From: a virus
Taxonomy: Duplodnaviria; Heunggongvirae; Uroviricota; Caudoviricetes
Virus record (IMG/VR): IMGVR_UViG_3300027710_000009
DNA: 64,000 nt
Direction: 5' to 3' (one strand)
Of this stretch, positions 1 through 64,000 are shown one piece after another. The notes beneath the pieces were generated by a model. The model was not told the DNA's origin. It saw nothing but the letters and a program-made list of their open reading frames with translations, and did not search any database. The translations under genes were made by a program, and so were the position numbers. Numbering within the stretch: position 1 is the stretch's first letter; the number at the start of each line of letters is the position of its first letter.

Positions 1-2461
1 GTTTGATCTGCAATGCACCGCTAGTAAAGTTAAATGATCTTGTACCACTTTGGATAACCAAGTTACCACTGGCTGCACCAAACGGTGTACCATAATATGG
101 GTTAGCAGCCAAAATAGCAGGAGTACCAACTTGACCTTTGGTATCACCGTTTGGTGCTCCACTCCAGGTACCGGATATATTGATATCGGTCTCGCCGTGT
201 GGTTGACCAATGAAAGTATCGCCAAATATGTTTATGCCACCTCTAGATGTAAGTGATCCATACACTGGATCACTGGATATCTTGGTTGGTACATATGGAG
301 TTAAAATACCAGTTGTTGGAGTACCAAGTGCAGCTTCTTTGTTGATAATATAAATGGTTCCTGAGTTATCAGTACCAACGTTCATATCACCACTTACACT
401 CATGCCCACAATAGCTGCCGTATTGCCCAGTACCACGCCGCCGGTTCTAATATCACCTACATCAACGTTTTGTGCATTGTCAATAAACAACCGACCACGT
501 GAACCTATGGTACTACCAGCACCAATGATCACGTTGCCTTCAAGAATTGATCCACCTGCTACTCTAAAAGCCGCAGTGTTTGTGCGGGCCAGTACATTAC
601 CGTCTGAAGCTGATGAGCTATAGTACATCATTGTTCCAGGTACATTTAGTGTACTAGAAACCACAACACCATTGGCAGAACTTGCATCAGCTAGATACAC
701 GTTACCAGCAATACCAGCACCGCCTTTAACTACCAATGCTCCGCTTGCGGTATTGCCACTCAATGATGATGATAGAACATATAATCCAGTTTGTGTAACA
801 CCACCGGTGCCTGGTGCTTGTTGCCCACCAATGTACAAGTTACCACGGATGGCAGCTCCACCACTGACTTGGAATGTACCTGATACTAAGTTGCTGGCAA
901 CAGTTGTGGCATTAGCAAGCAAGTTTCCACCAGCAATAATATTTTTAGCTGTGGCCAAACCGCCTGACAATGCAAACGCCGCAGTAGTCGTATTAGTTGC
1001 TTCAGTTGCTGATGTTAACGCAAATGATCCACCCACAGATAGATTTTCTGCAATACCAACACCACCAGCAACAACCAATGCTCCGGTTTCACTTGATGTA
1101 GATGTGGTAGTTGCATCAATGCTAAATGCTTTGTTGGTGTGCCAACGATCGCGAATGTTTGCAGATAGTGTAGCATCATCTGCAAAATAAAGAATATTTG
1201 CAAATACACCATCTACAATAATACCAGCTGAATTGCTTTGACTTGGAGCCGACGGATCTGCGCCTTGTGCTACTACAATATTTTTGTCGTCAACAGAAAG
1301 TATTGTTGAATTGATAATTGTTTGTACACCGTCAACCTGAACGTTGCCAAGGAACACAACGTTTTGATTTTGGTCAATGGTCATTGCAGGTGCAATGTTT
1401 CCGCCATCACGTTTGGTAGATATAACAATATTACCGCCAAGGCCATAACTGGTGTTCGACCCTGACGCATACATACCAATCAAGGCCATTTGTTGGTAAT
1501 TCTTGTTGCCTGAGCCGTCAGTTCTGTTTGTGTAAGCTAGAGAATTAAAATAGCCAATGTAATCTCCACTGTTAATAACAGTTTCGTTACTGCCATCCCA
1601 GCCAGCACCTGTATCAGTGGTACGACTCTTTGCAACTGAGAAACCAGCTGTTTTCATATCTAGTGGACTGTTACCACTATCAGCAAAGTTCATAAATGAC
1701 GTTATACCGCCACGCACACTGAATGTGTCTGTACCGCTCTTGGTTACTGTGTCAATTCTAGCACTAATTGGGAATAGGTTGCCCCAGCCGAGTCTCAGTG
1801 TTGGTGTGGCATATTCTCCAATGCCCGCCATGTAAAAATTAGGATCACGGAATACTGGATTACCTTTTGTTAGTTCACGAACAAACACAGTAGTCCCAGA
1901 GTCAACAGAACTAAATTCAAAAATATAGTCTCCTGGATCTGTAAATGTAACCAGTTTGCTACTGGCAATAACACGCAAGCCAGGCAAACTGGCAGTGTCG
2001 GTAGTCAGTGTACTTGGCAATTCCAGGGTATTGGTAACACTGGAAATGTTGATGTATAATAAAATTCTTGCATACTGCAATGCTGCTGGAAAGTTTTTAA
2101 TAACTGAGTTGATCTTGATAGCACCTGTAGCATTGATTTTATGAATGTTACCTAGGGCAAGATCAAGCTGGATTTCTGTTGCAGTGGCACCGCCAACTTC
2201 GCCCCAGTCATACACAGTTTCACTCTGGTTTTTAGTTTGAATGTTTTTTACCTGCGAACCCAAAAAGTTGTTGTCTAGCGAACTGCCTGACAGCGCACTC
2301 TTCAAAATTACTTTGGATTGCATGTCTTCAACTTCTTGTTTAATGAAGATGAAGTTGTTTTTGATGTTGGTAAAGTTATCGCGAAAGCCTTGACTGTCAT
2401 TGTCTTGCCCTGCGATAGGGTAATTACCATTAATATTAAACGGGTTTACTAAGCTGGCCAT
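1..2461 (-). CDS. Tail-fibre-like structural protein, N-terminal ~820 aa; gene runs past the left window edge
   Basis: Uninterrupted minus-strand reading frame from ATG at 2459-2461 (overlapping the TAA of the upstream gene) to position 1. It is absent from the ORF track only because no stop lies inside the window. Gly/Ala/Val-rich beta-helix-type repeats such as GALVVAGGVGIAENLSVGG and GALVVKGGAGIAGNVYLAD are typical of phage fibres. Confidence 0.55.
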   Translation of the reverse strand, partial: MASLVNPFNINGNYPIAGQDNDSQGFRDNFTNIKNNFIFIKQEVEDMQSKVILKSALSGSSLDNNFLGSQVKNIQTKNQSETVYDWGEVGGATATEIQLDLALGNIHKINATGAIKINSVIKNFPAALQYARILLYINISSVTNTLELPSTLTTDTASLPGLRVIASSKLVTFTDPGDYIFEFSSVDSGTTVFVRELTKGNPVFRDPNFYMAGIGEYATPTLRLGWGNLFPISARIDTVTKSGTDTFSVRGGITSFMNFADSGNSPLDMKTAGFSVAKSRTTDTGAGWDGSNETVINSGDYIGYFNSLAYTNRTDGSGNKNYQQMALIGMYASGSNTSYGLGGNIVISTKRDGGNIAPAMTIDQNQNVVFLGNVQVDGVQTIINSTILSVDDKNIVVAQGADPSAPSQSNSAGIIVDGVFANILYFADDATLSANIRDRWHTNKAFSIDATTTSTSSETGALVVAGGVGIAENLSVGGSFALTSATEATNTTTAAFALSGGLATAKNIIAGGNLLANATTVASNLVSGTFQVSGGAAIRGNLYIGGQQAPGTGGVTQTGLYVLSSSLSGNTASGALVVKGGAGIAGNVYLADASSANGVVVSSTLNVPGTMMYYSSSASDGNVLARTNTAAFRVAGGSILEGNVIIGAGSTIGSRGRLFIDNAQNVDVGDIRTGGVVLGNTAAIVGMSVSGDMNVGTDNSGTIYIINKEAALGTPTTGILTPYVPTKISSDPVYGSLTSRGGINIFGDTFIGQPHGETDINISGTWSGAPNGDTKGQVGTPAILAANPYYGTPFGAASGNLVIQSGTRSFNFTSGALQIK

Positions 2462-5400
2462 TATCTAAATACTCCGGTTTTGGGGAACTTAAGGTATTTA
2501 TCCAGAGTTCCGGGTTCGGTAAAGTTGTCTCTGTTACTGCTAAAGCGAGTTCCTTCAGTGTCAAAACTAGTGTTTTGTGTGCTGTCGGGCAACAAAGTGC
2601 TGATCAAACTGTATTCTGGTACAGTTTTTCCTGCCTTGATTTGCGGGTCATAGAACAGTTTGCTAGTTTCGCTAGTTACATTAACTACTTGCCCAGGCAG
2701 GACTTGTCGTTGGAATTGTAAAGTTACAATATTATTTGCATTGATTATCACTTTCCAAATTCCAGCACGTTGATTGCTTAGACTGCTATCGCTTGTGCTT
2801 TCAGTATAGCCTGGAATCACAGTGTACTGATCAAAGGTGCTGGTATCAAATCCAAGCGCGGAACCTGGTTCATCACCAAATGTTTCACTGTACAGATTCC
2901 ACCCATCATTCAAGCCACCAAATCCTTCTTGTTGTACAAATATCAATGTATCTCCATCCTGTACTCTATAACCCTGTTCTTCAAGATTACCCACAGCAAC
3001 AAAATTAAACTTGTCAAATGCAATGTTACGCACTGCCCAGTTGACAGTAAAGCTAGGACTTTCACTTAAAATAACACCCGATGCACCAATTGCAACTGGT
3101 GTACTTGCTCCACGGCTGATGCCATTGAGTCTGTTGTTTGTGAATCTATCTGCCACGGTCCACTTGGTTCCTTCCAGGCTAGACACAATGGTTCCTCTAG
3201 CGCCAACCAGGTAAATTACATTATTGATAAATGCAATACTGCGTAGGCTATCGCTGGCACCAACGTTGTATCTGGTCCAGGTATTGCTGTTTTGACTACG
3301 CAGATAAACATATCCTTTGTCTCCAACCGCAATCCATTGTCCAAAGTATGCAACATCGTACAGATTAAGTTCTGTTGTGGTATTGTCCAAGGTCCACGAT
3401 AGTCCATCGTCAGTACTGGTAATAATTTGTCCACCTTCGCCAACAGCAACCCATTGCCCATCATTGTGGGCAACAGAGTTCAAAGTACGGTTTGCTAGGG
3501 TAGCAATAGGCAAACTCCATGTGTTGAGATCGGTGCTACGAATCACAGCACCTTCGTTGCCAACAGCCACATATGTGTATTGTAGATTGTTTCCAGAATA
3601 GTAGCTTCTATGACCAATGGCTTTGAGATCCCCGTACACTAATCCAAGTCGCTGATTCCAGGTTCTTGATCCAATTTCTCTGTCAATGATCAATCCTCGG
3701 TCTCCTACTGCAACAAATCGTTGACCATCAAATATAACATTGGTAAGTGCGACTCCAGTGAGACCAAATTCAATTGTTGAATCTGCACCAAGTCCTATGT
3801 TAGCAGTAATTGGACTGCTTAAAGAAATACTGGTTGAATTTTTTCCAATTATAGTTGTTCCGGCCGACACAACAGTTGGTGTCAAGAATGAAATTGCAAC
3901 ATTGGCCTGTGCTGCCACAGTAGAACTTGTAAAATTCAACGTTAAATTGGCCACTGTGGCATTTCCGGCAATCTCTGATAGTATAGCACTTGCTGGTAGC
4001 CCTGGTCCTACCACACGCATGCCTCGAAATATATCACCATTGATTGCACTGTAGGGAACAGTGATATACAAGGTGTTTCCGGCTGGATTCAAAGCGGCCC
4101 AATGTGCGTTGTTTGTGGTGTTGCTTTCTGTGCTCACAGCAAAAATTTCAGTTCCCAACGACAGTTGGTCAGTGTTACTAAAATACAGTGTGGTTGCCCC
4201 AACAGTTGCAGGCGCAGTGAGTCTGTGCGTGAATTCAATCTCGGTATTACGCAACACCAAACTGTTTGATGCTTCACTTAGTTCTGCATAGGTAAACAAC
4301 GACTGCGTGGTTGTTGCTGTGGGAATTGCGGTGAGCCTTGGATAAAATCCTGTTGTGACATTGCCCAGGCTGGTGAATGTAATTTGAGAATTACCAGCTG
4401 GGGTTGTTCCAGTGGTGGTTAGTATTTCAATTTGACCTTGCAAGTTGTCAAAAGTTACTTTTGTTCCACTTGGAATTTGATAGGTTGTGACATTGCTGAG
4501 TGTCACTGTCAATCCAATATTAGCAGTAACCACAGCGGCATTTGCAATATCAATGCCTCTAACAATAACTCCGTAGCCGGCACTTAGATTAGTAACATTG
4601 TCAACAAATAAAACACTGGTACCAGCTGATGTTATGTTGCTTGTGGTAGCATAATATCTTCCGCCACCTCTGTAGTCAATGAATTCTAGCCCTGTGCCAC
4701 TGGGCAAAGCATTTGCAAGATTAGCACTTAATCTCACAGCATTGTCAACTGAATTTATATAACAACGAGTATCTGTTTCAAATACTGATGATTGTAATAC
4801 TTCGTCATCAATACTGATCTTTGATGTGTATGGCAATACTATTGTTGTGCCACCAATTGCAAGATTTGATATCAATGCTGATGCGTAACTTAAACTAATC
4901 CTTTGTGATTCAATATTCCAGTTTGTACCGCTGGTACTAACTAGCACTCTGCTGTCTCGACCCACAGCAACATAAGATCCGGATCCATAAACAATACTCA
5001 GCAGGTCTGTACTAATACCACTATCGCGGTTGATCCATGCGCCTTTTTCGACAATACCTGCACTAGGGATCCTGTCAAATGTTGTTGTTTGACTTGGAAC
5101 AAAACTTCCACTTTCGGGATCGTAGTTGACGCTGAGAGTTCTATCCCACTGATATCTATCTGCAACAAACTTAAAGGTGTTCATAATGTCTACCACACCA
5201 TATCCGCTTTGTGTTAGTGCGGCTGTGTAACGATAGAGTAATTTATCACCTTGTCCGGGTTTGGCATATGCTAGTACTAGTCCACGAACAAATCCCAGCG
5301 GAACTCCGGTACTGGGTTGAATACTCTGCATCCATTCGGGCAAAGCACCTTGAAACTCGTAGCCAATGCCTTGTTCAATTTCATTTTGCATATTTGCAAA

Positions 5401-8400
5401 TGAGTTAGAATAAACCTGTGTGTCTCCAATGATTTGTGGATCAGTCACCAATCCAAAGTCTTCGTTTCGTGTCACGCTGTCTGCCACGTACTGAAAATCA
5501 TCTGACGTCAAAACTGGATCATCTACAGATCCAAGCACTCTTGGTTGCCCACTAGGTAATGCAACTGTGGTTCCTGGAAGATTTTTGTTGTTGTAGTCAA
5601 ACACTTCAACGTATAAAACTTCATACTTGACATCACCATTGGTGTATCTGGCCACTGCTTTTTTAATTGTGCCAAAATTAATCTTTTTATCGTAGTGATA
5701 ATTGGACATTGCATCTACAAATGCTGATGCAGTTTCTGCACGAATACCTGCTTGGACCAGCATGGTCAAGTCTAGATGTATTCCATAATACGGATCTCCA
5801 AGCCTATAGATAATATCCTCACTGCTGAGTCTTTCGTCAGTTACGATTGAACGAAATACTTGGCGCAGTGCTGCCGGCAACAGAGCCTTTAGATAAAGAT
5901 TTTCGTAGGGCTTCTTGTTTACATTTGTAACTGTAAGAGTAAATTCTTTTTCGTCGTAGACTGACCCAGTGGCGTCCTGAGCTATCACAGTAAACACATA
6001 TTTGCTGTCATAGGTATTACTTTCACTATCAAAAGTAATTTCGCTGTTTCTACGATCCATGCTAAAGTAGTCAAAGGTAGTTCGTCCACTGAGTAATCCG
6101 TTGCTCTGTAAATTAAGCCCTTGCGGAACACGCAGATACTGTCCACTTTTTACTTTGTAGGTCAGTGTACTATTTTTATTGGTTGATGCTTCGATAGCAA
6201 CACTGCTGATCTGACCATTGTCAATGGTGCCAAGATCACTGGGTGATAGCCAAGTAACAGTTTCTTTAATGTCACTCAGTACAGTAATGCTGAATTTAAC
6301 TGGTTGACTGCGACGAATACTGGTTGTTGATTGAGAAATTGGAACTTCAACATAGGCCGTTACAGTAAATTCGTAAGTGCTTTCTGCTTGTGTTACTGTG
6401 CCAATTCTTCCAAGTAGCCAACCGGTGTCGCCATCTAGGAAAATTCCTCCTGGTAAACTTAAATCAGTTTGGTCAAAGCTACGATCGTCGTATGGCACCA
6501 CGGTAAAGAATCGATTATTATCGTCGGGATTGGGACTGGCTCCTTGATCAAACCTTGCAGGGCCTCCTGCATTTACACTCCATTTGACTTCTAAGTTGGG
6601 ATTAGAAATATACGACTGAAATTGATATGCATATTGTTGTCCTTGTCGCACTGGTGGCAACGTGGTACTGGCAGTAACAATGCTTGGATATTGGTAGCCG
6701 TCTCGGTCCGCAGTGTAACGAGTAGAGTCAGCGGTAATTAATTCATTGTCAACAAGGAAATAAGTTTTGTCGTATATGCCCAGACGATATCGTTGATCAA
6801 CATAGTTAATGCCATCAAAAATACGAAGATTGAAAAGATACACACGACTGTCTGCCGCACCTTCAAAATCATAAACAAATTGATCATACCGCCCAACATC
6901 ATATGCCGCTGTACCAACATCGCCAGGTCTGGCCGGCGCTTGTGCAAATCCACTAATACGGCCAGTTTGATCAATTACCAATCCTGGCGGCAACGAACCT
7001 TGCGATACTTGCCATTGCAGTATTCCAGTAGGACTGATTTCAAGTGCGTTAATTTTTATGTCAACATAATCACCATCAAAGTAATAACCAAGATTTTCTC
7101 TACCTGATTTAGTTAGTGATGTAATTGTACAACTTGCCGCAACTGTGTTACCGCCAGTGATGCCAATGGTAGGCAATGAAGTATAGCCAGTGCCGGAACT
7201 TACCAAACCAACAGCTTTAATAGCTCCGTTGGCGTGAAGATACACTTTGCCAGCAACAGCAGGTTCTCCGCCTATGATGTCTGGATCGCTAATTGCTATA
7301 CTCACATTGGTAGAAAAGTATCCTAATCCAATGTTTGTAAACGCAAGATCAATATTGCCAATTGTTTGTCCAACACCTTCGCCTCTAATACCAGTTGTGA
7401 GAATCTGTGGAGGAACAATGTTGTTGATAGAAATAACAAAAGTTCTATCTGCAATTTGACCAATGGTATTTGTTGCACGAACAGTAAAAGAATATTCTCT
7501 TACGTCACTAACGCCTATGGTAGTGACTGAGGGGAAACCATAAATTAGTCCATCTCTGCGCAGTTGAATGCCAATTGGCAAACTACCGCTGAGTATGGTA
7601 TAGGTCAAGGTTGACGGAGCTGGTTCAATATTTGCCACACCAGGTATGTCATCTGGCGTGATGTCACCGTAGTAATTTGGGCCTACCATGTAAGGATACA
7701 CTGGTTCACTATTCACATCTTCTGTTGAAAAGTATGCGTAAGTTCCTGCAGGAAACTCAGGAGTCACACAATATCTGCCATTGCTAGGATCCAAGCTGGT
7801 TCCTTGCGGAGCGGTATACTGATAGTCTTCAACAAACACACCAATTGGCCAATATGCTGATAATCTAACTCCTGGTCGAATTTCTGTTGGCAAGACTTGG
7901 TTGAGCAATATTTCGTTGTTGTATACTGCAATAATTCTTATCTTGTCTTCAGGCCATGGACCGCGTATGCGTTGTCCAGGAAATAGTCCTGTGGTTTCAG
8001 TCACAGGAACTTTTGCAAATTCATAGCGTCCTGAGGGTATTTTTACAGCGGCAGGTCGTGGACGATTGTCACTGGCCACAGCAGTATAACCTGACTGCAT
8101 TCTAACAATAGCACTTGCAGACATTGGATTGATATATCCATATGGACCATATATAGGATAACCGTCAGCGGCCCAGCCTATTATCTTGCTGTGTCCATTG
8201 GCATGACGATATCCGTCTTTCCATTGATCTATGTTACCCCAGGCATTGCTGTTGATAAATTTTGTGTCATGATAATGATACATACCGTTTGGCTGTGGGT
8301 ATCCGCCAAATTGGTCTTCACCAAATATATCTGCAACATTGGCATTCACGTTCCATACTGTGTTGTTTAGTCCTGGGACACGTATATCCGCAGCCGGTCC

Positions 8401-8793
8401 AAATAATACCACGCCAACTGCACTGATGCCAATTGGACCCAATGGTAATGGAGTAAATGTTTCTGCTACTTTGTTGCGGCCACCGCGATAGGGATACTGT
8501 GCATCAATTGGCTGAGCAGTGATGCGATTGGGATTTTGATCATTAGGAAATGCTCCGACACTGGCAAAACCTGGTAAATTCAACGACTGTACTTGCCAAC
8601 GAGTTTTGTTGGTTTCAATTTCAACAGTTACTTGATTGGGAATACCGTTGCCAGTCAGGCTGTTTCTAGGATCAAACCCTAGATCAGAATCCGGAGCCAG
8701 TGGATCATCAGCTTCCAACAGGAAGCTGAATTCTACATTTTCTGGATATGTGCCAAGATCTCCTTGCGGAGTGACCCATGTTATTTTTGCCAT
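2461..8793 (-). CDS. Giant virion structural protein (2110 aa) with BNR/Asp-box beta-propeller repeats; possible glycosidase tail spike
   Basis: Single 6.3-kb ORF. Repeated S-x-D-x-G-x-(T/S)-W motifs (STSGTNWNIE, STDLNTWSL, STDDGLSWTL, SQNSNTWTR, SLEGTKWTV) are characteristic of BNR/sialidase propellers. Its start is preceded by CATAAATAC. Translationally coupled to the downstream fibre gene. Confidence 0.6.
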   Translation of the reverse strand: MAKITWVTPQGDLGTYPENVEFSFLLEADDPLAPDSDLGFDPRNSLTGNGIPNQVTVEIETNKTRWQVQSLNLPGFASVGAFPNDQNPNRITAQPIDAQYPYRGGRNKVAETFTPLPLGPIGISAVGVVLFGPAADIRVPGLNNTVWNVNANVADIFGEDQFGGYPQPNGMYHYHDTKFINSNAWGNIDQWKDGYRHANGHSKIIGWAADGYPIYGPYGYINPMSASAIVRMQSGYTAVASDNRPRPAAVKIPSGRYEFAKVPVTETTGLFPGQRIRGPWPEDKIRIIAVYNNEILLNQVLPTEIRPGVRLSAYWPIGVFVEDYQYTAPQGTSLDPSNGRYCVTPEFPAGTYAYFSTEDVNSEPVYPYMVGPNYYGDITPDDIPGVANIEPAPSTLTYTILSGSLPIGIQLRRDGLIYGFPSVTTIGVSDVREYSFTVRATNTIGQIADRTFVISINNIVPPQILTTGIRGEGVGQTIGNIDLAFTNIGLGYFSTNVSIAISDPDIIGGEPAVAGKVYLHANGAIKAVGLVSSGTGYTSLPTIGITGGNTVAASCTITSLTKSGRENLGYYFDGDYVDIKINALEISPTGILQWQVSQGSLPPGLVIDQTGRISGFAQAPARPGDVGTAAYDVGRYDQFVYDFEGAADSRVYLFNLRIFDGINYVDQRYRLGIYDKTYFLVDNELITADSTRYTADRDGYQYPSIVTASTTLPPVRQGQQYAYQFQSYISNPNLEVKWSVNAGGPARFDQGASPNPDDNNRFFTVVPYDDRSFDQTDLSLPGGIFLDGDTGWLLGRIGTVTQAESTYEFTVTAYVEVPISQSTTSIRRSQPVKFSITVLSDIKETVTWLSPSDLGTIDNGQISSVAIEASTNKNSTLTYKVKSGQYLRVPQGLNLQSNGLLSGRTTFDYFSMDRRNSEITFDSESNTYDSKYVFTVIAQDATGSVYDEKEFTLTVTNVNKKPYENLYLKALLPAALRQVFRSIVTDERLSSEDIIYRLGDPYYGIHLDLTMLVQAGIRAETASAFVDAMSNYHYDKKINFGTIKKAVARYTNGDVKYEVLYVEVFDYNNKNLPGTTVALPSGQPRVLGSVDDPVLTSDDFQYVADSVTRNEDFGLVTDPQIIGDTQVYSNSFANMQNEIEQGIGYEFQGALPEWMQSIQPSTGVPLGFVRGLVLAYAKPGQGDKLLYRYTAALTQSGYGVVDIMNTFKFVADRYQWDRTLSVNYDPESGSFVPSQTTTFDRIPSAGIVEKGAWINRDSGISTDLLSIVYGSGSYVAVGRDSRVLVSTSGTNWNIESQRISLSYASALISNLAIGGTTIVLPYTSKISIDDEVLQSSVFETDTRCYINSVDNAVRLSANLANALPSGTGLEFIDYRGGGRYYATTSNITSAGTSVLFVDNVTNLSAGYGVIVRGIDIANAAVVTANIGLTVTLSNVTTYQIPSGTKVTFDNLQGQIEILTTTGTTPAGNSQITFTSLGNVTTGFYPRLTAIPTATTTQSLFTYAELSEASNSLVLRNTEIEFTHRLTAPATVGATTLYFSNTDQLSLGTEIFAVSTESNTTNNAHWAALNPAGNTLYITVPYSAINGDIFRGMRVVGPGLPASAILSEIAGNATVANLTLNFTSSTVAAQANVAISFLTPTVVSAGTTIIGKNSTSISLSSPITANIGLGADSTIEFGLTGVALTNVIFDGQRFVAVGDRGLIIDREIGSRTWNQRLGLVYGDLKAIGHRSYYSGNNLQYTYVAVGNEGAVIRSTDLNTWSLPIATLANRTLNSVAHNDGQWVAVGEGGQIITSTDDGLSWTLDNTTTELNLYDVAYFGQWIAVGDKGYVYLRSQNSNTWTRYNVGASDSLRSIAFINNVIYLVGARGTIVSSLEGTKWTVADRFTNNRLNGISRGASTPVAIGASGVILSESPSFTVNWAVRNIAFDKFNFVAVGNLEEQGYRVQDGDTLIFVQQEGFGGLNDGWNLYSETFGDEPGSALGFDTSTFDQYTVIPGYTESTSDSSLSNQRAGIWKVIINANNIVTLQFQRQVLPGQVVNVTSETSKLFYDPQIKAGKTVPEYSLISTLLPDSTQNTSFDTEGTRFSSNRDNFTEPGTLDKYLKFPKTGVFR

Positions 8794-8807
8794 GTGTGTT
8801 CCATTTT

Positions 8808-8820
8808 ATGTATTTATGGA
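8808..8820 (-). promoter_or_regulatory. Putative T4-type late promoter (CATAAATAC) upstream of the 2110-aa structural gene
   Basis: Minus-strand motif TTCCATAAATACAT lies 18 nt upstream of the ATG at 8793. Confidence 0.4.
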
Positions 8821-8833
8821 ACTGAAAAACGTA

Positions 8834-11800
8834 TTAGGCCTGCGCTTCGTTCCATCGTAGCGTCAAACTCACATTTCCCATGATTCTAGGTGGTTGCGTA
8901 CCAGTTGGATAAAGTGCTAGAGTGATGTACAAGCTGTCAGATCCATTTGGAAACGTACCACGTCCGCCCACAGCACTCTGCGTCAATTCCTTGATTCCTG
9001 TCAAATCCAATTGATTCAATTGTCCTGGACTTGCAATAAATTCAAAGATTTTTTCGCCCGGTGCTGCAGATGTGCCAGAACTGAAACTAGGAACTTCTGC
9101 AATTTGTGTAAAACTAGGCTGGTTACCAGTGGCTGTTTTGTTTAACACAGTCCAGGTTTCGTTGTTTGAATAATTGCTGGGATTCAAAATTCCCTGTACA
9201 AGAATAGCAGAGTTAGCTTCAATTACACAATTAGCTTGAACTGCACTACGCACACCATCAGTCACTGAGGCATTGCCCACTGTGACGTCAATGTTTTGTA
9301 GCAACAATTGAGCACGGTTAAGCAATTCACGCACACCCAAGTCTCCAACCAATCCGTTGGACGCACTAGGGGCAAGCCTAATACCAAATGCTGAGCTTTG
9401 TGTAGAAGTAATTGGTGTTGACGCTCTAGTATACGAGAACGCATAACCACGATCTAGATCAAAACCGCCGTCCATGATATATGAACTACCCCAGTGACTC
9501 ATGTTTGGACTGGCTGTTAAACTTACTAGTTCTATACCCGATCCTGAAGCATGGGATTGCGGAACTGGTCGACCGTGGATGGTTCTATAAGAGCCTCCAA
9601 TAAACACGTTGGCCGCCGCACAACGAGTCAAGCTGTTGAGAATTGGAAATGGTAAATCGTTGCGATTGATGCTGGCATATCTAATTAACTCATAGTTCAT
9701 GTAGATAAAACCAGTGTCTGGCAAGAAACTAGCATCACTTACTGCACAACTACTGGAAGCAGGATCAAGTCCACCAATGGTTTTCAACTGTACCACACCA
9801 TTGGATGCTTCATTGTTAACTTCATAGCGAACTGGTAAGTTGGCTGAACGCATAGAAGCAGTTACGTTCACGTTGTTTTGTTTCATGCGGTGCAGGATAA
9901 TAAAATTACCATCGCTGCCACGTACCATAAAATCCATAAAACCAGCACCGTACCAGGTAAACTGAATACCAATCATCTGCATGTGGTTAGGATCCATCTT
10001 ATAACCTGACGGTCCTGTGCCGTCTGCAGGATCGTAGTTAAAGTCTGCTTGCTTCACACGTACTTCTTGCACTTTGAACATGTAGTTACCACTGGTTGTT
10101 GTTGCACCACGATAGTCTGGAGTAACAGAAATACTAGTTGCAGAAGTAATAAAGTTTACCTTGTGAACCATGCCTTTGATGACCACACGATCACCAATTT
10201 TCAATTGATTGGTCCACAATGATCCAATACCAGTTAGTGCATTTGAATCTGGTGTAAATGTCACAGTACCTGCCAATTGAAGCGTACTAGTACGCTTGAC
10301 AACGTTGAAGTTTTGTCCGTCATATTCAAAGAACATACCATTGGCGTCATCATGTGGGCCTGTACGAATACATGCACCATTCCACTGATACATATACAGT
10401 TTAGGCACGCCTGCGATATCGGCAGCTGATCCAGTGATCAACTGAGAGGCAAGCACATTAAGTTGTACATCGCTTTCTACACTTAGAACAGTGTATTGTG
10501 CATTAAATCCAGACGAAGTTGCAGAATCCACGCAACCAGTAACTCGCACAACTGCACCAATTTGGCAACCGTGTGGAATAGCTGTGGTGATACGCAGGAT
10601 TGCAGAACCTGCACCTTGTGCAGGTGGGTTGGTAATTACAATACTGGTAATGTCATAGTTTGGCGCAAACAGTACACCAGTGGTGTACAACAAGCCCTTA
10701 CCAGACTGATACCGAAAGTATTTTTTGCTTTGACGAGTTGTACTTGCACCATGTATGGCACTTGCTGTGCCCATGAGCACACCACCATCTCCAGGACGAT
10801 GTGTAAAGAATCCGTCGTTGCGTGTGTAGACTGTTAACAAGTTGCTGCCGTTTGGGGCCACTGTGCTAGGAATGTTTACCAGTCCGCGAGCAGTAAATTC
10901 CACAGTGCTTGGAGTAGGAATTGAGTTGGCATAATATGACCCAATCAAATTTGTAAATTGATTTGAGTTGAATGCTGGATCACCACCAATCAGCAATGGC
11001 ATGCCTGGCACAAAACCATGCGAGGAGCCAAAGGTAATTGTTACTGAACTTGGAGTTCCGTTGTTGCTAGTAAACTGAGAGACTGACAGATTGGCACCAG
11101 AGAAAAAACCACCTTTTCTTATGATTATACGAGGACTTATGATACTGGTTCCTGCGCCTGCCAGTGGAGTGACTTGTCCTTTGGCATAGTAAGTAAACGA
11201 AGTAACACCAGTATTACTAGCAAGAATAGTTGTTCCTTGTGCTCGAGTAAATCCAGTAGTATTGACGTCAATGCCTTGTACAGTAATTGGATCGTTAATG
11301 TTCATGCCATGACCGCTGCTGGTGGTAACAGTGATCAAACTTGGAATAGCGTTGTCTGATGTGATGTCACTGATGTTTAATTCTGAACCAGGAATTTCGT
11401 ACACACTAGGATACTGCTGAACAAGCTCAAAGCCTTGCCATTTGGTGGCTTGTAGTCCGTATTCAAAGTCAGCGTCAATCTGTGATTGGGGGTTGGCCAC
11501 ACGCTGACGTTCAATTGCGTCAGTGCCAAAGTCATTCCATGCACGAACCATTTGATATGCTTCTTCAACGAAGATACTCAGTTCATCATTGGCGCTGTGT
11601 CCTGTGGTGCTTATTCCGTCAAATCTAATTGTGGTTTCACCTTGGCCTGGTGTATTTTGTATAACCGCAGTGCCTACTACACCGCTGCCAATTGGAACAT
11701 CGTCGTAGGTTACAACAGATGAATCTGCCGTTGTAGTTTTAATACCACCGGGTTTGTATGTTACAGTAACCGCTGTGTTCTGTGTGTCGGCAAAGTTGTA

Positions 11801-11932
11801 AAGAATAACTCCTCGAGTCACGTTGGTTATCAGCAGTAGCTTGTATTGGTCTTGTTTTCCTTCGACCACTACATAACCAACACCGGCTGCTCCGGGGGTG
11901 AAACTATACTTCCTAAGTTGCTTTTTTGCCAT
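8834..11932 (-). CDS. Large virion structural protein (1032 aa), function unknown
   Basis: Long ORF between the fibre genes and in the same orientation. No recognisable catalytic motif. Confidence 0.5.
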   Translation of the reverse strand: MAKKQLRKYSFTPGAAGVGYVVVEGKQDQYKLLLITNVTRGVILYNFADTQNTAVTVTYKPGGIKTTTADSSVVTYDDVPIGSGVVGTAVIQNTPGQGETTIRFDGISTTGHSANDELSIFVEEAYQMVRAWNDFGTDAIERQRVANPQSQIDADFEYGLQATKWQGFELVQQYPSVYEIPGSELNISDITSDNAIPSLITVTTSSGHGMNINDPITVQGIDVNTTGFTRAQGTTILASNTGVTSFTYYAKGQVTPLAGAGTSIISPRIIIRKGGFFSGANLSVSQFTSNNGTPSSVTITFGSSHGFVPGMPLLIGGDPAFNSNQFTNLIGSYYANSIPTPSTVEFTARGLVNIPSTVAPNGSNLLTVYTRNDGFFTHRPGDGGVLMGTASAIHGASTTRQSKKYFRYQSGKGLLYTTGVLFAPNYDITSIVITNPPAQGAGSAILRITTAIPHGCQIGAVVRVTGCVDSATSSGFNAQYTVLSVESDVQLNVLASQLITGSAADIAGVPKLYMYQWNGACIRTGPHDDANGMFFEYDGQNFNVVKRTSTLQLAGTVTFTPDSNALTGIGSLWTNQLKIGDRVVIKGMVHKVNFITSATSISVTPDYRGATTTSGNYMFKVQEVRVKQADFNYDPADGTGPSGYKMDPNHMQMIGIQFTWYGAGFMDFMVRGSDGNFIILHRMKQNNVNVTASMRSANLPVRYEVNNEASNGVVQLKTIGGLDPASSSCAVSDASFLPDTGFIYMNYELIRYASINRNDLPFPILNSLTRCAAANVFIGGSYRTIHGRPVPQSHASGSGIELVSLTASPNMSHWGSSYIMDGGFDLDRGYAFSYTRASTPITSTQSSAFGIRLAPSASNGLVGDLGVRELLNRAQLLLQNIDVTVGNASVTDGVRSAVQANCVIEANSAILVQGILNPSNYSNNETWTVLNKTATGNQPSFTQIAEVPSFSSGTSAAPGEKIFEFIASPGQLNQLDLTGIKELTQSAVGGRGTFPNGSDSLYITLALYPTGTQPPRIMGNVSLTLRWNEAQA

Positions 11933-11947
11933 TTAATCTACTCCAAT

Positions 11948-12871
11948 TTATGATCCCAGCCCAATGGCGAAGCCCACCACGGTAGCTGTTACGTATTCTC
12001 TTGTTGTTACACTTTTAACTGTTGGGATAGTATTTACTGTTAGGCTGCTATAGCTACCAATATTTGCACTAATGTTACCAGCAGTGATATTACCAGCAAG
12101 CGATGCAGTTCCTTGCACCACAAGATTAGCTCCGACACTTACATTGCCGGTAATGACTGCTTGTCTAGCTGTGACCTGTCCCCAGGTTAAAGTTATATTT
12201 GCCGCAGAAATATTACCAGTCACTGCTAGACTTGTGAGAGTTCCTAGCGAAGTAATATTTGGTTGTGCGGCAGTTTGTGATGTCCCAGTTACTTCAGAAA
12301 ATGTTCCAAAGGATGCTGTGACACTTCTTTTGTTTGTGTTTGATGCAAGTGCAGAAATGTTACCAATTGTGACGTTACCAGTCACGTCATAGGTTCCATC
12401 AGTTTCTAATGCACCAGTACTTACCGAACCTATTAGGTCAGTCACACCCTGAACAGTTAGTGTAGCGGCACTTAAACTTAATTCAATTGTGGCTTGTCTA
12501 GCAAACAGTGAACTCAGGTACGATGATCCACCTACACCCAAACCTCCAGAAATTACCACTGCACCTGATGTGTTACTGGTGCTGGGTGTGGATGCTTGAA
12601 ACTGAGTTGGATCACTAACTGTACCACCCGAGAACAATGTGCCTACTGTGGCTATTTGTACCCCATTAAGAAAGTATGTACCAGTCCAATAACTTGGAAC
12701 GCTGGCTCTTAAAGCAATATTGCCTGTGGCAGTGAGATTACCTGTGGTTAAATTTTGTCGTGCATCGTCAAGGAAAACAAAATTGTCGTTTACCTTGGAA
12801 AAAGCATCACGGATACTATCACCAGTTCCGTCGTTTGGTGTAGACCCTACATTAATTTCACTTATTGCCAT
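11948..12871 (-). CDS. Tail-fibre-like protein (307 aa) with conserved fibre N-terminal motif
   Basis: N-terminus PNDGTGDSIRDAFSKVNDNFVFL matches GDGDDLRTAFDKVNQNFANIY at the N-terminus of the 2277-aa protein. Thr/Ser/Gly/Asn-rich fibrous composition. CAATAAATATG lies upstream. Confidence 0.55.
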   Translation of the reverse strand: MAISEINVGSTPNDGTGDSIRDAFSKVNDNFVFLDDARQNLTTGNLTATGNIALRASVPSYWTGTYFLNGVQIATVGTLFSGGTVSDPTQFQASTPSTSNTSGAVVISGGLGVGGSSYLSSLFARQATIELSLSAATLTVQGVTDLIGSVSTGALETDGTYDVTGNVTIGNISALASNTNKRSVTASFGTFSEVTGTSQTAAQPNITSLGTLTSLAVTGNISAANITLTWGQVTARQAVITGNVSVGANLVVQGTASLAGNITAGNISANIGSYSSLTVNTIPTVKSVTTREYVTATVVGFAIGLGS

Positions 12872-12886
12872 TTCTGTGTCCTATCT

Positions 12887-12899
12887 GCATATTTATTGC
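12887..12899 (-). promoter_or_regulatory. Putative late promoter (CAATAAATATG) upstream of the 307-aa fibre gene
   Basis: Same ATAAATA core about 19 nt upstream of the ATG at 12871. Confidence 0.4.
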
Positions 12900-12911
12900 T
12901 CAATCCTGACC

Positions 12912-13328
12912 TCAAGAGTTAATGGCAATGCGAGTTGCGGTCACTGTAACATCTTGCCCAACATTATTGGTAAAACGGAAATTTATTACATCGCCGGCAA
13001 TAACAGCATCAAATGTTGCCAGCAGGCTGGTTGGCTGGTTGGTTAAACGAGCAAACTCTGTGGTGTAAACATAGGTACCGTCGTGTGTCAGCAGAATTTC
13101 ACTGGCATAAACCACAGTGCTATAAGTTGCTTGAACAACATACTTGGCTGTACGGCTTTGTGATATAGCAAAATTGTCCAGCACAGTGGTTGTAGCCGTT
13201 GGCGCCACCACATTTATTGACCGGGTGTTTACATAAGGATCTGGATCCATGTAAGCCAGCCCACCGAGGTCGCCGTTGGTGGGTACTTGATTTGGTAGTG
13301 GTCCAATGATTAAATTTTGATCAGGCAT
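12912..13328 (-). CDS. Hypothetical virion protein (138 aa)
   Basis: ORF located between two fibre genes in the late module. Confidence 0.4.
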   Translation of the reverse strand: MPDQNLIIGPLPNQVPTNGDLGGLAYMDPDPYVNTRSINVVAPTATTTVLDNFAISQSRTAKYVVQATYSTVVYASEILLTHDGTYVYTTEFARLTNQPTSLLATFDAVIAGDVINFRFTNNVGQDVTVTATRIAINS

Positions 13329-13340
13329 GCGTTGATTCCA

Positions 13341-16300
13341 TTATTGTGTTAGTGTAGATAATTGCGATCCAGTGACCAGTGCTGGCCATACCTGTATTTT
13401 TGCAATAGTACCGTTGATAAAGTTAGTTCCTGGGCCACTGCCAATATTCATTGTATTGATAGATGAGCTTACGTTGCCGGCCACAGCAGTTGTTGTGCCA
13501 GTTCCATTGGCCGCAGTGGCCAATGTGCCAGACTGGAAATATGAAGCCAGTCGGTTGTTGTTGACCACAGTGGTCAAGTTGCCTAACGTAATATTGGCAT
13601 TGGATTCCACTGTGCCAGCTTTGACAATAATTAAATTAGCTGTGCGTTCAGCAGTGGCTGATTTAGTTTCTGCCAGGATTGCAATGCGATTGCTTGCAGT
13701 ACCATCATTGAAACTGACAATAGTGCTACGTCTATTGTTGTCTACCAATGTGCTAGGATTGTAGTCTAGCGTGGCATCAACCAACACACTGTTTTCAACT
13801 TGGTTGTAACGGCGTAAAAATTCAATGCTAGAAACTGTTAGGCTTTCTGAACTGCGTGTGTTGGCAATGGTTGTGGTTGGAATATAACTGGTCGCAAATC
13901 CGCCTTCTTCCACTTGGAATCCATAAATGTACACGCCATTGGTGCCATTGCCAGTATAGTAAACTGATCCACCTGTTGCTGATGCAATTGCCACGTTGCC
14001 GCTGGTATTGGTTTTGTTTATGGTACTTTGGATACGGTACCAGCCATTGGCCAATGTTTGCATGCTACTGCGATAGTCAGGTCCTTGGAAATCAATTGTT
14101 CCATTGGTCAAGTCAAATATTGCTGGGTTTGACTCAGCAAAGAAAACCAATGACACTTGATCTCGTTCTCCGCGTTTGACAAACGCACTGGCTGTGTATG
14201 TGGTACCAGCTGATATTGTTGGAACATAAGGCGCCTGTTGATAAACAGCATGAAGACCGGTACTACTATCTTCTACCAATTTGAAAGCATTATAGTTTCC
14301 ATCCGGACTTGAGGTAGCATGTGCTACTGTTGTGATTGATGCCTGCAAAGTGGTGTATACATTGGCATTGCCAAAGCTGTTGCTTTCTCTATACAAGTTT
14401 GTGCGGCTCTCTTCAATAAGAATACCACGTGAACGCAATGTGCTAGGATCATAGGTAAATCTAGGTGTCTGACTAGGAGCAGTGACCAGGAATCCTCTTG
14501 CATCATAATATGTGGCTGTCCCAGTTCTAGAAAAATTCAATATTGTATCTAGTTTGCGACTGTTTGCAAAATCAAAACTGATTGCTGGACGTGATGGTGG
14601 GCGAACGTTTCCTGCGCCAATCGCCAGCGTGGTAAATGCACCTGAGCTGGGTGTTGCATTGCCAATTGGTGTGTTGTTGATAGATGCTGCCAAGAACGCT
14701 GTGAAGTTCACGTTACCAATAATGGTCGCTTCACCAGCAACATACAGGTTACCACCAATTGATGCGCCGCCTCGTACCTGCAAGGCACCACTTAGCTGTT
14801 GGATATTGGCTGCTGTTATCTGTGCAACGTTGCTGTTGATGTAAACAATTTCTTTACCAGCATTGTAACCTACGTTACCAAAACCAACAATGATATTGCC
14901 AGTAGCACTTATACCACCGCGCACTCGTAATGCCCCGGTGCTCAAACTAGTTGCATTTGCTGCCGCTGAAAGATTACCCACAGTAACAACATCAGCCACA
15001 GTAACAACGTTGGCTGTGACGCTGCCGGATGTACTGTTTGTTGCAGTCAACGTGTTGGTAGTAAATGAGTTGATTACGTTTGCATTGTTGAGCACACGCA
15101 GATCGTTGTTGACCGTGACGTTGCCAGAGCCTATATTACCAACTGTAGCAATAAAGAAAGATCCATCAACCAACAGGTTGTTGCGAACTCTAGTGATACC
15201 CAATCCGCTAATAGCACCAACATTGATCAATGTTGCTTCGCCACCAATATCAAGATTAGTAACAGAACTTGGGAATAGTGAAACGTTTGCTACGTTGGAA
15301 TAAATTCCTGTTCCGCCACCGCCACCAATGTCATTTAGATAGATAGAATTACCAATAAATGCACTGTCTAGTACTTCAAGACTTTTGGCTGAACGTAAAT
15401 TACCTTGTGAAGTAATGAGTCCATCAACGCTTACGTTTCCAACTACACCAAGGCCACCAGCAACTTGCAATGCTCCAGTTGCTGCCTCAATTGATTCCGC
15501 TGTTGATCTAACAAACAATGTGTCAACTGACAGTGTGTTTGTGATTGACGCAGAACTTGCCTGGAAGTTGGCGCTGAATGCATTTACATTGGAACCCAAC
15601 ACAATCAACTGATTAGTCACATTCAAACTGCTCAGTGCATTTACATTGTTGACCAGCGCAGTGTTTCCAGACACTGTCAAGTTGGCAATTTGTGCTGTGC
15701 CAGTTACCTGTGTGTTGGCTGATACAGAGTTACCAGTTGTGTTTGTGGACACAGCATTGACATTGCCTACACCAATATTACTAGTTACGCTCAAATTTGG
15801 CAAAGTGCCAATGCTGGTTATAAACGGTTGTGCATTTGTTAGCAGTGTTCCGTCTATGTGTGTAAAGGTGCCTTTGAATGCGCTGATATTGGCTGATGTT
15901 ACATTTCCACCAATGTTTGCTTCAAGCGTAATATTTGCTGTGGTAACATTCAAGTCACGCAACACTGCACCGGCAGCAGTGATGTTTGCAGTGTTGACCA
16001 CATTAATAACTGACAACGATGTCAATGCACCAAGTTCAGTGATATTTGGTTGGAAGTTGTTGACTATGTAACCACGCAGTAGAGTACTAACATTACCAAC
16101 TGCAGGGGCTAGTACAGTGCCAGCAACATCTAGATTCCCTAACAGTCCAACTTCAGTAATAAAAGGTTGCGAATTGGTTTGTAGTGTGCCTTGTACTTGT
16201 GTAAACGTGCCTTTGCTTGCGCTGATGTTACCAGCAGTTACGTTACCAGCAATGTTTGCCTCTGAGCCAATATTGGCGTAAGTTGCATTGATGTCTTTGA

Positions 16301-19300
16301 ATGTTGCACCATTGGCAGTTACATTTGCAAGTGCAGTTGTGCCAGTTACTGCCAATCCAGACAGTGTACCAATAGTAGTGATGTTGGTTTGGCTGGCATC
16401 AAGCACGGCACCGCGTATGTTGGTAAATGTACCAGTTGCGCCACTAACGTTGCCAGTTGTGACATTGCCTGTCACGCCAAGTGAAATTAATGTGCCAACT
16501 GACGTGATATTTGTTTGACTAGCAGTTTGTAGTGTACCATACACATCGGTAAACACACCATTTGTTGCAGTGACATTGGCATTGGCAGATACATTTTCAC
16601 CACGTACTAAAGTTGTAGCAGTGACATTTGCAAAATGACCAGTTGTGGCATTGACATTGCCTGCATCAACATTGCCAGTCACATCCAAGGTAGTCAAAGT
16701 GCCTACACTGGTAATGAAAGGTTGTGCGTTGTTTAGAACAGTACCAGTAAAGCTAACCAAATTGGCAATACCAGTCACTGTTAGATTAGAAGTTGTTAGA
16801 TTTGCTGTAGCGGTAATATTCTCTACAGCAAATGCAGATCCTGCACCACCGCCTTGGATTACCAATCCGCCAACGGTTGCTGTGCCAGTTACATTCAAAT
16901 TGCCAAGATTACCAACAGTGGTGATGTTGGGTTGTGATGCAGTGAGAACAGTTCCAACAATATTGGTAAATGATCCAGTAGTGCCACTTACATTGCCTGT
17001 GCCAACATTGCCTGTTACAGACAATGTGCCTAGTGTACCAACTTGAGTAATGTTTGGTTGTAGTGCTGTACGCAACGAACCTGACAGGCCAGTAAATTCA
17101 CCAACTGTGGCTATTACGTTCCCAGACGCAAACACATGTTCTGGTCGTAATATTTGGATGTTACCGTTGGTTGCGTTTATGTCTTGTATTGTAGCGCCAG
17201 CTACTGTAATGTTGGCTGCTGTCACTGCACCGGTTGTTGTAACAGAAGTCAGTGTACCAACGCTTGTGATATTTGGCTGTGCGGCTGTTTCTAGTGTTCC
17301 GCCAACAATGCTGAACGATCCTTTAGAGCCACTTACATTGCCTGTACTCACATTGCCTGCAATGGCAAATGCGTTTGGTGTGGTCCATACACCATCATAA
17401 ATGGTTAGATTACCGTATGCTCCGCCTTGACCAATAAGTATACCAGAACCACGTGCGGCGGTTGAGTTGACAGCACCATTGGCCAGTGTTAGGTCTTTGT
17501 CGCTGGTGGTTACATTGCCTGCGCTGACCGTGGTGGTGTTGCCGTTTACAAACAAGTTTCCGGTAACATAAAAATCTTGTGCTACAAATTGACTACCAGT
17601 AATACTAACTGGGCCATCAACTGACAATGCTGACAAGGTACCAATAGCGGTAATGAATGGTTGTGCATTGGTTTTAACTGTTCCGTTAAGATCAGTAAAA
17701 TAACCAATGTTGGCAAATACCTCCTCAGTCTTGATGCCCACCGTGGCGTTAACAATATTGCCGTCAATGTTGCCATCTGCATATATTCTGCCCAGGACCC
17801 AAACATTGCCTGAAAGAATATTGCCGGATATTGTGGCAGTAGGACCAGTCAAGTTACCAACCAGTGTAGGGGCTGATATTTGTGTGTTGGCAACAACATT
17901 GGATGCCACAAGATTGCCACTGGTGGTAATTGATGTCAGTGTGCCAACGCTGGTTATATTGGGTTGCTGAGCAGTGAATAGTGTGCCACTAATGTTGCTA
18001 GAAACTAATGTGTTTGCTAGAGTAAAATCACTAACCACAGTGCCAATTACTATGGCACTGTTGACAGAATTGATTATGTTTCCAATAACACCTAGGTTGC
18101 CAACTACTATTAGGCTTGTGAGATTACCAACTGTGGTAATGTTAGGTTGTTCGGCTGTTAATACAGTACCCGAAAGTCCAGCAGCTTGTACCGTACCAGA
18201 AGCAGTTACATTCCCGCTGGTGGTATTGCCAGTAACAGCCAAGTTGACCAATGTACCAACTCGAGTGATGTTGGTTTGTACCGGAGTAATCAAAGTGCCA
18301 GCCACAGTATTAGCTGTCAATCGGTTTGTGGCAATGTTGGCATTAAGGGTGTTGATGTTGCCAGAATCAATATTGCCTGTCACAGCAAGCGAACCAAGAG
18401 TACCAACTGTGGTAATATTTGGTTGTGCAGTTGTGAGCAAGTTTCCAACAATGTTGGTAAATGTACCTGTAGTACCACTTACATTTCCAGTTGTGACATT
18501 ACCTGTCACGGTCAACGATCCAAGCGTACCAACGCCGGTGATACCTGCTTGTACACCATTGGTCAATGTGCCATCAACAACAGATGCAGTTACTCTGCCA
18601 GCAGTGATATTGCCGGAGACCACCAGGTTGCCAAGAGTACCAACTGTGGTAATGTTTGGCTGTGCGGCAGTTTGCACAGTGCCAGACACCACGCTAAAGT
18701 TGCCATGGTAACCTTGGATGTTGCCAACCAAAACGTTGCCTGATAAATTGGGTACTGCGATTGCGGCAATGGCTGCATTGGCCGCGGCAATGTTGGCCTG
18801 CAAAGAACTGATAGCACTGCCTTGTGCTGACGCATTGCTTGTGAGAATATTTAGACTGGTAGTCTGGGCCCCAGCATTGGCTGTGAGCGTGTTAATTTGT
18901 GTTGCTTGTGTTGCGGCATTGGCAGTCCATGCTACAGTAACAGCCGCAATGGCTGCATTGGCCGCATCAATGTTGGCACGTAGTTCAGATATCTGTATGT
19001 TGGCAACTGTTATGTTTGCGGCGGCAATAGCTGAATTGGCCGCGGCAATGTTGGCACGTAGAGAATTGATTGCCAATGCTTGCACACCAGCGTTGCCACT
19101 GGTGCTAGTAGTCAAACTGCTGATTGCTGAATCAGTATAAGCCTTGAGCGCAGAATTTGCTGTTACAATGGCCGCATTGGCTGCTGTGACGTTGGCACGT
19201 ATGCCTGCAATACTATTGTGTTGAGCACCTGCGTTGGCATCTGTTTGTGCTCTCAAAGAAACTATGGCCGCATTGGCTGCTGTGACGTTGGCACGTAGAT

Positions 19301-20174
19301 TGTCAATTTCAACGTTGGCCGCTGACATTTGTGCAGTGGTCACAACACCACTGGTGATTATGGCATTGGCTGCGTTAATGTTTGCTCTAAGAGCATTGAT
19401 CTGGACAGCTTGAGAAACAGCATTGCTCCAGACACTACTGACGTTGGATAGTAGTACGCTGACATTGCTGGTCACTGCTCCAATTGCCAGAGCTTGAGTG
19501 GTAGCATTTGATGTTAAAGTAGTGATGCTACTTTGCACAGATACAATGCTGGAATTTGCCGCTTCAATATTGGCACGTAGGTTGCCAATTTCAACATTGG
19601 CTGCGGCCACACGTGCATTAGCACCCAACACAGCATTGCTGATTGGTGTTAGGTTAACAACAGTGTTCATACTACTGTTGTCAGAGAATCTCAGGGTGTT
19701 GACTGTGAGGGTTTGTCCAACCACAAGGTTTTCGGTGACCGAAGCGGGACCGTCTACAACCAATGCGCCATTCACAGTGGCTGTGTTGGTTACTGTGATG
19801 TTACCAGCAGTGATTTCGGCATTGCTAATGGTAGCATTGGCAATGGTGCCGCCGGTTACAGTTATATTGGGCAATGGGCCCAGACTGCTTATTGCGGCGT
19901 CAGTGTAGGCTCGATCAGCGGCAGAATTTGCTGCCATACTTGAACGCAGTTGGCTTACGTCAACATTGCTTGCTACACCAGTTACGTCAAACCATGCTAG
20001 CTGTACATTACCTTGTTTTCCAGCAACGGAATACACCAACGTGTTGGCTTGAACTGCTACATTTCCGCTGTAGATGTTAGCGAAGTTTTGGTTGACTTTG
20101 TCAAACGCCGTGCGAAGATCATCGCCATCCCCCGCACCAGCGCCACTACCAATATCTATTATCTGCTGAGACAT
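13341..20174 (-). CDS. Giant repetitive fibrous protein (2277 aa), probable long tail fibre or whisker
   Basis: 6.8-kb ORF with a conserved fibre N-terminal motif. There are about 14 copies of a module AQPNIT(S/T)VGTLxxLxVTGNVxxGNVSG, plus an N-proximal array of LRANIxAANAAI coiled-coil repeats. Extreme Ala/Asn/Thr/Val/Gly composition. CATAAATATC lies 20 nt upstream. Confidence 0.6.
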   Translation of the reverse strand: MSQQIIDIGSGAGAGDGDDLRTAFDKVNQNFANIYSGNVAVQANTLVYSVAGKQGNVQLAWFDVTGVASNVDVSQLRSSMAANSAADRAYTDAAISSLGPLPNITVTGGTIANATISNAEITAGNITVTNTATVNGALVVDGPASVTENLVVGQTLTVNTLRFSDNSSMNTVVNLTPISNAVLGANARVAAANVEIGNLRANIEAANSSIVSVQSSITTLTSNATTQALAIGAVTSNVSVLLSNVSSVWSNAVSQAVQINALRANINAANAIITSGVVTTAQMSAANVEIDNLRANVTAANAAIVSLRAQTDANAGAQHNSIAGIRANVTAANAAIVTANSALKAYTDSAISSLTTSTSGNAGVQALAINSLRANIAAANSAIAAANITVANIQISELRANIDAANAAIAAVTVAWTANAATQATQINTLTANAGAQTTSLNILTSNASAQGSAISSLQANIAAANAAIAAIAVPNLSGNVLVGNIQGYHGNFSVVSGTVQTAAQPNITTVGTLGNLVVSGNITAGRVTASVVDGTLTNGVQAGITGVGTLGSLTVTGNVTTGNVSGTTGTFTNIVGNLLTTAQPNITTVGTLGSLAVTGNIDSGNINTLNANIATNRLTANTVAGTLITPVQTNITRVGTLVNLAVTGNTTSGNVTASGTVQAAGLSGTVLTAEQPNITTVGNLTSLIVVGNLGVIGNIINSVNSAIVIGTVVSDFTLANTLVSSNISGTLFTAQQPNITSVGTLTSITTSGNLVASNVVANTQISAPTLVGNLTGPTATISGNILSGNVWVLGRIYADGNIDGNIVNATVGIKTEEVFANIGYFTDLNGTVKTNAQPFITAIGTLSALSVDGPVSITGSQFVAQDFYVTGNLFVNGNTTTVSAGNVTTSDKDLTLANGAVNSTAARGSGILIGQGGAYGNLTIYDGVWTTPNAFAIAGNVSTGNVSGSKGSFSIVGGTLETAAQPNITSVGTLTSVTTTGAVTAANITVAGATIQDINATNGNIQILRPEHVFASGNVIATVGEFTGLSGSLRTALQPNITQVGTLGTLSVTGNVGTGNVSGTTGSFTNIVGTVLTASQPNITTVGNLGNLNVTGTATVGGLVIQGGGAGSAFAVENITATANLTTSNLTVTGIANLVSFTGTVLNNAQPFITSVGTLTTLDVTGNVDAGNVNATTGHFANVTATTLVRGENVSANANVTATNGVFTDVYGTLQTASQTNITSVGTLISLGVTGNVTTGNVSGATGTFTNIRGAVLDASQTNITTIGTLSGLAVTGTTALANVTANGATFKDINATYANIGSEANIAGNVTAGNISASKGTFTQVQGTLQTNSQPFITEVGLLGNLDVAGTVLAPAVGNVSTLLRGYIVNNFQPNITELGALTSLSVINVVNTANITAAGAVLRDLNVTTANITLEANIGGNVTSANISAFKGTFTHIDGTLLTNAQPFITSIGTLPNLSVTSNIGVGNVNAVSTNTTGNSVSANTQVTGTAQIANLTVSGNTALVNNVNALSSLNVTNQLIVLGSNVNAFSANFQASSASITNTLSVDTLFVRSTAESIEAATGALQVAGGLGVVGNVSVDGLITSQGNLRSAKSLEVLDSAFIGNSIYLNDIGGGGGTGIYSNVANVSLFPSSVTNLDIGGEATLINVGAISGLGITRVRNNLLVDGSFFIATVGNIGSGNVTVNNDLRVLNNANVINSFTTNTLTATNSTSGSVTANVVTVADVVTVGNLSAAANATSLSTGALRVRGGISATGNIIVGFGNVGYNAGKEIVYINSNVAQITAANIQQLSGALQVRGGASIGGNLYVAGEATIIGNVNFTAFLAASINNTPIGNATPSSGAFTTLAIGAGNVRPPSRPAISFDFANSRKLDTILNFSRTGTATYYDARGFLVTAPSQTPRFTYDPSTLRSRGILIEESRTNLYRESNSFGNANVYTTLQASITTVAHATSSPDGNYNAFKLVEDSSTGLHAVYQQAPYVPTISAGTTYTASAFVKRGERDQVSLVFFAESNPAIFDLTNGTIDFQGPDYRSSMQTLANGWYRIQSTINKTNTSGNVAIASATGGSVYYTGNGTNGVYIYGFQVEEGGFATSYIPTTTIANTRSSESLTVSSIEFLRRYNQVENSVLVDATLDYNPSTLVDNNRRSTIVSFNDGTASNRIAILAETKSATAERTANLIIVKAGTVESNANITLGNLTTVVNNNRLASYFQSGTLATAANGTGTTTAVAGNVSSSINTMNIGSGPGTNFINGTIAKIQVWPALVTGSQLSTLTQ
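15600..18700 (-). repeat. Protein-level tandem module repeats inside the 2277-aa fibre gene
   Basis: Recurring (A/S)QPNIT-VGTL ... TGNV-TGNVSG-TG-FTNI modules in the translation. All plus-strand ORFs across this region are mirror-frame artefacts. Confidence 0.6.
18760..19640 (-). repeat. Nucleotide-level tandem repeats (~60-90 nt units) encoding LRANIxAANAAI coiled-coil repeats
   Basis: Repeated strings aatggc(t/c)gcattggc(c/t)gc...aatgttggcacgtag are visible at 18770, 18950, 19030, 19160 and 19270. Confidence 0.6.
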
Positions 20175-20189
20175 TATTCACCCTCATAT

Positions 20190-20203
20190 TTGATATTTAT
20201 GAA
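20190..20203 (-). promoter_or_regulatory. Putative late promoter (CATAAATATC) upstream of the 2277-aa fibre gene
   Basis: ATAAATA core 20 nt upstream of the ATG at 20174. The RBS GAGGG follows. Confidence 0.4.
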
Positions 20204-20229
20204 GGTGTTGGGATAAAGGAATTTGGCTT

Positions 20230-20559
20230 TTAGACGCTGAAACTGCTACCGCAACCACATGAAGTTTGCGCATTAGGGTTGATTATCTTGAATTCTGCCC
20301 CCATGAGATCTTCCTTATAATCCACTGTAGCCCCTTGTAAGTACTGACTGCTCATACTATCTACCAACAACGGAACACCGTCGAAATCCATAGTAAAGTC
20401 ATCTTCGTTGGTTTCTTCGTCTAGGGTAAAGCCATACTGCATACCCGAACACCCTCCGCCCTGCACAAATATGCGCAGTTTAATCTTGGGATTGTTTTCC
20501 TCGGCCAGGATGTCCCGAATTTTTTCCACTGCACTAGGATTGAGTTCTAGTATATTCAT
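20230..20559 (-). CDS. iscA: Fe-S cluster insertion/carrier protein IscA/ErpA (HesB family)
   Basis: Motifs [15 protein letters not shown] and the C-terminal CGCGSSF are diagnostic. Start refined to the ATG at 20559 (MNILELNPS), which has a GGAGG RBS 8 nt upstream. The longer track ORF is an N-terminal over-extension. Confidence 0.85.
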
Positions 20560-21119
20560 TTGATGCCTCCATATATTCTTCGATTCACAGTTTCCCAGTT
20601 TATAATACGCCATATATTTTTTAAGTATTTGGCCTTGTCTGCTTGATAATCCAGTGCCCAGGCATGTTCCCACCAATCTATTAGCAGTGCAATGTCTTTT
20701 TTGATCTGATGATTTTTGATTGTTTTGATTTCGCCAGATCTGCTGAGATACACCCAGCCTGACCCTTGTATGCTCATGGCTTGTTTTTCCAGTTGTTTTT
20801 GGAAATCAAGATATGTACCAAATTTACGATTGATCAGTTCTGCACTGGCGCCTTCAGGTTTGTTGCCAGACACAGGTGATTGTAGTTGTGTAAAATATAT
20901 GTTGTGTAGAAACGCACCTGCTTCGTTGAAGTCTGCATCGCCTTCGCCGGCATTGTATCGATCAACATAACCTCGATACAACGTGCCGTAGTGATAGTCC
21001 AGGGTATCTTTGGATTTCACAGGATCAAGATCTGTGCGTTTGTAAGGCAATGTTGCCTGCACAAGATCTTTCTTTTCCTTGCTTTCCACAAGTGAAATTA
21101 GTTGTCGTATGGTACTCAT
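20556..21119 (-). CDS. sod: Fe/Mn-family superoxide dismutase
   Basis: Motifs LPY..DLDP, the [13 protein letters not shown] metal-ligand His, and [12 protein letters not shown] (SOD signature D-x-W-E-H-AYY). The ligand residues H26/H81/D/H are conserved. Start is probably MSTIRQL; an alternative ATG lies at 21164. Confidence 0.75.
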
Positions 21120-21123
21120 ACGA

Positions 21124-21345
21124 CTATTTAGTACGATATATGATCCTACCGCGGGACAAATCATACGGGCTCATTTCTAGTTCAACTGTGTCGCCCATGA
21201 GCACTTTGATATTATTTTGGCGTAATTTGCCGCCAAGATACGCAATTATTTTATGTTGGCTATTTTCGAGTGCCACTCGGAATGTAGCATTGGGCAGTAC
21301 TTCTTCTACCACACCAGTTACATTAACAAATCCTTCTTTAGCCAC
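21124..21345 (-). CDS. infA: Translation initiation factor IF-1
   Basis: MAKEGFVNVTGVVEEVLPNATFRVALENSQHKIIAYLGGKLRQNNIKVLMGDTVELEMSPYDLSRGRIIYR aligns along its full length with bacterial IF-1 (S1-like OB fold). Confidence 0.85.
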   Translation of the reverse strand: MAKEGFVNVTGVVEEVLPNATFRVALENSQHKIIAYLGGKLRQNNIKVLMGDTVELEMSPYDLSRGRIIYRTK

Positions 21346-21373
21346 AGGGGCACCTTCTCCTATATGTTAGCCG

Positions 21374-21766
21374 TTATCCACGGCGCATTTTACTTATGTC
21401 AATCGCTTCTTGATCTGAAAAGACCGGCACTGCGTTTGACTTGTGCATTGTAGCAATGCCTTTTACCATAGTGCCAGTATAGACCTTGGCAGGTGCTAGA
21501 GTAGCATTACCACCAGTATCTCTACTAGGAATGTGTCGTGTGCTACGCTCGGCGGGCACAGTTAGTTTGTAGTCTAATTTTTGTTTCTTGGGTGCAGGCG
21601 CTACTTTGGCAGGACCCCACTTGGCCATAAGAGCAGACCAACTGTCATCCAGCTCACGTGCCTTGGCTGCATGAGCCGCTGATGCAAACTTTTTCTTACC
21701 GCGCTTTTTGCCAGTAAGACTCAAACTAGGATGTGCAAGGTGCATTGTCATTTTGGGTTTCTCCAC
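21374..21766 (-). CDS. Hypothetical basic protein
   Basis: ORF with a Lys/Ala-rich N-terminal half. Confidence 0.35.
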   Translation of the reverse strand: MEKPKMTMHLAHPSLSLTGKKRGKKKFASAAHAAKARELDDSWSALMAKWGPAKVAPAPKKQKLDYKLTVPAERSTRHIPSRDTGGNATLAPAKVYTGTMVKGIATMHKSNAVPVFSDQEAIDISKMRRG

Positions 21767-22153
21767 TCATCTTTAGCTATTTTAGCTTCTTGTACAATTT
21801 TTGTCAACAGATGCCAAACAGGGTGTGCAAAATAACCCACAATGGCGCCGTAGATGAACCATTCAACAGCATGCCAAAACTCAATCATAGATGCACTTCC
21901 CATGCGCCAGTTACGTGATTCCAATGGCGTGTGTCGTAGATTTGGAAAGATATGCTGTGACCAAACACAGCTAGTTCTAGGGTAAGCCCAGCATGGCTTT
22001 GTCGCCGAGTATAACTGAATTCAAATCCAATCAGTGTGCGTGTTTGCAACAGCTCTGCTTCCCAGGCCAGGTGGTCGGTGATCAGGCCTGACCGATTCCA
22101 TAGATTGGCAAAGGGTCGGCCCCAGGGGTTACTTAAACCAACATTGATGTAGA

Positions 22154-22654
22154 TCATTTTTTAGAATTTACTTTGGCTTGACGTTGACGACGGAATATTT
22201 CCACATCCTTGCTAGCACTTTGTAGCACAGCAGAATAGTTGTAGGCCGCCTGAGGTGTCATAATGATGGAGGCTTCATATTTGACATAGCCTCTTGTAAG
22301 CAGTTCCCAAATGATTTGCCAACGGTTTCGGCTCCACCAGTTGGTTTTTTGTGTGGTGTATGTTGTGACCGTGACTCCTGTTTCATCTGCTTCAATGCAG
22401 ACGTCGTGGGCGCAATCAGTTGAACAGCAGTCACACGGAACTGTATAGAATCGAGCATCACCAAAGTCCTTGTGCAGTAAGATCCCTTCAGCGGGAGTTT
22501 GAATTTCCAATTTGGACCTCCAGTTGATCTTGTATTTTAGAAAACACTTTGTCCTCAAGTATAAAGAATTTTTCAGGATAACGAGACATGATAGATTCTT
22601 TAACTTCTTGCACTGTGGCACCTTGTCCGAGAAAGTCGTTGTTTTCGCCATCAT
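22154..22654 (-). CDS. Hypothetical Cys-rich protein; start uncertain
   Basis: The ORF overlaps the preceding gene by ~165 nt, so the true start probably lies downstream at about 22480. Contains CDCCSTDCAHDVC. Confidence 0.3.
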   Translation of the reverse strand: MMAKTTTFSDKVPQCKKLKNLSCLVILKNSLYLRTKCFLKYKINWRSKLEIQTPAEGILLHKDFGDARFYTVPCDCCSTDCAHDVCIEADETGVTVTTYTTQKTNWWSRNRWQIIWELLTRGYVKYEASIIMTPQAAYNYSAVLQSASKDVEIFRRQRQAKVNSKK

Positions 22655-22841
22655 AGGCCAAGATCAAATTGCCTTGTGTTGCGATCTTTTCCAGTTGCAC
22701 AATGCGAATGCGTTTGTCTGCTTCTGTTTTGACCAATTCAATTTTATTTTTGAATTCTGCACGTTCAACAATAAATCTCAGTGCAAGTAACAATGCCCAT
22801 GCTACTCCCAAAATTGTAAAAATTTCCATTATCGTATCCAT
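22488..22841 (-). CDS. Hypothetical membrane-anchored protein (N-terminal transmembrane helix)
   Basis: ORF beginning MDTIMEIFTILGVAWALLLALRF. A sigma70 promoter lies just upstream at about 22859-22887. Confidence 0.4.
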   Translation of the reverse strand: MDTIMEIFTILGVAWALLLALRFIVERAEFKNKIELVKTEADKRIRIVQLEKIATQGNLILAYDGENNDFLGQGATVQEVKESIMSRYPEKFFILEDKVFSKIQDQLEVQIGNSNSR

Positions 22842-22858
22842 AGTTTACAAGTATAATT

Positions 22859-22887
22859 AGTATAACACAAAAAAGAAATATGGTCAA
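22859..22887 (-). promoter_or_regulatory. Sigma70 early promoter (TTGACC-N17-TATACT)
   Basis: Minus strand: TTGACCATATTTCTTTTTTGTGTTATACT. Confidence 0.5.
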
Positions 22888-22896
22888 CCGGCATTT

Positions 22897-23742
22897 TTAA
22901 GTCCAAAGTCCGTTGCGTATGCGGATCAAACGGATCATCATTTGCTCATCTTCTTTTTCATAGAATTTTTCAATTTGGTTAGCACGTTTGATTGCACGAT
23001 TTTGAGCATTTCGCAGAGCCTTGCTCTTGGGTTGACTTAGGCTCCATTTGCCACCATTTTCTTTGCGAATCTGTTCGCTTACTGCACTCCACCCACTGGC
23101 ATCATGTGCGTCTGGTCGATTGCAATAAGTTTCGGTCCACCAGCGATACAAGGTCAAGATTTCTATAGCTTTTTCGGCTTGTGGTGTAGGCTTGCCAAAA
23201 TTTGGATCGGTGGGTGACACTCCGTACTGCTGATCCATGACCAGTTTGCTTTGCCATTCTAGGTTGTCTAGTCCTGCCTGAGGACAGCGCCACACACGCA
23301 CACGCCACCAGCCTGCCGCCCACCAAGGCATGTTGTATTTGGCTCTGAGTTCTTTGCCTTCCCATACCAGGTGCCACCATGCCAATTCTACTTCAACAAA
23401 ATCCACAAGCTCATTGAAAAGACAAGGAAGGAAACGATTGCCAACATCACACCACTCGCCCCTTTTGATGTTTCGAGGGTGTGCAGTAAGAGCATGAGTG
23501 CGAGTGATCCAACGATTGTTAATATAGTACTTGATATCATAGAGTTTCCTTACAGGCCAAGTCACAAAGTCTTGTAGCCAGTCCAGTGCTTCTTCAGCAA
23601 TCCAGTAGCGAACAGGATGTGCTCGTTGTGCTTCGTCATTCCACTCATCCCAACCTTCGCTGGTCAGTGCATGTGGTTTTACCACACCGCGGATCCACTC
23701 TGCGAATTTGGTGTTGCTCCAGTATTGAGAATGTTGTGCCAT
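22897..23742 (-). CDS. Hypothetical Trp-rich protein (281 aa)
   Basis: Long ORF with no recognisable motif. Confidence 0.45.
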   Translation of the reverse strand: MAQHSQYWSNTKFAEWIRGVVKPHALTSEGWDEWNDEAQRAHPVRYWIAEEALDWLQDFVTWPVRKLYDIKYYINNRWITRTHALTAHPRNIKRGEWCDVGNRFLPCLFNELVDFVEVELAWWHLVWEGKELRAKYNMPWWAAGWWRVRVWRCPQAGLDNLEWQSKLVMDQQYGVSPTDPNFGKPTPQAEKAIEILTLYRWWTETYCNRPDAHDASGWSAVSEQIRKENGGKWSLSQPKSKALRNAQNRAIKRANQIEKFYEKEDEQMMIRLIRIRNGLWT

Positions 23743-24221
23743 TATTTGTTGTTTCCTGTGTCTGTTAAAGTGATAGTGCTGAGATCCATGCTACCAAGAC
23801 TCACAATATCATTTGATGTCAGCGGAGCAATGTTAACATAGTTATGTCCACCGAGCATTGTGCTGCCGCTGCCACTGCCAATAACACTGAGAGGTCCTGC
23901 CATGATTCCACTGAGATTTAATGTCATATCAGTGGTATTGTCAGAACTGGTAAACAAATCACTCTGCCCGTTGTTTTGCAGTATCTGTATGTCACGTTTC
24001 ATTTCTGTCATTTCACGTTCCATCCAGTCCAGTCTTGTTACCATGTCAGAGAATGGCCCGGGTTCTTCTTTTTTCTGTTGTGCCAGCGAACTTAAAAATG
24101 CCAGTCTGTGAAAGGCGCTTTTTACTGCATCGCTGTCGCTGGTAATGATATCATCAAATATGCCAGCAAGTTCACGAATTTGTTCTTCGGTAATCTTCAT
24201 ACAAATTTCAGTAGGAACCAA
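23742..24221 (-). CDS. Hypothetical protein (159 aa)
   Basis: ORF. Confidence 0.4.
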   Translation of the reverse strand: MVPTEICMKITEEQIRELAGIFDDIITSDSDAVKSAFHRLAFLSSLAQQKKEEPGPFSDMVTRLDWMEREMTEMKRDIQILQNNGQSDLFTSSDNTTDMTLNLSGIMAGPLSVIGSGSGSTMLGGHNYVNIAPLTSNDIVSLGSMDLSTITLTDTGNNK

Positions 24222-24436
24222 GTCCTGGCCTGCTCCGTGTAAAAGTCAATGTGTATCTCTGTTTCACCCCAGTGCCCGCCATCCATTTTTGGAACCCATG
24301 GACGGTGTTCACGAGGCATGAATCCCAGTTCGTCACGCATGCGACCTCGTAGCATGATCATGCTTTGCCCAAATTCTGCGCGAAGTTGTTCACGGATTCG
24401 GTTCCATTCTGCATGTGTGAGTTCATGGTGTTTCAT
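24197..24436 (-). CDS. LKW-tail family small protein (member 1; ends FLLKFV)
   Basis: C-terminal module I-x-F-x-x-E-x-x-x-x-F-L-L-K-F, shared with eight downstream paralogues. Confidence 0.5.
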   Translation of the reverse strand: MKHHELTHAEWNRIREQLRAEFGQSMIMLRGRMRDELGFMPREHRPWVPKMDGGHWGETEIHIDFYTEQARTWFLLKFV

Positions 24437-24437
24437 G

Positions 24438-24749
24438 CTAGATCCATTTGAGTGTCATTAGTATAGCATGTTCTTTGTTTTTGAACAAGAACAACATGTT
24501 GTCTTCGGTGGGATGTGTTACATAATTTTCGCCCGGAAGTCCAAAGTTTTCCACAGCCCAGGCACATGCTTCATTCCAAAAGTAACTTGTGTCTTTGCCT
24601 TTTTCCCATTTTAATTCTACTGGAGTCCAGTCTGCGCATTCTTCCAAGGTTGCCTCCCAAAGCAAGTTGTTGATAATCTCACGATCTATTTGCTCAGCCA
24701 TCTCTTTGGCAAGATTCTGCATGAGTTCCTGTTCTAAATCTAGCTCCAT
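24438..24749 (-). CDS. LKW-tail family small protein (member 2; ends MTLKWI)
   Basis: C-terminus LFLFKNKEHAILMTLKWI. Confidence 0.55.
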   Translation of the reverse strand: MELDLEQELMQNLAKEMAEQIDREIINNLLWEATLEECADWTPVELKWEKGKDTSYFWNEACAWAVENFGLPGENYVTHPTEDNMLFLFKNKEHAILMTLKWI

Positions 24750-24958
24750 TTTAGTGTAAACAGCGTGGCTTCTTCGTCTTCACCAAACAACAACCCTGCC
24801 GCTTCTTTTTCGCCCACCGATGTGGGATTGCTTTTGATCCACACCTGATACGCACCGTAGTCACGTTTGATCCACTCCCAGAACTCCACATCGATCTTGT
24901 GGTCACGGTGATACTCTTGTAGTTTGTCGTAGAATGGTTCAACAGCAATAGTGATCAT
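24740..24958 (-). CDS. LKW-tail family small protein (member 3; ends FTLKWS)
   Basis: C-terminus LLFGEDEEATLFTLKWS. Confidence 0.55.
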   Translation of the reverse strand: MITIAVEPFYDKLQEYHRDHKIDVEFWEWIKRDYGAYQVWIKSNPTSVGEKEAAGLLFGEDEEATLFTLKWS

Positions 24959-25164
24959 AGTTCTTTTATGGTCAGCATGGTTGCCCAGGCTTCTGCATCG
25001 CCATTGAACATGAATTGCAGTTCGCGATTGTTTTGATCCACACGCCAGGTGTAGTCTCGACCCATGACAATGCCTTGTTCTTTGAGCCAGCGAGAAATAG
25101 TCACGCCACGGTGAGATTCTTGTTCTGCGCTGCCTTCCCGGAACGGAAGTGTAACTATCTGCAT
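24955..25164 (-). CDS. LKW-tail family small protein (member 4; degenerate, ends LTIKEL)
   Basis: C-terminus LQFMFNGDAEAWATMLTIKEL. Confidence 0.5.
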   Translation of the reverse strand: MQIVTLPFREGSAEQESHRGVTISRWLKEQGIVMGRDYTWRVDQNNRELQFMFNGDAEAWATMLTIKEL

Positions 25165-25165
25165 G

Positions 25166-25372
25166 CTACCCCCATTTTAGCAAAAATGCTGTCATATCTT
25201 TTTCGTGGCGAAACTTGAATGTATCGTAACTGGTTCGCCGGCCACATCTATGTTCATAACACCATTCCCCAATTTTATCCAGTACATTTTGTGTGTACCC
25301 GGGACTACTGTAGTTGGCCAATCCCTCAACCACACGTAGTGTCATTTTTTCTCGAACAAACTTTATAGCCAT
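25166..25372 (-). CDS. LKW-tail family small protein (member 5; ends FLLKWG)
   Basis: C-terminus FKFRHEKDMTAFLLKWG. Confidence 0.55.
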   Translation of the reverse strand: MAIKFVREKMTLRVVEGLANYSSPGYTQNVLDKIGEWCYEHRCGRRTSYDTFKFRHEKDMTAFLLKWG

Positions 25373-25605
25373 TTCAGTATAAAAACCTCTGCGTCTCTTG
25401 CATCTTCAAAGTAAAACAAAAAACCTGCGGTAGGATTCCACTCTGGTCCACGCAACTGATATCTACCAAATCCTGCATACTCATTCACCCAATTGGTCAA
25501 GTCATGACAGTTAGGGCGTTGTTTCAGCATGCGTTCCCAAGGCATAAACACCTGTGTCCAGTGTGCAGGAAACGGCAAGCTGTCATCCTTGATCATGACG
25601 ATCAT
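25363..25605 (-). CDS. LKW-tail family small protein (member 6; ends FILKWL)
   Basis: C-terminus FLFYFEDARDAEVFILKWL. Confidence 0.55.
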   Translation of the reverse strand: MIVMIKDDSLPFPAHWTQVFMPWERMLKQRPNCHDLTNWVNEYAGFGRYQLRGPEWNPTAGFLFYFEDARDAEVFILKWL

Positions 25606-26041
25606 GCATGGTTACTCCATTCAAGTGATCCAGCTCATGCTGATAGCACACAGCGGCAAGTTCTTCTAGTTCTTCTTCATGCCAGTCACCGTGTATGTCT
25701 TGATATCTGGCCCAGATCTTTCTTGGACGATGTGTAAGTACATATTCATCGGGAAAACTTAAACAACCTTCCTGGCATTCAAACAGTTGATCTGTTGTGG
25801 CATCAGAAAATTCAGGATTGAAACAGGTCCTGGTCAATCCGTTAACACTCATCACAAACACTCTGCGGCTGATGCCTACCTGTGGTGCAGCCAAGCCAAT
25901 TGCATCACTGTCAGTCATAAACTGGTGCATCATGGTGGCCAAGCGCATGAGTGGCCGTGCATCCTCAAAGGTGACAGGCTTGGCAACATTTTTTAACACA
26001 CGATGTGTGAGTTTGAGTTTGTTAGGTATAATCATAGCCAT
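25583..26041 (-). CDS. def: Peptide deformylase
   Basis: All three PDF motifs are present: GLAAPQVG, EGCLSFP and HELDHLNG. Confidence 0.9.
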   Translation of the reverse strand: MAMIIPNKLKLTHRVLKNVAKPVTFEDARPLMRLATMMHQFMTDSDAIGLAAPQVGISRRVFVMSVNGLTRTCFNPEFSDATTDQLFECQEGCLSFPDEYVLTHRPRKIWARYQDIHGDWHEEELEELAAVCYQHELDHLNGVTMHDRHDQG

Positions 26042-26286
26042 TTCAGTGTAAATATCAGTTTATCTCGTTCTTCGACAAAATGAAATATATATTTGTCGTG
26101 ATTGTCTCGACCTGCCCAAAACATACACCACGCACCGTCGGTGTTTTTACCTATAGCTTCCCAACGCTTGCCAAACTGTTGCTGGCACCATGCACCGGCG
26201 TCTCTGTGTTTCTTAGCGTCGATTAGTACACTATGTTCTAATTGACGGAATGCCCTGCGATGTCTGCGTGTTTGTGCTGAGTTCAT
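26032..26286 (-). CDS. LKW-tail family small protein (member 7; ends FTLKWL)
   Basis: C-terminus YIFHFVEERDKLIFTLKWL. The likely ATG start is at 26286 (MNSAQ); the track start at 26295 is a GTG. Confidence 0.5.
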   Translation of the reverse strand: MNSAQTRRHRRAFRQLEHSVLIDAKKHRDAGAWCQQQFGKRWEAIGKNTDGAWCMFWAGRDNHDKYIFHFVEERDKLIFTLKWL

Positions 26287-26465
26287 TACGACCACTTGAG
26301 AGAAAATAACATGGCATCTTTTTTGTGCGTGAATTTGAAATGATACTGTGTGTTATGGAATAGACTTTCCAAACTAAGTTGCCAGTGTTTGTATCCAATA
26401 TTTTTCACTGCCCATGCGCCGGCTTGGGTGGCTTTATCTGCGTCTGTTAAGATTATGGTTGTCAT
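26286..26465 (-). CDS. LKW-tail family small protein (member 8, 59 aa; not in the ORF track)
   Basis: Own translation: MTTIILTDADKATQAGAWAVKNIGYKHWQLSLESLFHNTQYHFKFTHKKDAMLFSLKWS. TAATG coupling with member 7. Coordinates approximate. Confidence 0.45.
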   Translation of the reverse strand: MTTIILTDADKATQAGAWAVKNIGYKHWQLSLESLFHNTQYHFKFTHKKDAMLFSLKWS

Positions 26466-26471
26466 AGTACA

Positions 26472-26501
26472 ATTATAGCATACTATTACTTATTTTGTCA
26501 A
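26472..26501 (-). promoter_or_regulatory. Sigma70 early promoter (TTGACA-N18-TATAAT)
   Basis: Minus strand: TTGACAAAATAAGTAATAGTATGCTATAAT. Confidence 0.5.
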
Positions 26502-26710
26502 TCTACCCATTTAAGCATGAACCAATTGGCATGCGCCAATCGCGGGAATATAAACACAGTGGTATCCAAACTGGTGTCCACTTCTCCCCACCCTGGCCCC
26601 CACATTTCAAAGCACCAGGCAATCAATTCTGCCCGTTCTTCTCTAGTGACTCTACCAGCGTTTAGGTACCATGAGCCACTGCTATTTGTCAGGGTTATTT
26701 TGCTCAACAC
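26498..26710 (-). CDS. LKW-tail family small protein (member 9; ends FMLKWVD)
   Basis: C-terminus VFIFPRLAHANWFMLKWVD. A perfect sigma70 promoter lies at 26472-26501, inside or upstream. Confidence 0.5.
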   Translation of the reverse strand: MLSKITLTNSSGSWYLNAGRVTREERAELIAWCFEMWGPGWGEVDTSLDTTVFIFPRLAHANWFMLKWVD

Positions 26711-27074
26711 ACAGTGCCTCTAGAGTTTTGTAGTGTTCGTATGCTTGTTTTAAGGCTTCGTATTTGTCTAGTAGTTTGGAATCAGGAACCAAGATGGCCA
26801 GTCTGGTACTAATGGTTTGTAAGGTTTCTGCTAGGTCCTGGCCATTTATCATTACCTTGCCTTCGAATTCTGCATCGCCTTTTACTTGAATTGATGGTGT
26901 GGTAGTGCCGGTGTTAATGCTGGCCCAGGTGCCGTTCGTACTGCCAGTTGCTAGTGTGTACCCACCAGACCCACCAGTTCCGGTCACTTGATATAGTCCA
27001 GCGCCTGAGTAGGTTGTGTTAAGGGTTACATTGCTTAGGGTTGGTGCAGAATTTGAATAGATTTGATATGCCAT
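26682..27074 (-). CDS. Hypothetical Thr/Gly-rich protein
   Basis: ORF with the start refined to MAYQIY (ATG at 27074). Confidence 0.4.
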   Translation of the reverse strand: MAYQIYSNSAPTLSNVTLNTTYSGAGLYQVTGTGGSGGYTLATGSTNGTWASINTGTTTPSIQVKGDAEFEGKVMINGQDLAETLQTISTRLAILVPDSKLLDKYEALKQAYEHYKTLEALCVEQNNPDK

Positions 27075-27117
27075 AGTGCAACACTTTAGCATAAATACAA
27101 TATAGGAGTCAATTACT

Positions 27118-27438
27118 ATGGCTAAAATTTTACAGTATAAATGCACCAAATTGGACAGCAAACCTTTTTTGTTTTTAGACCATCCAGTGTCAGAAGAATG
27201 GGCGGCAGCTCAGCGGGCCAATCAAGAACTACTTGTTGAAGTACAAAAAATATGTGACACTGTGGAAATTTCTGATACTGAAATTGTAATGACCAAACAA
27301 TGTGAAAATGATGTTGCTATGTCAAAATTTATACTTGCTGTATCCATGCTAGAAGTAGAACATAAGTTTGCAATGGATCAATTTGAATTATACCATCCTC
27401 ACAATACAACTTTTAGTTATAGCCAACAAGAAGTTTAG
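27118..27438 (+). CDS. Hypothetical protein; one of only two plus-strand genes
   Basis: TAGGAG RBS 9 nt upstream of the ATG. Acidic, protein-like composition. Confidence 0.5.
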   Translation: MAKILQYKCTKLDSKPFLFLDHPVSEEWAAAQRANQELLVEVQKICDTVEISDTEIVMTKQCENDVAMSKFILAVSMLEVEHKFAMDQFELYHPHNTTFSYSQQEV

Positions 27439-27623
27439 GCGGTGTGTGGCCAAGTCATGGCTGGACAATTGACACTAGAAAAATTTCTAGAACAACGCAG
27501 ACGAAAGACGATCAACAGAGACCCTGTTATTTGCCGAGAAACAAAGGACAAATTCCCTATGACTTGGCTCGACTGCACCAGGGTACGATTTGGTCAACCC
27601 TTGCGGGTCATCCATTAAGTTTT

Positions 27624-27662
27624 TGCAGATTGCACAATCTTCTTTTGGAAGAGGCACAGTCC
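27624..27662. terminator. Bidirectional hairpin (AGATTG-ca-CAATCT, T-rich flanks) between convergent genes
   Basis: Plus strand: agtttttgcAGATTGcaCAATCTtcttttgg. Confidence 0.35.
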
Positions 27663-27800
27663 ACAGTCGCCACTCTCATCCTCCACACGCCCGTCAAGGA
27701 CACTAGGCAATCCTAGCACCCTATAGATTCAGCTGCCTCTACTTTCATTGGCCTGGATTGCTCCAAGAATTTTACTTGCTTCTTCAGCCTTCACTACTCT

Positions 27801-28376
27801 TTACAGAATACCTTCTTTTACAAGAACGGCTTCTACTTCATCTGTGAGTTCAATTTCTGTACGAACATTGAGCTCCAGAACTTCGTCGTTTAACTTTTGC
27901 TTTTGCTTTTTCAGCTCACGCATGATGCCGCTGATGCTGTCAATCTGTGCTTGTTGTAGCACACCTGTGCTCACGGTATTCTCATAGCCGTACATGCGAT
28001 GTTCTTCACGACGATTGCGAATCTTTTCCAACTGACCAGTGATGATTGCCAGATCCTTCATTTTAGAAGTTTCGTTGGTCAGTTGATCCAGTTGTTGCAG
28101 TCGTTTGTCAACATAGGCAATGTGGCTCAAACGATTGCCAATGCCACTTTGAAAGTTGGCCACGCCCACAGTTGCACGAATGCTGTACAGGGCCATCAAT
28201 AGATCACTGCGACGAGCGTCGGCGGCCATGACCGCATCATTGGCGGCCTGCAGAGTCTGCACTGTATCAACAAACTCGCTGAGTTCAACCACAGGCTTGA
28301 CCTGTACACTTTTCAACAGGTCGTTGATGTTTTGCTGAATAGCGTTTGCTTTACGAAGGGTAATTTTGATTGCCAT
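27801..28376 (-). CDS. Hypothetical coiled-coil protein (191 aa)
   Basis: ORF with heptad-like composition. Confidence 0.45.
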   Translation of the reverse strand: MAIKITLRKANAIQQNINDLLKSVQVKPVVELSEFVDTVQTLQAANDAVMAADARRSDLLMALYSIRATVGVANFQSGIGNRLSHIAYVDKRLQQLDQLTNETSKMKDLAIITGQLEKIRNRREEHRMYGYENTVSTGVLQQAQIDSISGIMRELKKQKQKLNDEVLELNVRTEIELTDEVEAVLVKEGIL

Positions 28377-28391
28377 AATGTTCTCCTAAAT

Positions 28392-29213
28392 TTATATATC
28401 AAATCCCACAGTGGGGTCAAATGTATTTGCTTGCTGTTCGTATCCTCTGTAGCCACGTGGGTTACAGATCACACGACATTGTCCGATCATGTAGTCGCTG
28501 GGGTCATGCATGTGTCCATGTGTCCAGAACAGGATGTTTTCATGATCCAGTATGAACTCGCTCAGGTCCGATGCATAGCCACCATTCATGTCAGTATCAT
28601 GCTTGTAGTGCTCATGCACACTCAGGTAGCTGGGTGCATGATGTGTACAAACCACCACCTTCTTGTCACGATTCAGTTCCAGCATGGTCTTGAAATACTC
28701 CTTGGTACGCATGTGAGTTTCCATGGTATCCTGCGGAGTCAGCTTGCGGTAGATGGCGCCTGCTTTGTTGGTGATAGCACGATAGTCATTCATACCATGC
28801 TTGAGCACCTGTATGCACATGGGATTGCCGCGATTGCAGTCAGTCCACAGTGTGGCACCCAAGAACAACACACCATCAATTTCAATTGATTCATTTTCCA
28901 GCACTGACACATTGTCAGGCACAGTGGCCTTGAGCTCATGCACAGTTTTGTCATAGCGACCGTGATAGTGTTCATGGTTGCCCATGACATAGATAACTTC
29001 GCGGTACTTGGCACATTCTTCAATGAAGAAACGTTGAGCACGATCTTGGCGCTTGGGATCTCCTACTTCAGTCATGATGTTCATTGGGTCATACTTGTTC
29101 TTGAGCAAGGTGCGGCTTTCGCACACATCACCTGACAAGATCAGCACATCTCCGCCTGGCAACTCTAGGTCGCCAAACTCAAGATGAAGATCAGAAATTA
29201 CATTTATTCGCAT
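28392..29213 (-). CDS. Calcineurin-like metallophosphoesterase (Ser/Thr phosphatase family)
   Basis: Motifs DLHLE, GDV and GNHEH. A consensus sigma70 promoter ends only ~7 nt upstream of the ATG, which may make the transcript leaderless. Confidence 0.7.
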   Translation of the reverse strand: MRINVISDLHLEFGDLELPGGDVLILSGDVCESRTLLKNKYDPMNIMTEVGDPKRQDRAQRFFIEECAKYREVIYVMGNHEHYHGRYDKTVHELKATVPDNVSVLENESIEIDGVLFLGATLWTDCNRGNPMCIQVLKHGMNDYRAITNKAGAIYRKLTPQDTMETHMRTKEYFKTMLELNRDKKVVVCTHHAPSYLSVHEHYKHDTDMNGGYASDLSEFILDHENILFWTHGHMHDPSDYMIGQCRVICNPRGYRGYEQQANTFDPTVGFDI

Positions 29214-29219
29214 GTGACT

Positions 29220-29248
29220 ATTATAGTTGATAATGGTATTCTGGTCAA
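29220..29248 (-). promoter_or_regulatory. Sigma70 promoter (TTGACC-N17-TATAAT) ending about 7 nt before the phosphoesterase ATG
   Basis: Minus strand: TTGACCAGAATACCATTATCAACTATAATAGTCACATG. Confidence 0.45.
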
Positions 29249-29272
29249 GAAAAAAGGTGCCCTAAAGCACCT
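29249..29272 (-). terminator. Intrinsic terminator (AGGTGC-cctaaa-GCACCT plus T-run on the minus strand)
   Basis: Follows the stop of the gene at 29292-29588. Confidence 0.5.
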
Positions 29273-29291
29273 TTGATTAGTCCAAAATTAA

Positions 29292-29588
29292 TTAGACTGT
29301 GATGCCCAAAGACTGTGCTTTGTATGCAAGTGCAACCATCTTGCGGCTGGCTTCGCCATGACGATACTCAGTTACCTGAACGCCATTACCGGCTTTGCGG
29401 CTTTTTGCGTAAACTGCATAACCACGGTTACGAATAACGCTGATGGTAGCAGTTGGGTTCTTGATGCCAAAACGCTTGCTGATTTCGGCTTCGCTCATTG
29501 TTTCGCCTTTTAGTACCAGGGCTTGGAATAGTTTACCTTGCTTGGTAGTTAGGTCAAAATTGCGAATTGCTTTAGTTTGATGTGTCAT
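29292..29588 (-). CDS. Hypothetical helix-turn-helix-like small protein
   Basis: Start refined to MTHQTKAIRNF, with an AAAGGAAAC RBS. The segment SEAEISKRFGIKNPTATISVIRNRGYAVYA looks like an HTH. Confidence 0.4.
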   Translation of the reverse strand: MTHQTKAIRNFDLTTKQGKLFQALVLKGETMSEAEISKRFGIKNPTATISVIRNRGYAVYAKSRKAGNGVQVTEYRHGEASRKMVALAYKAQSLGITV

Positions 29589-29697
29589 TTTTAAGTTTCC
29601 TTTATAAAGTAGCTGTAACAACAGCATTTGTCTAGTATAGCTGAAACCTATGAAACAAGCAAGACTTTTGACAATCTTGCTTGCAGTTTGTTAACCG

Positions 29698-29979
29698 TTA
29701 TGCTTGGTCAACAAACTTCTTCAGTTCCTCGGCCTTGCTGATGATATCCGTAGTTGACGGAAAATCAGGCATGGTTGGGTACGGAAGGGTGCCTCGGTTG
29801 GCATCATTCAGTTTGGAATGATATTCATCGTTGAGTGCTACTCGTTTTTGGTGAATAGGTGTTTCAAGGATTTCCTTGGCCAAGGTCAAGAGTTCGAGAC
29901 GGATCTCGTAAGGTGTTTTGCTCATATTTTTCTCCTTTGTGTGTGATGTGTGTCTAACACGAGCTGTGACTGTTGTCAC
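29698..29979 (-). CDS. Hypothetical protein
   Basis: ORF. The likely start is the internal MSKTPYEIRLELL at about 29925. Confidence 0.35.
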   Translation of the reverse strand: MTTVTARVRHTSHTKEKNMSKTPYEIRLELLTLAKEILETPIHQKRVALNDEYHSKLNDANRGTLPYPTMPDFPSTTDIISKAEELKKFVDQA

Positions 29980-30018
29980 AATAATACTTATAAGAAAGCC
30001 CCTTGCGGGGCTAAATTT

Positions 30019-30228
30019 TTATTTCTTTTTCTTGTCTTCTTTTTTCACTGGATCAGTTGGACTGCCCTCAGTTACTTTTTCTGCTTTTTTGTGGACCTTG
30101 ATGTTTTTACAAACTTCTTTTTTGGTTTTCTCGTCTGTTTTACAAACCTTCTTCACAGTAGCTTCTGCATACACAGTTGATGTGCTCAGGGCAAACATCA
30201 TGGCGATTGCTGTTAATAGATACTTCAT
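30019..30228 (-). CDS. Small secreted Lys-rich protein (signal peptide)
   Basis: MKYLLTAIAMMFALSTSTVYA signal peptide, then a Lys/Glu-rich region containing two Cys. Confidence 0.5.
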   Translation of the reverse strand: MKYLLTAIAMMFALSTSTVYAEATVKKVCKTDEKTKKEVCKNIKVHKKAEKVTEGSPTDPVKKEDKKKK

Positions 30229-30464
30229 AGCGGGCTCCTTAAAGTGCTTAGGTATTTATGCACAATATCAGGATCTAGCCGCAACCGTTGCGCTATCTGA
30301 TCTGCGGTTAATTTACGTTCCAAACATTGACGGATTTCGCTATGCTGATCTCGTTGTCTGTTCAGAAAAAATGGAGCCACATCAGCCCCATTTTTCTTGG
30401 TACTTTGCAAGTGCAAGTTGTCTCGCAAGCCACAGCCTAAATTTAACGTGTTCACTGAGATCAC
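30225..30464 (-). CDS. Hypothetical protein with HTH-like C-terminus
   Basis: LTADQIAQRLRLDPDIVHKYL resembles sigma-factor region 4 or a LuxR-type HTH. Overlaps the next ORF, so the start is uncertain. Confidence 0.3.
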   Translation of the reverse strand: MISVNTLNLGCGLRDNLHLQSTKKNGADVAPFFLNRQRDQHSEIRQCLERKLTADQIAQRLRLDPDIVHKYLSTLRSPL

Positions 30465-30630
30465 TGTTGTCTAGTTTTGTTTTGTTGTGTACAAGTTCAG
30501 GACGACGATATGCTACGTAGAAAGTTATTTCATCGTAACCATCGTCATCACTGTGCTCTATATCACTTGCCAGCGGCTGGTGCTGGTGTAGCTGGTGTAG
30601 CAGCCTTTTTGTCGCCCGACTTTGTATCAC
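30382..30630 (-). CDS. Hypothetical protein
   Basis: ORF that overlaps 30225-30464 by 83 nt. One of the two starts is probably wrong. Confidence 0.25.
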   Translation of the reverse strand: MIQSRATKRLLHQLHQHQPLASDIEHSDDDGYDEITFYVAYRRPELVHNKTKLDNSDLSEHVKFRLWLARQLALAKYQEKWG

Positions 30631-30784
30631 TTTTGACAGGCTTCTTTTCGTCCTTCTTGAGTGCGGCAGGAACAGGTGCGTCAGCTTTGGTCACTGCTGG
30701 TGTTGCTACAGGAGCCTTGGGTGCATCTGCGGCAAATGCGCTTACTGCAAACAACGATGCGATTACTACGGCTAGTGATTTCAT
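30563..30784 (-). CDS. Small secreted Ala/Pro/Lys-rich protein
   Basis: Start refined to MKSLAVVIASLFAVSAFA (signal peptide), with an AAAGGAAAC RBS. Confidence 0.5.
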   Translation of the reverse strand: MKSLAVVIASLFAVSAFAADAPKAPVATPAVTKADAPVPAALKKDEKKPVKSDTKSGDKKAATPATPAPAAGK

Positions 30785-30837
30785 TTTAGTTTCCTTTTGG
30801 GTTAGATGCAGTTGTGTCTGCATATACTAATAACGCA

Positions 30838-31050
30838 CTAGGGCTTGATTGCGTTGACATCATCTGGACGAAATGCATCCGTTTTCTTGCTTAGTTCAAA
30901 ACTACCATCACCGCGATCAGACCAAATCAATGTATCGCCTTCTTTCCAGCCTGCTTGTTCCAACATTTCGGGCGGAAACTCAAGTACACAGTCTCCGGTT
31001 TCTGGATCCTCTTGCACTTCTAGAGTCCAGGATGTTTGCTTGGTAGTCAT
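30838..31050 (-). CDS. Hypothetical small acidic protein
   Basis: Start refined to MTTKQTSW, with an AAAGGAACA RBS. Confidence 0.35.
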   Translation of the reverse strand: MTTKQTSWTLEVQEDPETGDCVLEFPPEMLEQAGWKEGDTLIWSDRGDGSFELSKKTDAFRPDDVNAIKP

Positions 31051-31184
31051 TTTGCTTGTTCCTTTGGTTCTATTTTCTTTTCGATTGGCGGCGTATCGGG
31101 TGGCCAAACCTGATCCTTTACATAGCTGGCACCAAACCATCCCCAAGCAGAAAAAAATCCCCACATCATAATTTCAAGTACCAT

Positions 31185-31421
31185 CTACCCTCCCCAATTG
31201 TGGTATGCTTCTGCACCGCAATCCATTCTCCATGGACATTGGCTGAGCCTTATTGTACTACAATCATCCTCACCAAAGCAATGAGGCCGGCGAGTTTCAT
31301 CTCGCATCAAACGAATAATGGTATGCAGTTCCGCACGTTCTCGAGAATCGCCCTGCCCTGTGTTAGAGAGCAGAGCTTCTTCGTTAAGCAGATCCTGGAG
31401 TTTCGTCATCGGACTCATCAA
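31185..31421 (-). CDS. Hypothetical protein
   Basis: ORF. Confidence 0.3.
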   Translation of the reverse strand: MMSPMTKLQDLLNEEALLSNTGQGDSRERAELHTIIRLMRDETRRPHCFGEDDCSTIRLSQCPWRMDCGAEAYHNWGG

Positions 31422-31584
31422 GCTCTACCACCGCAGGCTTATCTGCCGCCGGCGGCCTGCCGGCTTTGCGCGGCGCACCCCATGGGTTAAAAGTTGACCC
31501 TTCTGGAATGCCACTTACTCCTACCGCAACTTGCTGGATTACTCCACCATTGGCCAGGAATGCTTTGATTGCTTCATCTGTCAT
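31384..31584 (-). CDS. Hypothetical protein
   Basis: ORF. Confidence 0.3.
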   Translation of the reverse strand: MTDEAIKAFLANGGVIQQVAVGVSGIPEGSTFNPWGAPRKAGRPPAADKPAVVELDESDDETPGSA

Positions 31585-31598
31585 TTATTTCCTGTTGG

Positions 31599-32390
31599 TT
31601 ATTTAGGCATCATCAATGCGTTGAAGTTTGAGGGCACCACAATGGTCTGCACTTGACCGTTCTTGATACCTTCTGAGATGTTCAACATGGCCTGTGCTTG
31701 CATGAATGCAATACTTGCACCTGAGTTGTTGGCCAGTGCTGCCATACGACGCGATTCGGCTTCAGCAGTTTTGACTTCAACTTCCTTCTGCTTCAATTCG
31801 TTCTTTGAACGAACCAATGCGTTAGCACTTTCAACCACAGAGTCAGCTGGCACAACATTACGAATCAACACTTGGCTGATCATAATAGTACCGTCTAACT
31901 TTTCTTCAGCCAAGTTGCGAACAATCTCGTCTTGGATGAACTTTTCCATTTCACCGCGATTGTCGGCCATGTCCAAGGCCTCATACTTACGAGCGGCTTT
32001 GTAGATAGCGTTACGAGCATTTTGTACAATGTAGTTGTACATCACATAGGTATCACCTTTGAACTCAGCGTGGAATGCTTTGTTCTTGGTTGCGTACAAT
32101 TCACTGACCTGCTGTGGATTGATGTTGTAAACAACCACTGCATCAAAGTCTTTCATGGTTGAGTTGTCTTTGGCCACAGGAGTCATGTTCTCTAATGTGA
32201 CATTCACGTCCTTGATAGGAAATGTGAGCACATCACCGATCAACACTTGATTGAATGAGCCAGGCATGAGTTCGCCTGGCTGAACCTGGCGGTCAAAACC
32301 AACTCGCACACCAACTTCACCCGTTTCAATACGAGTACAACCTGTTGCCAACACAGCCGCGGCAAGAACGGAAAGAGTCAAAATACGCAT
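31599..32390 (-). CDS. SPFH/band-7 (prohibitin/HflKC-like) lipoprotein
   Basis: Lipoprotein signal MRILTLSVLAAAVLATGC. The C-terminal coiled coil LVRSKNELKQKEVEVKTAEAESRRMAA is typical of the SPFH domain. Confidence 0.7.
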   Translation of the reverse strand: MRILTLSVLAAAVLATGCTRIETGEVGVRVGFDRQVQPGELMPGSFNQVLIGDVLTFPIKDVNVTLENMTPVAKDNSTMKDFDAVVVYNINPQQVSELYATKNKAFHAEFKGDTYVMYNYIVQNARNAIYKAARKYEALDMADNRGEMEKFIQDEIVRNLAEEKLDGTIMISQVLIRNVVPADSVVESANALVRSKNELKQKEVEVKTAEAESRRMAALANNSGASIAFMQAQAMLNISEGIKNGQVQTIVVPSNFNALMMPK

Positions 32391-32399
32391 TATGTTTCC

Positions 32400-32576
32400 T
32401 TAAAATAAAATTACAATCACAGTCATTGCTAGAACAGCCAGCAATGCAACACCCACACTGTACGTCACGGACTTGGTCAAAGTCCAGTGTTCCATGCCAT
32501 TCATGTTTCTCCAGGCAGTGATGCCCAGGTGAATCAAAACAGCAAGAATAGCAAATACCAACCATAGTCTAATCAT
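32400..32576 (-). CDS. Small 2-transmembrane membrane protein (58 aa), possible NfeD/YqiJ-like SPFH partner; not in the ORF track
   Basis: Own translation: MIRLWLVFAILAVLIHLGITAWRNMNGMEHWTLTKSVTYSVGVALLAVLAMTVIVILF. A GGAG RBS is present. TGATG coupling with the upstream gene. Lies immediately upstream of the SPFH gene. Coordinates approximate. Confidence 0.4.
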   Translation of the reverse strand: MIRLWLVFAILAVLIHLGITAWRNMNGMEHWTLTKSVTYSVGVALLAVLAMTVIVILF

Positions 32577-32839
32577 CAATAACTCCTTGTAATTGCATGG
32601 TAGGTCAAGAACGCCTTAAACGCATTATATACTATTTCTGCTTCCTTGTCATCCTGTTCAACCAGTTTCCCACGAACATAAAAGCCCGTCTTGGTAATCT
32701 TGAGCATTTCACTGCTTTCGATATCAGTACCAGCATGAAACACAATGTTGCCAGCTTCGGGTTCATTGCCACGCAAGGCCAACACCGTGCCAGGAAAACT
32801 GGGATCTCGGCTGGCGCTTAACGCTCGTTTTTTAATCAT
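32576..32839 (-). CDS. Hypothetical protein
   Basis: ORF. Confidence 0.35.
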   Translation of the reverse strand: MIKKRALSASRDPSFPGTVLALRGNEPEAGNIVFHAGTDIESSEMLKITKTGFYVRGKLVEQDDKEAEIVYNAFKAFLTYHAITRSY

Positions 32840-33048
32840 GATGGTAACCTGTATTTCTTCAAGTAGTTCTTTGCAAAGTCCACATCCTCTGCATCATACA
32901 CAGGTGCTTCGGGCTCATCAAGATCAATCTTCAATCCAAACTTGACAGTGTAAAGATCCACAAGACTGTCAATTAGTGTGCCCAATACCTGTTCATCCAG
33001 CTTGTCTACTCCAACCAAATTGATCTTAAGATTTTTGTTCATAGTCAT
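32836..33048 (-). CDS. Hypothetical acidic protein
   Basis: ORF. Confidence 0.35.
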   Translation of the reverse strand: MTMNKNLKINLVGVDKLDEQVLGTLIDSLVDLYTVKFGLKIDLDEPEAPVYDAEDVDFAKNYLKKYRLPS

Positions 33049-33201
33049 GTATCCTGGCTTTGATCTTGATCATTTCTTGTTCTGCGTTGGTAAGAATCAC
33101 ATCTGCAAATTTCATACAGAATAGACCAAACCAAAGCTCGTCAAGCACCTCTTCAGGTGCACCGGCTTGTTGTGCTAATTTTTTCAATTCTTTGTTCATA
33201 C
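33049..33201 (-). CDS. Small protein, paralogue of 33196-33378 (about 55 aa; not in the ORF track)
   Basis: Own translation begins MNKELKKLAQQAG, versus MNERLKKLATEAM for the adjacent gene. Coordinates approximate. Confidence 0.3.
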
Positions 33202-33378
33202 CGGATACTCAATTCCAAAGTGCGTGTCCTGCAGACATCGGGCCGCATCATCGTAGCCGTTGTTGATCAAGGTACGGATACAGTCCTGGATGATCAGTTT
33301 GTCAAACTGCTCCAGTCGCGGTTCACTGACCATATGGATCATTGCTTCAGTTGCTAGTTTTTTCAATCGTTCATTCAT
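33196..33378 (-). CDS. Small protein (60 aa), MN-x-x-LKKLA family
   Basis: ORF. A tandem paralogue lies downstream. Confidence 0.4.
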   Translation of the reverse strand: MNERLKKLATEAMIHMVSEPRLEQFDKLIIQDCIRTLINNGYDDAARCLQDTHFGIEYPV

Positions 33379-33742
33379 TGTTTACTTCCTCTACTGGATG
33401 GTCAGGGATGTTTTCTGTGTCGCCATCTTTGGCCGGTACAAATCCCATGGCCAACATCTTTTGCTCTTCGGAATAGGTACAACGAGGGCGGAACACAAAC
33501 AGTCGGCAAGTGAGATTGTCTTGGCTGTAGTAGATCCTATACCGCACTTGCTCTATACCCAAAGTATCAGCCAGTTCCTGCAATGTGAATGCTTCGGGCC
33601 AGTCCTCGGTTACACTGGTTCGGGTCTTTTCAAAGTAGAAATCCTGCATACGCTGTACGTCAGAACCTCGACCCCAAAATGCGTTTTGCTCACACCACGC
33701 AATCTTGCGGTCCAGCATCTCTGTTGTAATTTCATTGGTCAT
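33371..33742 (-). CDS. Hypothetical protein
   Basis: ORF. Confidence 0.4.
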   Translation of the reverse strand: MTNEITTEMLDRKIAWCEQNAFWGRGSDVQRMQDFYFEKTRTSVTEDWPEAFTLQELADTLGIEQVRYRIYYSQDNLTCRLFVFRPRCTYSEEQKMLAMGFVPAKDGDTENIPDHPVEEVNNE

Positions 33743-33939
33743 TTAGTAAACCTCGGTATGCCAGCAGGTGAACCAACGTACTGAAAACTTGATAGCATGG
33801 GCAACAATTTCTCCAGATCCTCTGCAGGGTGGCGTAAAATCTCAGGCATAGCCGCACCATCAACCAGCATGAAGTACAGTTTCTCGGTGCCTTCTTCTAT
33901 CTGGCGATCAAAGATATGTTGTAGATCTTCTAAGGTCAT
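33739..33939 (-). CDS. Hypothetical protein
   Basis: ORF with ATGA start/stop coupling. Confidence 0.35.
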   Translation of the reverse strand: MTLEDLQHIFDRQIEEGTEKLYFMLVDGAAMPEILRHPAEDLEKLLPMLSSFQYVGSPAGIPRFTK

Positions 33940-34286
33940 TGCGTCCTCACAATCCGTGTTACATTAGCAACACGGAAACTACGCCATTCCATTTTGTCCA
34001 AGCACCATACACTCAGCGTCTCAGGCTTGTACACACGAGTCTCGTGAAACTCTCGGAGTGGCTGTGGTGGTAGCAAGGTGCTATCCAAAGTACAGGGCAT
34101 GGTTCGTGTTTCACCGTTTACTTTGGTAAAGGTAACTTCACACACGCCGTGATGTAACATGCTACGAATCTCTCGATTGCGGCTGTCCACATCCAGGTCA
34201 TCTGGTGCTTGGTTATATACAATTTCCATACTGCTCATAATGTTGCTTTCATTGGACTGTTCAACAAATGCAAGCGATCTGCACAC
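33936..34286 (-). CDS. Hypothetical protein
   Basis: ORF. Confidence 0.4.
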   Translation of the reverse strand: MCRSLAFVEQSNESNIMSSMEIVYNQAPDDLDVDSRNREIRSMLHHGVCEVTFTKVNGETRTMPCTLDSTLLPPQPLREFHETRVYKPETLSVWCLDKMEWRSFRVANVTRIVRTQ

Positions 34287-34383
34287 TTGCGCAGATCCCC
34301 GCTCAATGCACCTTTGCCAAGTTGTTGTTCAACAAGTCGTGCAATGTCATGCAGATTGATTACTGCTTGTGCCAGTTGTTCGT

Positions 34384-34665
34384 TCATGCTTTGACCTCAA
34401 AAATGTTTGACCAAGTTTTCAATTTCTCACGTTTGGCTTCTGCGGCCTTTTCAATTCCTGACCAGCTCACAATATCCAGTTCCTGTAGGATATCAATCAT
34501 GGCATACAAATCACCCAGTTCTTCTTCCAGGTGCTCTCTGTTGGTCTTGGGCTTGCCGGGCTTGTGATTGTCAATGCCAAACCTGCGGATCTTGCTCACT
34601 GCTTGGATTACTTCTGCACATTCTTCTTGCAGAATATCCATTACTTCATTTGTTGTTTTGTCCAT
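34384..34665 (-). CDS. MazG-like nucleotide pyrophosphohydrolase (small phage type)
   Basis: The acidic E-x-x-E-L-G-D-L motif (EEELGDLYAMIDILQE) is typical of MazG/HisE-like all-alpha NTP pyrophosphatases. Confidence 0.55.
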   Translation of the reverse strand: MDKTTNEVMDILQEECAEVIQAVSKIRRFGIDNHKPGKPKTNREHLEEELGDLYAMIDILQELDIVSWSGIEKAAEAKREKLKTWSNIFEVKA

Positions 34666-34858
34666 TATGCCATCCTGTCTACATTTTGTCCTGAACGATT
34701 CATTTGTTGATTCATTTCAATTCTTTTTTGCTCGTCGATTTCTCGATTGTGTTTGACTCTACGCTCGTCTTGAACACCTTCTGAATGCCGCTGGTCTGAC
34801 TTTTTAATTTCTGTCTGTCTATAAATTTCGTTATTTTGTGCAACAACTCTAGATACTG

Positions 34859-36166
34859 TCATAACTTTTCACCCACTGCAAAACCACGGAAGCCTTTGAA
34901 TCGCGGAAAGCGCAGGCTCCACGCACCGTCGCTGTCTTGATTCTGTGTTGCGGCATCTGCACGAACTTCAACTATGCTACCCAACACTTGAGCTTGGCTA
35001 CCCCAGATTGTTTCACGCAAGGCATCAGTAAGACCCGAGCCCACATTGGTACGGATAGTCTTACCGTCATCCACACCTTCCACAATCAAGGCACCCAGTT
35101 TGCCTGCGTTCTTGCCTGTGCCTTCTTCAAAGCCAACCACGGTCAAGCTCACTTCAATAAAAGGCTTTTGCTTGAGCCAGGCCACTGTGCGTTTGGTTTC
35201 GTAACGTGCTTCTGGATCTTTGATCATGATACCTTCGAAGCCGCCTGCCACTGCTTGCGTATTGATCATTTTGAAGCGAGCCAAACCTTTTGCAGTATCC
35301 AAGTCCACTAGCTCTTGTCCTACCACAGTGACATCTGGCATGTGTGCTTCAATGCTGTCGTACCAGGCTCGTAGTGTAGTGCTACGATCAATTTGACGTT
35401 GCTCACCTACGCCTGCTTGGAACTCACGCAGGGTCAACATGTCAAACAAGTTCAACATGGCGTCATTGGCTTTGACATCACTCTTGCGATGCACTTGCTT
35501 CATCAAGTCTTGAAAACTTGCACTCATAATCTCACCGTCCAAGACCATGGGTTCTGCAAACAGTGAGGCATGTTTGGCCAGTTGTTGTTTCACATGCGGA
35601 AAGTTGACCAGTTCTTTGCCATTGCGGCTGTACTGATCTACTTGTCCATTTGGGTACACAATAGTAATCACACGCACACCGTCCAGCTTGACTTCAATCA
35701 GCTTTTCACCTGTGACCTTGCTTTCATGATTGGCACCGTCATGTGCCAGTTGGCAAGAGAACACAGGCACATGATAACGTTCGTGGGCATGTTTGTTGAT
35801 TGTGCTGTCGCTGGTACCACAGCGCATGTCCTTGATTAGGATGCGTCGATACCACATGTTCCATTCTGCTTCTGTGGCGTCCTGGCGCATGACATTGATT
35901 TCAGTTTGTGCGGCATTGCCAGTGAGTCGGCGCTCACTCAATTCCTGTGCCACACGCCAGAAACGTTCTGCTTTTAATCCCTTGCCGTCGCCTGTCTTGG
36001 GCTCTACCTTTTTAACACCAAAGGTGATCATGGCATCATATGCGGCACGGAAGCCACGGAACAGTTCATCGTTGCCGTTTTCGCTTTCACGACGAACCAC
36101 TGCTTCTTTGATCAAGCGGCTGTTGTCGCCTTCCAGCTCTGCAATTACTTCCCATGGTTTAAGCAT
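34859..36166 (-). CDS. ATP-dependent DNA ligase
   Basis: KLDGVR adenylation motif I, EGIMIK motif IV, and a C-terminal OB fold carrying FPRF. Start refined to MLKPWEVIAELEG at 36166. Confidence 0.85.
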   Translation of the reverse strand: MLKPWEVIAELEGDNSRLIKEAVVRRESENGNDELFRGFRAAYDAMITFGVKKVEPKTGDGKGLKAERFWRVAQELSERRLTGNAAQTEINVMRQDATEAEWNMWYRRILIKDMRCGTSDSTINKHAHERYHVPVFSCQLAHDGANHESKVTGEKLIEVKLDGVRVITIVYPNGQVDQYSRNGKELVNFPHVKQQLAKHASLFAEPMVLDGEIMSASFQDLMKQVHRKSDVKANDAMLNLFDMLTLREFQAGVGEQRQIDRSTTLRAWYDSIEAHMPDVTVVGQELVDLDTAKGLARFKMINTQAVAGGFEGIMIKDPEARYETKRTVAWLKQKPFIEVSLTVVGFEEGTGKNAGKLGALIVEGVDDGKTIRTNVGSGLTDALRETIWGSQAQVLGSIVEVRADAATQNQDSDGAWSLRFPRFKGFRGFAVGEKL

Positions 36167-36527
36167 TTTGAACCTCTTCGATGTGGCGGCAAGCACCGCG
36201 GAATTTGAAACCAGCACAAGTGCAATTATACACTGAACCATCTTTTTCTACAACATATTTGGCGCCTTTGCTACCCTCAATGGTCCAGGTTGGGTTGGCA
36301 CTGACCTCAACTTTTGTATCAGTCCAGTTGTAGATGTCATTGCGCACTTCCACAAACTTGCGTCCGCGGGTGTCAATTTGAATTGGTGCTCGGAATGTCT
36401 GAGTGTCTTTGGGATTACCAAAACGAGCATAGGCATGCATCTTGTTTCGGGCATCATCCATCCAGTACACATGATTGCAGTTGAACTGGGTATCTGCCCA
36501 TTCTGTAATTTCTAAAAATGCTTTCAT
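36159..36527 (-). CDS. SWIM zinc-finger protein
   Basis: The C-terminal CTCAGFKFRGACRH matches the SWIM signature C-x-C-x(n)-C-x-H. Confidence 0.55.
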   Translation of the reverse strand: MKAFLEITEWADTQFNCNHVYWMDDARNKMHAYARFGNPKDTQTFRAPIQIDTRGRKFVEVRNDIYNWTDTKVEVSANPTWTIEGSKGAKYVVEKDGSVYNCTCAGFKFRGACRHIEEVQNA

Positions 36528-36554
36528 GCGCCGTTTCCTTAGTGTCTAGCATAC

Positions 36555-36583
36555 AGTATAACAAAATGAGCCATTTAGGTCAA
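36555..36583 (-). promoter_or_regulatory. Sigma70 early promoter, cassette copy (TTGACC-N17-TATACT)
   Basis: Minus strand: TTGACCTAAATGGCTCATTTTGTTATACT. A terminator lies immediately upstream. Confidence 0.55.
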
Positions 36584-36594
36584 CCGTTTTTGGC

Positions 36595-36629
36595 CACAAA
36601 AAAACCCTTGATCAACAAGGGTTTTTTCT
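36595..36629. terminator. Bidirectional intrinsic terminator (AAAAAACCCTTG-atcaa-CAAGGGTTTTTT)
   Basis: Perfect 7-bp GC-rich stem flanked by an A-run and a T-run. Confidence 0.6.
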
Positions 36630-36647
36630 AGTACTTTTGTTAACAAA

Positions 36648-36722
36648 TTAACGATTTGCAATGTACATGGTAATTTCGAAGCCGAAACGCATGTCTTGTG
36701 CAGTTGGTGTAGACCATTTCAT
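36648..36722 (-). CDS. PqqA-like 24-aa peptide (RiPP-precursor-like); not in the ORF track
   Basis: Own translation: MKWSTPTAQDMRFGFEITMYIANR. Strong AAGGAG RBS 7 nt upstream. Lies between a sigma70 promoter (36555-36583) and a hairpin terminator (36595-36629). Resembles PqqA (MKW..P....E...G.E.T.Y, with E-x-x-x-Y). Confidence 0.4.
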   Translation of the reverse strand: MKWSTPTAQDMRFGFEITMYIANR

Positions 36723-36840
36723 AATTTTCTCCTTGAATGACATACTGTTGATGTCTTAGTATGTATGAAGATTATACGACAAAAAATGGTCAAATCATAT
36801 CCAGGAAATCATTAATCTTGGCTAGTGAAATTCACGAGGC

Positions 36841-37038
36841 CTACTGTTCAGATCTGCCACTGGTGCAACTGTCATTCCAAAGACCCTGTGCTTGCTTTTT
36901 GTATTCGTACAGCTCAAGTTCATTCTTGTATTCATCTTCGGTGAGACCATGCCAGCCACAACACTTGCCGGTTGGACTACGACCACAACCACATCGGCCA
37001 ATGTCTTCTGGATTGTCTTTTACTCTCACTTGCATCAC
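36841..37038 (-). CDS. Small Cys-rich protein
   Basis: Contains CGCGRSPTGKCCGWHG. Confidence 0.35.
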   Translation of the reverse strand: MMQVRVKDNPEDIGRCGCGRSPTGKCCGWHGLTEDEYKNELELYEYKKQAQGLWNDSCTSGRSEQ

Positions 37039-37454
37039 TTGCCTTTTGTTTGCTCAGCAATTATTTTGTATCCTGTACCAGTAGGATGTACACCGTCAGC
37101 ACTCATGTGATTTTTAGGTCGAGCAATGATTGTATCCCCGTACTCTTTAGCAATCCGAACGATTGCATCGTGTGGAATAGGTTTACGATCCTGTCCTGGA
37201 TCAATCCAGTACACACGATCTCCTTTGATCGCTTCGCGCATTTTACGTAGTTCTGCTTCTGTCTTGACACCTTTATGATCATTAGCACCTAGACTGATGA
37301 TAATTGTTTTGGAGGGTTGGTTGGATGCTTTGGAAAGATAGTCCTTGTTCCATTGCCAACTATTCCATCCGCCTTTGCTGTAACTAACACACTCAGGTCT
37401 AGCCTGTGATGTGCCCACTGCTATTGAATCTCCGAGTATCAAACATTCTAACAT
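37035..37454 (-). CDS. SGNH/GDSL-family hydrolase
   Basis: GDSIA block I, GAND block III, and DGVHPT block V. Confidence 0.6.
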   Translation of the reverse strand: MLECLILGDSIAVGTSQARPECVSYSKGGWNSWQWNKDYLSKASNQPSKTIIISLGANDHKGVKTEAELRKMREAIKGDRVYWIDPGQDRKPIPHDAIVRIAKEYGDTIIARPKNHMSADGVHPTGTGYKIIAEQTKGK

Positions 37455-37465
37455 TTTGTCTCCAA

Positions 37466-37975
37466 TTAACTGTTAAGAACTTTAGCAACTGAATTCATAA
37501 CTGATGCAATGCGCCCAATGTCACGAAGTTGTTCCACTGTGTAGCCTTCTGAGTTCTTCAATGTGTCATAGTGTGCCTTAACACAGAAGTGACACTTGCC
37601 CACAATACTTGCGGCCAACGAGAATGCTTCAAAGTTTGCTTTGGTAGTTCCACCATGACTTGCAATAGCATTCATGCGTAACTGTGCTGGCAAACCTTTG
37701 AGTGCGGCATCATCTGCCATTTCAACATAGGGATACCATACGTTGTTCTGTGCCATGATGCTGGCGGCTGTCATTGCTGACTCTGCATGTACAGGAGCAT
37801 CTGCTAAAATTACTGACAGAATTTTGCCATTGCCTGTTGCGGCCAGTGCGGCTACGGCACATCCCATGGCCACATCTGCGTCTAGTGTGCTACGCAGTAA
37901 CACCGCATCTAGATTTAATTTTGTATCTTTGGCGTAGTCTGGTAACGCACCTTTTACTGATTCAATAAAATTCAT
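37466..37975 (-). CDS. AhpD-like / carboxymuconolactone decarboxylase-family protein
   Basis: CHFCVKAH matches the AhpD C-x-x-C-x-x-x-H active-site motif. ATG start at 37975 (MNFIESV); the longer track ORF starts at a TTG. Confidence 0.6.
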   Translation of the reverse strand: MNFIESVKGALPDYAKDTKLNLDAVLLRSTLDADVAMGCAVAALAATGNGKILSVILADAPVHAESAMTAASIMAQNNVWYPYVEMADDAALKGLPAQLRMNAIASHGGTTKANFEAFSLAASIVGKCHFCVKAHYDTLKNSEGYTVEQLRDIGRIASVMNSVAKVLNS

Positions 37976-37976
37976 T

Positions 37977-38189
37977 TTAATATTTTCCAGAAACAAAGTA
38001 TTTTTGCAACACTTCTAGTTTATCTTCATATTCCGCAATGTGCGCAATTTCAGTTTCCACAGCCGCCATCCAGTCAGTGTGATCATGAATGGCCATAGGG
38101 TTGTTCAACATGATCTCCACATTCATTTTGTGCTTGGTCAGTTGTGCTGAAAAGTTTGCTTCCAATGCACTAAGTAATTGTTGTTTCAT
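37977..38189 (-). CDS. Hypothetical protein
   Basis: ORF. Confidence 0.35.
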   Translation of the reverse strand: MKQQLLSALEANFSAQLTKHKMNVEIMLNNPMAIHDHTDWMAAVETEIAHIAEYEDKLEVLQKYFVSGKY

Positions 38190-38369
38190 CTATGCTCCTT
38201 GATAGAAGTTCAGTTCATCTTCTTCAGCAAGTTCTGGGGTGTTCCAAACATTACGATTGTTCCACTCGCGAATACGATCCAATCGTTCCTGTTCTGTCAT
38301 TTCATAACATCTAGGATTACGATCGGGCTGTCGCAATGTTTCAACACCTCGTTGAAATATTTCTAACAT
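38190..38369 (-). CDS. Small hypothetical protein (59 aa; not in the ORF track)
   Basis: Own translation begins MLEIFQRGVETLRQPDRNPRCYEMTEQERLDRIREW. TAATG coupling with ahpC. Coordinates approximate. Confidence 0.3.
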   Translation of the reverse strand: MLEIFQRGVETLRQPDRNPRCYEMTEQERLDRIREWNNRNVWNTPELAEEDELNFYQGA

Positions 38370-38908
38370 TAAAGTGTTTCACCGCCAACTGTACGGTTAC
38401 ATGCACACAGCTCGCCAGTTTGTAACGCATCAAGAACACGAAGTGTTTCTTCTGGGCTACGGCCTACGTTCAAGTTGTTGACTGTAACGTGTTGGATAAC
38501 GTTGTCTGGATCAACGATGAATGTTGCGCGAAGTGCGGCACCTGCTGGAGCATAGAAAACTCCTAATTGATCGATAAGACTCAACTCGCCACGTTGTGTG
38601 TCAGCGAACTGGTTGTGTGTGATTTTCTTCAAATCAGCATGAGCTGTTTGCCAGCTGACTTTACAGAACTCATTGTCTGTTGAACCTGTAAGCAGGACTG
38701 CATCACGGTCGGCAAAGTCACCTGTTAGTTTGTCGTAGGCTACAATTTCTGTAGGGCAAACGAATGTGAAGTCTTTTGGATAGTAAACAATTACCTTCCA
38801 CTTGCCGGGAAAGCTCTCATCTGTAATTTCGAAGAACGCATCTTCTGGCTGTCCAGGCTTGACACCCGTGACTGCGAATTTTTCTAACTTGTGTCCAACT
38901 GTTTTCAT
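38369..38908 (-). CDS. ahpC: Peroxiredoxin (AhpC/TSA family)
   Basis: Peroxidatic-Cys motif FTFVCPTEI, with a thioredoxin-fold alignment along the whole length. Confidence 0.85.
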   Translation of the reverse strand: MKTVGHKLEKFAVTGVKPGQPEDAFFEITDESFPGKWKVIVYYPKDFTFVCPTEIVAYDKLTGDFADRDAVLLTGSTDNEFCKVSWQTAHADLKKITHNQFADTQRGELSLIDQLGVFYAPAGAALRATFIVDPDNVIQHVTVNNLNVGRSPEETLRVLDALQTGELCACNRTVGGETL

Positions 38909-38986
38909 TTTGATTTCCTCTATAACAATGAATTAATGTGTATATTATACACGAACAAAAAAGCTCGTCAAGACTTTTTGGCACAA

Positions 38987-39544
38987 TTAAAATCGTACTG
39001 TGAAGCCTGTCATGACTCCGTCGTAATTAGCATCACCACGAACAGATTCATAGGCAAAGTTGATATCCAAGGTCTTGGACATGTGCAACACATAAACGGC
39101 ACGCCATCCACGTGTGTTGTCATTGTATTGGTCAGCATCAACTGCATTGCGATATCTCCAGCCTAATCTAGCAGTGCCAGGTCCAACGGCCATTCGCACA
39201 CCTGGTTCGGCACTGTAGTAGGCAAACTGATTGCCACCCACAGTTTTGATTCCTAGAGCAGTACGCACATAGGGTGTGATTACAGTGCCAGTGGGCAATA
39301 ACAAACTCGCACCACCTTCCAGTCGATTGATTGCAACTTTGGTAGCATCTGGAATCACAGTTTCAGCAATGGCATCAACAATAACGTTGTCCATGCGATG
39401 ACCCACAACAAACTGATATCCTGTGTCTGTTGCGCCAGTTGGACTTTTTCCAAACATGCTGTTGATGCCAGCAAAGGTCTGGGCTTGTGCAACTCCGGTG
39501 GTGATTGCTAGTAGTAGCAAAACATTTTTTAATTGATTAAACAT
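38987..39544 (-). CDS. Outer-membrane beta-barrel protein (OmpW/OmpA-like), paralogue 1
   Basis: Signal peptide MFNQLKNVLLLLAITTGVAQA, alternating amphipathic beta-strands, and a C-terminal aromatic ...GFTVRF. AGGAAAAC RBS. Confidence 0.6.
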   Translation of the reverse strand: MFNQLKNVLLLLAITTGVAQAQTFAGINSMFGKSPTGATDTGYQFVVGHRMDNVIVDAIAETVIPDATKVAINRLEGGASLLLPTGTVITPYVRTALGIKTVGGNQFAYYSAEPGVRMAVGPGTARLGWRYRNAVDADQYNDNTRGWRAVYVLHMSKTLDINFAYESVRGDANYDGVMTGFTVRF

Positions 39545-39600
39545 AAGTTTTCCTATAAGAACAGGGGCCAAGGCCCCTGTTGTGGTTGAATAGTTCTAGA

Positions 39601-40158
39601 TTAGAACTTGAAACCAACAGCGACGTTGGTAGCATTGTATGTGCTGTCACCGCGAACTTGATCGTAGCCTAGGCCAACAAAGTAGTTCTTGGTCAGTGCA
39701 TACTCAGCACCCAAACGGTATGTACGAGTGGTGTCTGCGTTTGCACTGTCTAGTGCGGCACGATAGCGATAGCCTGCTTTGACACTCAGTGCCGGAGTCA
39801 CCGCATACTTGATGCCTGGCTCCACTGAGTAGTAGGTATAGTTGGCCGAAGTCTTGAACTTCTCACCCACTGCACCACGACCATACACGCTGAACCCAGT
39901 GCCGCCAATTGGTTGCGTGGCTGTTAGGCCACCTTCCAGGCGTGTGTCGCTGAGATCGTTGTCAGTGTTGGTCTTTTGACGTAGACTGAAATCGGCCTTC
40001 AACAGTTGATTGATATCTGTGCCCATGGTTACCTTGGTGGCACGAGCATCTGCTGTACCATCAACGCCGTCACGACCACTGTATTCAACAGAGCCAAAAC
40101 CGCCTGCAAAGGCAGTGCTTGCGGCCAATAGTGCGGCCAATGCGATAAACTTCTTCAT
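39601..40158 (-). CDS. Outer-membrane beta-barrel protein, paralogue 2
   Basis: Signal peptide MKKFIALAALLAASTAFA and a C-terminal ...VGFKF. Same RBS type as paralogue 1. A GC-rich hairpin separates it from paralogue 1. Confidence 0.6.
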   Translation of the reverse strand: MKKFIALAALLAASTAFAGGFGSVEYSGRDGVDGTADARATKVTMGTDINQLLKADFSLRQKTNTDNDLSDTRLEGGLTATQPIGGTGFSVYGRGAVGEKFKTSANYTYYSVEPGIKYAVTPALSVKAGYRYRAALDSANADTTRTYRLGAEYALTKNYFVGLGYDQVRGDSTYNATNVAVGFKF

Positions 40159-40257
40159 TTGAAAATTTCCTTTTTGAAAATGTGCGCTGTTACGCAACAC
40201 ATGGATTATATATGCTGGTTACTACTGATGTCAAATAAAAAGGCACCAAAGCGACTG

Positions 40258-40977
40258 TCATGACCAGTATTTGCTGTTGTCCAAACTGTCCCAGTACTTC
40301 TTGTTGTTGCGGTTAACAAAGTTCTGGACCAAGTACTTGGCCATACCAAAATAGCCCATCTTCTTAAACCTACGGCTGTCTTGTCCAAAATAGTGATTGA
40401 GTATGCTAAACTTTTTTGGGCTGTAGCATCTAGATAGGAAGTAGTCTTCAGAAGTTGACATCTGCTCAGGAAAGCCGCCGTACTCTTCAAACCGGTCTCT
40501 GCGTGTGAGCATGAATGCGCCCACAGCAAATGGACTGAAATGTTTTAGAACGCGATTGATACCGTTGAACACAGCAAAGCCAATGCTGGCACGTTTGTCG
40601 TTGTCATAGCATTTGATGTTCAGCCCTAGTAGATCTAGGTTCTTAGATTCCAATTTGGCTACTGCATCACGAATCGTGTTGACATTGAAGAAGCGAACAT
40701 CAGCATCAATGAACAAGATGTAGGGTGTGGTAACCAAGGCAGCTCCGCGGTTCTTGGCCTGGCTGACTGGACCACCATCAATGATTTCAACATTCAATTT
40801 ACCCTTTAACTTTTGAATCACTTCTCGAGTGTTATCTGTAGAACAGTCTGCAATAATAATTCTAGTACTACCAATCAGTTGATTGCGTAGATGTAATAAC
40901 AAGTATCCAATGTAATTCTCCTCGTTCTTGCAAGGGATCACGATTGTAATTTTTTCACTTAGGATTGTTTCTTGCAT
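40258..40977 (-). CDS. Family-2 glycosyltransferase (GT-A fold)
   Basis: ITIVIPCKNEE in the N-terminal Rossmann region, followed by the FIDADV (DxD) motif. Confidence 0.7.
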   Translation of the reverse strand: MQETILSEKITIVIPCKNEENYIGYLLLHLRNQLIGSTRIIIADCSTDNTREVIQKLKGKLNVEIIDGGPVSQAKNRGAALVTTPYILFIDADVRFFNVNTIRDAVAKLESKNLDLLGLNIKCYDNDKRASIGFAVFNGINRVLKHFSPFAVGAFMLTRRDRFEEYGGFPEQMSTSEDYFLSRCYSPKKFSILNHYFGQDSRRFKKMGYFGMAKYLVQNFVNRNNKKYWDSLDNSKYWS

Positions 40978-40998
40978 TCTGCTACCACCTTGAAATTC

Positions 40999-41883
40999 TT
41001 AAACTTTAGTTGCCACGTGATTGTGTTCAACACCTGCTGGCAGGTCTGTTGATCCGGAAACACCAGCTCTATTTTTCCGGGTTGATCTTGCGGGTCGTTG
41101 ATGTGTACCGCTATTAATATCATCAGCCACATTGTCATGCTCCTTGGTCCAGGTCACAATTTCCCAGCGACCGTCATGATGTTCTACCAGTGCTGTGCAT
41201 GACTCAACCCAGTCGCCGTCATTCATGTATGTGACACCATTGATTTCTTTTATCTCTGCGTGATGTATGTGTCCGCAGATCACACCATCAAAGCCACGCT
41301 TCTTACAGTAGTTGGCCAAGTTCTCTTCAAACTTGAACACAAAGTCTACTGCTTTTTTGACCTTGTGCTTAAGAAACTTGCTAAGGCTAAAGTACCCAAA
41401 ACCCATACGGCGACGAATCCAATTAAATTTATTGTTGAGGTTAAGAACAATGTCATATGCTTTGTCTCCTAAAAATGCTATCCACGGGGCCAGTCTAGTA
41501 ATGCCGTCAAACAAGTCTCCGTGTACCACAAGATAGTGTTTGCCGTCCACACCTATGTGTTCTGTTTGATTGCACACTTCAATAAGGCCAAAGCCAATGC
41601 CCAGGGGTATGAGTGGTCTTAAAAACTCATCGTGATTGCCTGCCACATACACCACACGGGTACCGCGCTTGGCGTGACCCATGACTCTGCGTACCACATT
41701 GGTATGGCTTTGTTTCCATCGCCATTTGTTTTGTTGTATTCGCCATGCGTCAATGATATCCCCTACCATGTAGAGTGTGTCGCATGTGTTGTGTTTGAGA
41801 AAGTTGTTGAGTTGCTCTGCCTTGCAATCTCTGGTGCCAAGGTGTACGTCAGAAATAAAAATGCTACGATAAGTTTTCTGCAT
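40999..41883 (-). CDS. lpxH: UDP-2,3-diacylglucosamine hydrolase LpxH-like metallophosphoesterase
   Basis: Motifs SDVHLG, VGDIID, GNHDE and ICGHIHH match the LpxH order D-x-H...D...N-H...H...H-x-H. Confidence 0.65.
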   Translation of the reverse strand: MQKTYRSIFISDVHLGTRDCKAEQLNNFLKHNTCDTLYMVGDIIDAWRIQQNKWRWKQSHTNVVRRVMGHAKRGTRVVYVAGNHDEFLRPLIPLGIGFGLIEVCNQTEHIGVDGKHYLVVHGDLFDGITRLAPWIAFLGDKAYDIVLNLNNKFNWIRRRMGFGYFSLSKFLKHKVKKAVDFVFKFEENLANYCKKRGFDGVICGHIHHAEIKEINGVTYMNDGDWVESCTALVEHHDGRWEIVTWTKEHDNVADDINSGTHQRPARSTRKNRAGVSGSTDLPAGVEHNHVATKV

Positions 41884-41935
41884 AGCAGTATTTATCGTAG
41901 CATTGTGTTACAAAGATTACAGTTGTGTTACGAAC

Positions 41936-42094
41936 TTAAATCCTTACCAAAGTCCATTTATGTGTAAAAGGTTTGCCTTCGGCCTTGTGTTTCGCAATCT
42001 TGCGGAATTCTTCTTGACGAAGCTCCGCAATCTTTTTGGCATCGTGGTCGACGCAAGCCCTGTACAGTTCAACTAAAAGTTTTTTCTGTTTCAT
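41936..42094 (-). CDS. Small hypothetical protein (52 aa; not in the ORF track)
   Basis: GGAGG RBS. Own translation begins [29 protein letters not shown]. Coordinates approximate. Confidence 0.3.
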
Positions 42095-42117
42095 GGTTGA
42101 GTCCTCCTGGCAAGTAT

Positions 42118-42762
42118 TTATCTTTTCATTAGATCGTTTGTAAAGTCTAACAGTAGTTGATGATGATAGCCGTTATGATAGTGTGGTTTGAGATAGTTGT
42201 GCATGTCATACCACCACTGTTCGCTTTCAGGATGGCATCCCATTATTCCAATACGATCCTGATATATGGCCATCGGGTCACCGTTTGCGTAACGGGCAAC
42301 AGTGTCAAATTTGCTTTCATCGCCTGCCAGAGCACAGCCGTCATAGAAGTACATTTTCATATCTTCACCTTGCCAGTTTACAGGGCAGGCCTTGGCATGT
42401 GGGCGGCGTGTGTCTGTGTTGGGTTGTGTGATGTACTGCACAGCATCCACTCCGTCTAGGATATCAAAGTAATGGGACCCTGCCCAGTAGGCTCCCATGC
42501 AAATGCCCAGGTATCGGCCGCCATTGTTTACAAAGTTTTTGATTCGATGTTCGTGGTGCTTCATTAGAAAATGATAGCTTTCACTATCCCCGTCGCCTCC
42601 GGGAAAAGCCACAATGTCCACGCCATCAAAGAAATCTTTTTCCATGTTCTGCTTGGTGAAGATTTTGAATTTATAATACTCGGAAAGGGCCTCCATCATT
42701 GCATTTCCGCATTGCACAGACGCCCTGGGCTGGTACAAAAACATTGCGATGGTGGGTTTCAT
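42118..42762 (-). CDS. Class-I glutamine-amidotransferase-like (DJ-1/PfpI/BPL_N-like) protein
   Basis: [11 protein letters not shown] ... [15 protein letters not shown] resembles the nucleophile-elbow region of GATase1-like folds. Start refined to MKPTIAMF. Confidence 0.45.
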
Positions 42763-42770
42763 AACAGTAT

Positions 42771-43019
42771 TTACTCGTCCTTGGATTGTCGTTTTTTGAT
42801 CTTCATTCCTACAAAGGTTCCACAGAATGCTCCTATCATGGCAGGAATAAGCAGCCAATGATTTGTGGTATAACTGATAACTGCAACACTACCAAGTAGG
42901 TAACAGGCCACGCTCCAGAAACTGGCGCCCATCACATTATCTTTTGCAACACATCTTAGATAGTAGGTGTACACAACGTCAAGAAAAAATATAGAAAAAA
43001 ATGTTATTATGTAATTCAC
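42771..43019 (-). CDS. Hypothetical polytopic membrane protein
   Basis: Hydrophobic ORF with a GTG start. Confidence 0.35.
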   Translation of the reverse strand: MNYIITFFSIFFLDVVYTYYLRCVAKDNVMGASFWSVACYLLGSVAVISYTTNHWLLIPAMIGAFCGTFVGMKIKKRQSKDE

Positions 43020-43026
43020 AGAAGTA

Positions 43027-43052
43027 TTAGAAAAGAATGGGCCCGGAGGCCC
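43027..43052 (-). terminator. Intrinsic terminator of the tmRNA gene
   Basis: Minus-strand GGGCCUCCGGGCCC hairpin followed by AUUCUUUUCU. Confidence 0.6.
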
Positions 43053-43461
43053 ATGGTTGTTTATTTGACAGGGTAAGTCCTACCCCGCTGGTTTCGCTGT
43101 TTAGGCGAAAGCTGCCTCAGTGCGAGCAGACTTGGAACCGCCGAAACGGAAACCTTTGCCTACTGTTACTTTAACACCAGATTGTGTATTTGCTTTTGCA
43201 TTTACTTTTTTTGCGTCTACGGCCGAGTTCCCCCAACCCTACGGTTTCTGCCTTACCGTGCTGTCCACTTGCTTACTCTTTGCCCTGTCGAAACCATGAC
43301 TGGCCCATCATAAAAGGACTAGTGCAAACACTACCAGTACAACAACTACCCCTATCGCCAAACTACCCAGGTTGTCATTCATACCAATCTCCTTATGGTG
43401 GACCAGGCGGGAGTCGAACCCGCGTCCAGAACACTTTTCTATCCGCTTCATACAGCAATAA
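43027..43461 (-). ncRNA. ssrA: Circularly permuted (two-piece) tmRNA gene, organised as acceptor piece, then spacer, then coding piece
   Basis: The 3' end, ...UCUGGACGCGGGUUCGACUCCCGCCUGGUCCACCA at 43396, is nearly identical to the tmRNA 3' end GGACGCGGGUUCAACUCCCGCCAGCUCCACCA. An 89-nt spacer follows. Then GGGCCAGUCAUGGUUUCGACAGGG at 43306 matches the tmRNA 5' end GGGGCUGAUUCUGGAUUCGACGGG. The two form a 7-bp acceptor stem with a G3:U70 pair. Downstream, UAGAC-GCA introduces an open tag frame with no start codon, ending ...TEAAFA-UAA. The gene has its own promoter and terminator. Confidence 0.7.
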
Positions 43462-43466
43462 CTTAC

Positions 43467-43495
43467 AGTATATATTTATTCAGGGGAGTTGTCAA
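43467..43495 (-). promoter_or_regulatory. Sigma70 promoter of the tmRNA gene (TTGACA-N17-TATACT)
   Basis: Minus strand: TTGACAACTCCCCTGAATAAATATATACT. The predicted transcription start is about 65 nt upstream of the CCA end. Confidence 0.55.
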
Positions 43496-43690
43496 TGAGA
43501 TATTGTCTCAACCATTCCTGTGCTTGATCTTCTGTGTCAAAATAAGGACCAACCAACTTACCCCTAGAGTCTCTCCAAAAGTAAGTATCTGAATTTGTCC
43601 ATCTATCTCTGATGCATTCAAGTACCATATACAAAATTTTATCAGTGGCAGTAGTCGAACCTGCGCCTTATAACCTTTTCCTTTATATAG

Positions 43691-43894
43691 TCAATACTTA
43701 TCAGAGTTTACAGCATAACCTTGGGCAAATGCAACCACTGGATCTACCTTGCGCAACATCACAGCACCAGATGCAGTTTTGCACACTTGCAAAAAATCAC
43801 CTTCTTTGAATCGAATCTTCTCCAGCGGAAGTTCTTCGTCTAGAATAATGTACTGCCCATATTCAATGTCTATTGTGTAGTCGATGTGTTTCAT
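43691..43894 (-). CDS. Hypothetical small protein
   Basis: The internal ATG MKHIDYTIDIEYGQYII of a longer track ORF, which overlaps 43977-44312. Confidence 0.3.
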   Translation of the reverse strand: MKHIDYTIDIEYGQYIILDEELPLEKIRFKEGDFLQVCKTASGAVMLRKVDPVVAFAQGYAVNSDKY

Positions 43895-43976
43895 GCATGT
43901 ATTTACATACCTGCCAATTTTGGCCAAAAGAAAGCCCACTGCATAGAGTGGGCCTTCAGTGCGACAGCGTGATCGC

Positions 43977-44312
43977 TTAGGCAGTAACAGTTGCCTTAGT
44001 AGACGCTTTAGTAACTGGCTTGGTAGAAGCCTTGACTGTAACACCAGCAACCTTGACAGTTGCGGAACCGTTGTACTTCTCGTCAGCGGCATCAATAGCC
44101 TGCTTGAACTCTGCACGGTTGTACAGTTCGGTTGTCTTGAGGTGGGTAACCAACTCAGGCTTGCTCATGGCCTTAGGCAGCTCAATGAGCTCAATCTCAG
44201 TGTGGCCAGTTTTAGCCAGTACCTTGACACGAGTCATGTCGTTTGCAAAGCGAACTTTGAACGAGCCTTTGAGTTTAGAAACACCAGCGATTTTGAAAGA
44301 TTTGTCAGACAT
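43977..44312 (-). CDS. Hypothetical basic protein (possibly DNA-binding; Lys/Thr-rich tail)
   Basis: ORF with a C-terminal VKASTKPVTKASTKATVTA low-complexity basic tail. Confidence 0.4.
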   Translation of the reverse strand: MSDKSFKIAGVSKLKGSFKVRFANDMTRVKVLAKTGHTEIELIELPKAMSKPELVTHLKTTELYNRAEFKQAIDAADEKYNGSATVKVAGVTVKASTKPVTKASTKATVTA

Positions 44313-44427
44313 TCGGAATACTCCTGTTTAGTTTAGAGATATGATACACCGTGTACCATACCCATATTGTACTGCACTTTTGAAATGGTGTCAACCACTT
44401 CTTGGAGGCAGTTTGTCCAAATTCTTT

Positions 44428-44550
44428 TCATTTGAGTTGTCGCGCTTCTTGCTTGATAACTTGGACGCCTTGGTCTGCCCAACGTGCCACACCAGAGAAA
44501 CCCACTGTGGCTACAACAATGCCCAGAACGAATGCAATGATGTGACTCAT
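44428..44550 (-). CDS. Small membrane peptide (40 aa; not in the ORF track)
   Basis: Own translation: MSHIIAFVLGIVVATVGFSGVARWADQGVQVIKQEARQLK. Coordinates approximate. Confidence 0.3.
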   Translation of the reverse strand: MSHIIAFVLGIVVATVGFSGVARWADQGVQVIKQEARQLK

Positions 44551-44552
44551 GA

Positions 44553-45026
44553 TTAGGCCTCCACTGCTTCGGTTGCAAGTGCTTCGCTCAGGAGCACCAG
44601 ACGCTTGTAGAACGGGCTGTTCTCGTGCATGCTACCACAGTACCACTGACCGTTTTCCATCACATAGTAATACTCTGCGTCACAGCCTTCAGCACGTTCA
44701 AGGAACTGTTCAAAAGTGTGATCCACTTTGTACTCGACGCCAGTCTCGCCACGATCGCGTCCGTAAAAGGTACACATGTCTTCGGTGGCCAACTCAAACG
44801 CATCCTGCTCTTCGGCAGGCAATTCAAACTTGCTGAATGCATGCTTCTCGCCGATGTTGGCTCGCAGGCTTGACAAATCGCCAAGTGCTACCAGCTGATT
44901 GGCCTTTGAGCTGTCATAGTTTGCTTGCAACAGGCGTCCGTTGAATGACAGATAGCCATCCCAATGACAGTAGACTGATTTGCAAACTGTACCGTGCATG
45001 ACTGCAATGCGACTGCGTGTACCCAT
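44553..45026 (-). CDS. Hypothetical protein (157 aa)
   Basis: ORF. Confidence 0.4.
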   Translation of the reverse strand: MGTRSRIAVMHGTVCKSVYCHWDGYLSFNGRLLQANYDSSKANQLVALGDLSSLRANIGEKHAFSKFELPAEEQDAFELATEDMCTFYGRDRGETGVEYKVDHTFEQFLERAEGCDAEYYYVMENGQWYCGSMHENSPFYKRLVLLSEALATEAVEA

Positions 45027-45055
45027 TTTGAACTCCTTTTAATTACAATACAACA

Positions 45056-45084
45056 AGTATAAACGAAATGGTCTTTTTGGTCAA
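45056..45084 (-). promoter_or_regulatory. Sigma70 early promoter, cassette copy
   Basis: Minus strand: TTGACCAAAAAGACCATTTCGTTTATACT. Confidence 0.5.
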
Positions 45085-45089
45085 CCGTT

Positions 45090-45350
45090 TTATGCGCTGA
45101 ACTCGTAGAATTTAACGCCAGGGTCAATGCTGATCAACTGCTTGGCGGCCTTGGTCAGCTGGCGGTATTTTGCTTGCACCTGTGAGCGTGGCAGTTCGCC
45201 ATCGCATGTCAAGTTCTCGGGGCTGAGGTCTGCGTCAATGCTGTCAGCCACTTCCTGACGACCCTTGGCAGTTTGCAGTTCAAACTGGCGACCCTTGAAA
45301 ATAGCGTTCCACTTGTTTTTCTGTTCCACGTAGGCTTTGAGTTCTTTCAT
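45090..45350 (-). CDS. Hypothetical protein (86 aa)
   Basis: ORF flanked by two copies of the promoter cassette. Confidence 0.35.
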   Translation of the reverse strand: MKELKAYVEQKNKWNAIFKGRQFELQTAKGRQEVADSIDADLSPENLTCDGELPRSQVQAKYRQLTKAAKQLISIDPGVKFYEFSA

Positions 45351-45380
45351 TGCTTGCTCCTTTTGTTTAACTTAGCCTAT

Positions 45381-45409
45381 AGTATAGCAAAATGGACCAT
45401 TTGGGTCAA
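45381..45409 (-). promoter_or_regulatory. Sigma70 early promoter, cassette copy
   Basis: Minus strand: TTGACCCAAATGGTCCATTTTGCTATACT. Confidence 0.55.
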
Positions 45410-45423
45410 CCGTTTTTTGCCAG

Positions 45424-45464
45424 AAAAAACCCCTGCAAAACTGTTGATTTTACAGGGGTTTTTT
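45424..45464. terminator. Bidirectional intrinsic terminator (CCCCTG-17 nt-CAGGGG with an A-run and a T-run)
   Basis: Minus strand: AAAAAACCCCUGUAAAAUCAACAGUUUUGCAGGGGUUUUUU. A promoter follows directly. Confidence 0.55.
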
Positions 45465-45496
45465 GTTGCTTTTTCGCAACAGTTGCTAAACTGCTA

Positions 45497-46573
45497 TTAA
45501 AAGGCGTAGTAGTTGAAGGGTTTTTCCTTGTCACGTACCAGCACCAGCTGATCGCCTTTGTGGTTAACAAACACAAACCGGCCTTCGGTTGGATCAACCT
45601 TCTTCAAGTCACGTTGCTTGAACTGCATGTCGTACCAGTCAGCCTCGTCGTTGTCTGGCTCAGGGTCGTAACCGTAGTGCCAGGTCTTCTCGGTCATTGG
45701 GTTGCCCTTCCACTGCACACTGCCTTCCAGCTGACGTTCAGTCAGCGGTTCAGTTGCACCCACAGGCACCACTGCAACCTTGTACAAGCTACCGTCGTCA
45801 AACTCAGGCTTGGCGTTCAGCATCTGCATGGCTTCCTGTGCAGACTCGTTGTAGCGATTCATTTCTTCAACCAAGGCCTTGAGCATGTCAAAGTTGAACT
45901 CAGCAAACAATGAACCCACTGTGCAAACACCATCGATGTTCTTCAGGCTGGCATCCTTGAGATTGTCGTAGCAGTACTCACGAATGAACTCTTGGTCCAA
46001 GCCCTTGAAGTCCAGCATGTAGAAGATACGACCCGGACGATTACGCATGTGTTGGTTCACACGCCATTTGTCGTTGCAGGTGATCAGGAACAGCTTCTTT
46101 GAAGGGAACACACCGTCCAACAGTGTAAGCATTTCTTCCTGCTCATCGCTGTCGTAGACCTTTTCAAACTCGTCGAACAACACCATGCAAGGTTGGCTGA
46201 TGTCTTGTAGCAGGCTGTTGAAAGCCTCACCACGCCAAGGTTGATTGATTAGTAAGGTAGGAATACCTGCTTCTGCACACTTGACAGCCAAGCTCTTGGC
46301 CAGCATGGTCTTGCCTGAACCCTTCTCACCTGTGAGCATGACGCCTGTGCTCACAGCACGATCCTCAAAGGTGTTGAAGATGCGGTCACGATGGCGTAGT
46401 GCATCACCGTAGACCTTGCCCTTGATTTCAAAGCTGTCCACAGTCTCCAAGAAGAAGTTGCCAAACTGATCCTGCTTAACAATGTAGTTGCCAGCAGGTA
46501 GGCTGTCTTTGATGTCCAAGCTGTCCTTGTCAGCAACCTTGTAGGTGTTGCCGCTTTTGATAAAATAGCTCAT
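45497..46573 (-). CDS. AAA+ ATPase
   Basis: Walker A GEKGSGKT, Walker B CMVLFDEFEK, and sensor region ITCND. Start refined to MSYFIK (46573). Confidence 0.7.
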   Translation of the reverse strand: MSYFIKSGNTYKVADKDSLDIKDSLPAGNYIVKQDQFGNFFLETVDSFEIKGKVYGDALRHRDRIFNTFEDRAVSTGVMLTGEKGSGKTMLAKSLAVKCAEAGIPTLLINQPWRGEAFNSLLQDISQPCMVLFDEFEKVYDSDEQEEMLTLLDGVFPSKKLFLITCNDKWRVNQHMRNRPGRIFYMLDFKGLDQEFIREYCYDNLKDASLKNIDGVCTVGSLFAEFNFDMLKALVEEMNRYNESAQEAMQMLNAKPEFDDGSLYKVAVVPVGATEPLTERQLEGSVQWKGNPMTEKTWHYGYDPEPDNDEADWYDMQFKQRDLKKVDPTEGRFVFVNHKGDQLVLVRDKEKPFNYYAF

Positions 46574-46582
46574 TTTGTACTT

Positions 46583-46607
46583 CCAAAAAGTGGGGGACTT
46601 GGCCCCC
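46583..46607 (-). terminator. Hairpin plus U-run between rIIB and the ATPase gene (terminator or attenuator)
   Basis: Minus strand: GGGGGCCAAGUCCCCC-ACUUUUUGG. Confidence 0.4.
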
Positions 46608-46615
46608 GGGTTCAA

Positions 46616-47461
46616 TTACTTGTTGTCAGTCTGTGCGGCCAATGCGGCCTTAACTGCGGCTTCTACTGCAACACGGATCAAGTCAGCAGTTGCGGTATCA
46701 GTTGCGGCTTCCACTTGCACAGGTGCAATAAAAGCTTCGTCTGGGTGTACACCCAATTCACCAATCACTTCGTAGCGGCAAGCACGACCCTTGGCGTTGT
46801 TGTAGTCAGTTGGGATGCTTACAACATCACGTGGGTTGATCTTAAGGATCACTGTGCGGCTATCGTGACCACCAAAGTGTGGCAAGTACTCTTTGGAGCA
46901 GAAGTGCAAGCCTGCGGAACAGGTACGATTTTGGTCGTCGTCCACTTCGTTGCGTTCCATTTCCACGATCTTGCCAGGACTGTTATCCATAGTACCCGAA
47001 TGGCAGTCCAAGAAGTCCTTGCGAACTTTCTTGTAAGCCAAGAAGTAACCGTCTGGAGTCAAAGGCAAGTTGCCCTTTTCCAAGAAGCCGTACAGTTCTG
47101 TCACAGCTCGCTTGGATGGGTTTTGCATCAAGTTCTCCATGAACAAGATCAGTGGCTCCACTGGAAAACCATCTTGATACATTTCAATCAAGCGGCTTGT
47201 GAGCACACCAGCCATTTCACGTTCTTTGTAGAACACTTTGCTACCTTGGATGGCCACATGGCCTGCACCGTATGCCAGGATCTCCTTGGCAGGGTCAACC
47301 ACCTGCTTCACAGTATCCCAGTCATTGTCCTTGATAGCTTGTTTCAGCTTCTCATATCCAATGTGGGTGGATGTTACGGTATGGGGTTGGTTGTCAATGA
47401 TAACAACAATGTTCTTGCCCTGAATCAGATATGGAAATGCCATTTTAAGCCTCTTTGTCAA
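46616..47461 (-). CDS. rIIB: rIIB-like protein
   Basis: 281 aa, immediately downstream of the rIIA-like gene (16-nt overlap). The blocks FMENLMQNPSKRAV, DGYFLAYKKVRKDF, DCHSGTMDNSPGKIVEM, TCSAGLHFCSKEYL and INPRDVVSIPTDYNNAKGRACRYEV recall T4 rIIB. Confidence 0.7.
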   Translation of the reverse strand: MTKRLKMAFPYLIQGKNIVVIIDNQPHTVTSTHIGYEKLKQAIKDNDWDTVKQVVDPAKEILAYGAGHVAIQGSKVFYKEREMAGVLTSRLIEMYQDGFPVEPLILFMENLMQNPSKRAVTELYGFLEKGNLPLTPDGYFLAYKKVRKDFLDCHSGTMDNSPGKIVEMERNEVDDDQNRTCSAGLHFCSKEYLPHFGGHDSRTVILKINPRDVVSIPTDYNNAKGRACRYEVIGELGVHPDEAFIAPVQVEAATDTATADLIRVAVEAAVKAALAAQTDNK

Positions 47462-49625
47462 TCAAGTTAATGTACTGTGCCACTGCCACCGCATTGATGT
47501 CATAGTCACGCAAACTGCTCAGGAGTGGATAGCGATTACGGATGGCAGTCAATTCATCTGTAAGGCTCTGGACAACCGTGTCTACGTCAACTGGTGTTGC
47601 ATAGTCACGGCACAATTTTTCTAAACTGTACTTGTCAACTTTTGCATCGTCAGCGCCTTTGAACTGAGTCAAAAACTTTGAGTATGCACTGTTGGGCGAT
47701 ACCAGTTTGGTAATATCGTTATTGTAGCGGAAATACTTGTTTGCGTCAATCTGTTTCAGCGCACATTGTCGCACAATTTTTGGATCCAATTTTGCCAAAA
47801 CTTCACGGATATGATCCTGCACATTGATCCAGTTCTTTTGGGTTTCAATGAACTTGATGTCCGATTTACGAACACCCAAGATAGCAATACCATGCAAACC
47901 TGGGATGCCTGATTCAGTAACCATGTCACTGAAGTGACGCATGTTTTGTGTGATAGGCGCACCATTTGATATCACAGTAAAGCCACTGAGTGGCAGGTAG
48001 TAGTAGGTTTCGCTGGCATCAAATTGATCAGCTTTGCCTGCATCCTTCCACACCAGCTCACGTTCTTTGTGATAACCACCGTAGCCACGTTGAGCCAAGC
48101 GCAGGATACTTACATTAGAACCCATACCAGCGCCGCCAGTCTTGCGGTCTTTGAGCATGAGCTCACTGGCTACCATGCATTGGGCCGCAGGAGGATTGCG
48201 CAGGTCTGCAAAGAAGCCAATGGTGTCCATGGTCTTGCCTTTCACAGCAGGACTCAAAACGTACACATTACTGGTATGGCTCTTGCTTGGCAATGCCACA
48301 CCCTTGGCTTCGGCATTGCGCCAGTGATACTTGGCACGGCTTAACGCACCAATTTTGGTATCGTTGGTAACAATGATAGTGCTAGGGTCAATGCTGAATT
48401 CCCACTCTTGCTCGTAACTGCTATGACTCTTGTCGTACACACGCATGGGCTTGAGTTCAGAACAGGTAGCACCACCACGACTCTTTTGGAAAGCCAACAC
48501 TTCAATGTTGTACTTGGCGGCCAAGTCTTTGACATCAAATTTGAACGGCACACCACGCATGTAATGAGTGTTGGTAGTGTCAATCAAATCAAAGTTGGTA
48601 TCCTGTGCATACTTTATGGCCGCACTCTTGAACAAGGTTTCGTTGGCCTTCTTCATCAAGAAGTAGGTCTTGTCCCAGTCGTTGGTGATAAGATCTGCTT
48701 CCAGTGCCACGTGAACAGCCAGCTGGGCATTGAGTGCTTCTAGCTTGTTGCGGATAGCGTTGATGGTCTGTGGAATGTAGCTCAAGCCTTCGCGGCTGGC
48801 TTGGAAGTCCAGTTCGCCAATGTCAAAGTGCATTTCCAAGCCACAGTTCAAGATCTTGTAGAGATCGCCTAGTGCAGATTCTGCATTAGGCACATCAATT
48901 GGATAGGCAATATTGCCCATCACAGCACGGCTGGAACGACTGTCAGTGTAATGCACACCTGGAATGATGTTCTTTTCTTTGTACTCAACGTCACGGAACT
49001 TGAAGTCGCCCTCACCGCCTGATACCACAGGGCGCAGGGCAAAGTAGGTGTACACATGACGAGCTTCGTCTTCAAACTTGTAGAAGTCGCTACGGCTGTC
49101 TACTGCAAACTTGACTTCAACACCTGCAGGTTGGTCAGTAGGCTCTGAGTGCATGAGCACGATGCTGGGCACACCTTCACCATTGATGAACGCACTGTAC
49201 ACACCGCGGGTGCCATCTTTGATAGCAGTCACAGTGAAATTGTCTGTGTAGGAGAAGGGGCTCTTGGAACCCAAGCCCAGGGCACCAATGAACGCATTGG
49301 ATTCAGTCTTGGTTGACTCAAAGTAAGTGGTGTAGATGCTTTGCACTTGTTCGTGAGTAAGGCCAGTGCCGTAGTCACGAATTGAAAAAGTAGGGTCAAT
49401 CACATTGGGCAAGTGTACGTCAAAAGGCACATGACTACGGCCAGCGGCTGTATGTGAGTCTACTGCATTGCAAGAGAGTTCACGCACAATAGCACGGATC
49501 TTGTTTGCGTACAAGCCAGAGGAAAGAATGTTGAAGGCCTTGGCAGAATTGCGAATACGGAACTCGCCAATTTCGCCTACGTTTGACAGAACAGCTTCGT
49601 GGGCTGGTGCATTGTTGATGATCAA
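47445..49625 (-). CDS. rIIA: rIIA-like protein with N-terminal GHKL (HATPase_c) ATPase domain
   Basis: 726 aa, the same size as T4 rIIA. N-box RELSCNAVDS, G1 IRDYGTGLT, G2 GALGLGSKS. Adjacent to rIIB. Confidence 0.7.
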   Translation of the reverse strand: MIINNAPAHEAVLSNVGEIGEFRIRNSAKAFNILSSGLYANKIRAIVRELSCNAVDSHTAAGRSHVPFDVHLPNVIDPTFSIRDYGTGLTHEQVQSIYTTYFESTKTESNAFIGALGLGSKSPFSYTDNFTVTAIKDGTRGVYSAFINGEGVPSIVLMHSEPTDQPAGVEVKFAVDSRSDFYKFEDEARHVYTYFALRPVVSGGEGDFKFRDVEYKEKNIIPGVHYTDSRSSRAVMGNIAYPIDVPNAESALGDLYKILNCGLEMHFDIGELDFQASREGLSYIPQTINAIRNKLEALNAQLAVHVALEADLITNDWDKTYFLMKKANETLFKSAAIKYAQDTNFDLIDTTNTHYMRGVPFKFDVKDLAAKYNIEVLAFQKSRGGATCSELKPMRVYDKSHSSYEQEWEFSIDPSTIIVTNDTKIGALSRAKYHWRNAEAKGVALPSKSHTSNVYVLSPAVKGKTMDTIGFFADLRNPPAAQCMVASELMLKDRKTGGAGMGSNVSILRLAQRGYGGYHKERELVWKDAGKADQFDASETYYYLPLSGFTVISNGAPITQNMRHFSDMVTESGIPGLHGIAILGVRKSDIKFIETQKNWINVQDHIREVLAKLDPKIVRQCALKQIDANKYFRYNNDITKLVSPNSAYSKFLTQFKGADDAKVDKYSLEKLCRDYATPVDVDTVVQSLTDELTAIRNRYPLLSSLRDYDINAVAVAQYINLIDKEA

Positions 49626-49655
49626 TTCAAACTCCTTTTTACTTAATATGCCACT

Positions 49656-49684
49656 AGTATAGCAAAATGGGCCATTTGGGTCAA
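49656..49684 (-). promoter_or_regulatory. Sigma70 early promoter, cassette copy (upstream of rIIA)
   Basis: Minus strand: TTGACCCAAATGGCCCATTTTGCTATACT. Nearly identical to the copy at 45381. Confidence 0.55.
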
Positions 49685-49706
49685 CCGTTTATTTGTTGTA
49701 AAAATG

Positions 49707-49952
49707 CTACAAATATCCACGGTCAAAGTTGGCATGCACAGCATACCACTGGAAAAATATGGGTTCATATTCTGCCCAATTGCACACTGCCCATTCTTCT
49801 TCACGCTCGGCCTGCCAGGGTTTGAGAGCGTTGCTCAGCAGGGCCACCACGAGCTTCTTGTTGTGCCGTGTGGCCTGGCCCTTGGCAGAACTTTCCTTGT
49901 CGTACATGCCAATCAGTTGACCTGACCCTTTTTTATAAACTACAAATCGCAT
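49707..49952 (-). CDS. Hypothetical protein
   Basis: ORF. Confidence 0.3.
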   Translation of the reverse strand: MRFVVYKKGSGQLIGMYDKESSAKGQATRHNKKLVVALLSNALKPWQAEREEEWAVCNWAEYEPIFFQWYAVHANFDRGYL

Positions 49953-50348
49953 CTACCAACTCGAATTATAAAACACCCGCATGCCTTGTGTGAGCTCGGA
50001 GCGAGCTGTTCGAATAAACTCCAGATCTTGAGCTTGGTAGTAGTCATCCGAATCATTGCCAAAGAAAAAGCCTGAAGTACCGGGCAGTTCTTTGTGCTTG
50101 ACCACATATTCCAGCCTATCCAAATCTTCAAAGGTCAATTCCAGCTCATCACCGTTGAAGTCACTGTTGTGACCACGTTCGTTCCAGAGCTTGTGCATCC
50201 AACCATGCAGGTTAGGATGCTTGCGCCAGTAGGCAATCTCACGAGGCTTTTCTACAGGACCCGAATCTGAGTCGTAGTCATAGCTTTCGTAGTAGTCTCT
50301 CATTTGGCCTTCTTTCTTGGCCACGTATGCGTACATGTCTAATCCCAT
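49953..50348 (-). CDS. Hypothetical acidic protein
   Basis: ORF. Confidence 0.4.
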   Translation of the reverse strand: MGLDMYAYVAKKEGQMRDYYESYDYDSDSGPVEKPREIAYWRKHPNLHGWMHKLWNERGHNSDFNGDELELTFEDLDRLEYVVKHKELPGTSGFFFGNDSDDYYQAQDLEFIRTARSELTQGMRVFYNSSW

Positions 50349-50350
50349 GT

Positions 50351-50635
50351 TTAATCTCCTGAATCAATTTGATAACGATCACCACAATGCACACACTGGT
50401 AGTTGGTCAAGCATCGACCAGCGTTGCTACTTTCATAAACGTGAACACAGGGTTGACCACTGTGATCCACATTCACCACGCCACTAGGGCGTCCCCACAT
50501 GTACTGTCCGCCACAGTTCTGACAGGGCAGAGTATCTGTATCTGCATCATAGCCAGCCATCACGTTCTTGTAACGGTTGTTGGTAGCAGACACACGCCCG
50601 CTACCACTGCACACAGGACAGGGTCCTTTTTCCAT
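50351..50635 (-). CDS. Cys-rich zinc-ribbon protein (~95 aa)
   Basis: Internal start MEKGPCPVCSGSG with an AAGGAA RBS, and three CxxC pairs. The longer track ORF overlaps the next gene and is rejected. Confidence 0.45.
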   Translation of the reverse strand: MEKGPCPVCSGSGRVSATNNRYKNVMAGYDADTDTLPCQNCGGQYMWGRPSGVVNVDHSGQPCVHVYESSNAGRCLTNYQCVHCGDRYQIDSGD

Positions 50636-50646
50636 TTTCAATTCCT

Positions 50647-51096
50647 TTACAACAAAAACACAGTCATAATTCCACAGTACAAGGCTAGACCACCTATGCT
50701 GGAGAATGCCACTTTCCAATCCTGCTGACTGGGCCACACTTGACTCAAAATAGAAGCCATGACCCAGGTCCAGAACACACCTGCCACAGAAAACTCCTTG
50801 GGCACTGAGCCTGCAATGAACAGCACAACAAACACACCCAGCAACGGAGCTAGTCCTGTGGGCAAGGCATTGTACCATTGAATGTTTGCAAAATTCACAT
50901 AGCCCATGGTCTGGCCTGATGTTTCTCTGGCTTCGGGCCACACACTGATCTTGGTTGGTCGTGCAAACAACACCAAGCCTGTTATGTAGTGCAACAGCTC
51001 GTGGACCACTGTACCGGGCCAACTCAGGATCCAGAACACATCACTTTCTTTACTACGGCGTATCACAAACGCAAGTATCAGAACAGCTAACAGCAT
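50647..51096 (-). CDS. Polytopic membrane protein with an HExxH motif in a transmembrane segment
   Basis: VVHELLHYITG sits within a hydrophobic segment. Three to four predicted transmembrane helices. Confidence 0.45.
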   Translation of the reverse strand: MLLAVLILAFVIRRSKESDVFWILSWPGTVVHELLHYITGLVLFARPTKISVWPEARETSGQTMGYVNFANIQWYNALPTGLAPLLGVFVVLFIAGSVPKEFSVAGVFWTWVMASILSQVWPSQQDWKVAFSSIGGLALYCGIMTVFLL

Positions 51097-51097
51097 G

Positions 51098-51376
51098 TCA
51101 ACTCCTTACAATCAATCCCACAATATAAATCAACAAGAGCCCTGCGTTAATTGTAACCAGGCTCCACTCACGAATACGCACACTCCATACCAGGTACAGT
51201 AATGCACCAAGATTCAACAACCAGATGTTGAGTGGATCAATCTGCAGGCTTGTGCAAAGCGCACCTGCCAGGGTCACTGCACAGGCTATCCATTTTAATA
51301 TTGTGTCAGTCAAGCGCCACACCTTTGTCAACTTTCTTACCTGTCCAATGAGCCATTGTAACACAGACTCCTTCAT
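51098..51376 (-). CDS. Hypothetical membrane protein
   Basis: Hydrophobic ORF. Confidence 0.35.
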   Translation of the reverse strand: MKESVLQWLIGQVRKLTKVWRLTDTILKWIACAVTLAGALCTSLQIDPLNIWLLNLGALLYLVWSVRIREWSLVTINAGLLLIYIVGLIVRS

Positions 51377-51665
51377 GTTTTATACCAAACGGTGAATTCA
51401 GTACCGGCAACTGGGTCCGAACTGCTTCGCAATCCTTGCGAGTTTTGAATTCTATCTCTCGCTTGGCAATAAAGTCGCCTGACGGAGCCGACATTGCAAT
51501 AACCAGTACCCATGCATTCATATTAGATTCCAGTATGGAAAGGGTTACGACGACGGAGGTGTGCAAGTGCAGATTCTTTGCTGTCAAAGCGACCCGAGAT
51601 GGGTGTCTGGTGTGCGCCACGCACAATGTACCAACCACCCAATAGACCGTTGTAAACCACTTTCA

Positions 51666-51947
51666 TTATGCAGACTCCAACATGTTGGCAGGCACTTTCC
51701 ACAAGCCTTGCTGAGTAGCCACTGTGACATACTTGATAGCAACCTTGCTCACAGTACCAGTCATTGTGATGCCACGTTTGGTGCTGTGAAACTTCACTGC
51801 ATCACCTTTGGTGAACTCGCGAATCTTTGTTGCACGAAGCTGGGCACGAGCATAGTTCACAGCATCACTGATGCTGGTCAGCTGTTCGTTTGTAAAATTG
51901 CTGAACATGATAGAAGTGTTAACTTCTTGAATTGTTGCGTAGGACAT
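51666..51947 (-). CDS. Hypothetical protein
   Basis: ORF directly downstream of a promoter cassette. Confidence 0.4.
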   Translation of the reverse strand: MSYATIQEVNTSIMFSNFTNEQLTSISDAVNYARAQLRATKIREFTKGDAVKFHSTKRGITMTGTVSKVAIKYVTVATQQGLWKVPANMLESA

Positions 51948-51976
51948 TTTGGCTCCTTTTGTTTAACTTAGCCTCT

Positions 51977-52005
51977 AGTATAGCAAAACGGGTAGAAATG
52001 GTCAA
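51977..52005 (-). promoter_or_regulatory. Sigma70 early promoter, cassette copy
   Basis: Minus strand: TTGACCATTTCTACCCGTTTTGCTATACT. Confidence 0.55.
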
Positions 52006-52030
52006 CCGTTTTTTGTTGCAAAAAAGCCAC

Positions 52031-52058
52031 AAAAAAACCCCTGTAAAAACAAGGGTTT
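52031..52058 (-). terminator. Intrinsic terminator (AAACCC...GGGTTT hairpin with a T-run on the minus strand)
   Basis: Minus strand: AAACCCUUGUUUUUACAGGGGUUUUUUUGUGGCUUUUUU. Confidence 0.45.
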
Positions 52059-52081
52059 AGCGGTAATACTTGTATATTACA

Positions 52082-53236
52082 TTAGTGGAACATTAAGAAA
52101 CTGTTGATCACGTCCAGTCTGTTGGCAGCACGGTCTCCGTGTCCAGCTGGAAAAATCACCACGTTCCATTTGGGTTTGGGTCCTTCTGGAATGGTCAACA
52201 TCTGATCATAGGTAATGATGGTGTTGGGATCCACGTTGTGCATGGAACCAAGTTTTTGTTTGAATTCATCCCAGGCTTCGGGGCTGGCAATTTGTGTGCG
52301 ACCTTTTTCGTCTTTCACATACTTGCCTTTGGCATCAGTCACAAACAAAGTACGGAACATGTCTTTGGGCACAGTGATTGCATCCTTGACCACGTTGCCG
52401 GCTTGTTTGTGTACAGCCACTTTCTTGACTTCGCGACTTTGAGATCCTGAGCTGAAGTTCACAATAAAGTTGGCAGGTTTGCTGCCTGTGGCCACATCAC
52501 CCATCTTGGTGTAGGCATAGAACTTCACATCAGGATTACCATTGGCCACACCATATGCAAGATCTAAGTATTCTTTGGAGAAGAAGTCACCGGCATCATG
52601 CCAGCGTACTACCAGTCTAATACCATGCTTGTCTGTTTTACCTTTGAGTGCTTTGACTTCACGATCTACCATGGCCATGTATCCTTTGGGATCATTGACC
52701 AAGAAGTTCAGTGCTTGTGCCGCGCTCATTGAGCTGGCAGGGAACATCACATAACCACCTTTTCTAGCGTAACAAAACAACTGGCATTCGCCTGCACCTG
52801 GACAGGTCTTGATTTCCACAAAGTCGCCGTTCTCTTCATCCACCACTATGCCTGAAAGTGCTGGTAGCGTAAGGTCATAAATGATTTCGCCTTCAGTAGC
52901 ACTCTTTTCCATTTTAGCATTGGTGCCAAGAATTTTACTAGGGCGTTTCATAATCTGTTGGGCTAGATCATCTAGATCCCATTTGTCGTCTGGATTGTCG
53001 CTTTGTGTGATAGCTTTGATGTTGCTACCATGAACAATTGGTGAAAACCTGTCACGCTTGGTCTTGGTGCCAGTTTTGATACGGTCAGCGTAGCCTTGTA
53101 ATTCGTCACGTGGCATAACACGACTGGGTGCATTGAGTTTGAGTGCTTCTTCAACGTCCTGGTCCTCAATGTCTAGGGGTTGGACTTGAAATCCTCCAAG
53201 TGTACGTGCTTCTGTTACAAGTTCTGTGTATCTCAT
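52082..53236 (-). CDS. Hypothetical protein (384 aa), N-terminus MRYTELVT
   Basis: ORF. The N-terminus is paralogous to the gene upstream of it. Confidence 0.45.
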   Translation of the reverse strand: MRYTELVTEARTLGGFQVQPLDIEDQDVEEALKLNAPSRVMPRDELQGYADRIKTGTKTKRDRFSPIVHGSNIKAITQSDNPDDKWDLDDLAQQIMKRPSKILGTNAKMEKSATEGEIIYDLTLPALSGIVVDEENGDFVEIKTCPGAGECQLFCYARKGGYVMFPASSMSAAQALNFLVNDPKGYMAMVDREVKALKGKTDKHGIRLVVRWHDAGDFFSKEYLDLAYGVANGNPDVKFYAYTKMGDVATGSKPANFIVNFSSGSQSREVKKVAVHKQAGNVVKDAITVPKDMFRTLFVTDAKGKYVKDEKGRTQIASPEAWDEFKQKLGSMHNVDPNTIITYDQMLTIPEGPKPKWNVVIFPAGHGDRAANRLDVINSFLMFH

Positions 53237-54174
53237 TTTCTTTTTGCCTTTGCTCTGCCGCTTTTCATATTGGCCATCCAGTGTGCTAGTTGCCCTTTAC
53301 GGCCGCCCTGCTTGGCTACTTTTCTTAATGTACTTATGCTTGCTTTGGTTGGTACACCATGACGTTTTGAGTCGCCTTTGTCCTGTGGGTTTTTGCCATC
53401 GTGGAAGTTTTCTGCTATACCTTGTGCTCTAGTCAGTTGATATATAACCACATCGCCTTCGTCACTGTGTTGAGACTGATAACCCCAGGCACCAGCATAT
53501 CGTTGTACCAGTCTAGTGTATAACTTGGCACGGCTTTCAGGATTGAATCGTTCAACGTCGTCTGCGTCCATGTCCACTGATTTGCTTGCCGAGAAACTTA
53601 GTTGTTGTGGTTTGTATTTTTTAATGTATTTTTGTATAGCATCTAGCACGGTGGCGAAAATGCGCTGTGCATCGCCCTCACCGGTAACTTCCTGGCTGTT
53701 GTTTCTGTGGAACTCAACATGAATGACTTCTTCGCCTTCTCCGTCATATTCTTGATTGAACATGATGTTGAGATATGTGCCGTCGGGTAATTTTGCGTTT
53801 ACATCAATGTCGCCATAGTCTGACTTTTCCCACTTGCCTTTGTAAGGGTTGTCAAAGGCTTCGTTTAGACCAAAGCCTTCACGCACAGCATTCATTAGTT
53901 CACTCACACTGGCTTCTGTGTTGGGCAAGCTGTCTTGTTCGCCAATGTATGGATCACCTTCTTCTACTGTTCCGAGGGCATAGGTAAACATATCATTACC
54001 CCTATTATCGATAATAACCATGTACCATTCGTCGTCTATCTGTCCTTTGGTGCTGAACATAAAGGCTCCGTCGTCTCGACGTTGGCCTTTCCAGCCCATA
54101 GCTTTCATTGCGCCGTTGACTTTGCCAACAACTTCGGGCCATGGTAATGTAGTGACTAGCTCACGATATCTCAT
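53233..54174 (-). CDS. Hypothetical protein (313 aa), N-terminus MRYRELVT
   Basis: ORF with a Lys/Arg-rich C-terminal tail. Confidence 0.45.
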   Translation of the reverse strand: MRYRELVTTLPWPEVVGKVNGAMKAMGWKGQRRDDGAFMFSTKGQIDDEWYMVIIDNRGNDMFTYALGTVEEGDPYIGEQDSLPNTEASVSELMNAVREGFGLNEAFDNPYKGKWEKSDYGDIDVNAKLPDGTYLNIMFNQEYDGEGEEVIHVEFHRNNSQEVTGEGDAQRIFATVLDAIQKYIKKYKPQQLSFSASKSVDMDADDVERFNPESRAKLYTRLVQRYAGAWGYQSQHSDEGDVVIYQLTRAQGIAENFHDGKNPQDKGDSKRHGVPTKASISTLRKVAKQGGRKGQLAHWMANMKSGRAKAKRK

Positions 54175-54524
54175 TGTATGATCTCCGGATGAGATCTTAC
54201 ATAGATCTTTACAATCATGCCAGCCGCCATGTCTGCTTGGCTTTCTACATCTGCTAGGTCAGCCTTGGTGCCGTCCTGACCTTGTTTGTGATGCGCTAGT
54301 TCATGCGCAATAGTACGCATGATATCAATCAAGTTACGGTTGCCAGTGTAGATCCAAAGTTTGTTGGTACCAGGATTGTAGTAGCCAGTACGAACTTGAT
54401 CAGCGCCTTCTTTTTGTTGGGCATATTCAATCTCAGGCATGCTGCCTGTGATATGTAATTTTTCAAATACAAACTTGATAAAGTCCTGTATCTGGTCATT
54501 GTGAGCAAATTCAATTGACTTCAT
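54171..54524 (-). CDS. Small HExxH zinc-metallopeptidase-like protein
   Basis: IAHELAHHKQ. Translationally coupled to the upstream genes. Confidence 0.5.
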   Translation of the reverse strand: MKSIEFAHNDQIQDFIKFVFEKLHITGSMPEIEYAQQKEGADQVRTGYYNPGTNKLWIYTGNRNLIDIMRTIAHELAHHKQGQDGTKADLADVESQADMAAGMIVKIYVRSHPEIIQ

Positions 54525-55431
54525 TTTGTATTGCTTTCTTAATTAGGGTGTCCAACTGACTTACAATTTCTTCAGTTATGTGATGACTCAGAATCTTTTG
54601 ATACAGCACCGCATTGTTGGTCAACAGTCGGTCAATCACCCGACTGAGATTAGTGTCTATCATCCACTGAGTTACTACTTGTTTGATTGTTCGTGCGCGA
54701 AGTTCAAAATCATCTACTGTTGTTATATCAAGTTGTTTTATAATTTGATCAACTAAATCGTCCCCGTGATGATTAAGTTTGTCCCCTAGCACATATGGCA
54801 GTAGTTTTACATTATCATCACTTATTGACGGAATGTCTAGAATGATTGTAATGGTCCAATAGCTGAGCCTACTAAACCATGCATTCCACATCACGTCCTT
54901 GAAACATCTTTTTAGGTCTACCTTGAGAGTTTGAATTATTTGTGCATGTACTTGTTCTGTCTGCTCAACACCCATGTGTACTGCTAGTGCTGGCAAATTT
55001 TTAGTAATGTTTTGTATTTCATTCAAGGCAAATATAAAATCAAACTCTGGATATAATTTTTTGAATTCATAAACAGATTGTTTACACATCAAATTTGCAT
55101 TGTTGAAATACCCATGTCCGCAAATGTTACCTCCAGACGTCAGTTCATAAACTGTGCCTGTTTTTTTGTGCTTGACCCAGGCTGCAGGATGCATGAGTTG
55201 TAATGCAAATTCGGGCACACGCGGCAACCATGGATCGTCACTAACAACACCCGGAACATAACACCGGTGTGCAGGTATATCATCAAATACCATATGATTG
55301 TGATCAAGTTGGTGGCTGTTGGACTCTGTAGTGCAATGCACTGATATCAAGTCTTGATCCAACACACAATGCGAATCAAGATTCTTAACAGAAGTAGGAC
55401 GATGGGTGCTGTTGATTAGTTTGGTTATCAT
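54511..55431 (-). CDS. Hypothetical protein (306 aa), coupled to the nucleotidyltransferase gene
   Basis: ATGA start/stop overlap with the nucleotidyltransferase gene. His/Cys-rich N-terminal region. Confidence 0.45.
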   Translation of the reverse strand: MITKLINSTHRPTSVKNLDSHCVLDQDLISVHCTTESNSHQLDHNHMVFDDIPAHRCYVPGVVSDDPWLPRVPEFALQLMHPAAWVKHKKTGTVYELTSGGNICGHGYFNNANLMCKQSVYEFKKLYPEFDFIFALNEIQNITKNLPALAVHMGVEQTEQVHAQIIQTLKVDLKRCFKDVMWNAWFSRLSYWTITIILDIPSISDDNVKLLPYVLGDKLNHHGDDLVDQIIKQLDITTVDDFELRARTIKQVVTQWMIDTNLSRVIDRLLTNNAVLYQKILSHHITEEIVSQLDTLIKKAIQNEVN

Positions 55432-56132
55432 TGACTTTCCAAACTAAACTCAGCTGTTTTCAACTGTGTGATTTTGTCTCTAAGATCTTGCAAATCGCCT
55501 TCGGCTCTGAGCAATTTGAATGTGATGTTTTCTGGAGAGAATTCTCCTCCGCGGGCCAGTCCTGCCTTGCGCATGTCTCTGATCTGATCCCACACATGTC
55601 GCACTTGTTTTGCATCATCACTGCGTATGGCTCGCACAATACGAGCCTTGTAACTGCGATACTTGTGTTCCACGCTGGCGTCATCAATGTTGGCTTTGAC
55701 TTGCTTGGGCTGGCTTAACCAACGATCATATTTGATACTGTAAATGCCCATGCTGTGATGTGGCTGTTCAGCATCTTGAACATACAACTCTACATCAAAC
55801 CCTTTTATGCGAAAATCAAATTGTTCGTTATATTGGTATTTTTTTGCATCAAACAGCTCACGCAACTCTGGATCATGTGCTTCTGGAATCATGGCCACAA
55901 GATGCAGATCAATATCAGAATTTGGTGTGTAAGTAAAAGCGGCGTTGCTACCGCTGATGGTAACATCTAGAATGTCGTACAACTGCACTCCAATAAACTC
56001 TTGAAAGTCTTTGGCAATGTTCAGTAGTTTTTGCCTGACGTCTGGCAACAGCTTGTTATCCGCCCAAAGAGCAGGATTAAGCTGGTCATGAAACACCACA
56101 GCAGGTGTTAAGTCAAATTCTTGTAGTCTCAT
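55428..56132 (-). CDS. Pol-beta-superfamily (MNT-type) nucleotidyltransferase
   Basis: ISGSNAAFTYTPNSDIDLHLV matches the G-S-x(9-13)-D-x-D nucleotidyltransferase signature. Confidence 0.55.
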   Translation of the reverse strand: MRLQEFDLTPAVVFHDQLNPALWADNKLLPDVRQKLLNIAKDFQEFIGVQLYDILDVTISGSNAAFTYTPNSDIDLHLVAMIPEAHDPELRELFDAKKYQYNEQFDFRIKGFDVELYVQDAEQPHHSMGIYSIKYDRWLSQPKQVKANIDDASVEHKYRSYKARIVRAIRSDDAKQVRHVWDQIRDMRKAGLARGGEFSPENITFKLLRAEGDLQDLRDKITQLKTAEFSLESQ

Positions 56133-56185
56133 CTAGCACCCCGAATGTTATATTTATTTGGGGTGCCAGTATTGGAACATTTAGG

Positions 56186-56776
56186 TTATCGCTTGTCTAG
56201 TACCCGATCTGCAAGCCCGTATGCCACGGCCTCTTGTGCGCTCATGAAGTTGTCACGTTCCATGTCTGCCAAAATTTCATCGTAAGTACGCCCCGCAGTG
56301 TTGTGATCCACGTAGATTTGCGTTAGATTGCGCTTCATTTTGAGGATTTCACGCACCTGGATTTCCATGTCTGTAGCTTGGCCACCAGCACCACCCGAAG
56401 GCTGATGAATCATGTGACGTGCATTGGGCAGTATAAGACGCTTGCCAGCGGCTCCTGCTTGAGCTAGCAAACTGCCCATGGAGCAGGCCTGCCCCATCAC
56501 AATAGTAGATATGTTAGGTCGAATAAACTGCATAGTGTCATAGATAGCCATGCCAGCAGTAACCACCCCACCAGGGCTGTTGATATAGAACAGAATATCT
56601 GCATCTGGATCTTCGCTTTCGAGAAACAATAGTTGAGCCACAATCAAACTAGCAGAATGCTCGTTGACATCTGTGTCTAGCATGACAATACGGTCTTTGA
56701 GCAGGCGACTGTAGAGATCATAACTGCGCTCGCCTGCTGATGTGCGTTCAAGCACCATGGGTACCAAATTTGGCAT
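56186..56776 (-). CDS. clpP: ATP-dependent Clp protease proteolytic subunit ClpP
   Basis: Full-length ClpP with the catalytic triad context GQACSMGS...HQP...D. A perfect sigma70 promoter lies upstream. Confidence 0.9.
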
Positions 56777-56813
56777 TGAAAACTCCTGGTTGAATTATAT
56801 TGGATTATAGACG

Positions 56814-56842
56814 ATTATAGACAACTATAGACCAGCTGTCAA
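56814..56842 (-). promoter_or_regulatory. Consensus sigma70 promoter upstream of clpP (TTGACA-N17-TATAAT)
   Basis: Minus strand: TTGACAGCTGGTCTATAGTTGTCTATAAT. Confidence 0.55.
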
Positions 56843-57345
56843 CACCTCTGAAAATTTTGATGGCGAAACCAACGTTTTTGACCATGGGCAGTTTTCAAGT
56901 GAAGCCCCCAATAGGCAAAACGATCTCGCCAAGCAAAGAAGCTGGGACCATGTGCGCCTGAATTTTCGCAGATATTAAAACCCGTGTTATCAAACCGTTC
57001 TATGTCCCATTGATACTGGTGCACCATTTCGTGTGCCAGTGTGTTGCAGAACCACTGTGGGCAGAACCATTTGTCATAGAGTTCAATTTTACACCAGGTA
57101 CCGTTTTTGCCCCAACTGCTTCTGCGTTGACGATCATCTAACCAATGACACCTGCCCCAGCATTTTTGCAGTGTGGCCAACACAATTTCGGGTTGAGTAA
57201 GTTGATTGTCAAACACATGCCTATTGATGCATTTGTAAAGTGCTTCGGTTTCTTCAGGCAAGGGCCTGAAAGGAAGGCGTTTTTGTACACTCACACAAGG
57301 TAAGGGTGCTGTCATATACTGGGATATCAGGTTTGGTCGTGCCAT
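56839..57345 (-). CDS. SprT-like zinc metalloprotease
   Basis: LAHEMVHQYQW. The ATG at 57345 has a GGAGGG RBS; the longer track ORF starts at a TTG. Confidence 0.5.
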   Translation of the reverse strand: MARPNLISQYMTAPLPCVSVQKRLPFRPLPEETEALYKCINRHVFDNQLTQPEIVLATLQKCWGRCHWLDDRQRRSSWGKNGTWCKIELYDKWFCPQWFCNTLAHEMVHQYQWDIERFDNTGFNICENSGAHGPSFFAWRDRFAYWGLHLKTAHGQKRWFRHQNFQRC

Positions 57346-57421
57346 GAAAAAGCCCTCCGCTACGGTATTTACGTACCGCACGAAGGGCTTAAACAATAGC
57401 TTGATTAGTTAACTGGGCAGT

Positions 57422-58000
57422 TTATTGTGGAGTCACAGTAACTGGTTTGTCCATTTCCTGGAAAGCTTCACGTGCTCGCCCTGCTGTGGTTTTGCGCACA
57501 GCTTCGTCCACTTTTTCACGACGTAGTACGTTGGCTTCGCCCATGGGCAATGCTACTAGTACATAACTACGGAAGCGACTGCCTTCGGAAATACGCTTGA
57601 TTTCCTTGACTTCCACGCCAGTGATATCCACTTTACGGCACATGGAACGAATAGCCATTTCACTGTTTTCTGCAGACGTTTCGCCCACATCCTGACGGAA
57701 CACACGGCTCTGCTTGTCCACTTCGCCGCCTGCTGCCATACACACCTTGCCAAATGCAATTACCTTGGCTTTTTCATCTGCCATGGCAAAGTCTGGGCTG
57801 GTTGCAGTACCGCTGGAATAAACTGCGGCAGTGCTTGTGGGCAATTCAGTCATCCATTTAGGAGCCTTGTCAATTGCTCGTTCTGCGTATTTCTCACGCT
57901 TTTCTTGTTCAGCTTCTGCTCGCTTTTGATACGGGTCAGACGTTGAACTACAGCCGGCCAGCACGGCAAGAACAGCACTAGCAATTAGAATACGTTTCAT
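57422..58000 (-). CDS. Lipoprotein (about 190 aa)
   Basis: Lipobox LAVLAGCSS after MKRILIASAV. Start refined to 58000, with TAATG coupling to the entericidin-like gene. Confidence 0.5.
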   Translation of the reverse strand: MKRILIASAVLAVLAGCSSTSDPYQKRAEAEQEKREKYAERAIDKAPKWMTELPTSTAAVYSSGTATSPDFAMADEKAKVIAFGKVCMAAGGEVDKQSRVFRQDVGETSAENSEMAIRSMCRKVDITGVEVKEIKRISEGSRFRSYVLVALPMGEANVLRREKVDEAVRKTTAGRAREAFQEMDKPVTVTPQ

Positions 58001-58122
58001 TATTTGCCACCTAATTTTTCTTTGGACCATTCGGCACCAGATGTAATATCCTTACCAACTCCTGCTACCGTTGAGCAGGCAGTAAGGGCCAGGGTTACTA
58101 ACAACACAAACACAGTTTTCAT
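58000..58122 (-). CDS. Entericidin-like small lipoprotein (40 aa; not in the ORF track)
   Basis: Own translation: MKTVFVLLVTLALTACSTVAGVGKDITSGAEWSKEKLGGK. Matches the EcnA/B pattern (signal, lipobox C, then G-x-G-x-D). Coordinates approximate. Confidence 0.45.
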   Translation of the reverse strand: MKTVFVLLVTLALTACSTVAGVGKDITSGAEWSKEKLGGK

Positions 58123-58155
58123 ACAACACCTTTCGGTACGAGTTACGATAGTTCA

Positions 58156-58185
58156 ATTATACACGAAATGGAAGTTAATTGTCAA
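58156..58185 (-). promoter_or_regulatory. Sigma70 early promoter (TTGACA-N18-TATAAT)
   Basis: Minus strand: TTGACAATTAACTTCCATTTCGTGTATAAT. Lies upstream of the lipoprotein cluster. Confidence 0.5.
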
Positions 58186-58769
58186 CCTCGAAAATGTTCC
58201 CATTTCTCAATCACTTTCCATTGTCCAGAATGTGGACCTCTTTGCAGTTTACAAATAATGCCACGATTCTGTAACAGACCTATTCCATATGTGACTGTTT
58301 CCAAAAATCTACGGCATTCGTATCCTTTGTATGGAAAACTGCCTGGATGGTCTGGATCAGGGGCAACTTCACTTTCTCTGACCAAATCACCTGCCTTGAC
58401 CGTTTTCAATTTTGGAATGTCTTGGTCTGTGCAAATTAGTTCTTGATAGGCCGAAGTACTGGATCCACTGATCTGTTGCATTAATCTTGCTCGGCCTGCA
58501 TCCTGTGCCATGGCACAAACTTGATGGTCTGGAATCAAATCACCTTGTGCTCGTCCTTGTGCAGTGTACCAGGTGTTGTCTATCATCAGTCGCCAGGTCA
58601 CGGTGCATTGTGTCACACGTTCATTCAGTTGTATCACTTCACGCACAGGCTCACTTTGGCGTTGCACTCGTGCCTTGAGATCGTTTATGGTACTACTGCG
58701 ATAATAGCATTCGGCACCCACGGCACCAGACGCCAGTACAAACAACAGTGGAATTAGTCTATACACCAT
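58182..58769 (-). CDS. Secreted protein with signal peptide
   Basis: N-terminus MVYRLIPLLFVLASGAVGA. Confidence 0.45.
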   Translation of the reverse strand: MVYRLIPLLFVLASGAVGAECYYRSSTINDLKARVQRQSEPVREVIQLNERVTQCTVTWRLMIDNTWYTAQGRAQGDLIPDHQVCAMAQDAGRARLMQQISGSSTSAYQELICTDQDIPKLKTVKAGDLVRESEVAPDPDHPGSFPYKGYECRRFLETVTYGIGLLQNRGIICKLQRGPHSGQWKVIEKWEHFRG

Positions 58770-59089
58770 TCGTAGTTCCTCATTTTACGGCGCACAATAG
58801 CATTGTGCCACCCTGAGTCAACTTCGACTCGTTGTGAATAAGTGCCTTCACTCACCGCAAATATTTTACCAAGCCAGTTGCTCATGACCAAACGGTTGTC
58901 GTTGAGTGTTGCACTACCAACCATTTGTTTTTCTAAAAATTCTTTTTGCGATTCTTTCTGCTTGCAATCAGTTCGATAATGCATGAGATCTTGAGTGGGC
59001 ATGATCACAGTATGTTGGCCCGGCTGTGAAGCACAACCAACCAACAGCATCAGCGCACAGGTCGCAAGCAGGTGCTTCTTATAGTCCAT
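58754..59089 (-). CDS. Lipoprotein
   Basis: Lipobox LLVGCAS. Confidence 0.45.
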   Translation of the reverse strand: MDYKKHLLATCALMLLVGCASQPGQHTVIMPTQDLMHYRTDCKQKESQKEFLEKQMVGSATLNDNRLVMSNWLGKIFAVSEGTYSQRVEVDSGWHNAIVRRKMRNYEWCID

Positions 59090-59310
59090 ATCAGTTCCTT
59101 GGCTTGTGCTACATAACGGCGTTCATATTCGCTACGATTTGCATCATAGCCCCCTTGAGCCAACTGAGCTTCCAACCAACGTATCTGAAGTCCAGGATTT
59201 GAACAATCCGGTTTCAGCATGCTGATGTCGTCTCTGTTGACTCCTGCTTGTGGAACCGATGCACAGGCTGTCGCAAGCAAACAAACTGGCAGTATCAGTT
59301 TCGATACCAC
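59050..59310 (-). CDS. Lipoprotein
   Basis: Lipobox LLATACAS. Confidence 0.4.
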   Translation of the reverse strand: MVSKLILPVCLLATACASVPQAGVNRDDISMLKPDCSNPGLQIRWLEAQLAQGGYDANRSEYERRYVAQAKELIWTIRSTCLRPVR

Positions 59311-59567
59311 AGCATCACACCGCGCAAGGCAGACTCTGCCTGCTCACGTTTGACACCAGTTTCCTGGACCACAAAACGAACTGCCCGATCAAACGGCAGT
59401 TGGCGTTGAAAGATAGCCGTGTTTGCGGCCTGCTCAATATATGACATTTGGACTCCGTTAGTCAAGTTGAGTTTTAACGTGCTTGGGCTGACGTCGATAA
59501 GCCTTCTTGTTTTCCACCACTTTGGGTTTGAACGGAGAACCTGCGCAAAACAACACCACGTGGGCAC
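59295..59567 (-). CDS. Hypothetical protein
   Basis: ORF. Confidence 0.3.
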   Translation of the reverse strand: MPTWCCFAQVLRSNPKWWKTRRLIDVSPSTLKLNLTNGVQMSYIEQAANTAIFQRQLPFDRAVRFVVQETGVKREQAESALRGVMLWYRN

Positions 59568-59628
59568 GAGTGCGCTGTCGCGGCATTTCGAACTTGATAG
59601 TGTTGTCTTTGTTTTTCATAGTCTAGTA

Positions 59629-59657
59629 ATTATGCAGGAAATGGATTTTGTTGTCAA
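59629..59657 (-). promoter_or_regulatory. Sigma70 early promoter (TTGACA-N17-CATAAT)
   Basis: Minus strand: TTGACAACAAAATCCATTTCCTGCATAAT. Confidence 0.45.
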
Positions 59658-59661
59658 CCGT

Positions 59662-59835
59662 TATCTAAACTTGGCGCTGAACAATCCGCCTAGCAGTACT
59701 GCGGCCGCCCAGGTGTTCAGAGTGTAAGGAATAGCCAACAACGGGAACAATGTGTTCATGCTCCAGATCATCAGGATTGGACCTGCAATGACAAGTGCAA
59801 TAATAGCAATCACAACTAACGATAATTTGAACATG
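59662..59835 (-). CDS. Small 2-transmembrane membrane protein (57 aa; not in the ORF track)
   Basis: Own translation: MFKLSLVVIAIIALVIAGPILMIWSMNTLFPLLAIPYTLNTWAAAVLLGGLFSAKFR. Coordinates approximate. Confidence 0.3.
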
Positions 59836-59860
59836 ATGTCTCCAATGTTAAAGTTTTTGT

Positions 59861-59889
59861 AGTGTAGCAGGCCCTGTGTTTATTGTCAA
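59861..59889 (-). promoter_or_regulatory. Sigma70 early promoter (TTGACA-N17-TACACT)
   Basis: Minus strand: TTGACAATAAACACAGGGCCTGCTACACT. Lies directly after the terminator at 59893-59924. Confidence 0.45.
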
Positions 59890-59892
59890 CCA

Positions 59893-59924
59893 TAAAAAAA
59901 GCCCTAGTATACTAGGGCTTTTGG
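59893..59924. terminator. Bidirectional intrinsic terminator (GCCCTAGTA-TACTAGGGC palindrome with an A-run and a T-run)
   Basis: Perfect 9-bp palindrome. Confidence 0.55.
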
Positions 59925-60217
59925 GTGTTGCTTTTTTACAACATCAATAGATATCACGGTATTGCTTGTGATTCCACTGATGCATCAAGTGCTCTAGGTC
60001 TGCCGCACTGGTTGGGTAACGGCTTGCAAGCCAACGTTCAAAATCAGTTGGTTGACGGAACATCTCTTGCACTCGATCCCACATTTCTTTCATGGTCATC
60101 ATTTGTACAACTCCTGGGCACCTTTGATGTTGCCAATACGAGCCAAGTGAGCCGCGGCTCTAGCGGTGCCCCATGATTCGCACAAAGACCATAAAGTGTC
60201 CAAAAATTGTTTCATGA

Positions 60218-60514
60218 TCACTTGGCCTTTGATGTGGTTGCTGGCTTGAATGCTTCTTTCCAAAAATTGGTGTAGTATTCAGTAGCCTGTGTGATGTAGT
60301 CTGCCTTGGCAGCTTCTTGAGCGGTTTTTACCACTTCTTTGCCAACTGTGGTGAATGCGTCGGTGCCAACCTTGACTGCGGTTTTTGCAGTTTGGGCTTG
60401 TGCTTCAACGATATCAGTTAGGCTTTTTGCAACTGCTTCATTCTGGATGAATTTGATTGCTTGCTTCTGTGCGGTTGTGAATGTATCGATTACTGTTTCT
60501 GCTGTGTTGAACAT
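60218..60514 (-). CDS. Phasin-like amphipathic-helix protein (about 99 aa)
   Basis: Start refined to MFNTAETVIDTF, with an AAGGAG RBS. Ala/Lys/Thr-rich heptad pattern similar to PHA-granule phasins. Confidence 0.35.
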   Translation of the reverse strand: MFNTAETVIDTFTTAQKQAIKFIQNEAVAKSLTDIVEAQAQTAKTAVKVGTDAFTTVGKEVVKTAQEAAKADYITQATEYYTNFWKEAFKPATTSKAK

Positions 60515-60715
60515 GTGTTTCTCCTTAATAGACGATTGTTCGATAATGTACTGCATGACCCTACCATAGGCATCATGTTTTACATTATACATTTATTTAT
60601 GTTGCAGAGCAACATTCTCTAATGGTTTCTACTAAGATTAGTAACCATTCACTAAATTTTTGCATCCAAATATGCCCACTAAATATTACGTATCCATACT
60701 TCGAAGGAGATCATC

Positions 60716-61027
60716 ATGGAAATTATCATTGGTATTATTATCATTGCTGGATTGGCGTTTGTTCTGTATAGAGCAAACCAACCAAAAACCACAGTTACAG
60801 AAACTGCGGCACCAGCACCATACAAGGTTGAAGCACCTGCTCAGGAGTCCACACCAGTGGCTGAGCCCGCAAAGGAGGTGACTACAGACGCTTCTCCTCC
60901 CGCTAAAACCCGGAAGGCTCCTGTTAAAAAAGCAGTTGCGGCCAAGAAGCCAAAAGTAGCCGCAAAAAAGTCAGCGCCAGCAAAAAAGCCAGCGCCAGCT
61001 AGATCGCCTGCAAAACCAAAAAAGTAA
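60716..61027 (+). CDS. Membrane-anchored histone-H1-like Lys/Ala/Pro-rich protein
   Basis: GAAGGAG RBS. N-terminal transmembrane helix MEIIIGIIIIAGLAFVLY, followed by repeats AKKPKVAAKKSAPAKKPAPARSPAKPKK, as in bacterial H1-like and AlgP proteins. Confidence 0.55.
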   Translation: MEIIIGIIIIAGLAFVLYRANQPKTTVTETAAPAPYKVEAPAQESTPVAEPAKEVTTDASPPAKTRKAPVKKAVAAKKPKVAAKKSAPAKKPAPARSPAKPKK

Positions 61028-61029
61028 TC

Positions 61030-62073
61030 TTAGATTACTTTTAGTTCTTTAGCCAGTGTGTATATTTGCTCACTGGCTAAATTTTTGCCCTTTGCTTCAC
61101 ACATGATGTCACCCCAGGCCAGATGCGACACGGCCCACTCATTCACAGCCATGTTCCAATAGAAGTCGCTGTGTGCTCTGAGCTTTTGCTTTTTATAGCC
61201 TCCATCAAGGAGTCCAGCAAGATCGGGAGCAGTTCGGGTGCAATGATCCACAAGAATATCTTCGCGACTAACACTGTAATGCAGAGCAGGACGAGTACCA
61301 CGCCAGCTGTCAATAACCCTGCGAACACGATCATCCGTTGCCAGGATGTAGTCGCCATTCGAGTTGATCCAATGATGGTGAAGGTCAAGAACAAGAGCCA
61401 CATGTTCACCAACAGCAAGAGTACAGTCCAATCCATTTGTCATCTCATCATTCTCGATGGTAATAAGATTCCTAGCTTCGGGAGAGAGACGCCCTAGCGT
61501 TTGCAGGAACTTTGCTGGTCCACCTTTACCAGACAAATGCACGTTGATCTTGAAACCATGATCATGCCATGATGCACCGTAGCCCATCCACCGTGCCATA
61601 TCAACGTGATATTCAAATTCTAAAATACTGCGCTCTACAATTTCATCTGACTCACTTGCCAGCACACAAAACTGTCCGGGGTGGAAGCTAAGTCGCACAT
61701 CTAGTCTACGAGCAGTTTCACCAATGGGTGCAAAGATTTTAGCACAATGCGCTTGTACATCAGGCTGTTGCCACCAGTTGATCCATGACGGCTCAGTGTA
61801 GCCTTGTAGCATTTCACTGCCCAGACGTACCATTCTGCGTTCGGGCGGTAGTGTGGCTACACGTTCAATCATTTTAACAGCGGCCAAAGCATTGTGATTC
61901 ATGATGTCCCACTGACGCTGTTCAGCTTCAAGCGGATGCTCACGCAACCAGCGCATGGTAGTTGATCGTCCATTGAGTTCACGGTCTACTGCGTTGACTT
62001 TCATGCCGCCGCATTCGGACGGGTCGTTGAGCCATTTACATGCAAAGCCAATACGTTTTTGTGTCATTTCCAA
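61030..62073 (-). CDS. uvdE: UV DNA damage endonuclease (UvdE/UvsE)
   Basis: TIM-barrel UVDE blocks: RLSFHPGQF, ITIENDE, and LVLDLHHHWIN (metal-binding His/Glu/Asp). Confidence 0.75.
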   Translation of the reverse strand: MEMTQKRIGFACKWLNDPSECGGMKVNAVDRELNGRSTTMRWLREHPLEAEQRQWDIMNHNALAAVKMIERVATLPPERRMVRLGSEMLQGYTEPSWINWWQQPDVQAHCAKIFAPIGETARRLDVRLSFHPGQFCVLASESDEIVERSILEFEYHVDMARWMGYGASWHDHGFKINVHLSGKGGPAKFLQTLGRLSPEARNLITIENDEMTNGLDCTLAVGEHVALVLDLHHHWINSNGDYILATDDRVRRVIDSWRGTRPALHYSVSREDILVDHCTRTAPDLAGLLDGGYKKQKLRAHSDFYWNMAVNEWAVSHLAWGDIMCEAKGKNLASEQIYTLAKELKVI

Positions 62074-62198
62074 GGTCCCGGGTCATCGTTGTTGGTAAAA
62101 AAATCCAGTGCTTTGCACAATACCCAAACAAACACTACTCCCATTGCTAACAGAGCAAAGTAGCTGAATACTGTAAGAAAATACTCGAACATACCCGT

Positions 62199-62228
62199 AG
62201 TATACGCGAAATGCTAGATTGTTGTCAA
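62199..62228 (-). promoter_or_regulatory. Sigma70 early promoter (TTGACA-N18-TATACT), upstream of uvdE
   Basis: Minus strand: TTGACAACAATCTAGCATTTCGCGTATACT. Confidence 0.5.
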
Positions 62229-63496
62229 CCTAGTGTGCCAAAGCGGCTCCAAGCGCCGCCGCCCAAACTTACCCATCCTGCAGGTCCGCCCGGATTTGGG
62301 TTGCTGTTGAAACGCACAGATCCTTTGGGTGCAGTATCATTTGGAGTACCGTCGCTGGTGCCCAGTTCTACTTGGCCAATGTATAGCTTTTGAACACTGA
62401 CACTGCCGTCTTTGTTTAGAACAACGTTGTCCTTGCGGTTGGCACTTAGGACTAATGTTTGCTCACGTGGTGTACCAAACCATGCTACATCACGTTCACG
62501 CTTGCTAAAGCCCACTTCAACTTCCTGATCCCAAATGCTGAGTGCATGTCCAGGTTCTAGTGTGTTTATACCTACTCGTTTTTCGCCAACATATAGAGTT
62601 TGGCTGATATAGGCTTCGCCTGTGGTCTGCAGATCTTTGACCATGCCCAGTCGATTGATATTGGTATCAGTGATACCATAGCTGAGTTTGTTACCGTCAA
62701 TGATGTCTGCGCCGTTGAGGGTGAGTTTGTTTAGATCCAGGCCTTGATCGCGAATACGTTCAAACACAGTGTTGCTGTAGCCTTCAAATATATCTGGACC
62801 CAGGCTGGTGCGAGTGGCTTCAACTGCGTTGTTGACCAAGGTCTTGAAGAACTCGTTGTCCATTGGAACCTTGCCTTTGATGTGCAAGTCGCCTTCAATA
62901 ACTACTTGTCCTTTGACTTCTAGTCCCAGCGCCACAATTTTATTTTCAACTACCACACCTTGATCCAGCAGGGTCATTTGAACTTCTGTACTGCGATCAT
63001 CAATACCAGAACTGCTAAAGTTCTTTATGATGCCGCCTTTGATGTTGTTGCCAGATATTTCTAAATTACGAGGATTAACAGCTTCGCCTGGAATGCTGTT
63101 GCGAGGAAAATTAAACGTGGCTAGTTTTTTTGAAATTTCTACTAGAATGATTTCTCGAACCACAGCATTTATATCAATGTCGTTGTGCAGTCTAGTTCTA
63201 ACATGATCTGTTGCAAGACGTCGGGCTTCGGTGTCAAAGTTGTTGACCACTGTGTCTGCCACTTCATTGAGACGTGCTTGCACACGCTCATGATCAACAT
63301 TCATGTTGGCAATCACACCATCAAGTTTGATGCTGGCTAGATAATTGATCTTCTTCTCGTAATCAAAGTCTTCAAGACGTTTTGTCAACGCTTGAATAAT
63401 AAGGTTGTCAATCCTTGAATTGACTCCAGATTCTATGTCTCGTACGAGATTACTGACTATACTATCTACTTGTTTTGTTACGTCCATCTTTAGCAA
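62225..63496 (-). CDS. Hypothetical protein (423 aa)
   Basis: ORF with a GAGG RBS. Confidence 0.45.
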   Translation of the reverse strand: MLKMDVTKQVDSIVSNLVRDIESGVNSRIDNLIIQALTKRLEDFDYEKKINYLASIKLDGVIANMNVDHERVQARLNEVADTVVNNFDTEARRLATDHVRTRLHNDIDINAVVREIILVEISKKLATFNFPRNSIPGEAVNPRNLEISGNNIKGGIIKNFSSSGIDDRSTEVQMTLLDQGVVVENKIVALGLEVKGQVVIEGDLHIKGKVPMDNEFFKTLVNNAVEATRTSLGPDIFEGYSNTVFERIRDQGLDLNKLTLNGADIIDGNKLSYGITDTNINRLGMVKDLQTTGEAYISQTLYVGEKRVGINTLEPGHALSIWDQEVEVGFSKRERDVAWFGTPREQTLVLSANRKDNVVLNKDGSVSVQKLYIGQVELGTSDGTPNDTAPKGSVRFNSNPNPGGPAGWVSLGGGAWSRFGTLG

Positions 63497-64000
63497 ACCT
63501 CATTGAAATCACATGTTCATAATTTTTCTTGATCAAGCTCTTGTACATGATATTCTTGTGTATTAAGAAATCCTGTGCTCCAGCATCAATACTAAATTTG
63601 GCACATTGTTTGAAAAACATTTGTCTACAGTTAAAGTTCAATCGCGACTGCATGTTGTTGCCTGCGATAGCATACACGCTACGTGCCCAGGCATTGCGGT
63701 CTTGTGGATCATAATCATGGTATTCTAGATAGATGCAATCGGCTTCATGGCCTTTGACCACACTGGGAATACTAAACTCACGATCTTTGAAACTTTGATT
63801 CTTGTAGTCTCTAAGTGTAGTTATCACTAGTGAATTGGCCAAACTACAAATCTTGACAATATTGGCCTGTTGCTCTTCGTCAGTTTCTGCAAAGGTCAGG
63901 AACTCATCAAAAGCTACCACTAGATCAAAACGATCTTCGCCGGGTAACAAGTGGTCCCATACCAGTGATTTAACACCGGGCGATCTTTTGCGAACCTGCT
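63462..64000 (-). CDS. Hypothetical protein, partial (continues beyond the right window edge)
   Basis: The frame stays open upstream of the listed TTG to position 64000. Confidence 0.4.
   Translation of the reverse strand, partial: QVRKRSPGVKSLVWDHLLPGEDRFDLVVAFDEFLTFAETDEEQQANIVKICSLANSLVITTLRDYKNQSFKDREFSIPSVVKGHEADCIYLEYHDYDPQDRNAWARSVYAIAGNNMQSRLNFNCRQMFFKQCAKFSIDAGAQDFLIHKNIMYKSLIKKNYEHVISMRFAKDGRNKTSR

Follow-up and report, generated by a model that had tools for sequence, protein, structure and literature searches.

On the minus strand of the window, by which we mean the whole 64-kb stretch of viral DNA analysed here, positions 20230-21345 hold exactly three co-directional and tightly packed open reading frames, which encode translation initiation factor IF-1, a minimal Fe/Mn superoxide dismutase (SOD) homologue and an ErpA-type carrier of iron-sulfur (Fe-S) clusters. 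We favour, on a modest balance of probability, a reading in which the SOD works together with ErpA in Fe-S upkeep and IF-1 belongs to a separate translation set. An earlier note on this DNA had picked out the same three genes. Its overall interpretation is supported in part: the gene identities, the phage origin and the presence of translation and redox sets stand, whereas the host-type character of the SOD, the rarity of such genes beyond cultured phages and the view of the trio as a single functional unit do not.

The block and its phage

The three genes, and a conserved gene upstream of them, are as follows:

21374..21766, minus strand: p130, PHROG 27048 (phrog_27048, 103 bits), role unassigned; conserved, upstream of IF-1
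21124..21345, minus strand: infA-like IF-1, 73 aa; GTG start, AGGAG Shine-Dalgarno sequence upstream
20556..21119, minus strand: short-hairpin Fe/Mn superoxide dismutase homologue, 187 aa; PF02777 and PF00081
20230..20559, minus strand: ErpA-type A-type Fe-S cluster carrier, 109 aa; PF01521 and NF010147

Read 5' to 3' on the minus strand, the order of the block is IF-1, SOD, ErpA. The ATG of the SOD gene lies 4 nt past the IF-1 stop codon (other gene callers start it at 21164, giving 202 aa, or at ~21089, giving 177 aa), and the ATG of ErpA overlaps the TGA of the SOD as ATGA, with GGAGG 7 nt upstream of the ErpA start. Because a stop/start overlap of this kind implies coupled translation, SOD and ErpA look translationally coupled. 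Comparison with relatives indicates strong purifying selection on all three genes: dN is 0.09-0.29, dS is saturated (at least 2) and dN/dS is ~0.05-0.11, with ~0.1 for IF-1. p130 precedes IF-1 in relatives as well, and is co-located with it at many related loci; the IF-1/SOD/ErpA transcription unit may begin with p130. A sigma-70-like TTGACA-17-TAAAAT is present at 21807-21779, although shuffled sequence yields sites of this kind at least as often. Around the block, scans for promoters and terminators likewise performed no better than on shuffled sequence, so we only infer the operon boundaries and presume that the block genes are co-transcribed.

All three products score above the Pfam cut-offs of the families to which they had been assigned (PF01176, PF00081/PF02777 and PF01521). 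IF-1 matches PF01176 at 75.2 bits (cut-off 30.2) and exceeds the NCBIfam infA equivalog TIGR00008 (96.7 bits vs 61.15), so the full-length IF-1 with an S1 fold that had been claimed is indeed encoded: a complete S1/OB domain is present, and residues 1-73 align end to end with solved bacterial IF-1s (71-73 aa) with one 1-residue insertion. Its tblastn matches, at 46-55% identity, are in Lak phages, Sinorhizobium phage Phosso and uncultured huge phages.

The carrier, described earlier as IscA/ErpA, carries the expected CGCGSSF, scores 74.4 bits with PF01521 (cut-off 26.3) and passes the NCBIfam ErpA equivalog NF010147 (160.7 bits vs 117), while it falls below the IscA and SufA equivalog cut-offs of the same collection. 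Like cellular ErpA of the ATC-II type (E. coli ErpA; H. influenzae HI1723, PDB 2APN), it consists of one 109-aa domain that has three ligand cysteines and carries CGCGSSF at its C-terminus. These cluster-binding cysteines, C37, C101 and C103 (C-x(~63)-C-G-C), align with those of Aq_1857 and of HI1723, which is the best solved match (126 bits), and identity to enterobacterial ErpA is ~53% (tblastn). Unlike the cellular proteins, it is encoded by a phage, and its gene appears translationally coupled to a SOD gene. The closest 120 database relatives of this ErpA are all metagenomic, several of them on contigs reaching 170-374 kb.

The window is part of an uncultured, rIIA-bearing jumbo phage of ~370 kb. 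The phage origin proposed for it is borne out by rIIA, by giant fibre genes, by a virion structural protein of the T4-like-cyanophage type (~44% identical to that of cyanophage S-CAM1) and by viral relatives, which are IMG/VR contigs of 265-355 kb; a GP88 domain is also encoded in the window. An identical ErpA lies on a 371-kb metagenomic contig, and the block occurs on metagenomic contigs up to that size. We rejected contamination or a bacterial origin on the strength of rIIA and the cyanophage-like virion protein. Megablast of positions 19500-22500 against 50,697 phage records returned no match, so no sequenced isolate is close. Many database matches to ErpA, IF-1 and SOD that are labelled as phage have housekeeping-like identity and come from records named after bacterial strains or from small fragments that lack annotation; we discounted these as probably bacterial sequence. 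Examples are Salmonella strain records, 'Acinetobacter phage MD-2021a' and 'SA 1306 Kay'.

Redox and translation genes in the rest of the window

Five further features of the window bear on how the block is read:

25583..26041, minus strand: peptide deformylase (PDF, def); PF01327 133.3 bits, TIGR00079 106 bits vs 103.95, phrog_2890
37466..37996, minus strand: AhpD-type alkylhydroperoxidase (CMD family); PF02627 34.6 bits, CHFCVKAH, a CxxC-x3-H motif
38369..38908, minus strand: AhpC/TSA 2-Cys peroxiredoxin; PF00578 70.2 bits, FVCPTE peroxidatic motif
43171..43457, minus strand: permuted (two-piece) tmRNA; Rfam RF04321 97.3 bits vs a gathering score of 47
56186..56776, minus strand: ClpP protease subunit; PF00574 260.7 bits

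The matches to PF01327, PF00574 and RF04321 confirm the def, clpP and tmRNA genes that had been reported from the same window (ARAGORN places the tmRNA at 43010-43488). A translation set, consisting of IF-1, PDF, tmRNA and ClpP, thus coexists in the window with a redox set, and these gene identities hold. Since AhpC and AhpD are also encoded here, 17 kb from the SOD, the redox reading is stronger than first proposed. AhpD is likely the reductant partner of AhpC, and AhpC would remove the H2O2 made by the SOD. As judged from gene content, the two sets may affect host translation or redox state.

IF1, IF3, S21, PDF and tmRNA are known from huge phages (Al-Shayeb et al. 2020, PMC7162821). The phage studied here resembles those in having a full-length IF-1, a PDF and a tmRNA in a genome of >200 kb, and nothing in this set is qualitatively unlike theirs; here, IF-1 is embedded in a block with SOD and ErpA. 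On the reading that we favour, IF-1 would act with PDF, tmRNA and ClpP as a separate translation-takeover set, and would sit in the block through inherited gene order, perhaps also for the timing of its expression. As for Fe-S metabolism, tblastn with IscU and ferredoxin found no further biogenesis gene in the 64-kb window, and Pfam searches of ~50 other ORFs revealed no evident Fe-S client protein there.

A short-hairpin superoxide dismutase homologue

The SOD matches PF02777 at 84.3 bits (Pfam cut-off 20.9) and PF00081 at 36.8 bits (cut-off 27), the latter over profile positions 6-41 of 82 only, and it lies far under the NCBIfam equivalogs for SodB (86.2 bits vs 348) and SodA (49.5 bits vs 363). 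Its AlphaFold2 model (pLDDT 89.2, pTM 0.84) has a SOD fold: the 50 best Foldseek matches in the PDB are SODs only, with TM 0.75-0.84. A 20-residue N-terminal extension is modelled with low confidence. The metal ligands H43, H72, D148 and H152 are correctly aligned with those of solved SODs, and the DWWEH motif by which the gene had been recognized is present. An alignment of 40 family members shows no variation at the ligands, at Y51 (the equivalent of Tyr34) or in the GSGW and WEH motifs, and in 81 sequences each of the four ligands is conserved to at least 95%.

Other parts of the active site depart from the familiar pattern. The position of the gateway His30 is an invariant Leu (L47), and the positions of the cross-interface Tyr (Y174 in E. 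coli MnSOD) and of the Fe-type Gln69 are both Ala. The second-sphere residue is an invariant His, H137, which lines up with the His of 1P7G and 2CW2 and, in the MnSOD 4BR6, with the Gln of 'ANQD'. Ligands 1 and 2 are only 29 residues apart, as against 47-55 in full-length alpha-hairpin SODs, because the tip of the alpha-hairpin is deleted; about 18-25 residues are missing relative to all solved SODs and to E. coli SodA and SodB. The phage protein is only ~30% identical to solved SODs in general. With the enzymes of Pyrobaculum aerophilum (1P7G) and Perkinsus marinus (2CW2) it has in common the His at the Gln146(Mn) position, and with these two and the cambialistic SODs of P. gingivalis (1QNN) and B. 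fragilis (SodFM2, 8AVL) it shares the two-domain fold, the four ligands, Tyr34, GSGW and D-x-W-E-H. It differs from the same four in the spacing of 29, in Leu for His30, in Trp and Ala at the equivalents of Tyr173 and Tyr174, and in the N-terminal extension. Because its second-sphere residue is His, the SOD is probably iron-dependent or cambialistic. The host-type SOD described earlier is therefore replaced by a divergent, short-hairpin form that scores below the SodA and SodB equivalogs and has viral nearest relatives.

With the gateway His30, the paired Tyr and the hairpin tip gone, catalysis by this protein could be slow or absent. The same losses, together with scores that fall far short of the curated cut-offs for SOD equivalogs and a persistent position directly upstream of scaffolds or carriers from three different Fe-S systems (see below), would be expected of a protein that is no longer a dismutase and serves as a metal-binding accessory in Fe-S biogenesis, be it an iron donor, a chaperone or a docking partner of the scaffold or carrier. 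We regard this as quite unlikely, since the four ligands, Tyr34, the Glu bridge of WEH, GSGW and the second-sphere His are all invariant and make up the full catalytic constellation of active archaeal and protist SODs. Genuine superoxide removal also fits the AhpC and AhpD of the window, which would act downstream in a detoxification chain. We thus favour a protein that retains SOD activity, as its conserved residues would predict. As a natural minimal Fe/Mn-SOD, with a core of ~165 residues, it would offer a model in which the share of the hairpin tip and of the His30/Tyr pair in catalysis could be studied.

The short form is a large, diverse and mostly viral subfamily. SOD and IF-1 had been called uncommon in phages, which is correct for cultured phages only: in metagenomes this SOD has 3,714 relatives, at least 587 IMG/VR stretches encode the short form, and the genes of the block are common, not rare, in uncultured jumbo phages. 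PHROGs has no family for the SOD, and a scan of viral contigs with P0274, a 38%-identical short SOD, gave no matches. The jumbo phages PA5oct, Callisto and MIJ3 (Arenbergviridae) and Vibrio phage 2.275.O encode SODs of the same short-hairpin architecture, ~41% identical to the one described here; in some of these records the gene bears the name sodB or Mn/Fe SOD.

Fe-S genes beside the SOD

At 58 of 70 related IMG/VR loci, the SOD is followed within 2.5 kb downstream by an A-type carrier of the same orientation; these loci were picked by SOD similarity (60-87% identity), and the 70 are the related viral contigs with sufficient downstream sequence. The identity of the partner varies, and can be ErpA directly, IscU-IscA, ferredoxin-ErpA or SufB-SufC-SufS. 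IscU (PF01592, 183 bits) and IscA adjoin the SOD in 29 loci, a 7Fe-type ferredoxin and ErpA do so in L003, and SufB (PF01458, 248 bits) with SufC-like and SufS-like proteins does so in the marine contig L084. IF-1 is a looser neighbour, present at 20 of 63 loci in one set and 9 of 11 in another, and the complete IF-1/SOD/ErpA trio recurs in more distant relatives (L100-L103 and L107). The strong and recurrent link is thus that of the SOD with Fe-S biogenesis genes, adjacency to IF-1 is lineage-dependent, and the proposal that the trio works as one unit is not borne out. For annotation, the gain is that the real signal is set apart from the looser one.

Inside the cell, superoxide attacks Fe-S enzymes above all and inactivates the [4Fe-4S] clusters of dehydratases, and ErpA is the carrier that E. 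coli requires aerobically. Many enzymes relevant to a phage depend on Fe-S clusters, among them radical-SAM enzymes, queuosine enzymes, nucleases and the ferredoxins that serve to activate ribonucleotide reductase. The recurrence of the SOD beside Fe-S assembly genes suggests that the phage protects and supplies oxygen-sensitive Fe-S enzymes during infection. By removing superoxide, the SOD would save exposed [4Fe-4S] clusters, and those still being built on scaffolds, from destruction; ErpA would pass clusters on to apo-proteins when oxygen is present, and the AhpC/AhpD pair would dispose of the H2O2 that the SOD produces. The outcome would be that host or phage Fe-S enzymes keep working in an infected aerobic aquatic cell. 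We infer this physiological role for the SOD/ErpA pair from sequence and gene order. A widespread phage module of this kind, in which a stripped-down SOD accompanies Fe-S scaffolds or carriers, would mean that giant phages of oxic waters protect their cofactor supply besides boosting it.

Because the loci were chosen by SOD similarity, they are phylogenetically close, and the synteny could be largely inherited gene order in one phage clade and not selection for linkage. The three could then be independent auxiliary genes, neighbours by chance and ordered by the shared ancestry of a single jumbo-phage clade, with IF-1 acting on ribosomes, the SOD as a general antioxidant and ErpA as a general Fe-S carrier. 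The variable adjacency of IF-1 agrees with this, as do the most distant isolate homologues, in which no Fe-S gene adjoins the SOD: its neighbours in the PA5oct-like phages and Vibrio phage 2.275.O are ClpS, ClpX and IbpB, or IF-3, S21 and a ClpS-like gene. No fusion of SOD and Fe-S domains was found among the longer SOD cluster representatives either, some of which have unrelated C-terminal extensions. However, the association persists while the partner switches among non-orthologous systems, which is hard to obtain from inherited order alone, and the ATGA overlap implies that translation of SOD and ErpA is coupled; we therefore consider independence of the three genes somewhat unlikely.

The presence of SOD, AhpC and AhpD together in the window might also reflect antioxidant genes that mainly guard the infected cell from external stress, such as UV photochemistry or the bursts of protist phagolysosomes, and not Fe-S metabolism specifically. 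A role against external oxidative stress has been proposed for freshwater phage ROS-defence genes, SODs included (PMC6802176). That explanation does not account for a SOD gene placed beside Fe-S genes and not beside AhpC and AhpD, 17 kb away. As is known of the family, a cytoplasmic Fe/Mn SOD without a signal peptide does not intercept external superoxide, and we hold this explanation to be highly improbable.

Fe-S upkeep by a SOD/ErpA pair remains our preferred reading, and it has a bolder form, which we consider unlikely: the short-hairpin SOD would be a dedicated, hitherto unrecognised viral component of Fe-S biogenesis that docks on IscU, ErpA or SufB and either shields the nascent cluster locally from superoxide or donates its bound iron. 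If so, the SOD/Fe-S pair would amount to a minimal Fe-S maturation module, hardened against oxygen, whose evolution took place in jumbo phages.

We found no paper that reports a link between an Fe/Mn SOD of a phage and Fe-S genes, and the short SOD and its Fe-S gene link appear undescribed so far. Annotations of phage IF-1, A-type carriers and SODs are themselves already published, and phage ROS-defence genes including SOD have been reported (PMC6802176, PMC12542629). Viral Fe-S auxiliary genes are known too: A-type carrier, IscU and sufA genes occur in marine viromes and environmental viral genomes (PMC5332604), and VOG07561 'ErpA' is common in environmental Caudoviricetes and absent from isolates (PMC11835377). 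The present case resembles these in its phage-borne A-type carrier, in the IscU of its relatives and, as that literature notes, in the presence of ClpP in the same genome. It differs in that its genome is a metagenomic jumbo phage of ~370 kb and in that a short Fe/Mn SOD consistently stands ahead of the carrier, a pairing that goes unmentioned in that literature.

The IF-1, SOD and ErpA gene block

Three ORFs, all read from the minus strand, make up the block at 20230-21345. All four of the Pfam domains that the earlier note had named for them score above their gathering scores, and the trio it described is confirmed:

21345-21124, minus strand: IF-1 gene (GTG start, 73 aa, AGGAG 5' of the start)
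21119-20556, minus strand: SOD homologue gene, most likely extent (ATG start, 187 aa)
20559-20230, minus strand: ErpA gene (ATG start, 109 aa, GGAGG upstream)

Only 4 nt separate the SOD ATG from the preceding TAG of IF-1, and the absence of a Shine-Dalgarno sequence there suggests termination-reinitiation; the SOD TGA overlaps the ErpA ATG as ATGA. Other gene callers chose SOD starts giving 202 aa or 177 aa on identical contigs; within the 187-aa form, the family alignment shows residues 5-12 to be conserved. ErpA is followed by a 55-nt gap and the gene for a fibre-like protein of 2,277 aa. GC content at the block is 0.44, the same as in the remainder of the window.

NCBIfam equivalog cut-offs discriminate more finely than Pfam. 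ErpA passes the cut-off of the ErpA equivalog (160.7 bits against 117) and stays below those of IscA and SufA; it has cysteines C37, C101 and C103, and among solved proteins it matches H. influenzae HI1723 best. IF-1 likewise passes that of infA (96.7 bits against 61.15), and solved bacterial IF-1s align with it over its full length. Compared with their relatives, the three genes have dN of 0.09-0.29 with saturated dS, and are thus functional rather than decaying cargo.

The window is phage sequence: it encodes rIIA, a GP88 domain, giant fibre genes and a virion protein ~44% identical to that of the T4-like cyanophage S-CAM1. No close match to the block was found among sequenced phage isolates. 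Contigs from metagenomes, 16 in all and up to 371 kb long, encode an identical ErpA and keep the IF-1/SOD/ErpA/fibre order.

Several neighbouring features were also seen. Three giant ORFs (2,110, 1,032 and 2,277 aa) occupy 2461-20174 on the minus strand; the 1,032-aa product shares ~44% identity with a virion structural protein of S-CAM1 and S-CAM3, and the 2,277-aa product is highly repetitive, with Ala/Asn/Thr/Gly-rich units and an N-terminus, directly 3' of ErpA, that is conserved in relatives. A PHROG 27048 protein of 125-130 aa (21374-21766, minus strand, in the window) is encoded 5' of IF-1 in many related phages and has the conserved C-terminus …GIATMHKSNAVPVFSD.EA..ISKMRRG. Just 5' of its gene is a predicted, near-consensus sigma-70-like promoter (21807-21779).

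A superoxide dismutase homologue with a shortened hairpin

The SOD reaches none of the NCBIfam equivalogs (SodB, 86 bits against 348). Alignments to solved SODs place its metal ligands at H43, H72, D148 and H152 and require a gap of 18-25 residues between the two hairpin helices. Invariant in a 40-sequence family alignment are the four ligands, Y51 (Tyr34), Q118-G-S-G-W, N136-H137, D148-W-W-E-H and a Leu at the His30 position. Trp and Ala stand at the equivalents of Tyr173/Tyr174 (E. coli MnSOD numbering), and Ala at the Fe-type Gln69 position. H137 falls, in alignments, at the position of the second-sphere His in the SODs of Pyrobaculum and Perkinsus and at that of the 'ANQD' Gln in an MnSOD; in this enzyme family, such a residue points to a probably Fe-dependent or cambialistic enzyme.

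The AlphaFold2 model is confident (pLDDT 89.2, pTM 0.84), with helices at 37-56 and 62-77 followed by a normal alpha/beta domain, and its best 50 Foldseek matches in the PDB are all Fe/Mn SODs (TM 0.75-0.84). What is missing is the hairpin's distal tip, which in known SOD structures is remote from active site and dimer interface alike. That the protein has been neo-functionalised into a non-catalytic iron or accessory protein is improbable in our estimation, as the catalytic constellation appears intact in sequence.

Of 1.84 billion cluster representatives searched, 3,688 proved related to the SOD. At least 25 of those whose motifs are recognisable have their ligands closely spaced (25-29 residues; canonical forms, 47-55), mostly with Leu at the His30 position, and their identity to the window SOD falls to ~32%; the short SOD is therefore a diverse subfamily and not a single oddity. 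It is encoded by at least 587 IMG/VR stretches and has 3,714 relatives in the protein database. The nearest isolate SODs, from PA5oct-like Pseudomonas jumbo phages and Vibrio phage 2.275.O, are 41% identical and likewise short.

Linkage to Fe-S genes

The synteny sample comprised the best 80 IMG/VR loci, 70 of which had enough sequence for a downstream count. An A-type carrier lies within 2.5 kb downstream of SOD on the same strand at 58 of these 70, a count that takes in one locus (L004) whose two genes overlap by 4 nt. The Fe-S partner differs by locus: ErpA abuts SOD directly in the window, a small gene is inserted between them at some loci, the closest relative (L003) has a 7Fe-type ferredoxin (Pfam Fer4) and ErpA, and 29 loci have IscU and IscA (NifU_N, 183 bits). 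On a marine contig binned as Methylophilaceae (L084), SOD is frameshifted in that assembly, and the genes after it encode SufB, a SufC-like ATPase and a SufS-like desulfurase, the last one split. IF-1 is upstream of SOD in 20 of 63 loci of the best IMG/VR set, and in a more distant set in 9 of 11, with ErpA downstream in 5. The full trio is thus an old syntenic block of one sub-lineage, whereas what persists across lineages and non-orthologous Fe-S systems is the placing of SOD beside genes of Fe-S biogenesis. Fusions of SOD with Fe-S domains were looked for, and none turned up.

Mere inherited adjacency of the three genes is a possible but rather unlikely explanation; the variety of Fe-S partners and the ATGA coupling of SOD and ErpA both argue against pure coincidence. 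The best-supported reading, to which we give somewhat better than even chances, is that SOD and ErpA guard and supply Fe-S clusters, AhpC and AhpD clear H2O2, and IF-1 is separate. An active, minimal, probably Fe-using SOD, co-expressed with ErpA, would contribute to protecting and supplying clusters in the infected aerobic cell, H2O2 would be removed by AhpC/AhpD, and IF-1 would belong to the translation set and sit in the block by descent. The peroxide genes are:

37466-38908, minus strand: AhpC-type 2-Cys peroxiredoxin (FVCPTE) and AhpD-type CxxC protein (CHFCVKAH), close together

These two would form a phage-encoded peroxide-reduction pair complementing SOD, so that the phage would hold a full chain from superoxide through peroxide to water. 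Neither a further Fe-S gene nor an obvious Fe-S client protein was found within the 64-kb window. The finding would gain in value if the SOD is a dedicated partner of Fe-S biogenesis.

At one of the loci, L073, a small Cys-rich (CxxC…CxxC) gene lies between SOD and ErpA on the opposite strand (6539-6910, minus strand), and a ~340-nt SOD–ErpA gap in other loci suggests the same gene there; in another, L053, it is situated after IscA (7180-7467, minus strand). It has no Pfam match and may encode a mobile or regulatory zinc-ribbon protein. L084 (CAJIZS010000002.1, 1-8510) encodes an HNH-like protein, ClpS, a QueD-like protein, the frameshifted short SOD and the SufB/SufC/SufS set with SufS split, and seems to be phage DNA that was wrongly binned with a bacterial MAG; a SUF system carried by a virus would be notable in its own right.

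Known gene types and the translation set

The earlier note saw host-type genes and suggested a phage that props up host translation and redox homeostasis. That interpretation is partly supported: the gene identities agree with it, while the SOD is a short variant below the equivalogs and not host-type. IF-1, PDF and tmRNA have been published from huge phages (PMC7162821), as have A-type carrier and IscU genes of viruses (PMC5332604), and an ErpA VOG is frequent in environmental Caudoviricetes and absent from isolates (PMC11835377); ErpA and IF-1 are thus further examples of known phage auxiliary-gene types. SODs are among the ROS-defence genes of freshwater phages (PMC6802176) and the auxiliary genes of Lake Erie (PMC12542629); that the antioxidant genes here serve mainly as generic defence against external ROS seems to us very improbable. 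We found no description of a short-hairpin SOD subfamily or of SOD/Fe-S gene linkage in the open-access literature, and this truncated, Fe-S-linked SOD counts as a new variant.

Housekeeping sodB, infA and erpA at host-like identity occur in several records filed as phages, including the apparently bacterial contigs 'Acinetobacter phage MD-2021a', 'Staphylococcus phage SA 1306 Kay' and Salmonella strain records; such records inflate the apparent phage occurrence of these genes.

Besides IF-1, the translation set of the window includes PDF, ClpP and a permuted tmRNA. Around the PDF gene are nine tandem small paralogues (24197-26710, minus strand; 59-103 aa), highly divergent (13-28% identity), which share the C-terminal motif F.F....A..F.LKW, with an invariant Trp, followed by the stop codon. 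The tmRNA (43010-43488, minus strand; Rfam RF04321) is of the two-piece type, and its unusually long tag peptide ends in AAFA (ARAGORN). To our knowledge, permuted tmRNA is found in only a few cellular lineages (alpha- and some beta-proteobacteria, cyanobacteria), so its type could be a clue to the host.

Follow-up and report, generated by a model that had tools for sequence, protein, structure and literature searches.

Large lytic phages carry accessory clusters of small genes, such as the 'hyperplastic' early regions of T4, the host-takeover module of SPO1 and anti-defence gene islands. The array described here lies on the minus strand at positions 24197–26710 of the window, that is, the whole 64,000-nucleotide stretch of DNA from an uncultivated jumbo phage (Caudoviricetes) that was analysed (IMG/VR record IMGVR_UViG_3300027710_000009). 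It resembles such clusters in the dense packing of its small ORFs, which follow strong host-type promoters, in a gene content that varies among relatives and in the insertion of cargo genes, but differs from them in consisting mostly of one paralogous family with ancient, conserved types. Searching the literature for capsid decoys and for tandem families of small proteins in jumbo phages brought up nothing relevant.

Gene layout, cargo and promoters

The locus comprises nine ORFs of 59–103 aa, all of one family, with a peptide deformylase gene (PDF) in between. The initial annotation had reported both the nine small minus-strand genes and the embedded deformylase, and all of them were confirmed at the following positions:

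24197–24436, minus strand: g79, a 79-aa member, the most divergent, with the C-terminal end ...WFLLKFV
24438–24749, minus strand: g103, a 103-aa member of the best-conserved type ('WNEACAWAVENFGLPG'), whose N-terminus bears an additional helix of 35 residues
24740–24958, minus strand: g72, a 72-aa member
24955–25164, minus strand: g69, a 69-aa divergent member in which C-terminal ...MLTIKEL replaces LKW
25166–25372, minus strand: g68, a 68-aa member
25363–25605, minus strand: g80, an 80-aa member
25583–26041, minus strand: PDF, peptide deformylase (Pfam PF01327), outside the family
26032–26286/26295, minus strand: g87, a member with a basic N-terminal tail
26286–26465, minus strand: g59, a 59-aa member representing the minimal domain
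26472–26501, minus strand: sigma-70 promoter, a consensus match in the array's sole intergenic gap
26498–26710, minus strand: g70, a 70-aa member and the array's first gene

The first gene, g70, begins with GTG and shares 29 nt with the 159-aa gene upstream of it. In the ORF list, g87 has a GTG start at 26295 (87 aa); translation probably begins instead with the ATG at 26286 (84 aa, with a TAATG overlap), as in the orthologs (MNSAQ...). The junctions within the array measure −1, −10, −23, −10, +1, −4, −10 and +1 nt, plus one gap of 32 nt. With junctions from −23 to +1 nt and a single gap, the packing is tight. The further claim that most of the genes are coupled through ATGA or TAATG overlaps did not hold, since ATGA occurs at only two junctions and TAATG at one. 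At three junctions the internal ATG start is supplied by AAATGG, the codons for Lys-Trp; the ATG of g68, for example, sits within the Lys-Trp codons of g80.

The PDF product matches Pfam PF01327 (E 7e-39, profile positions 6–151 of 156) as well as PHROG 2890. It contains all three catalytic motifs, namely GLAAPQVG (G-x-G-x-AAxQ), EGCLS and HELDH (HExxH), and this full-length match together with the motifs identifies it as a peptide deformylase. The gene occupies the same slot in the relative L001 (93% identity) and directly follows the g59 ortholog in L006; the array of L003 has no PDF. The array slot takes up cargo genes, PDF here and a hexapeptide-repeat transferase in a relative.

Promoters were called as matches to the sigma-70 consensus. 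The element at 26472–26501 on the minus strand (TTGACA, 18 nt and (TG)TATAAT) agrees with the consensus at 12 of 12 positions and ends 6 nt ahead of the g59 ATG, so the g59 mRNA may have little or no leader. Both hexamers are kept in L001 and L003, 5–6 nt ahead of the ATG. Including this one, eight near-consensus sigma-70 promoters were found in the region, all oriented with the genes, and the window contains no T4-type late promoters (TATAAATA). The presence of a conserved consensus promoter directly upstream of g59 suggests early expression, and the region bears hallmarks of early transcription, in line with the early region that the initial annotation had assumed.

The shared domain

To establish family membership, we used profile A10, which was built from 48 short family members, all from other lineages. 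It ranked the nine proteins 1–9 among 1,447 ORFs of the window (E 3e-24 to 0.01); the tenth ORF reached only E 0.33, and profile A3 yielded an identical top nine. Leave-one-out profiles searched against the 1,447 stop-to-stop ORFs recovered seven of the nine at E ≤ 0.005. The A10 values were 3e-24 for g103 and 4e-9 for both g70 and g87; leave-one-out and A10 values, respectively, were 8.5e-8 and 1e-10 for g59, 1.7e-4 and 2e-7 for g80, 2.3e-3 and 4e-7 for g68, and 6.9e-5 and 1e-3 for g72. The weakest members according to hhalign are g79 and g69. The latter gave E 0.33 in the leave-one-out test, 3.5e-4 with A3 and 7e-3 with A10, and aligned collinearly across strand 1, helix 1 and strands 2–3 (hhalign P 3e-3). 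The former was not recovered in the leave-one-out test (E 2.3) and came ninth with both A10 and A3 (E 0.01; hhalign P 2e-4); it appears to begin at helix 1, and its sequence seems to contain an insertion. Given that profiles from other lineages place these nine relatives at the top, the array is a real multigene family, as had been proposed. No further members were found elsewhere in the window, where recurrent weak matches at 33374–33742 and 22667–22777 were not significant.

What the proteins share is an entire domain of some 60 aa, arranged strand-helix-strand-strand-helix. The N-terminal halves, which had been described as unrelated, align too, through the first strand and an invariant helix Trp (A-x-W-x3-F-G), so that one domain runs throughout. 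Structure prediction of lone members, which the initial annotation had proposed as a check, gave a single compact domain of this order in the AlphaFold models of both g70 and g103. The g70 model (m739a2f05d347, pLDDT 76) has N-terminal strands, a helix at 23–37, strands at 45–47 and 50–55 and a helix at 58–68. In the g103 model (m550097af580a, pLDDT 84), a helix at 3–37 is followed by a strand at 42–47, a helix at 54–69, strands at 76–80 and 84–89 and a helix at 92–102. In both models, the final strand and the final helix hold the conserved residues, and the C-terminal LKW is part of that helix. Based on these models, F-x-F, D-A and F-x-LKW, together with the upstream Trp and Gly, form the predicted hydrophobic core and helix cap. 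The predicted fold is a two-layer alpha/beta sandwich, ferredoxin/ACT-like minus the last strand. The remaining positions vary among paralogs and are kept among orthologs.

All nine proteins have negative hydropathy, with pI values of 4.3–9.8, and neither a long hydrophobic segment nor an obvious signal peptide was seen when the translations were inspected by eye. Each of the nine is predicted to form a single soluble domain of roughly 60 aa. Since the conserved residues are the core of a single domain-wide fold, the suggestion that a C-terminal module is shared for docking or secretion found no support, and the location of LKW inside the last helix of the two modelled members, along with the negative hydropathy, likewise speaks against secreted or membrane effectors with a C-terminal tag.

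The view that the module is not a described domain was supported. Scans of Pfam, PHROGs and NCBIfam with the nine proteins and 150 diverse members, and a sequence-profile search of the PDB, found no counterpart of the domain in Pfam, NCBIfam or PDB, and PHROGs too yielded essentially nothing; no characterised inhibitor was found, all matches in these libraries and in BFVD being uncharacterised. The predicted fold matched generic ferredoxin/ACT-like sandwiches only (PDB 5v0s and 3mah; the designed LHD29, 6wmk). This likeness is at the level of fold class, whereas the family differs from these proteins in the missing last strand, a sequence identity of 5–10% and the absence of a ligand-binding motif and of any sequence-profile link. 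An ACT domain is recognised by the full strand-helix-strand-strand-helix-strand fold, a sequence-profile match and the ligand-binding loop, and the family was not assigned to it. DUF3081, represented by the uncharacterised bacterial protein VPA0419 of Vibrio parahaemolyticus (PDB 2jz5), was also rejected: g59 scored 13.5 bits against a Pfam gathering cut-off of 25, none of the 150 family members matched at E ≤ 0.01, and the family profile missed 2jz5 even at E ≤ 10.

Conservation and distribution

The array has counterparts in contigs of related jumbo phages. A 333.6-kb contig (JGI Ga0620986_00489) contains a one-to-one ortholog of every paralog in the same order, with 63–98% amino acid identity, and comparison of paralogs with their orthologs gave dN/dS values of 0.05–0.24. 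For the orthologs in L001, the values were 89% identity and a dN/dS of 0.06 for g70, 98% and 0.055 for g59, and 97% and 0.05 for g72, and g80 gave a dN/dS of 0.24. Orthologs of g69 are 81–99% identical, and those of g79 sit at the corresponding point of the array in L001, L003, L006 and L008. Phages of quite different kinds contain the same paralog types; the g87 type 'FGKRWEA...W.MFWAG', for instance, also occurs in arrays of unrelated phages. Relatives differ in gene presence or absence. The nine genes are ancient, conserved paralogs in an operon-like array under purifying selection, and the syntenic orthologs, the low dN/dS values and the recurring types contradict the earlier idea of a family being diversified in situ.

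At 50% identity the family falls into at least 521 clusters, and it was found in 307 IMG/VR stretches, some of its carriers being environmental jumbo phages of more than 330 kb. Tandem same-strand arrays of 2–8 copies are common within replication or early modules, and the copy number differs between otherwise syntenic phages. Only one match was obtained among 185,579 prokaryotic species genomes, and the family appears to be phage-restricted. Neither megablast with the locus nor tblastn with four diverse members found anything in 50,697 GenBank phage records. In BFVD, the matches were limited to proteins of 'uncultured Caudovirales phage' and a weak match in Agrobacterium phage Atu_ph07. A permuted tmRNA and a single contig binned as Polynucleobacter indicate beta- or alphaproteobacteria as candidate hosts.

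Possible functions

Our best guess is that the paralogs are soluble early proteins, each with its own partner, and we tentatively prefer, among the functional readings, an ancient paralog array with early, coupled expression that serves host takeover or counter-defence. The host RNA polymerase would transcribe the array early from the conserved sigma-70 promoter, and translation would be coupled. The common scaffold may then bind a different partner in each paralog through the exposed sheet edge, the variable surface and the N-terminal add-ons; the likeliest partner would be a conserved protein of the host, or else a phage protein. The genomic context makes a host-takeover or anti-defence role plausible, with the nine genes as candidates, but none of the family's proteins matches one with a characterised takeover or anti-defence function. 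The stable, strongly conserved array of the jumbo phages also argues against counter-defence, as fast-evolving counter-defence genes usually look different.

The g103-like type is often the sole copy, and in many small phages it lies between the genes for primase and DnaB-type helicase, a position that fits a replication role equally well. The domain could bind or regulate the primase or helicase of the phage, or else the replisome of the host, with the jumbo-phage array as an expansion of such accessory factors. Within this widespread group of smaller phages, a lone g103-type gene separates the Toprim primase gene from the DnaB-like helicase gene and overlaps the start of the latter, and where several copies form an array, it is flanked by SF2 helicase genes on one side and by an Rv2179c-like exonuclease gene on the other. 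However, the 33 single-copy loci overstate independence because many are near-identical contigs, the position is not fixed (other lineages have adjacent Toprim and DnaB genes and the family elsewhere), and the array in the window is flanked by unrelated genes rather than replication genes. We regard a replication role as fairly unlikely.

Self-association or ligand binding is also an unlikely explanation. According to this explanation, the truncated ferredoxin/ACT-like domains would pair through the free sheet edge into homo- or hetero-oligomers, and these might sequester a small molecule (for instance a metabolite or an immune signal) or serve for regulation.

The capsid-like N-terminal pieces of some members are an unexplained lead. 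Residues 3–44 of g103 match positions 168–212 of the Pfam Gp23 profile (E 1.3e-5), and the N-terminal helix also matches PHROG 138, a major head protein. Five of 150 diverse family members match Gp23 (best E 1.8e-7), and the helix consensus of the g103 type resembles the spine helix of the Gp23-type capsid protein in L008; a search of the window for a capsid gene to compare with the g103 helix found none. One further member, at L010:8583–8999, matches Gp23 profile positions 2–59 (E 1.6e-8). This stretch aligns with residues 80–140 of T4 gp23 (E 8e-5), which we take to cover the Gol region. This region has been described as the best-conserved part of gp23 and as binding EF-Tu (PMC3014915).

Membership in the Gp23 major capsid protein family (PF07068) was rejected, as no match was obtained over the HK97-type capsid fold (376-position profile). 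The likeness concerns a spine-helix segment, to which the g103-type N-terminal helix corresponds, and, in one relative, a Gol-region segment. The matches span only 23–60 residues, whereas the family proteins have 60–140 aa, lie behind early-type promoters and share a domain without the capsid fold.

These pieces have led us to consider capsid-protein mimicry, in which the scaffold would show capsid pieces early and could so blunt capsid sensors or engage the usual binding partners of these pieces, such as EF-Tu or chaperones. The Gp23 and PHROG 138 matches of g103, the five matching members, the spine-helix consensus and the Gol-like segment of the L010 protein all point in this direction, but we consider the explanation improbable. 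Still more doubtful is a broader version, in which a portable scaffold displays early mimics of the phage's conserved late proteins, blinding immune sensors or occupying host factors such as EF-Tu that recognise those segments. Mimicry would extend to the spine helix and the Gol/EF-Tu-binding segment of the capsid protein and possibly to a lysozyme motif, and the paralog array would act as a panel of decoys and binders.

Finally, a compositional or chance origin of the C-terminal likeness, or the inclusion of ORFs that are not genes, is already refuted for seven members and hardly credible overall: g79 fails and g69 is marginal in the leave-one-out test, but independent-lineage profiles put all nine at the top, the similarity is positional over about 60 residues, and every member has conserved orthologs at low dN/dS.

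Based on the above results, a large protein family is defined that is undescribed in public domain libraries and extends over hundreds of viral contigs, its multi-copy arrays tending toward early or accessory regions of environmental phages. The compact, well-predicted scaffold, the nine paralogs and the clear orthologs make it a practical entry point to the small early proteins of uncultivated large phages. If each paralog neutralises a different host factor or defence, the family would be a new source of inhibitors, and if the capsid-like add-ons are functional mimics, they would represent a new counter-sensing strategy.

Organization of the array and relatedness of its products

Ten consecutive genes occupy positions 24197-26710 on the minus strand. 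The products of nine are small proteins, each named here for its length in amino acids, and the tenth encodes a peptide deformylase (PDF).

Genes of the array
26498-26710, minus strand, g70
26286-26465, minus strand, g59
26032-26286, minus strand, g87 (ATG at 26286 the likely start)
25583-26041, minus strand, PDF (Pfam PF01327, E 7e-39; PHROG 2890; all three catalytic motifs in the translation)
25363-25605, minus strand, g80
25166-25372, minus strand, g68
24955-25164, minus strand, g69
24740-24958, minus strand, g72
24438-24749, minus strand, g103
24197-24436, minus strand, g79

Besides one 32-nt gap, the junctions measure -1, -10, -23, -10, +1, -4, -10 and +1 nt. At three of them (g87 to PDF, g80 to g68, g72 to g103), the next gene starts at the ATG contained in AAATGG, which encodes Lys-Trp in the conserved C-terminus. 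A 52-nt direct repeat (26034-26085 and 25365-25416; 71% identical, first 14 nt identical; coding strand, ACTGAAATGGCTAT) corresponds to the 3′ termini of g87 and g80 and flanks the segment of PDF and g80 on both sides with a spacing of 669 nt, and both PDF and g68 start at an ATG inside it. The repeat could serve as a recombination site at which cassettes insert, or be merely common coding sequence.

The initial annotation described nine related small proteins with an embedded PDF gene, and this kinship holds across the array. Run against the 1,447 stop-to-stop ORFs in the window, leave-one-out HMMs recovered seven array members at E<=0.005, with g69 marginal and g79 not recovered. With A10, an HMM built from 48 short members of other lineages, hits 1-9 were exactly the nine array ORFs (E 3e-24 to 0.01; next ORF, E 0.33), and the top nine of A3, a 150-sequence profile, were identical. 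In profile-profile comparison, g79 (P 2e-4) and g69 (P 3e-3) were both collinear with the fold. We count seven members as secure; these two are divergent and probably belong to the family. Profile searches of the window ORFs found no further members elsewhere in the window.

Predicted fold and distribution of the family

The F-x-F...LKW similarity noted initially is real but is not limited to the C-terminus. In a MAFFT alignment, a helix ('A-x-W-x3-(F/Y)-G') with an invariant Trp lies some 30 residues before the motif, and the hydrophobic first strand is likewise aligned. AlphaFold2 with family alignments gave compact, confident models for g70 (pLDDT 76) and g103 (pLDDT 84) with a common strand-helix-strand-strand-helix core, in which F-x-F forms the third strand, D-A caps the last helix and F-x-LKW forms that helix. 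Because the motif maps to these elements, the conserved residues constitute the hydrophobic core of the whole fold rather than a tag; in these models, a small fold of truncated ferredoxin-like type has the 'C-terminal module' as its core. For the nine proteins, pI ranges from 4.3 to 9.8 and hydropathy is negative, and inspection of their sequences revealed neither a signal peptide nor a long hydrophobic segment.

A word-indexed search returned 266 relatives; each was a metagenomic 'hypothetical protein', and their contigs reached 374 kb. Exhaustive HMMER against 1.84 billion representatives gave 521 clusters at E<=1e-3, mostly of 43-140 aa, with the consensus W..e.c.W..E.FG.PG.......M.F.F..e.DA..F.L(K/R)W. 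Profile searches of Pfam, NCBIfam, PDB and PHROGs bore out the initial reading, which did not recognize the module as a described domain. In none of 150 diverse members did the domain itself match a Pfam or NCBIfam family, the sole matches being to the major capsid protein profile Gp23 (PF07068; N-terminal helices) and, in a single fusion protein, to AbrB/MazE. Unannotated PHROGs were matched by a few single members, and the family search found no sequence relative in the PDB. Searching 50,697 GenBank phage records by tblastn with four diverse members returned nothing, and the BFVD homologs came solely from 'uncultured Caudovirales phage'. Scanning 185,579 prokaryotic species genomes for the motif gave one match, on a 4.3-kb MAG contig, against 307 stretches in IMG/VR. 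The family is real and large, and by these database results it looks undescribed and restricted to phages.

Two rare architectures were seen among metagenome representatives: in P0183 the family domain is followed at the C-terminus by a DNA-binding domain of AbrB/MazE type (Pfam MazE_antitoxin, 2.9e-7), and P0232 (141 aa) has two family domains in tandem.

Conservation and turnover of gene content

All nine genes and PDF recur in the same order on L001, a 333.6-kb contig from a JGI metagenome, with amino acid identities of 63-98% and dN/dS of 0.05-0.24 relative to the window; PDF is similar (dN/dS 0.05). More distant relatives keep the paralog types and their order and differ in content. The 70.7-kb IMG/VR contig L003 lacks PDF and g68 and has one additional member. 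Its g59 and g80 orthologs are separated by a gene for a 257-aa hexapeptide-repeat (LbH) transferase (L003:5197-5970, plus strand); the array therefore acts as a site where different cargo genes insert. The 168-kb contig L006 lacks g87, has two additional members and places PDF immediately after the g59 ortholog, and contig L008 has at least 10 family members. Taken together, synteny, identity, dN/dS and type conservation show that, contrary to what was proposed at first, the paralogs do not diversify in situ. They are stable, individually constrained genes, whole genes being gained or lost at the slot, and the array itself is ancient and conserved, having taken up cargo genes, PDF among them.

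Downstream of the array, beyond a 159-aa gene, lies a gene for a Trp-rich 281-aa protein (22897-23742, minus strand; 23 Trp) without a Pfam hit, which was present in all lineage relatives examined (L001, L003, L006, L008).

Transcription and possible roles

A perfect TTGACA-18-(TG)TATAAT promoter (26501-26472, minus strand) lies in the only intergenic gap of the array and ends 6 nt short of the g59 ATG. L001 and L003 retain both hexamers and the distance of 5-6 nt to the ATG; with this spacing in three relatives, the g59 mRNA may be leaderless, and the sequence suggests an early transcript that is leaderless or nearly so. A scan for the sigma-70 consensus that set the spacer at 17 nt and allowed no more than one mismatch predicted seven other promoters in the window, all on the coding strand (chance expectation, 0.5), and a motif scan of the window found no T4-type late promoter motif.

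Near-consensus sigma-70 promoters
21779-21807, minus strand
29220-29248, minus strand
32624-32652, minus strand
43467-43495, minus strand, just upstream of the tmRNA
44366-44394, minus strand
56814-56842, minus strand
59629-59657, minus strand

Neighbors in the array region are rIIA, DNA ligase, superoxide dismutase (SOD) and a permuted tmRNA. From the promoters and these neighbors, it is a reasonable inference that the array is transcribed early by the host polymerase. The permuted (two-piece) tmRNA matches Rfam RF04321 (97 bits, E 1e-17); ARAGORN also called a tmRNA (43010-43488), whose tag peptide ends in ...AAFA. Permuted tmRNAs are typical of alpha-proteobacteria, some beta-proteobacteria and cyanobacteria, which hints at the host.

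Other features of the region
2461-8793, minus strand, very large ORF (2,110 aa), upstream of the early region
8834-11932, minus strand, very large ORF (1,032 aa), upstream of the early region
13341-20174, minus strand, very large ORF (2,277 aa), upstream of the early region
20556-21164, minus strand, Fe/Mn superoxide dismutase, around the array
28392-29213, minus strand, calcineurin-like phosphoesterase, around the array
31599-32390, minus strand, SPFH/Band 7 protein, around the array
43171-43457, minus strand, permuted tmRNA

The syntenic L001 has a 2,268-aa large-ORF ortholog after its SOD/Fe-S genes and also encodes IF1/eIF-1a-like, SutA RNAP-binding-domain and Fe-S assembly proteins (L001 13349-13570, 3156-3359).

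Among 80 retrieved IMG/VR loci, same-strand tandem arrays of 2-8 copies were frequent. In smaller phages of one widespread group, these arrays occupy a variable slot in the replication module, with SF2-helicase-associated genes on one side and an Rv2179c-like exonuclease gene on the other, and copy number varies between otherwise syntenic contigs. A lone g103-type copy is often flanked by the genes for Toprim primase and DnaB-like helicase; this type stands alone at 33 loci. A replication-accessory role is a rival explanation, as is a self-associating or ligand-binding one. Clustering showed recognizable types common to very different phages (g103/FGLPG, helix type, g59/g87, 'RWYANN' and 'KSGY').

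Capsid mimicry is an interesting reading suggested by N-terminal pieces. The 35-residue N-terminal helix of g103 matches a Gp23-type spine-helix segment (Pfam E 1.3e-5, profile positions 168-212; PHROG 138), the best Gp23 match among other members reaches E 1.8e-7, and the helix-type consensus aligns with 'DIEAEIMAALAQEITVEIDQEIL' of the L008 Gp23-type capsid protein. In L010 (IMGVR_UViG_3300013094_000239; 8583-8999, plus strand), a member is fused to the first ~60 Gp23 profile positions (Pfam E 1.6e-8). This stretch contains 'GVQPM' and aligns with residues 80-140 of T4 gp23; these residues cover the Gol region, and 'GVQPM' lies within the T4 Gol peptide. According to a review (PMC3014915), Gol is the most conserved part of gp23, binds EF-Tu and triggers the Lit protease. 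On other contigs, g103 orthologs have an extra N-terminal 'GRGL(I/V)Q(I/L)TGR' piece ahead of the capsid-like helix, in the fuller form 'M.Y(R/K)G(R/K)GL(I/V)Q(I/L)TGR.N' in L006:5950-6303 (plus strand), P0003, P0034, P0041, P0045, P0059 and others. The piece, too short for a Pfam hit, resembles the GH19 lysozyme/chitinase catalytic motif. Since the Gp23-like matches are short and missing from most members, we rate capsid mimicry as of low probability.

We tentatively favor, as the most likely reading, that the array encodes putative early, soluble proteins, each binding a specific partner, that would act in host takeover or counter-defense.

Follow-up and report, generated by a model that had tools for sequence, protein, structure and literature searches.

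A phage-encoded AhpC and AhpD gene pair predicted to form a two-component alkyl hydroperoxide reductase

Introduction

In Mycobacterium tuberculosis, the peroxiredoxin AhpC is reduced by way of AhpD, lipoamide-E2, Lpd and NADH (PMC12028322). The two proteins are encoded in a two-gene ahpC-ahpD arrangement, and operons of the same order are found in the Burkholderiales, namely in Burkholderia, Paraburkholderia, Cupriavidus, Ralstonia, Undibacterium, Caldimonas and Piscinibacterium, where the genes are directly adjacent (13-380 nt apart) and G+C-rich. The Enterobacteria have the AhpC/AhpF system (TIGR03137), in which AhpC has the same typical 2-Cys AhpC/Prx1 fold and chemistry. In viruses, single antioxidant genes are already known: ORF259 of cyanomyovirus S-SCSM2R is a single peroxiredoxin listed as an auxiliary metabolic gene (PMC12801897), virus-encoded ahpC was found in Lake Erie Microcystis viromes (PMC12542629), and prxU of Microcystis phage MaAM05 is another single phage peroxiredoxin gene. 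These lone viral thiol peroxidases are thought to ease oxidative stress during infection and are assumed to use thioredoxin or glutaredoxin. In the literature on phage ahpD, ahpCD and alkyl hydroperoxide reductase as auxiliary genes, only mentions of lone peroxiredoxin or ahpC genes were found, and the complete pair of an enzyme and its dedicated reductant is apparently undescribed, as far as could be found.

The locus described here lies in a 64-kb stretch of phage DNA, hereafter the window, and carries both ahpC and ahpD on the minus strand (Table 1). Like the lone viral peroxiredoxins, it would provide a virus-encoded thiol peroxidase, but it adds a predicted dedicated AhpD partner. With a probability of roughly 0.72, the pair is read from its sequence as a functional alkyl hydroperoxide reductase of two components, of the type seen in M. 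tuberculosis and the Burkholderiales, which would keep peroxide low in the infected cell.

Table 1. Features of the window discussed in the text
Feature	Position	Strand	Description
virion structural protein	8834-11932		phage marker gene
IscA/ErpA-type iron-sulphur carrier	20230-20553	-	107 aa, C-terminal CGCGSSF; PF01521 1.3e-20, phrog_17776 3.9e-45
Fe/Mn superoxide dismutase	20556-21119	-	PF02777 7e-24, PF00081 5.5e-9
ATP-dependent DNA ligase	34859-36241		phage-context gene
SGNH/GDSL-like hydrolase	37035-37454	-	small, 139 aa; GDS, GAND and DGVH blocks
ahpD	37466-37975	-	169 aa; predicted AhpD-family disulfide reductase; PF02627, TIGR00777, M. tuberculosis AhpD match
orf70	37977-38189	-	small phage protein; phrog_1811, E=3.5e-23
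orf59	38190-38369	-	small ORF, 59 aa; start overlaps ahpC stop (TAATG)
ahpC	38369-38908	-	179 aa; predicted typical 2-Cys peroxiredoxin, M. tuberculosis AhpC type; PF00578, 2bmx match
sigma70-like promoter	38944-38971	-	predicted; TTGACG-16 nt-TATAAT, 11/12 consensus matches
rIIA	47445-49625		phage marker gene

The locus in its phage context

All genes of the window lie on one strand, the G+C content is even throughout, and phage genes stand on either side of ahpCD, among them rIIA, DNA ligase and genes for virion proteins. No reference phage gave a megablast match to positions 36000-42000, which means that this phage has no close sequenced relative in that region. The permuted tmRNA, the G+C content of ~0.44 and the Burkholderiales-like ahpCD point, taken together, to no single host, and a lake habitat is hinted at by some sample and record names only.

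The AhpC and AhpD proteins

An earlier sequence-only reading of the locus had named an AhpC/TSA peroxiredoxin from the motif FTFVCPTEI and a carboxymuconolactone decarboxylase (CMD)/AhpD-family protein from the motif CHFCVKAH, and had proposed an HMM search as the check. Both assignments stand: homology to the named families was detected for both proteins, each above the gathering score. For AhpC, the match to Pfam PF00578 spans residues 5-140 (E=2e-19, 70.2 bits, cut-off 26), and the top sequence match in the PDB is M. tuberculosis AhpC (2bmx, E=9.5e-43, 51% identity). FTFVCPTEI occupies residues 47-55, within the peroxidatic motif P44-x3-T48-x2-C51, in which Cys51 would be the peroxidatic cysteine, and the conserved Arg127 is also present. 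The C-terminal ELCACN, with a predicted resolving Cys168 and an extra Cys170, aligns with ELC174A(C/S)176N of the M. tuberculosis protein, so that the three cysteines of the latter (Cys61/174/176) all have counterparts (Cys51/168/170); the phage protein differs in being shorter by ~10 residues at the N-terminus and in having no C-terminal extension. None of T48, C51, R127, C168 and C170 varies among the 89 phage and 74 bacterial copies compared. The score against NCBIfam TIGR03137 lies far under the curated cut-off (108.4 vs 272 bits), and, in contrast to the enterobacterial system, no ahpF stands beside the phage gene, its place being taken by AhpD. By sequence, the protein is assigned to the peroxiredoxins of the AhpC/Prx1 typical 2-Cys subfamily, M. 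tuberculosis AhpC type.

The start of ahpD is the ATG at 37975; the ORF finder's alternative, a TTG at 37996, overlaps the preceding ORF. The protein matches PF02627 (E=1.7e-8, 34.8 bits, cut-off 23), and its match to TIGR00777 "ahpD" (E=9e-34) spans positions 2-169 of the 177-position model, with a score under the curated cut-off (116.8 vs 191.95 bits). Judged from its sequence, it is a diverged member of the family, to which the curated TIGR00777 model would not give the name AhpD. The top PDB sequence match is nevertheless M. tuberculosis AhpD (1gu9/1knc, E=1.4e-23, 39% identity). CHFCVKAH corresponds to residues 128-135, and E116, C128, C131 and H135 align with Glu118, Cys130, Cys133 and His137 of the M. 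tuberculosis protein. The predicted active site (Glu116, Cys128-His-Phe-Cys131, His135) thereby keeps the C-x-x-C-x-x-x-H motif, and the lack of catalytic Cys/His geometry that the sequence-only reading had named as a ground for refutation is not seen. None of the four residues varies among the 95 phage and 75 bacterial copies compared. The second active-site histidine of M. tuberculosis AhpD, His132, is absent and replaced by Phe130 in the phage protein, which instead has a histidine one residue earlier (His129, C-H-x-C), conserved in the phage and Burkholderiales copies.

The AlphaFold2 model of AhpD is of moderate confidence (pLDDT 67, pTM 0.68), with the active-site half at pLDDT 75-92 and residues 74-109 below 50. 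In a Foldseek search with this model, the top matches were all M. tuberculosis AhpD (TM 0.70-0.72, E ~4e-7; 1knc TM 0.71), while the next family reached a TM of at most 0.5. The modelled protein has the all-helical AhpD fold, and M. tuberculosis AhpD is thus the top match in sequence as well as in predicted fold.

Gene array and promoter

The sequence-only reading had correctly placed ahpC upstream of ahpD but at a distance of about 500 nt; the gap is 393 nt and contains two unrelated small phage ORFs, 59 and 70 aa long. orf59 has no match in Pfam, NCBIfam or PHROG; nine related phage loci have homologues of it at the protein level (57-91%) in the gap between the two genes. orf70 begins directly after the stop codon of orf59 and ends 1 nt ahead of the ahpD ATG; homologues occupy the same position in four related loci, and its sole family match in Pfam, NCBIfam and PHROG is phrog_1811, a PHROG of unknown function. 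Downstream, a small SGNH-like hydrolase gene starts 11 nt past the ahpD stop codon. Its product scores 24.6 bits against PF00657 (cut-off 23.6) and, below the cut-off of 32.9, 32.3 bits against PF13472; a sequence search of the PDB gave no useful match. In related phages, the hydrolase gene is often found between ahpC and ahpD or right after ahpD, whereas it is absent beside the bacterial ahpCD operons examined. The five ORFs from ahpC to the hydrolase gene thus overlap or are 0-11 nt apart.

A candidate sigma70-like promoter precedes this array, its -10 hexamer ending 36 nt ahead of the ahpC start codon (consensus scan and reading of the sequence). Promoter-like sites in the region are not above shuffles (8 vs 7.0), so that the case for this promoter lies in its position and the quality of its match; among 89 related loci, a strict promoter pattern precedes ahpC in just 23. 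A scan for terminator-like sequences on the same strand gave a sole match inside the array, within the ahpC coding sequence, and none between genes. Host RNA polymerase probably transcribes ahpC, orf59, orf70, ahpD and the hydrolase gene as one unit from this promoter, as judged from the sequence. A perfect palindrome of 15 nt, GTGTATAATATACAC (38938-38952), lies across the -10 element and occurs once in the window; it is not conserved in the relatives, which instead carry a different hairpin downstream of the -10, and a role as an operator found no support.

The sequence-only reading had further joined the pair to the SOD and IscA genes in a coherent oxidative-stress module. Both genes are real: the SOD, for which the ORF finder gave a longer reading from an upstream ATG (20556-21164), shares 41% identity with sodB of Pseudomonas jumbo phage PA5oct, and the IscA-type gene adjoins it. 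They lie ~16.5 kb from ahpCD behind other promoters, however, and are outside the ahpCD unit, so that the module holds at most for gene content and not as a physical or transcriptional unit.

Conservation and origin of the pair

Close AhpD homologues are encoded by at least 595 IMG/VR viral contigs, some of them up to 353 kb; IMGVR_UViG_3300044640_001495 and 3300032268_000986 are examples of related phage contigs of ~340-353 kb. In all 89 AhpD-centred phage loci counted, which are those with both genes whole, ahpC lies upstream of ahpD on the same strand, at distances of -4 to 2380 nt. Of 79 AhpC-centred loci, 77 have ahpD downstream of ahpC, and the remaining two are truncated. The neighbouring genes in related loci are phage-like, and the reading frames of ahpC and ahpD are intact in ~90 copies. 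Both genes are under strong purifying selection (dN/dS ~0.05), with median dN/dS values of 0.06 for ahpC and 0.05 for ahpD that are approximate, as dS (~1.1-1.2) is near saturation. Phage genomes thus split the acquired operon by variable insertions between ahpC and ahpD, yet lose neither partner.

The closest cellular ahpCD operons found are those of the Burkholderiales, with 62-68% identity for AhpC and 48-60% for AhpD. They share the C-H-x-C-x-x-x-H motif and always have ahpC directly upstream of ahpD, whereas the phage pair is often split by inserted phage ORFs and is linked to the SGNH-like hydrolase. An unbiased tblastn search of plasmids and secondary replicons likewise gave 51-52% for Cupriavidus and Ralstonia and at most 37% for Actinobacteria and Alphaproteobacteria. 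In a neighbour-joining tree, the phage copies group as a single clade, and their GC3 of 0.38 matches the phage, as opposed to 0.81-0.84 in the bacterial copies. From this pattern we infer that ahpCD came from a Burkholderiales-like bacterium by a single old transfer and later took on the base composition of the phage. The top matches in bacterial genomes (55-88% identity) were rejected as evidence for a host: they sit on short MAG contigs whose assignments are spread over unrelated phyla (Haliscomenobacter, Hydrogenophaga, Beijerinckiaceae, Acidimicrobiaceae, Fischerella, Bacteroidota), and the sequences flanking them resemble the phage loci too, strongly in the case of L090 and in scattered short segments in the others.

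Proposed function and alternative explanations

By homology, a relay of the M. tuberculosis type is the likely mechanism in the phage. Cys51 of AhpC would reduce H2O2, an organic hydroperoxide or peroxynitrite and be converted to the sulfenic acid, with which Cys168 of the partner subunit would then form a disulfide, Cys170 being a possible alternate. Cys131 of AhpD would attack this disulfide and Cys128 resolve the mixed disulfide, after which oxidised AhpD would regain its electrons from the dihydrolipoamide arm on the E2 subunit of a host 2-oxoacid dehydrogenase, and host Lpd would recharge this arm with NADH. Overall, electrons would pass from NADH through host Lpd, host lipoyl-E2, AhpD and AhpC to peroxide, and the low peroxide level would allow metabolism and phage production to continue in the infected cell. 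In M. tuberculosis, the reductant is DlaT/Lpd, whereas in the phage it is a prediction; the 64-kb window showed neither a lipoyl protein nor Lpd nor a lipoate ligase, so that the reductant would come from the host or from the rest of the ~345-kb genome. The activity of the pair, its reductant, the timing of its expression and its benefit to the phage are what we infer from these comparisons.

The same enzymes and chemistry could serve another purpose: rather than giving general protection against environmental peroxide, they could blunt a peroxide signal in the host or a suicide or defence response that depends on ROS (e.g., OxyR activation or abortive infection). The position of ahpCD among genes of the host-takeover type behind host-type promoters and the presence of SOD and an Fe-S carrier in the same genome are in keeping with this purpose, but the sequence offers nothing that separates it from general detoxification, and Pfam and PHROG searches identified no defence or counter-defence gene in the operon; it is considered unlikely. 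A very unlikely arrangement is one in which a thioredoxin or glutaredoxin of the host or the phage recycles AhpC, and the CMD-fold protein works independently of it, either as a weak hydroperoxidase or with a different substrate. M. tuberculosis AhpC can use thioredoxin too, and the low TIGR00777 score and the absence of His132 also speak for this arrangement; against it stand the full-length alignment to M. tuberculosis AhpD with CxxC, His and Glu conserved, the far worse fit of other CMD-fold proteins to the AhpD model, and the ahpC-ahpD order, which persists in all phage and bacterial loci examined even though the two genes are often separated by insertions.

That the pair is bacterial, being host DNA at a prophage edge or part of a mis-assembled or mis-binned contig, is highly improbable given the phage genes on both sides, the strand, G+C and GC3 shared with the rest of the window, the hundreds of viral contigs that carry the pair and the flanking genes that the MAG contigs share with phage loci. 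What speaks for it is that the only INPHARED record holding both genes, and the only reference phage genome with an AhpD homologue, is the UNVERIFIED "Ralstonia phage YO375_1", in which ahpCD lies ~1.5 kb from the record end and only the ahpCD stretch and one 120-nt segment resemble phage loci; this record was treated as bacterial DNA and rejected as a phage precedent. PHROGs, for their part, hold no real AhpD family. Next to no credence is given to ahpCD as decaying passengers without function, a reading for which no support was found and which the low dN/dS, the invariant catalytic residues and the intact frames contradict.

The two-component reductase reading can be extended, in a form that is quite unlikely: AhpD would plug peroxide removal into the host lipoylated 2-oxoacid dehydrogenase/Lpd system, drawing NADH and tapping a complex of central metabolism during infection, and the recurrently linked SGNH-like hydrolase might be a third component that frees oxidised acyl chains or esters for AhpC. 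If true, the three parts would make up a unit, specific to phages, that repairs organic or lipid hydroperoxides and is without counterpart beside bacterial ahpCD operons.

Significance

The ahpCD genes are a real auxiliary gene pair with ordinary chemistry, and the mechanism is not new. Strong purifying selection has kept them in hundreds of large phages from the environment, which suggests that phage production is limited by peroxide stress in enough cases to repay the cost of two genes, and the virus probably protects the infected host cell from peroxide damage. The pair would also offer a compact, testable case of a virus that taps a host cofactor system, lipoyl-E2/Lpd.

Phage Identity of the Window

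Judged by its gene content, the window is phage DNA. Its genes include rIIA (phrog_612, 8.7e-127) and a virion structural protein (phrog_5838, 5.5e-214) that shares about 44% identity with its counterpart in Synechococcus phage S-CAM1; an ATPase, an endonuclease and an ATP-dependent DNA ligase are also encoded, and the G+C content is even at 0.42-0.49. No DNA-level match to reference phages was found; full-length rIIA matches come from Stenotrophomonas jumbo phages of about 319 kb (27% identity), and the SOD shares 41% identity with its counterpart in Pseudomonas jumbo phage PA5oct. Since contigs of related metagenomic viruses are as long as 342-353 kb, the source is probably a jumbo phage. 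ClpP, peptide deformylase, IF-1 and the Band 7/SPFH protein are host-like housekeeping genes in a phage. In addition to the Rfam match in the table, ARAGORN calls a tmRNA (43010-43488) whose tag peptide is unusually long.

Features of the window (aa, amino acids)
Feature	Position	Strand	Remarks
Giant ORF	2461-8793	-	2110 aa; YHYH and Ig-like domains
Giant ORF	13341-20174	-	2277 aa; no Pfam match
IscA-type carrier	20230-20553	-	PF01521, 1.3e-20; adjoins SOD
Fe/Mn SOD	20556-21119	-	PF02777, 7e-24
Translation initiation factor IF-1	21124-21345	-	3e-21; coordinates paired to Pfam match by eye, using translations
Peptide deformylase	25583-26041	-	7e-39; paired by eye likewise
Band 7/SPFH protein	31599-32390	-	6e-18; paired by eye likewise
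ORF	36159-36527	-	122 aa; C-terminus CTCAGFKFRGACRH, weakly SWIM zinc-finger-like (PF04434, 17.6 bits, under cut-off)
Cys-rich ORF	36841-37038	-	65 aa, CGCGRSPTGKCCGWHGL; no family match
SGNH/GDSL-like hydrolase	37035-37454	-	139 aa, after ahpD; GDS, GAND and DGVH blocks
ahpD	37466-37975	-	169 aa; ATG start at 37975
orf70	37977-38189	-	in ahpC-ahpD gap
orf59	38190-38369	-	in ahpC-ahpD gap
ahpC	38369-38908	-	179 aa
Promoter-like TTGACG-16-TATAAT	38971 to 38944	-	ends 36 nt upstream of ahpC ATG
ORF	38987-39571	-	paralogous-looking pair with next ORF
ORF	39601-40200	-
Perfect TTGACA-18-TATAAT	40234-40205	-	ahead of these two ORFs
Permuted (two-piece type) tmRNA	43171-43457	-	Rfam RF04321, 97 bits (gathering score 47)
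ClpP protease	56186-56776	-	9e-78, scanned separately

AhpC and AhpD Belong to the M. tuberculosis Type

AhpC matches PF00578 (Pfam, 2e-19), and its best solved relative in a PDB sequence search is Mycobacterium tuberculosis (Mtb) AhpC (2bmx; E=9.5e-43, 51% identity), with eukaryotic Prx3 (2e-29) and other peroxiredoxins far behind. It carries the motif residues P44-x3-T48-x2-C51 and R127 and a C-terminal tail of the Mtb-specific type, ELC168AC170N. From AhpF-type AhpC it differs in scoring far under the cut-off of that equivalog, and no ahpF accompanies the window gene.

AhpD matches PF02627 (Pfam, 1.7e-8) and the whole of TIGR00777 (9e-34, with a score under the curated cut-off), and its PDB sequence matches are Mtb AhpD and its mutants only (E=1.4e-23, 39% identity). 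Mtb Glu118, Cys130, Cys133 and His137 have their aligned counterparts in E116, C128, C131 and H135, whereas Mtb His132 is replaced by Phe130, the window His lying one position before. For an AlphaFold2 model built on a shallow alignment (pLDDT 67, pTM 0.68; 75-92 in the active-site half, residues 74-109 poorly modelled), all twelve top places in a Foldseek search go to Mtb AhpD chains (TM 0.70-0.72), and other CMD-fold proteins reach a TM of at most about 0.5. Given these family matches, aligned active-site residues and fold matches, neither a lack of family homology nor a loss of Cys/His geometry in the predicted structure is seen, and the sequence-only reading of an AhpC with an AhpD-family partner was correct as an observation and essentially correct in its interpretation.

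Gene Layout and Putative Expression

Here the minus strand of the window carries every real gene, and the 393-nt gap between ahpC and ahpD holds two small ORFs of 59 and 70 aa (orf59 and orf70). ahpC and orf59 overlap by 1 nt (TAATG), the TAG of orf59 is followed by the ATG of orf70 without a spacer, orf70 and ahpD meet at TAA-A-ATG, and an 11-nt spacer with GGAG inside leads to the SGNH-like hydrolase. When AhpD is translated from its ATG, its alignment with the Mtb protein begins at residues 4 and 3, respectively, and its length matches that of its 168-169-aa relatives; a start at TTG 37996, taken from a mechanical ORF list, was rejected for its overlap with the preceding ORF. A scan of the same strand of the array gave a single terminator-like match, located inside the coding sequence of ahpC; the junctions between genes are free of such matches. 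The five ORFs from ahpC to the hydrolase may form one transcription unit read by host RNA polymerase. Promoter-like sites in the ahpCD region are no more numerous than in shuffles, and equally good ones precede several other window genes; the site ahead of ahpC is assigned as its promoter only from its position and quality.

A minimal SGNH/GDSL-like hydrolase recurs with phage ahpCD: in roughly 40-50% of loci it stands between the two genes or comes right after ahpD. It is absent beside the bacterial ahpCD operons examined. The two paralogous-looking ORFs immediately ahead of ahpC begin with N-termini that resemble signal peptides, and one of them matches an outer-membrane beta-barrel family (PF13505, 4e-8); weak homologues lie upstream of ahpC in a few related loci (L083, L086). 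In the ahpC leaders of related phages (loci L002-L090, 110 nt upstream; 38909-39018 in the window), a -35/-10-like pair is followed after 3-11 nt by a perfect hairpin of at least 5 bp and then by a CACACACAAGGAG ribosome-binding region. The hairpin pattern is present in 39 of the 46 unique leaders (10 expected from shuffles) with at least 10 different stems, e.g., TCAGT/ACTGA, CATAGT/ACTATG, AGAACA/TGTTCT and TCAGCACA/TGTGCTGA, and looks like a conserved mRNA 5'-end stem-loop with compensatory changes. The window copy has no such hairpin and instead a palindrome over the -10 box.

Conservation in Related Phages

The AhpD query retrieves 6425 protein clusters from a large protein collection, at 87-98% identity for the best 120 of the 6425, and matches at least 595 IMG/VR viral contigs, with phage-like neighbours on example contigs (rIIB, Cpn10, NAMPT, NUDIX, DUF6267). 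In 89/89 AhpD-centred phage loci with both genes whole, ahpC precedes ahpD on a shared strand, at gaps from -4 to 2380 nt (31 of <=15 nt, 14 of 16-250, 28 of 251-700, 9 of 701-1500 and 7 of >1500), the inserts being small phage ORFs or an SGNH-like hydrolase. Conversely, ahpD follows ahpC in 77 of 79 AhpC-centred viral loci, and the remaining two end 9 and 817 nt past ahpC. The catalytic residues (AhpC T48/C51/R127/C168/C170; AhpD E116/C128/C131/H135) are invariant in 89 AhpC and 95 AhpD phage copies. Synonymous change clearly dominates, with a median dN/dS against the window copy of 0.06 for ahpC and 0.05 for ahpD, values that are approximate because dS (about 1.1-1.2) is near saturation.

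Origin of the Phage Copies

GTDB genomes also hold AhpD matches of 51-88% (L090-L094, L103), the higher ones at 55-88%, which were rejected as bacterial genes, as they lie on short MAG contigs assigned to unrelated phyla with phage-matching flanks (strongly matching for L090, over short scattered stretches in the rest). The bins holding phage-type ahpCD contigs are Haliscomenobacter, Hydrogenophaga, Beijerinckiaceae, Acidimicrobiaceae, Fischerella and Bacteroidota, and these contigs are probably phage DNA mis-binned into bacterial genomes. Among the GTDB matches listed (one genome per species), in a scan seeded with query peptide patterns and hence biased to the closest relatives, the true cellular relatives are almost all Burkholderiales, with 48-60% (AhpD) and 62-68% (AhpC) identity to the phage proteins and ahpC directly upstream of ahpD in every case. 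An unbiased tblastn of plasmids and secondary replicons agrees, giving 51-52% for Cupriavidus and Ralstonia vs 35-37% for Actinobacteria and Alphaproteobacteria. A concatenated neighbour-joining tree cleanly splits phage from bacterial copies, and GC3 is 0.38 in the phage copies (0.29-0.30 in divergent ones) vs 0.81-0.84 in bacteria. On the simplest reading of these sequences, the whole operon would have moved once, long ago, and then fully adapted to phage base composition, which does not identify the phage host.

Putative Mechanism and Meaning

In Mtb, electrons pass from NADH via Lpd, DlaT (lipoamide), AhpD and AhpC to ROOH (PMC12028322). By homology, the phage proteins would form the same relay, with the host supplying lipoylated E2 and Lpd. 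Homology in sequence and fold, conserved residues, gene linkage and selection are observed; activity, this reductant, early expression and a benefit to the phage are predicted from them. Among 64 ORFs of the window, a Pfam scan detects none for a lipoyl protein, Lpd, a thioredoxin or a glutaredoxin; of the presumed genome, about 280 kb lie outside the window. SOD and IscA, which the sequence-only reading had joined with ahpCD into a coherent oxidative-stress module, are real genes, but the roughly 16.5 kb that separate them from ahpCD contain many genes and several promoter-like sites; the phage holds a redox-related gene set without one physical module.

Cyanophage auxiliary genes include lone peroxiredoxins (PMC12801897), and a Lake Erie virome study mentions virus-encoded ahpC (PMC12542629). 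The literature searches turned up no description of ahpC and ahpD paired in a phage, PHROGs has no real AhpD family, and reference phage genomes hold no AhpD homologue except in the UNVERIFIED INPHARED record 'Ralstonia phage YO375_1', whose pair looks bacterial. In IMG annotation pipelines, the metagenomic genes already bear the names 'alkyl hydroperoxide reductase subunit D' or 'lipoyl-dependent peroxiredoxin'. AhpC and AhpD follow ordinary, well-known chemistry; the novelty lies in their carrier, a widespread large-phage lineage that retains both partners.
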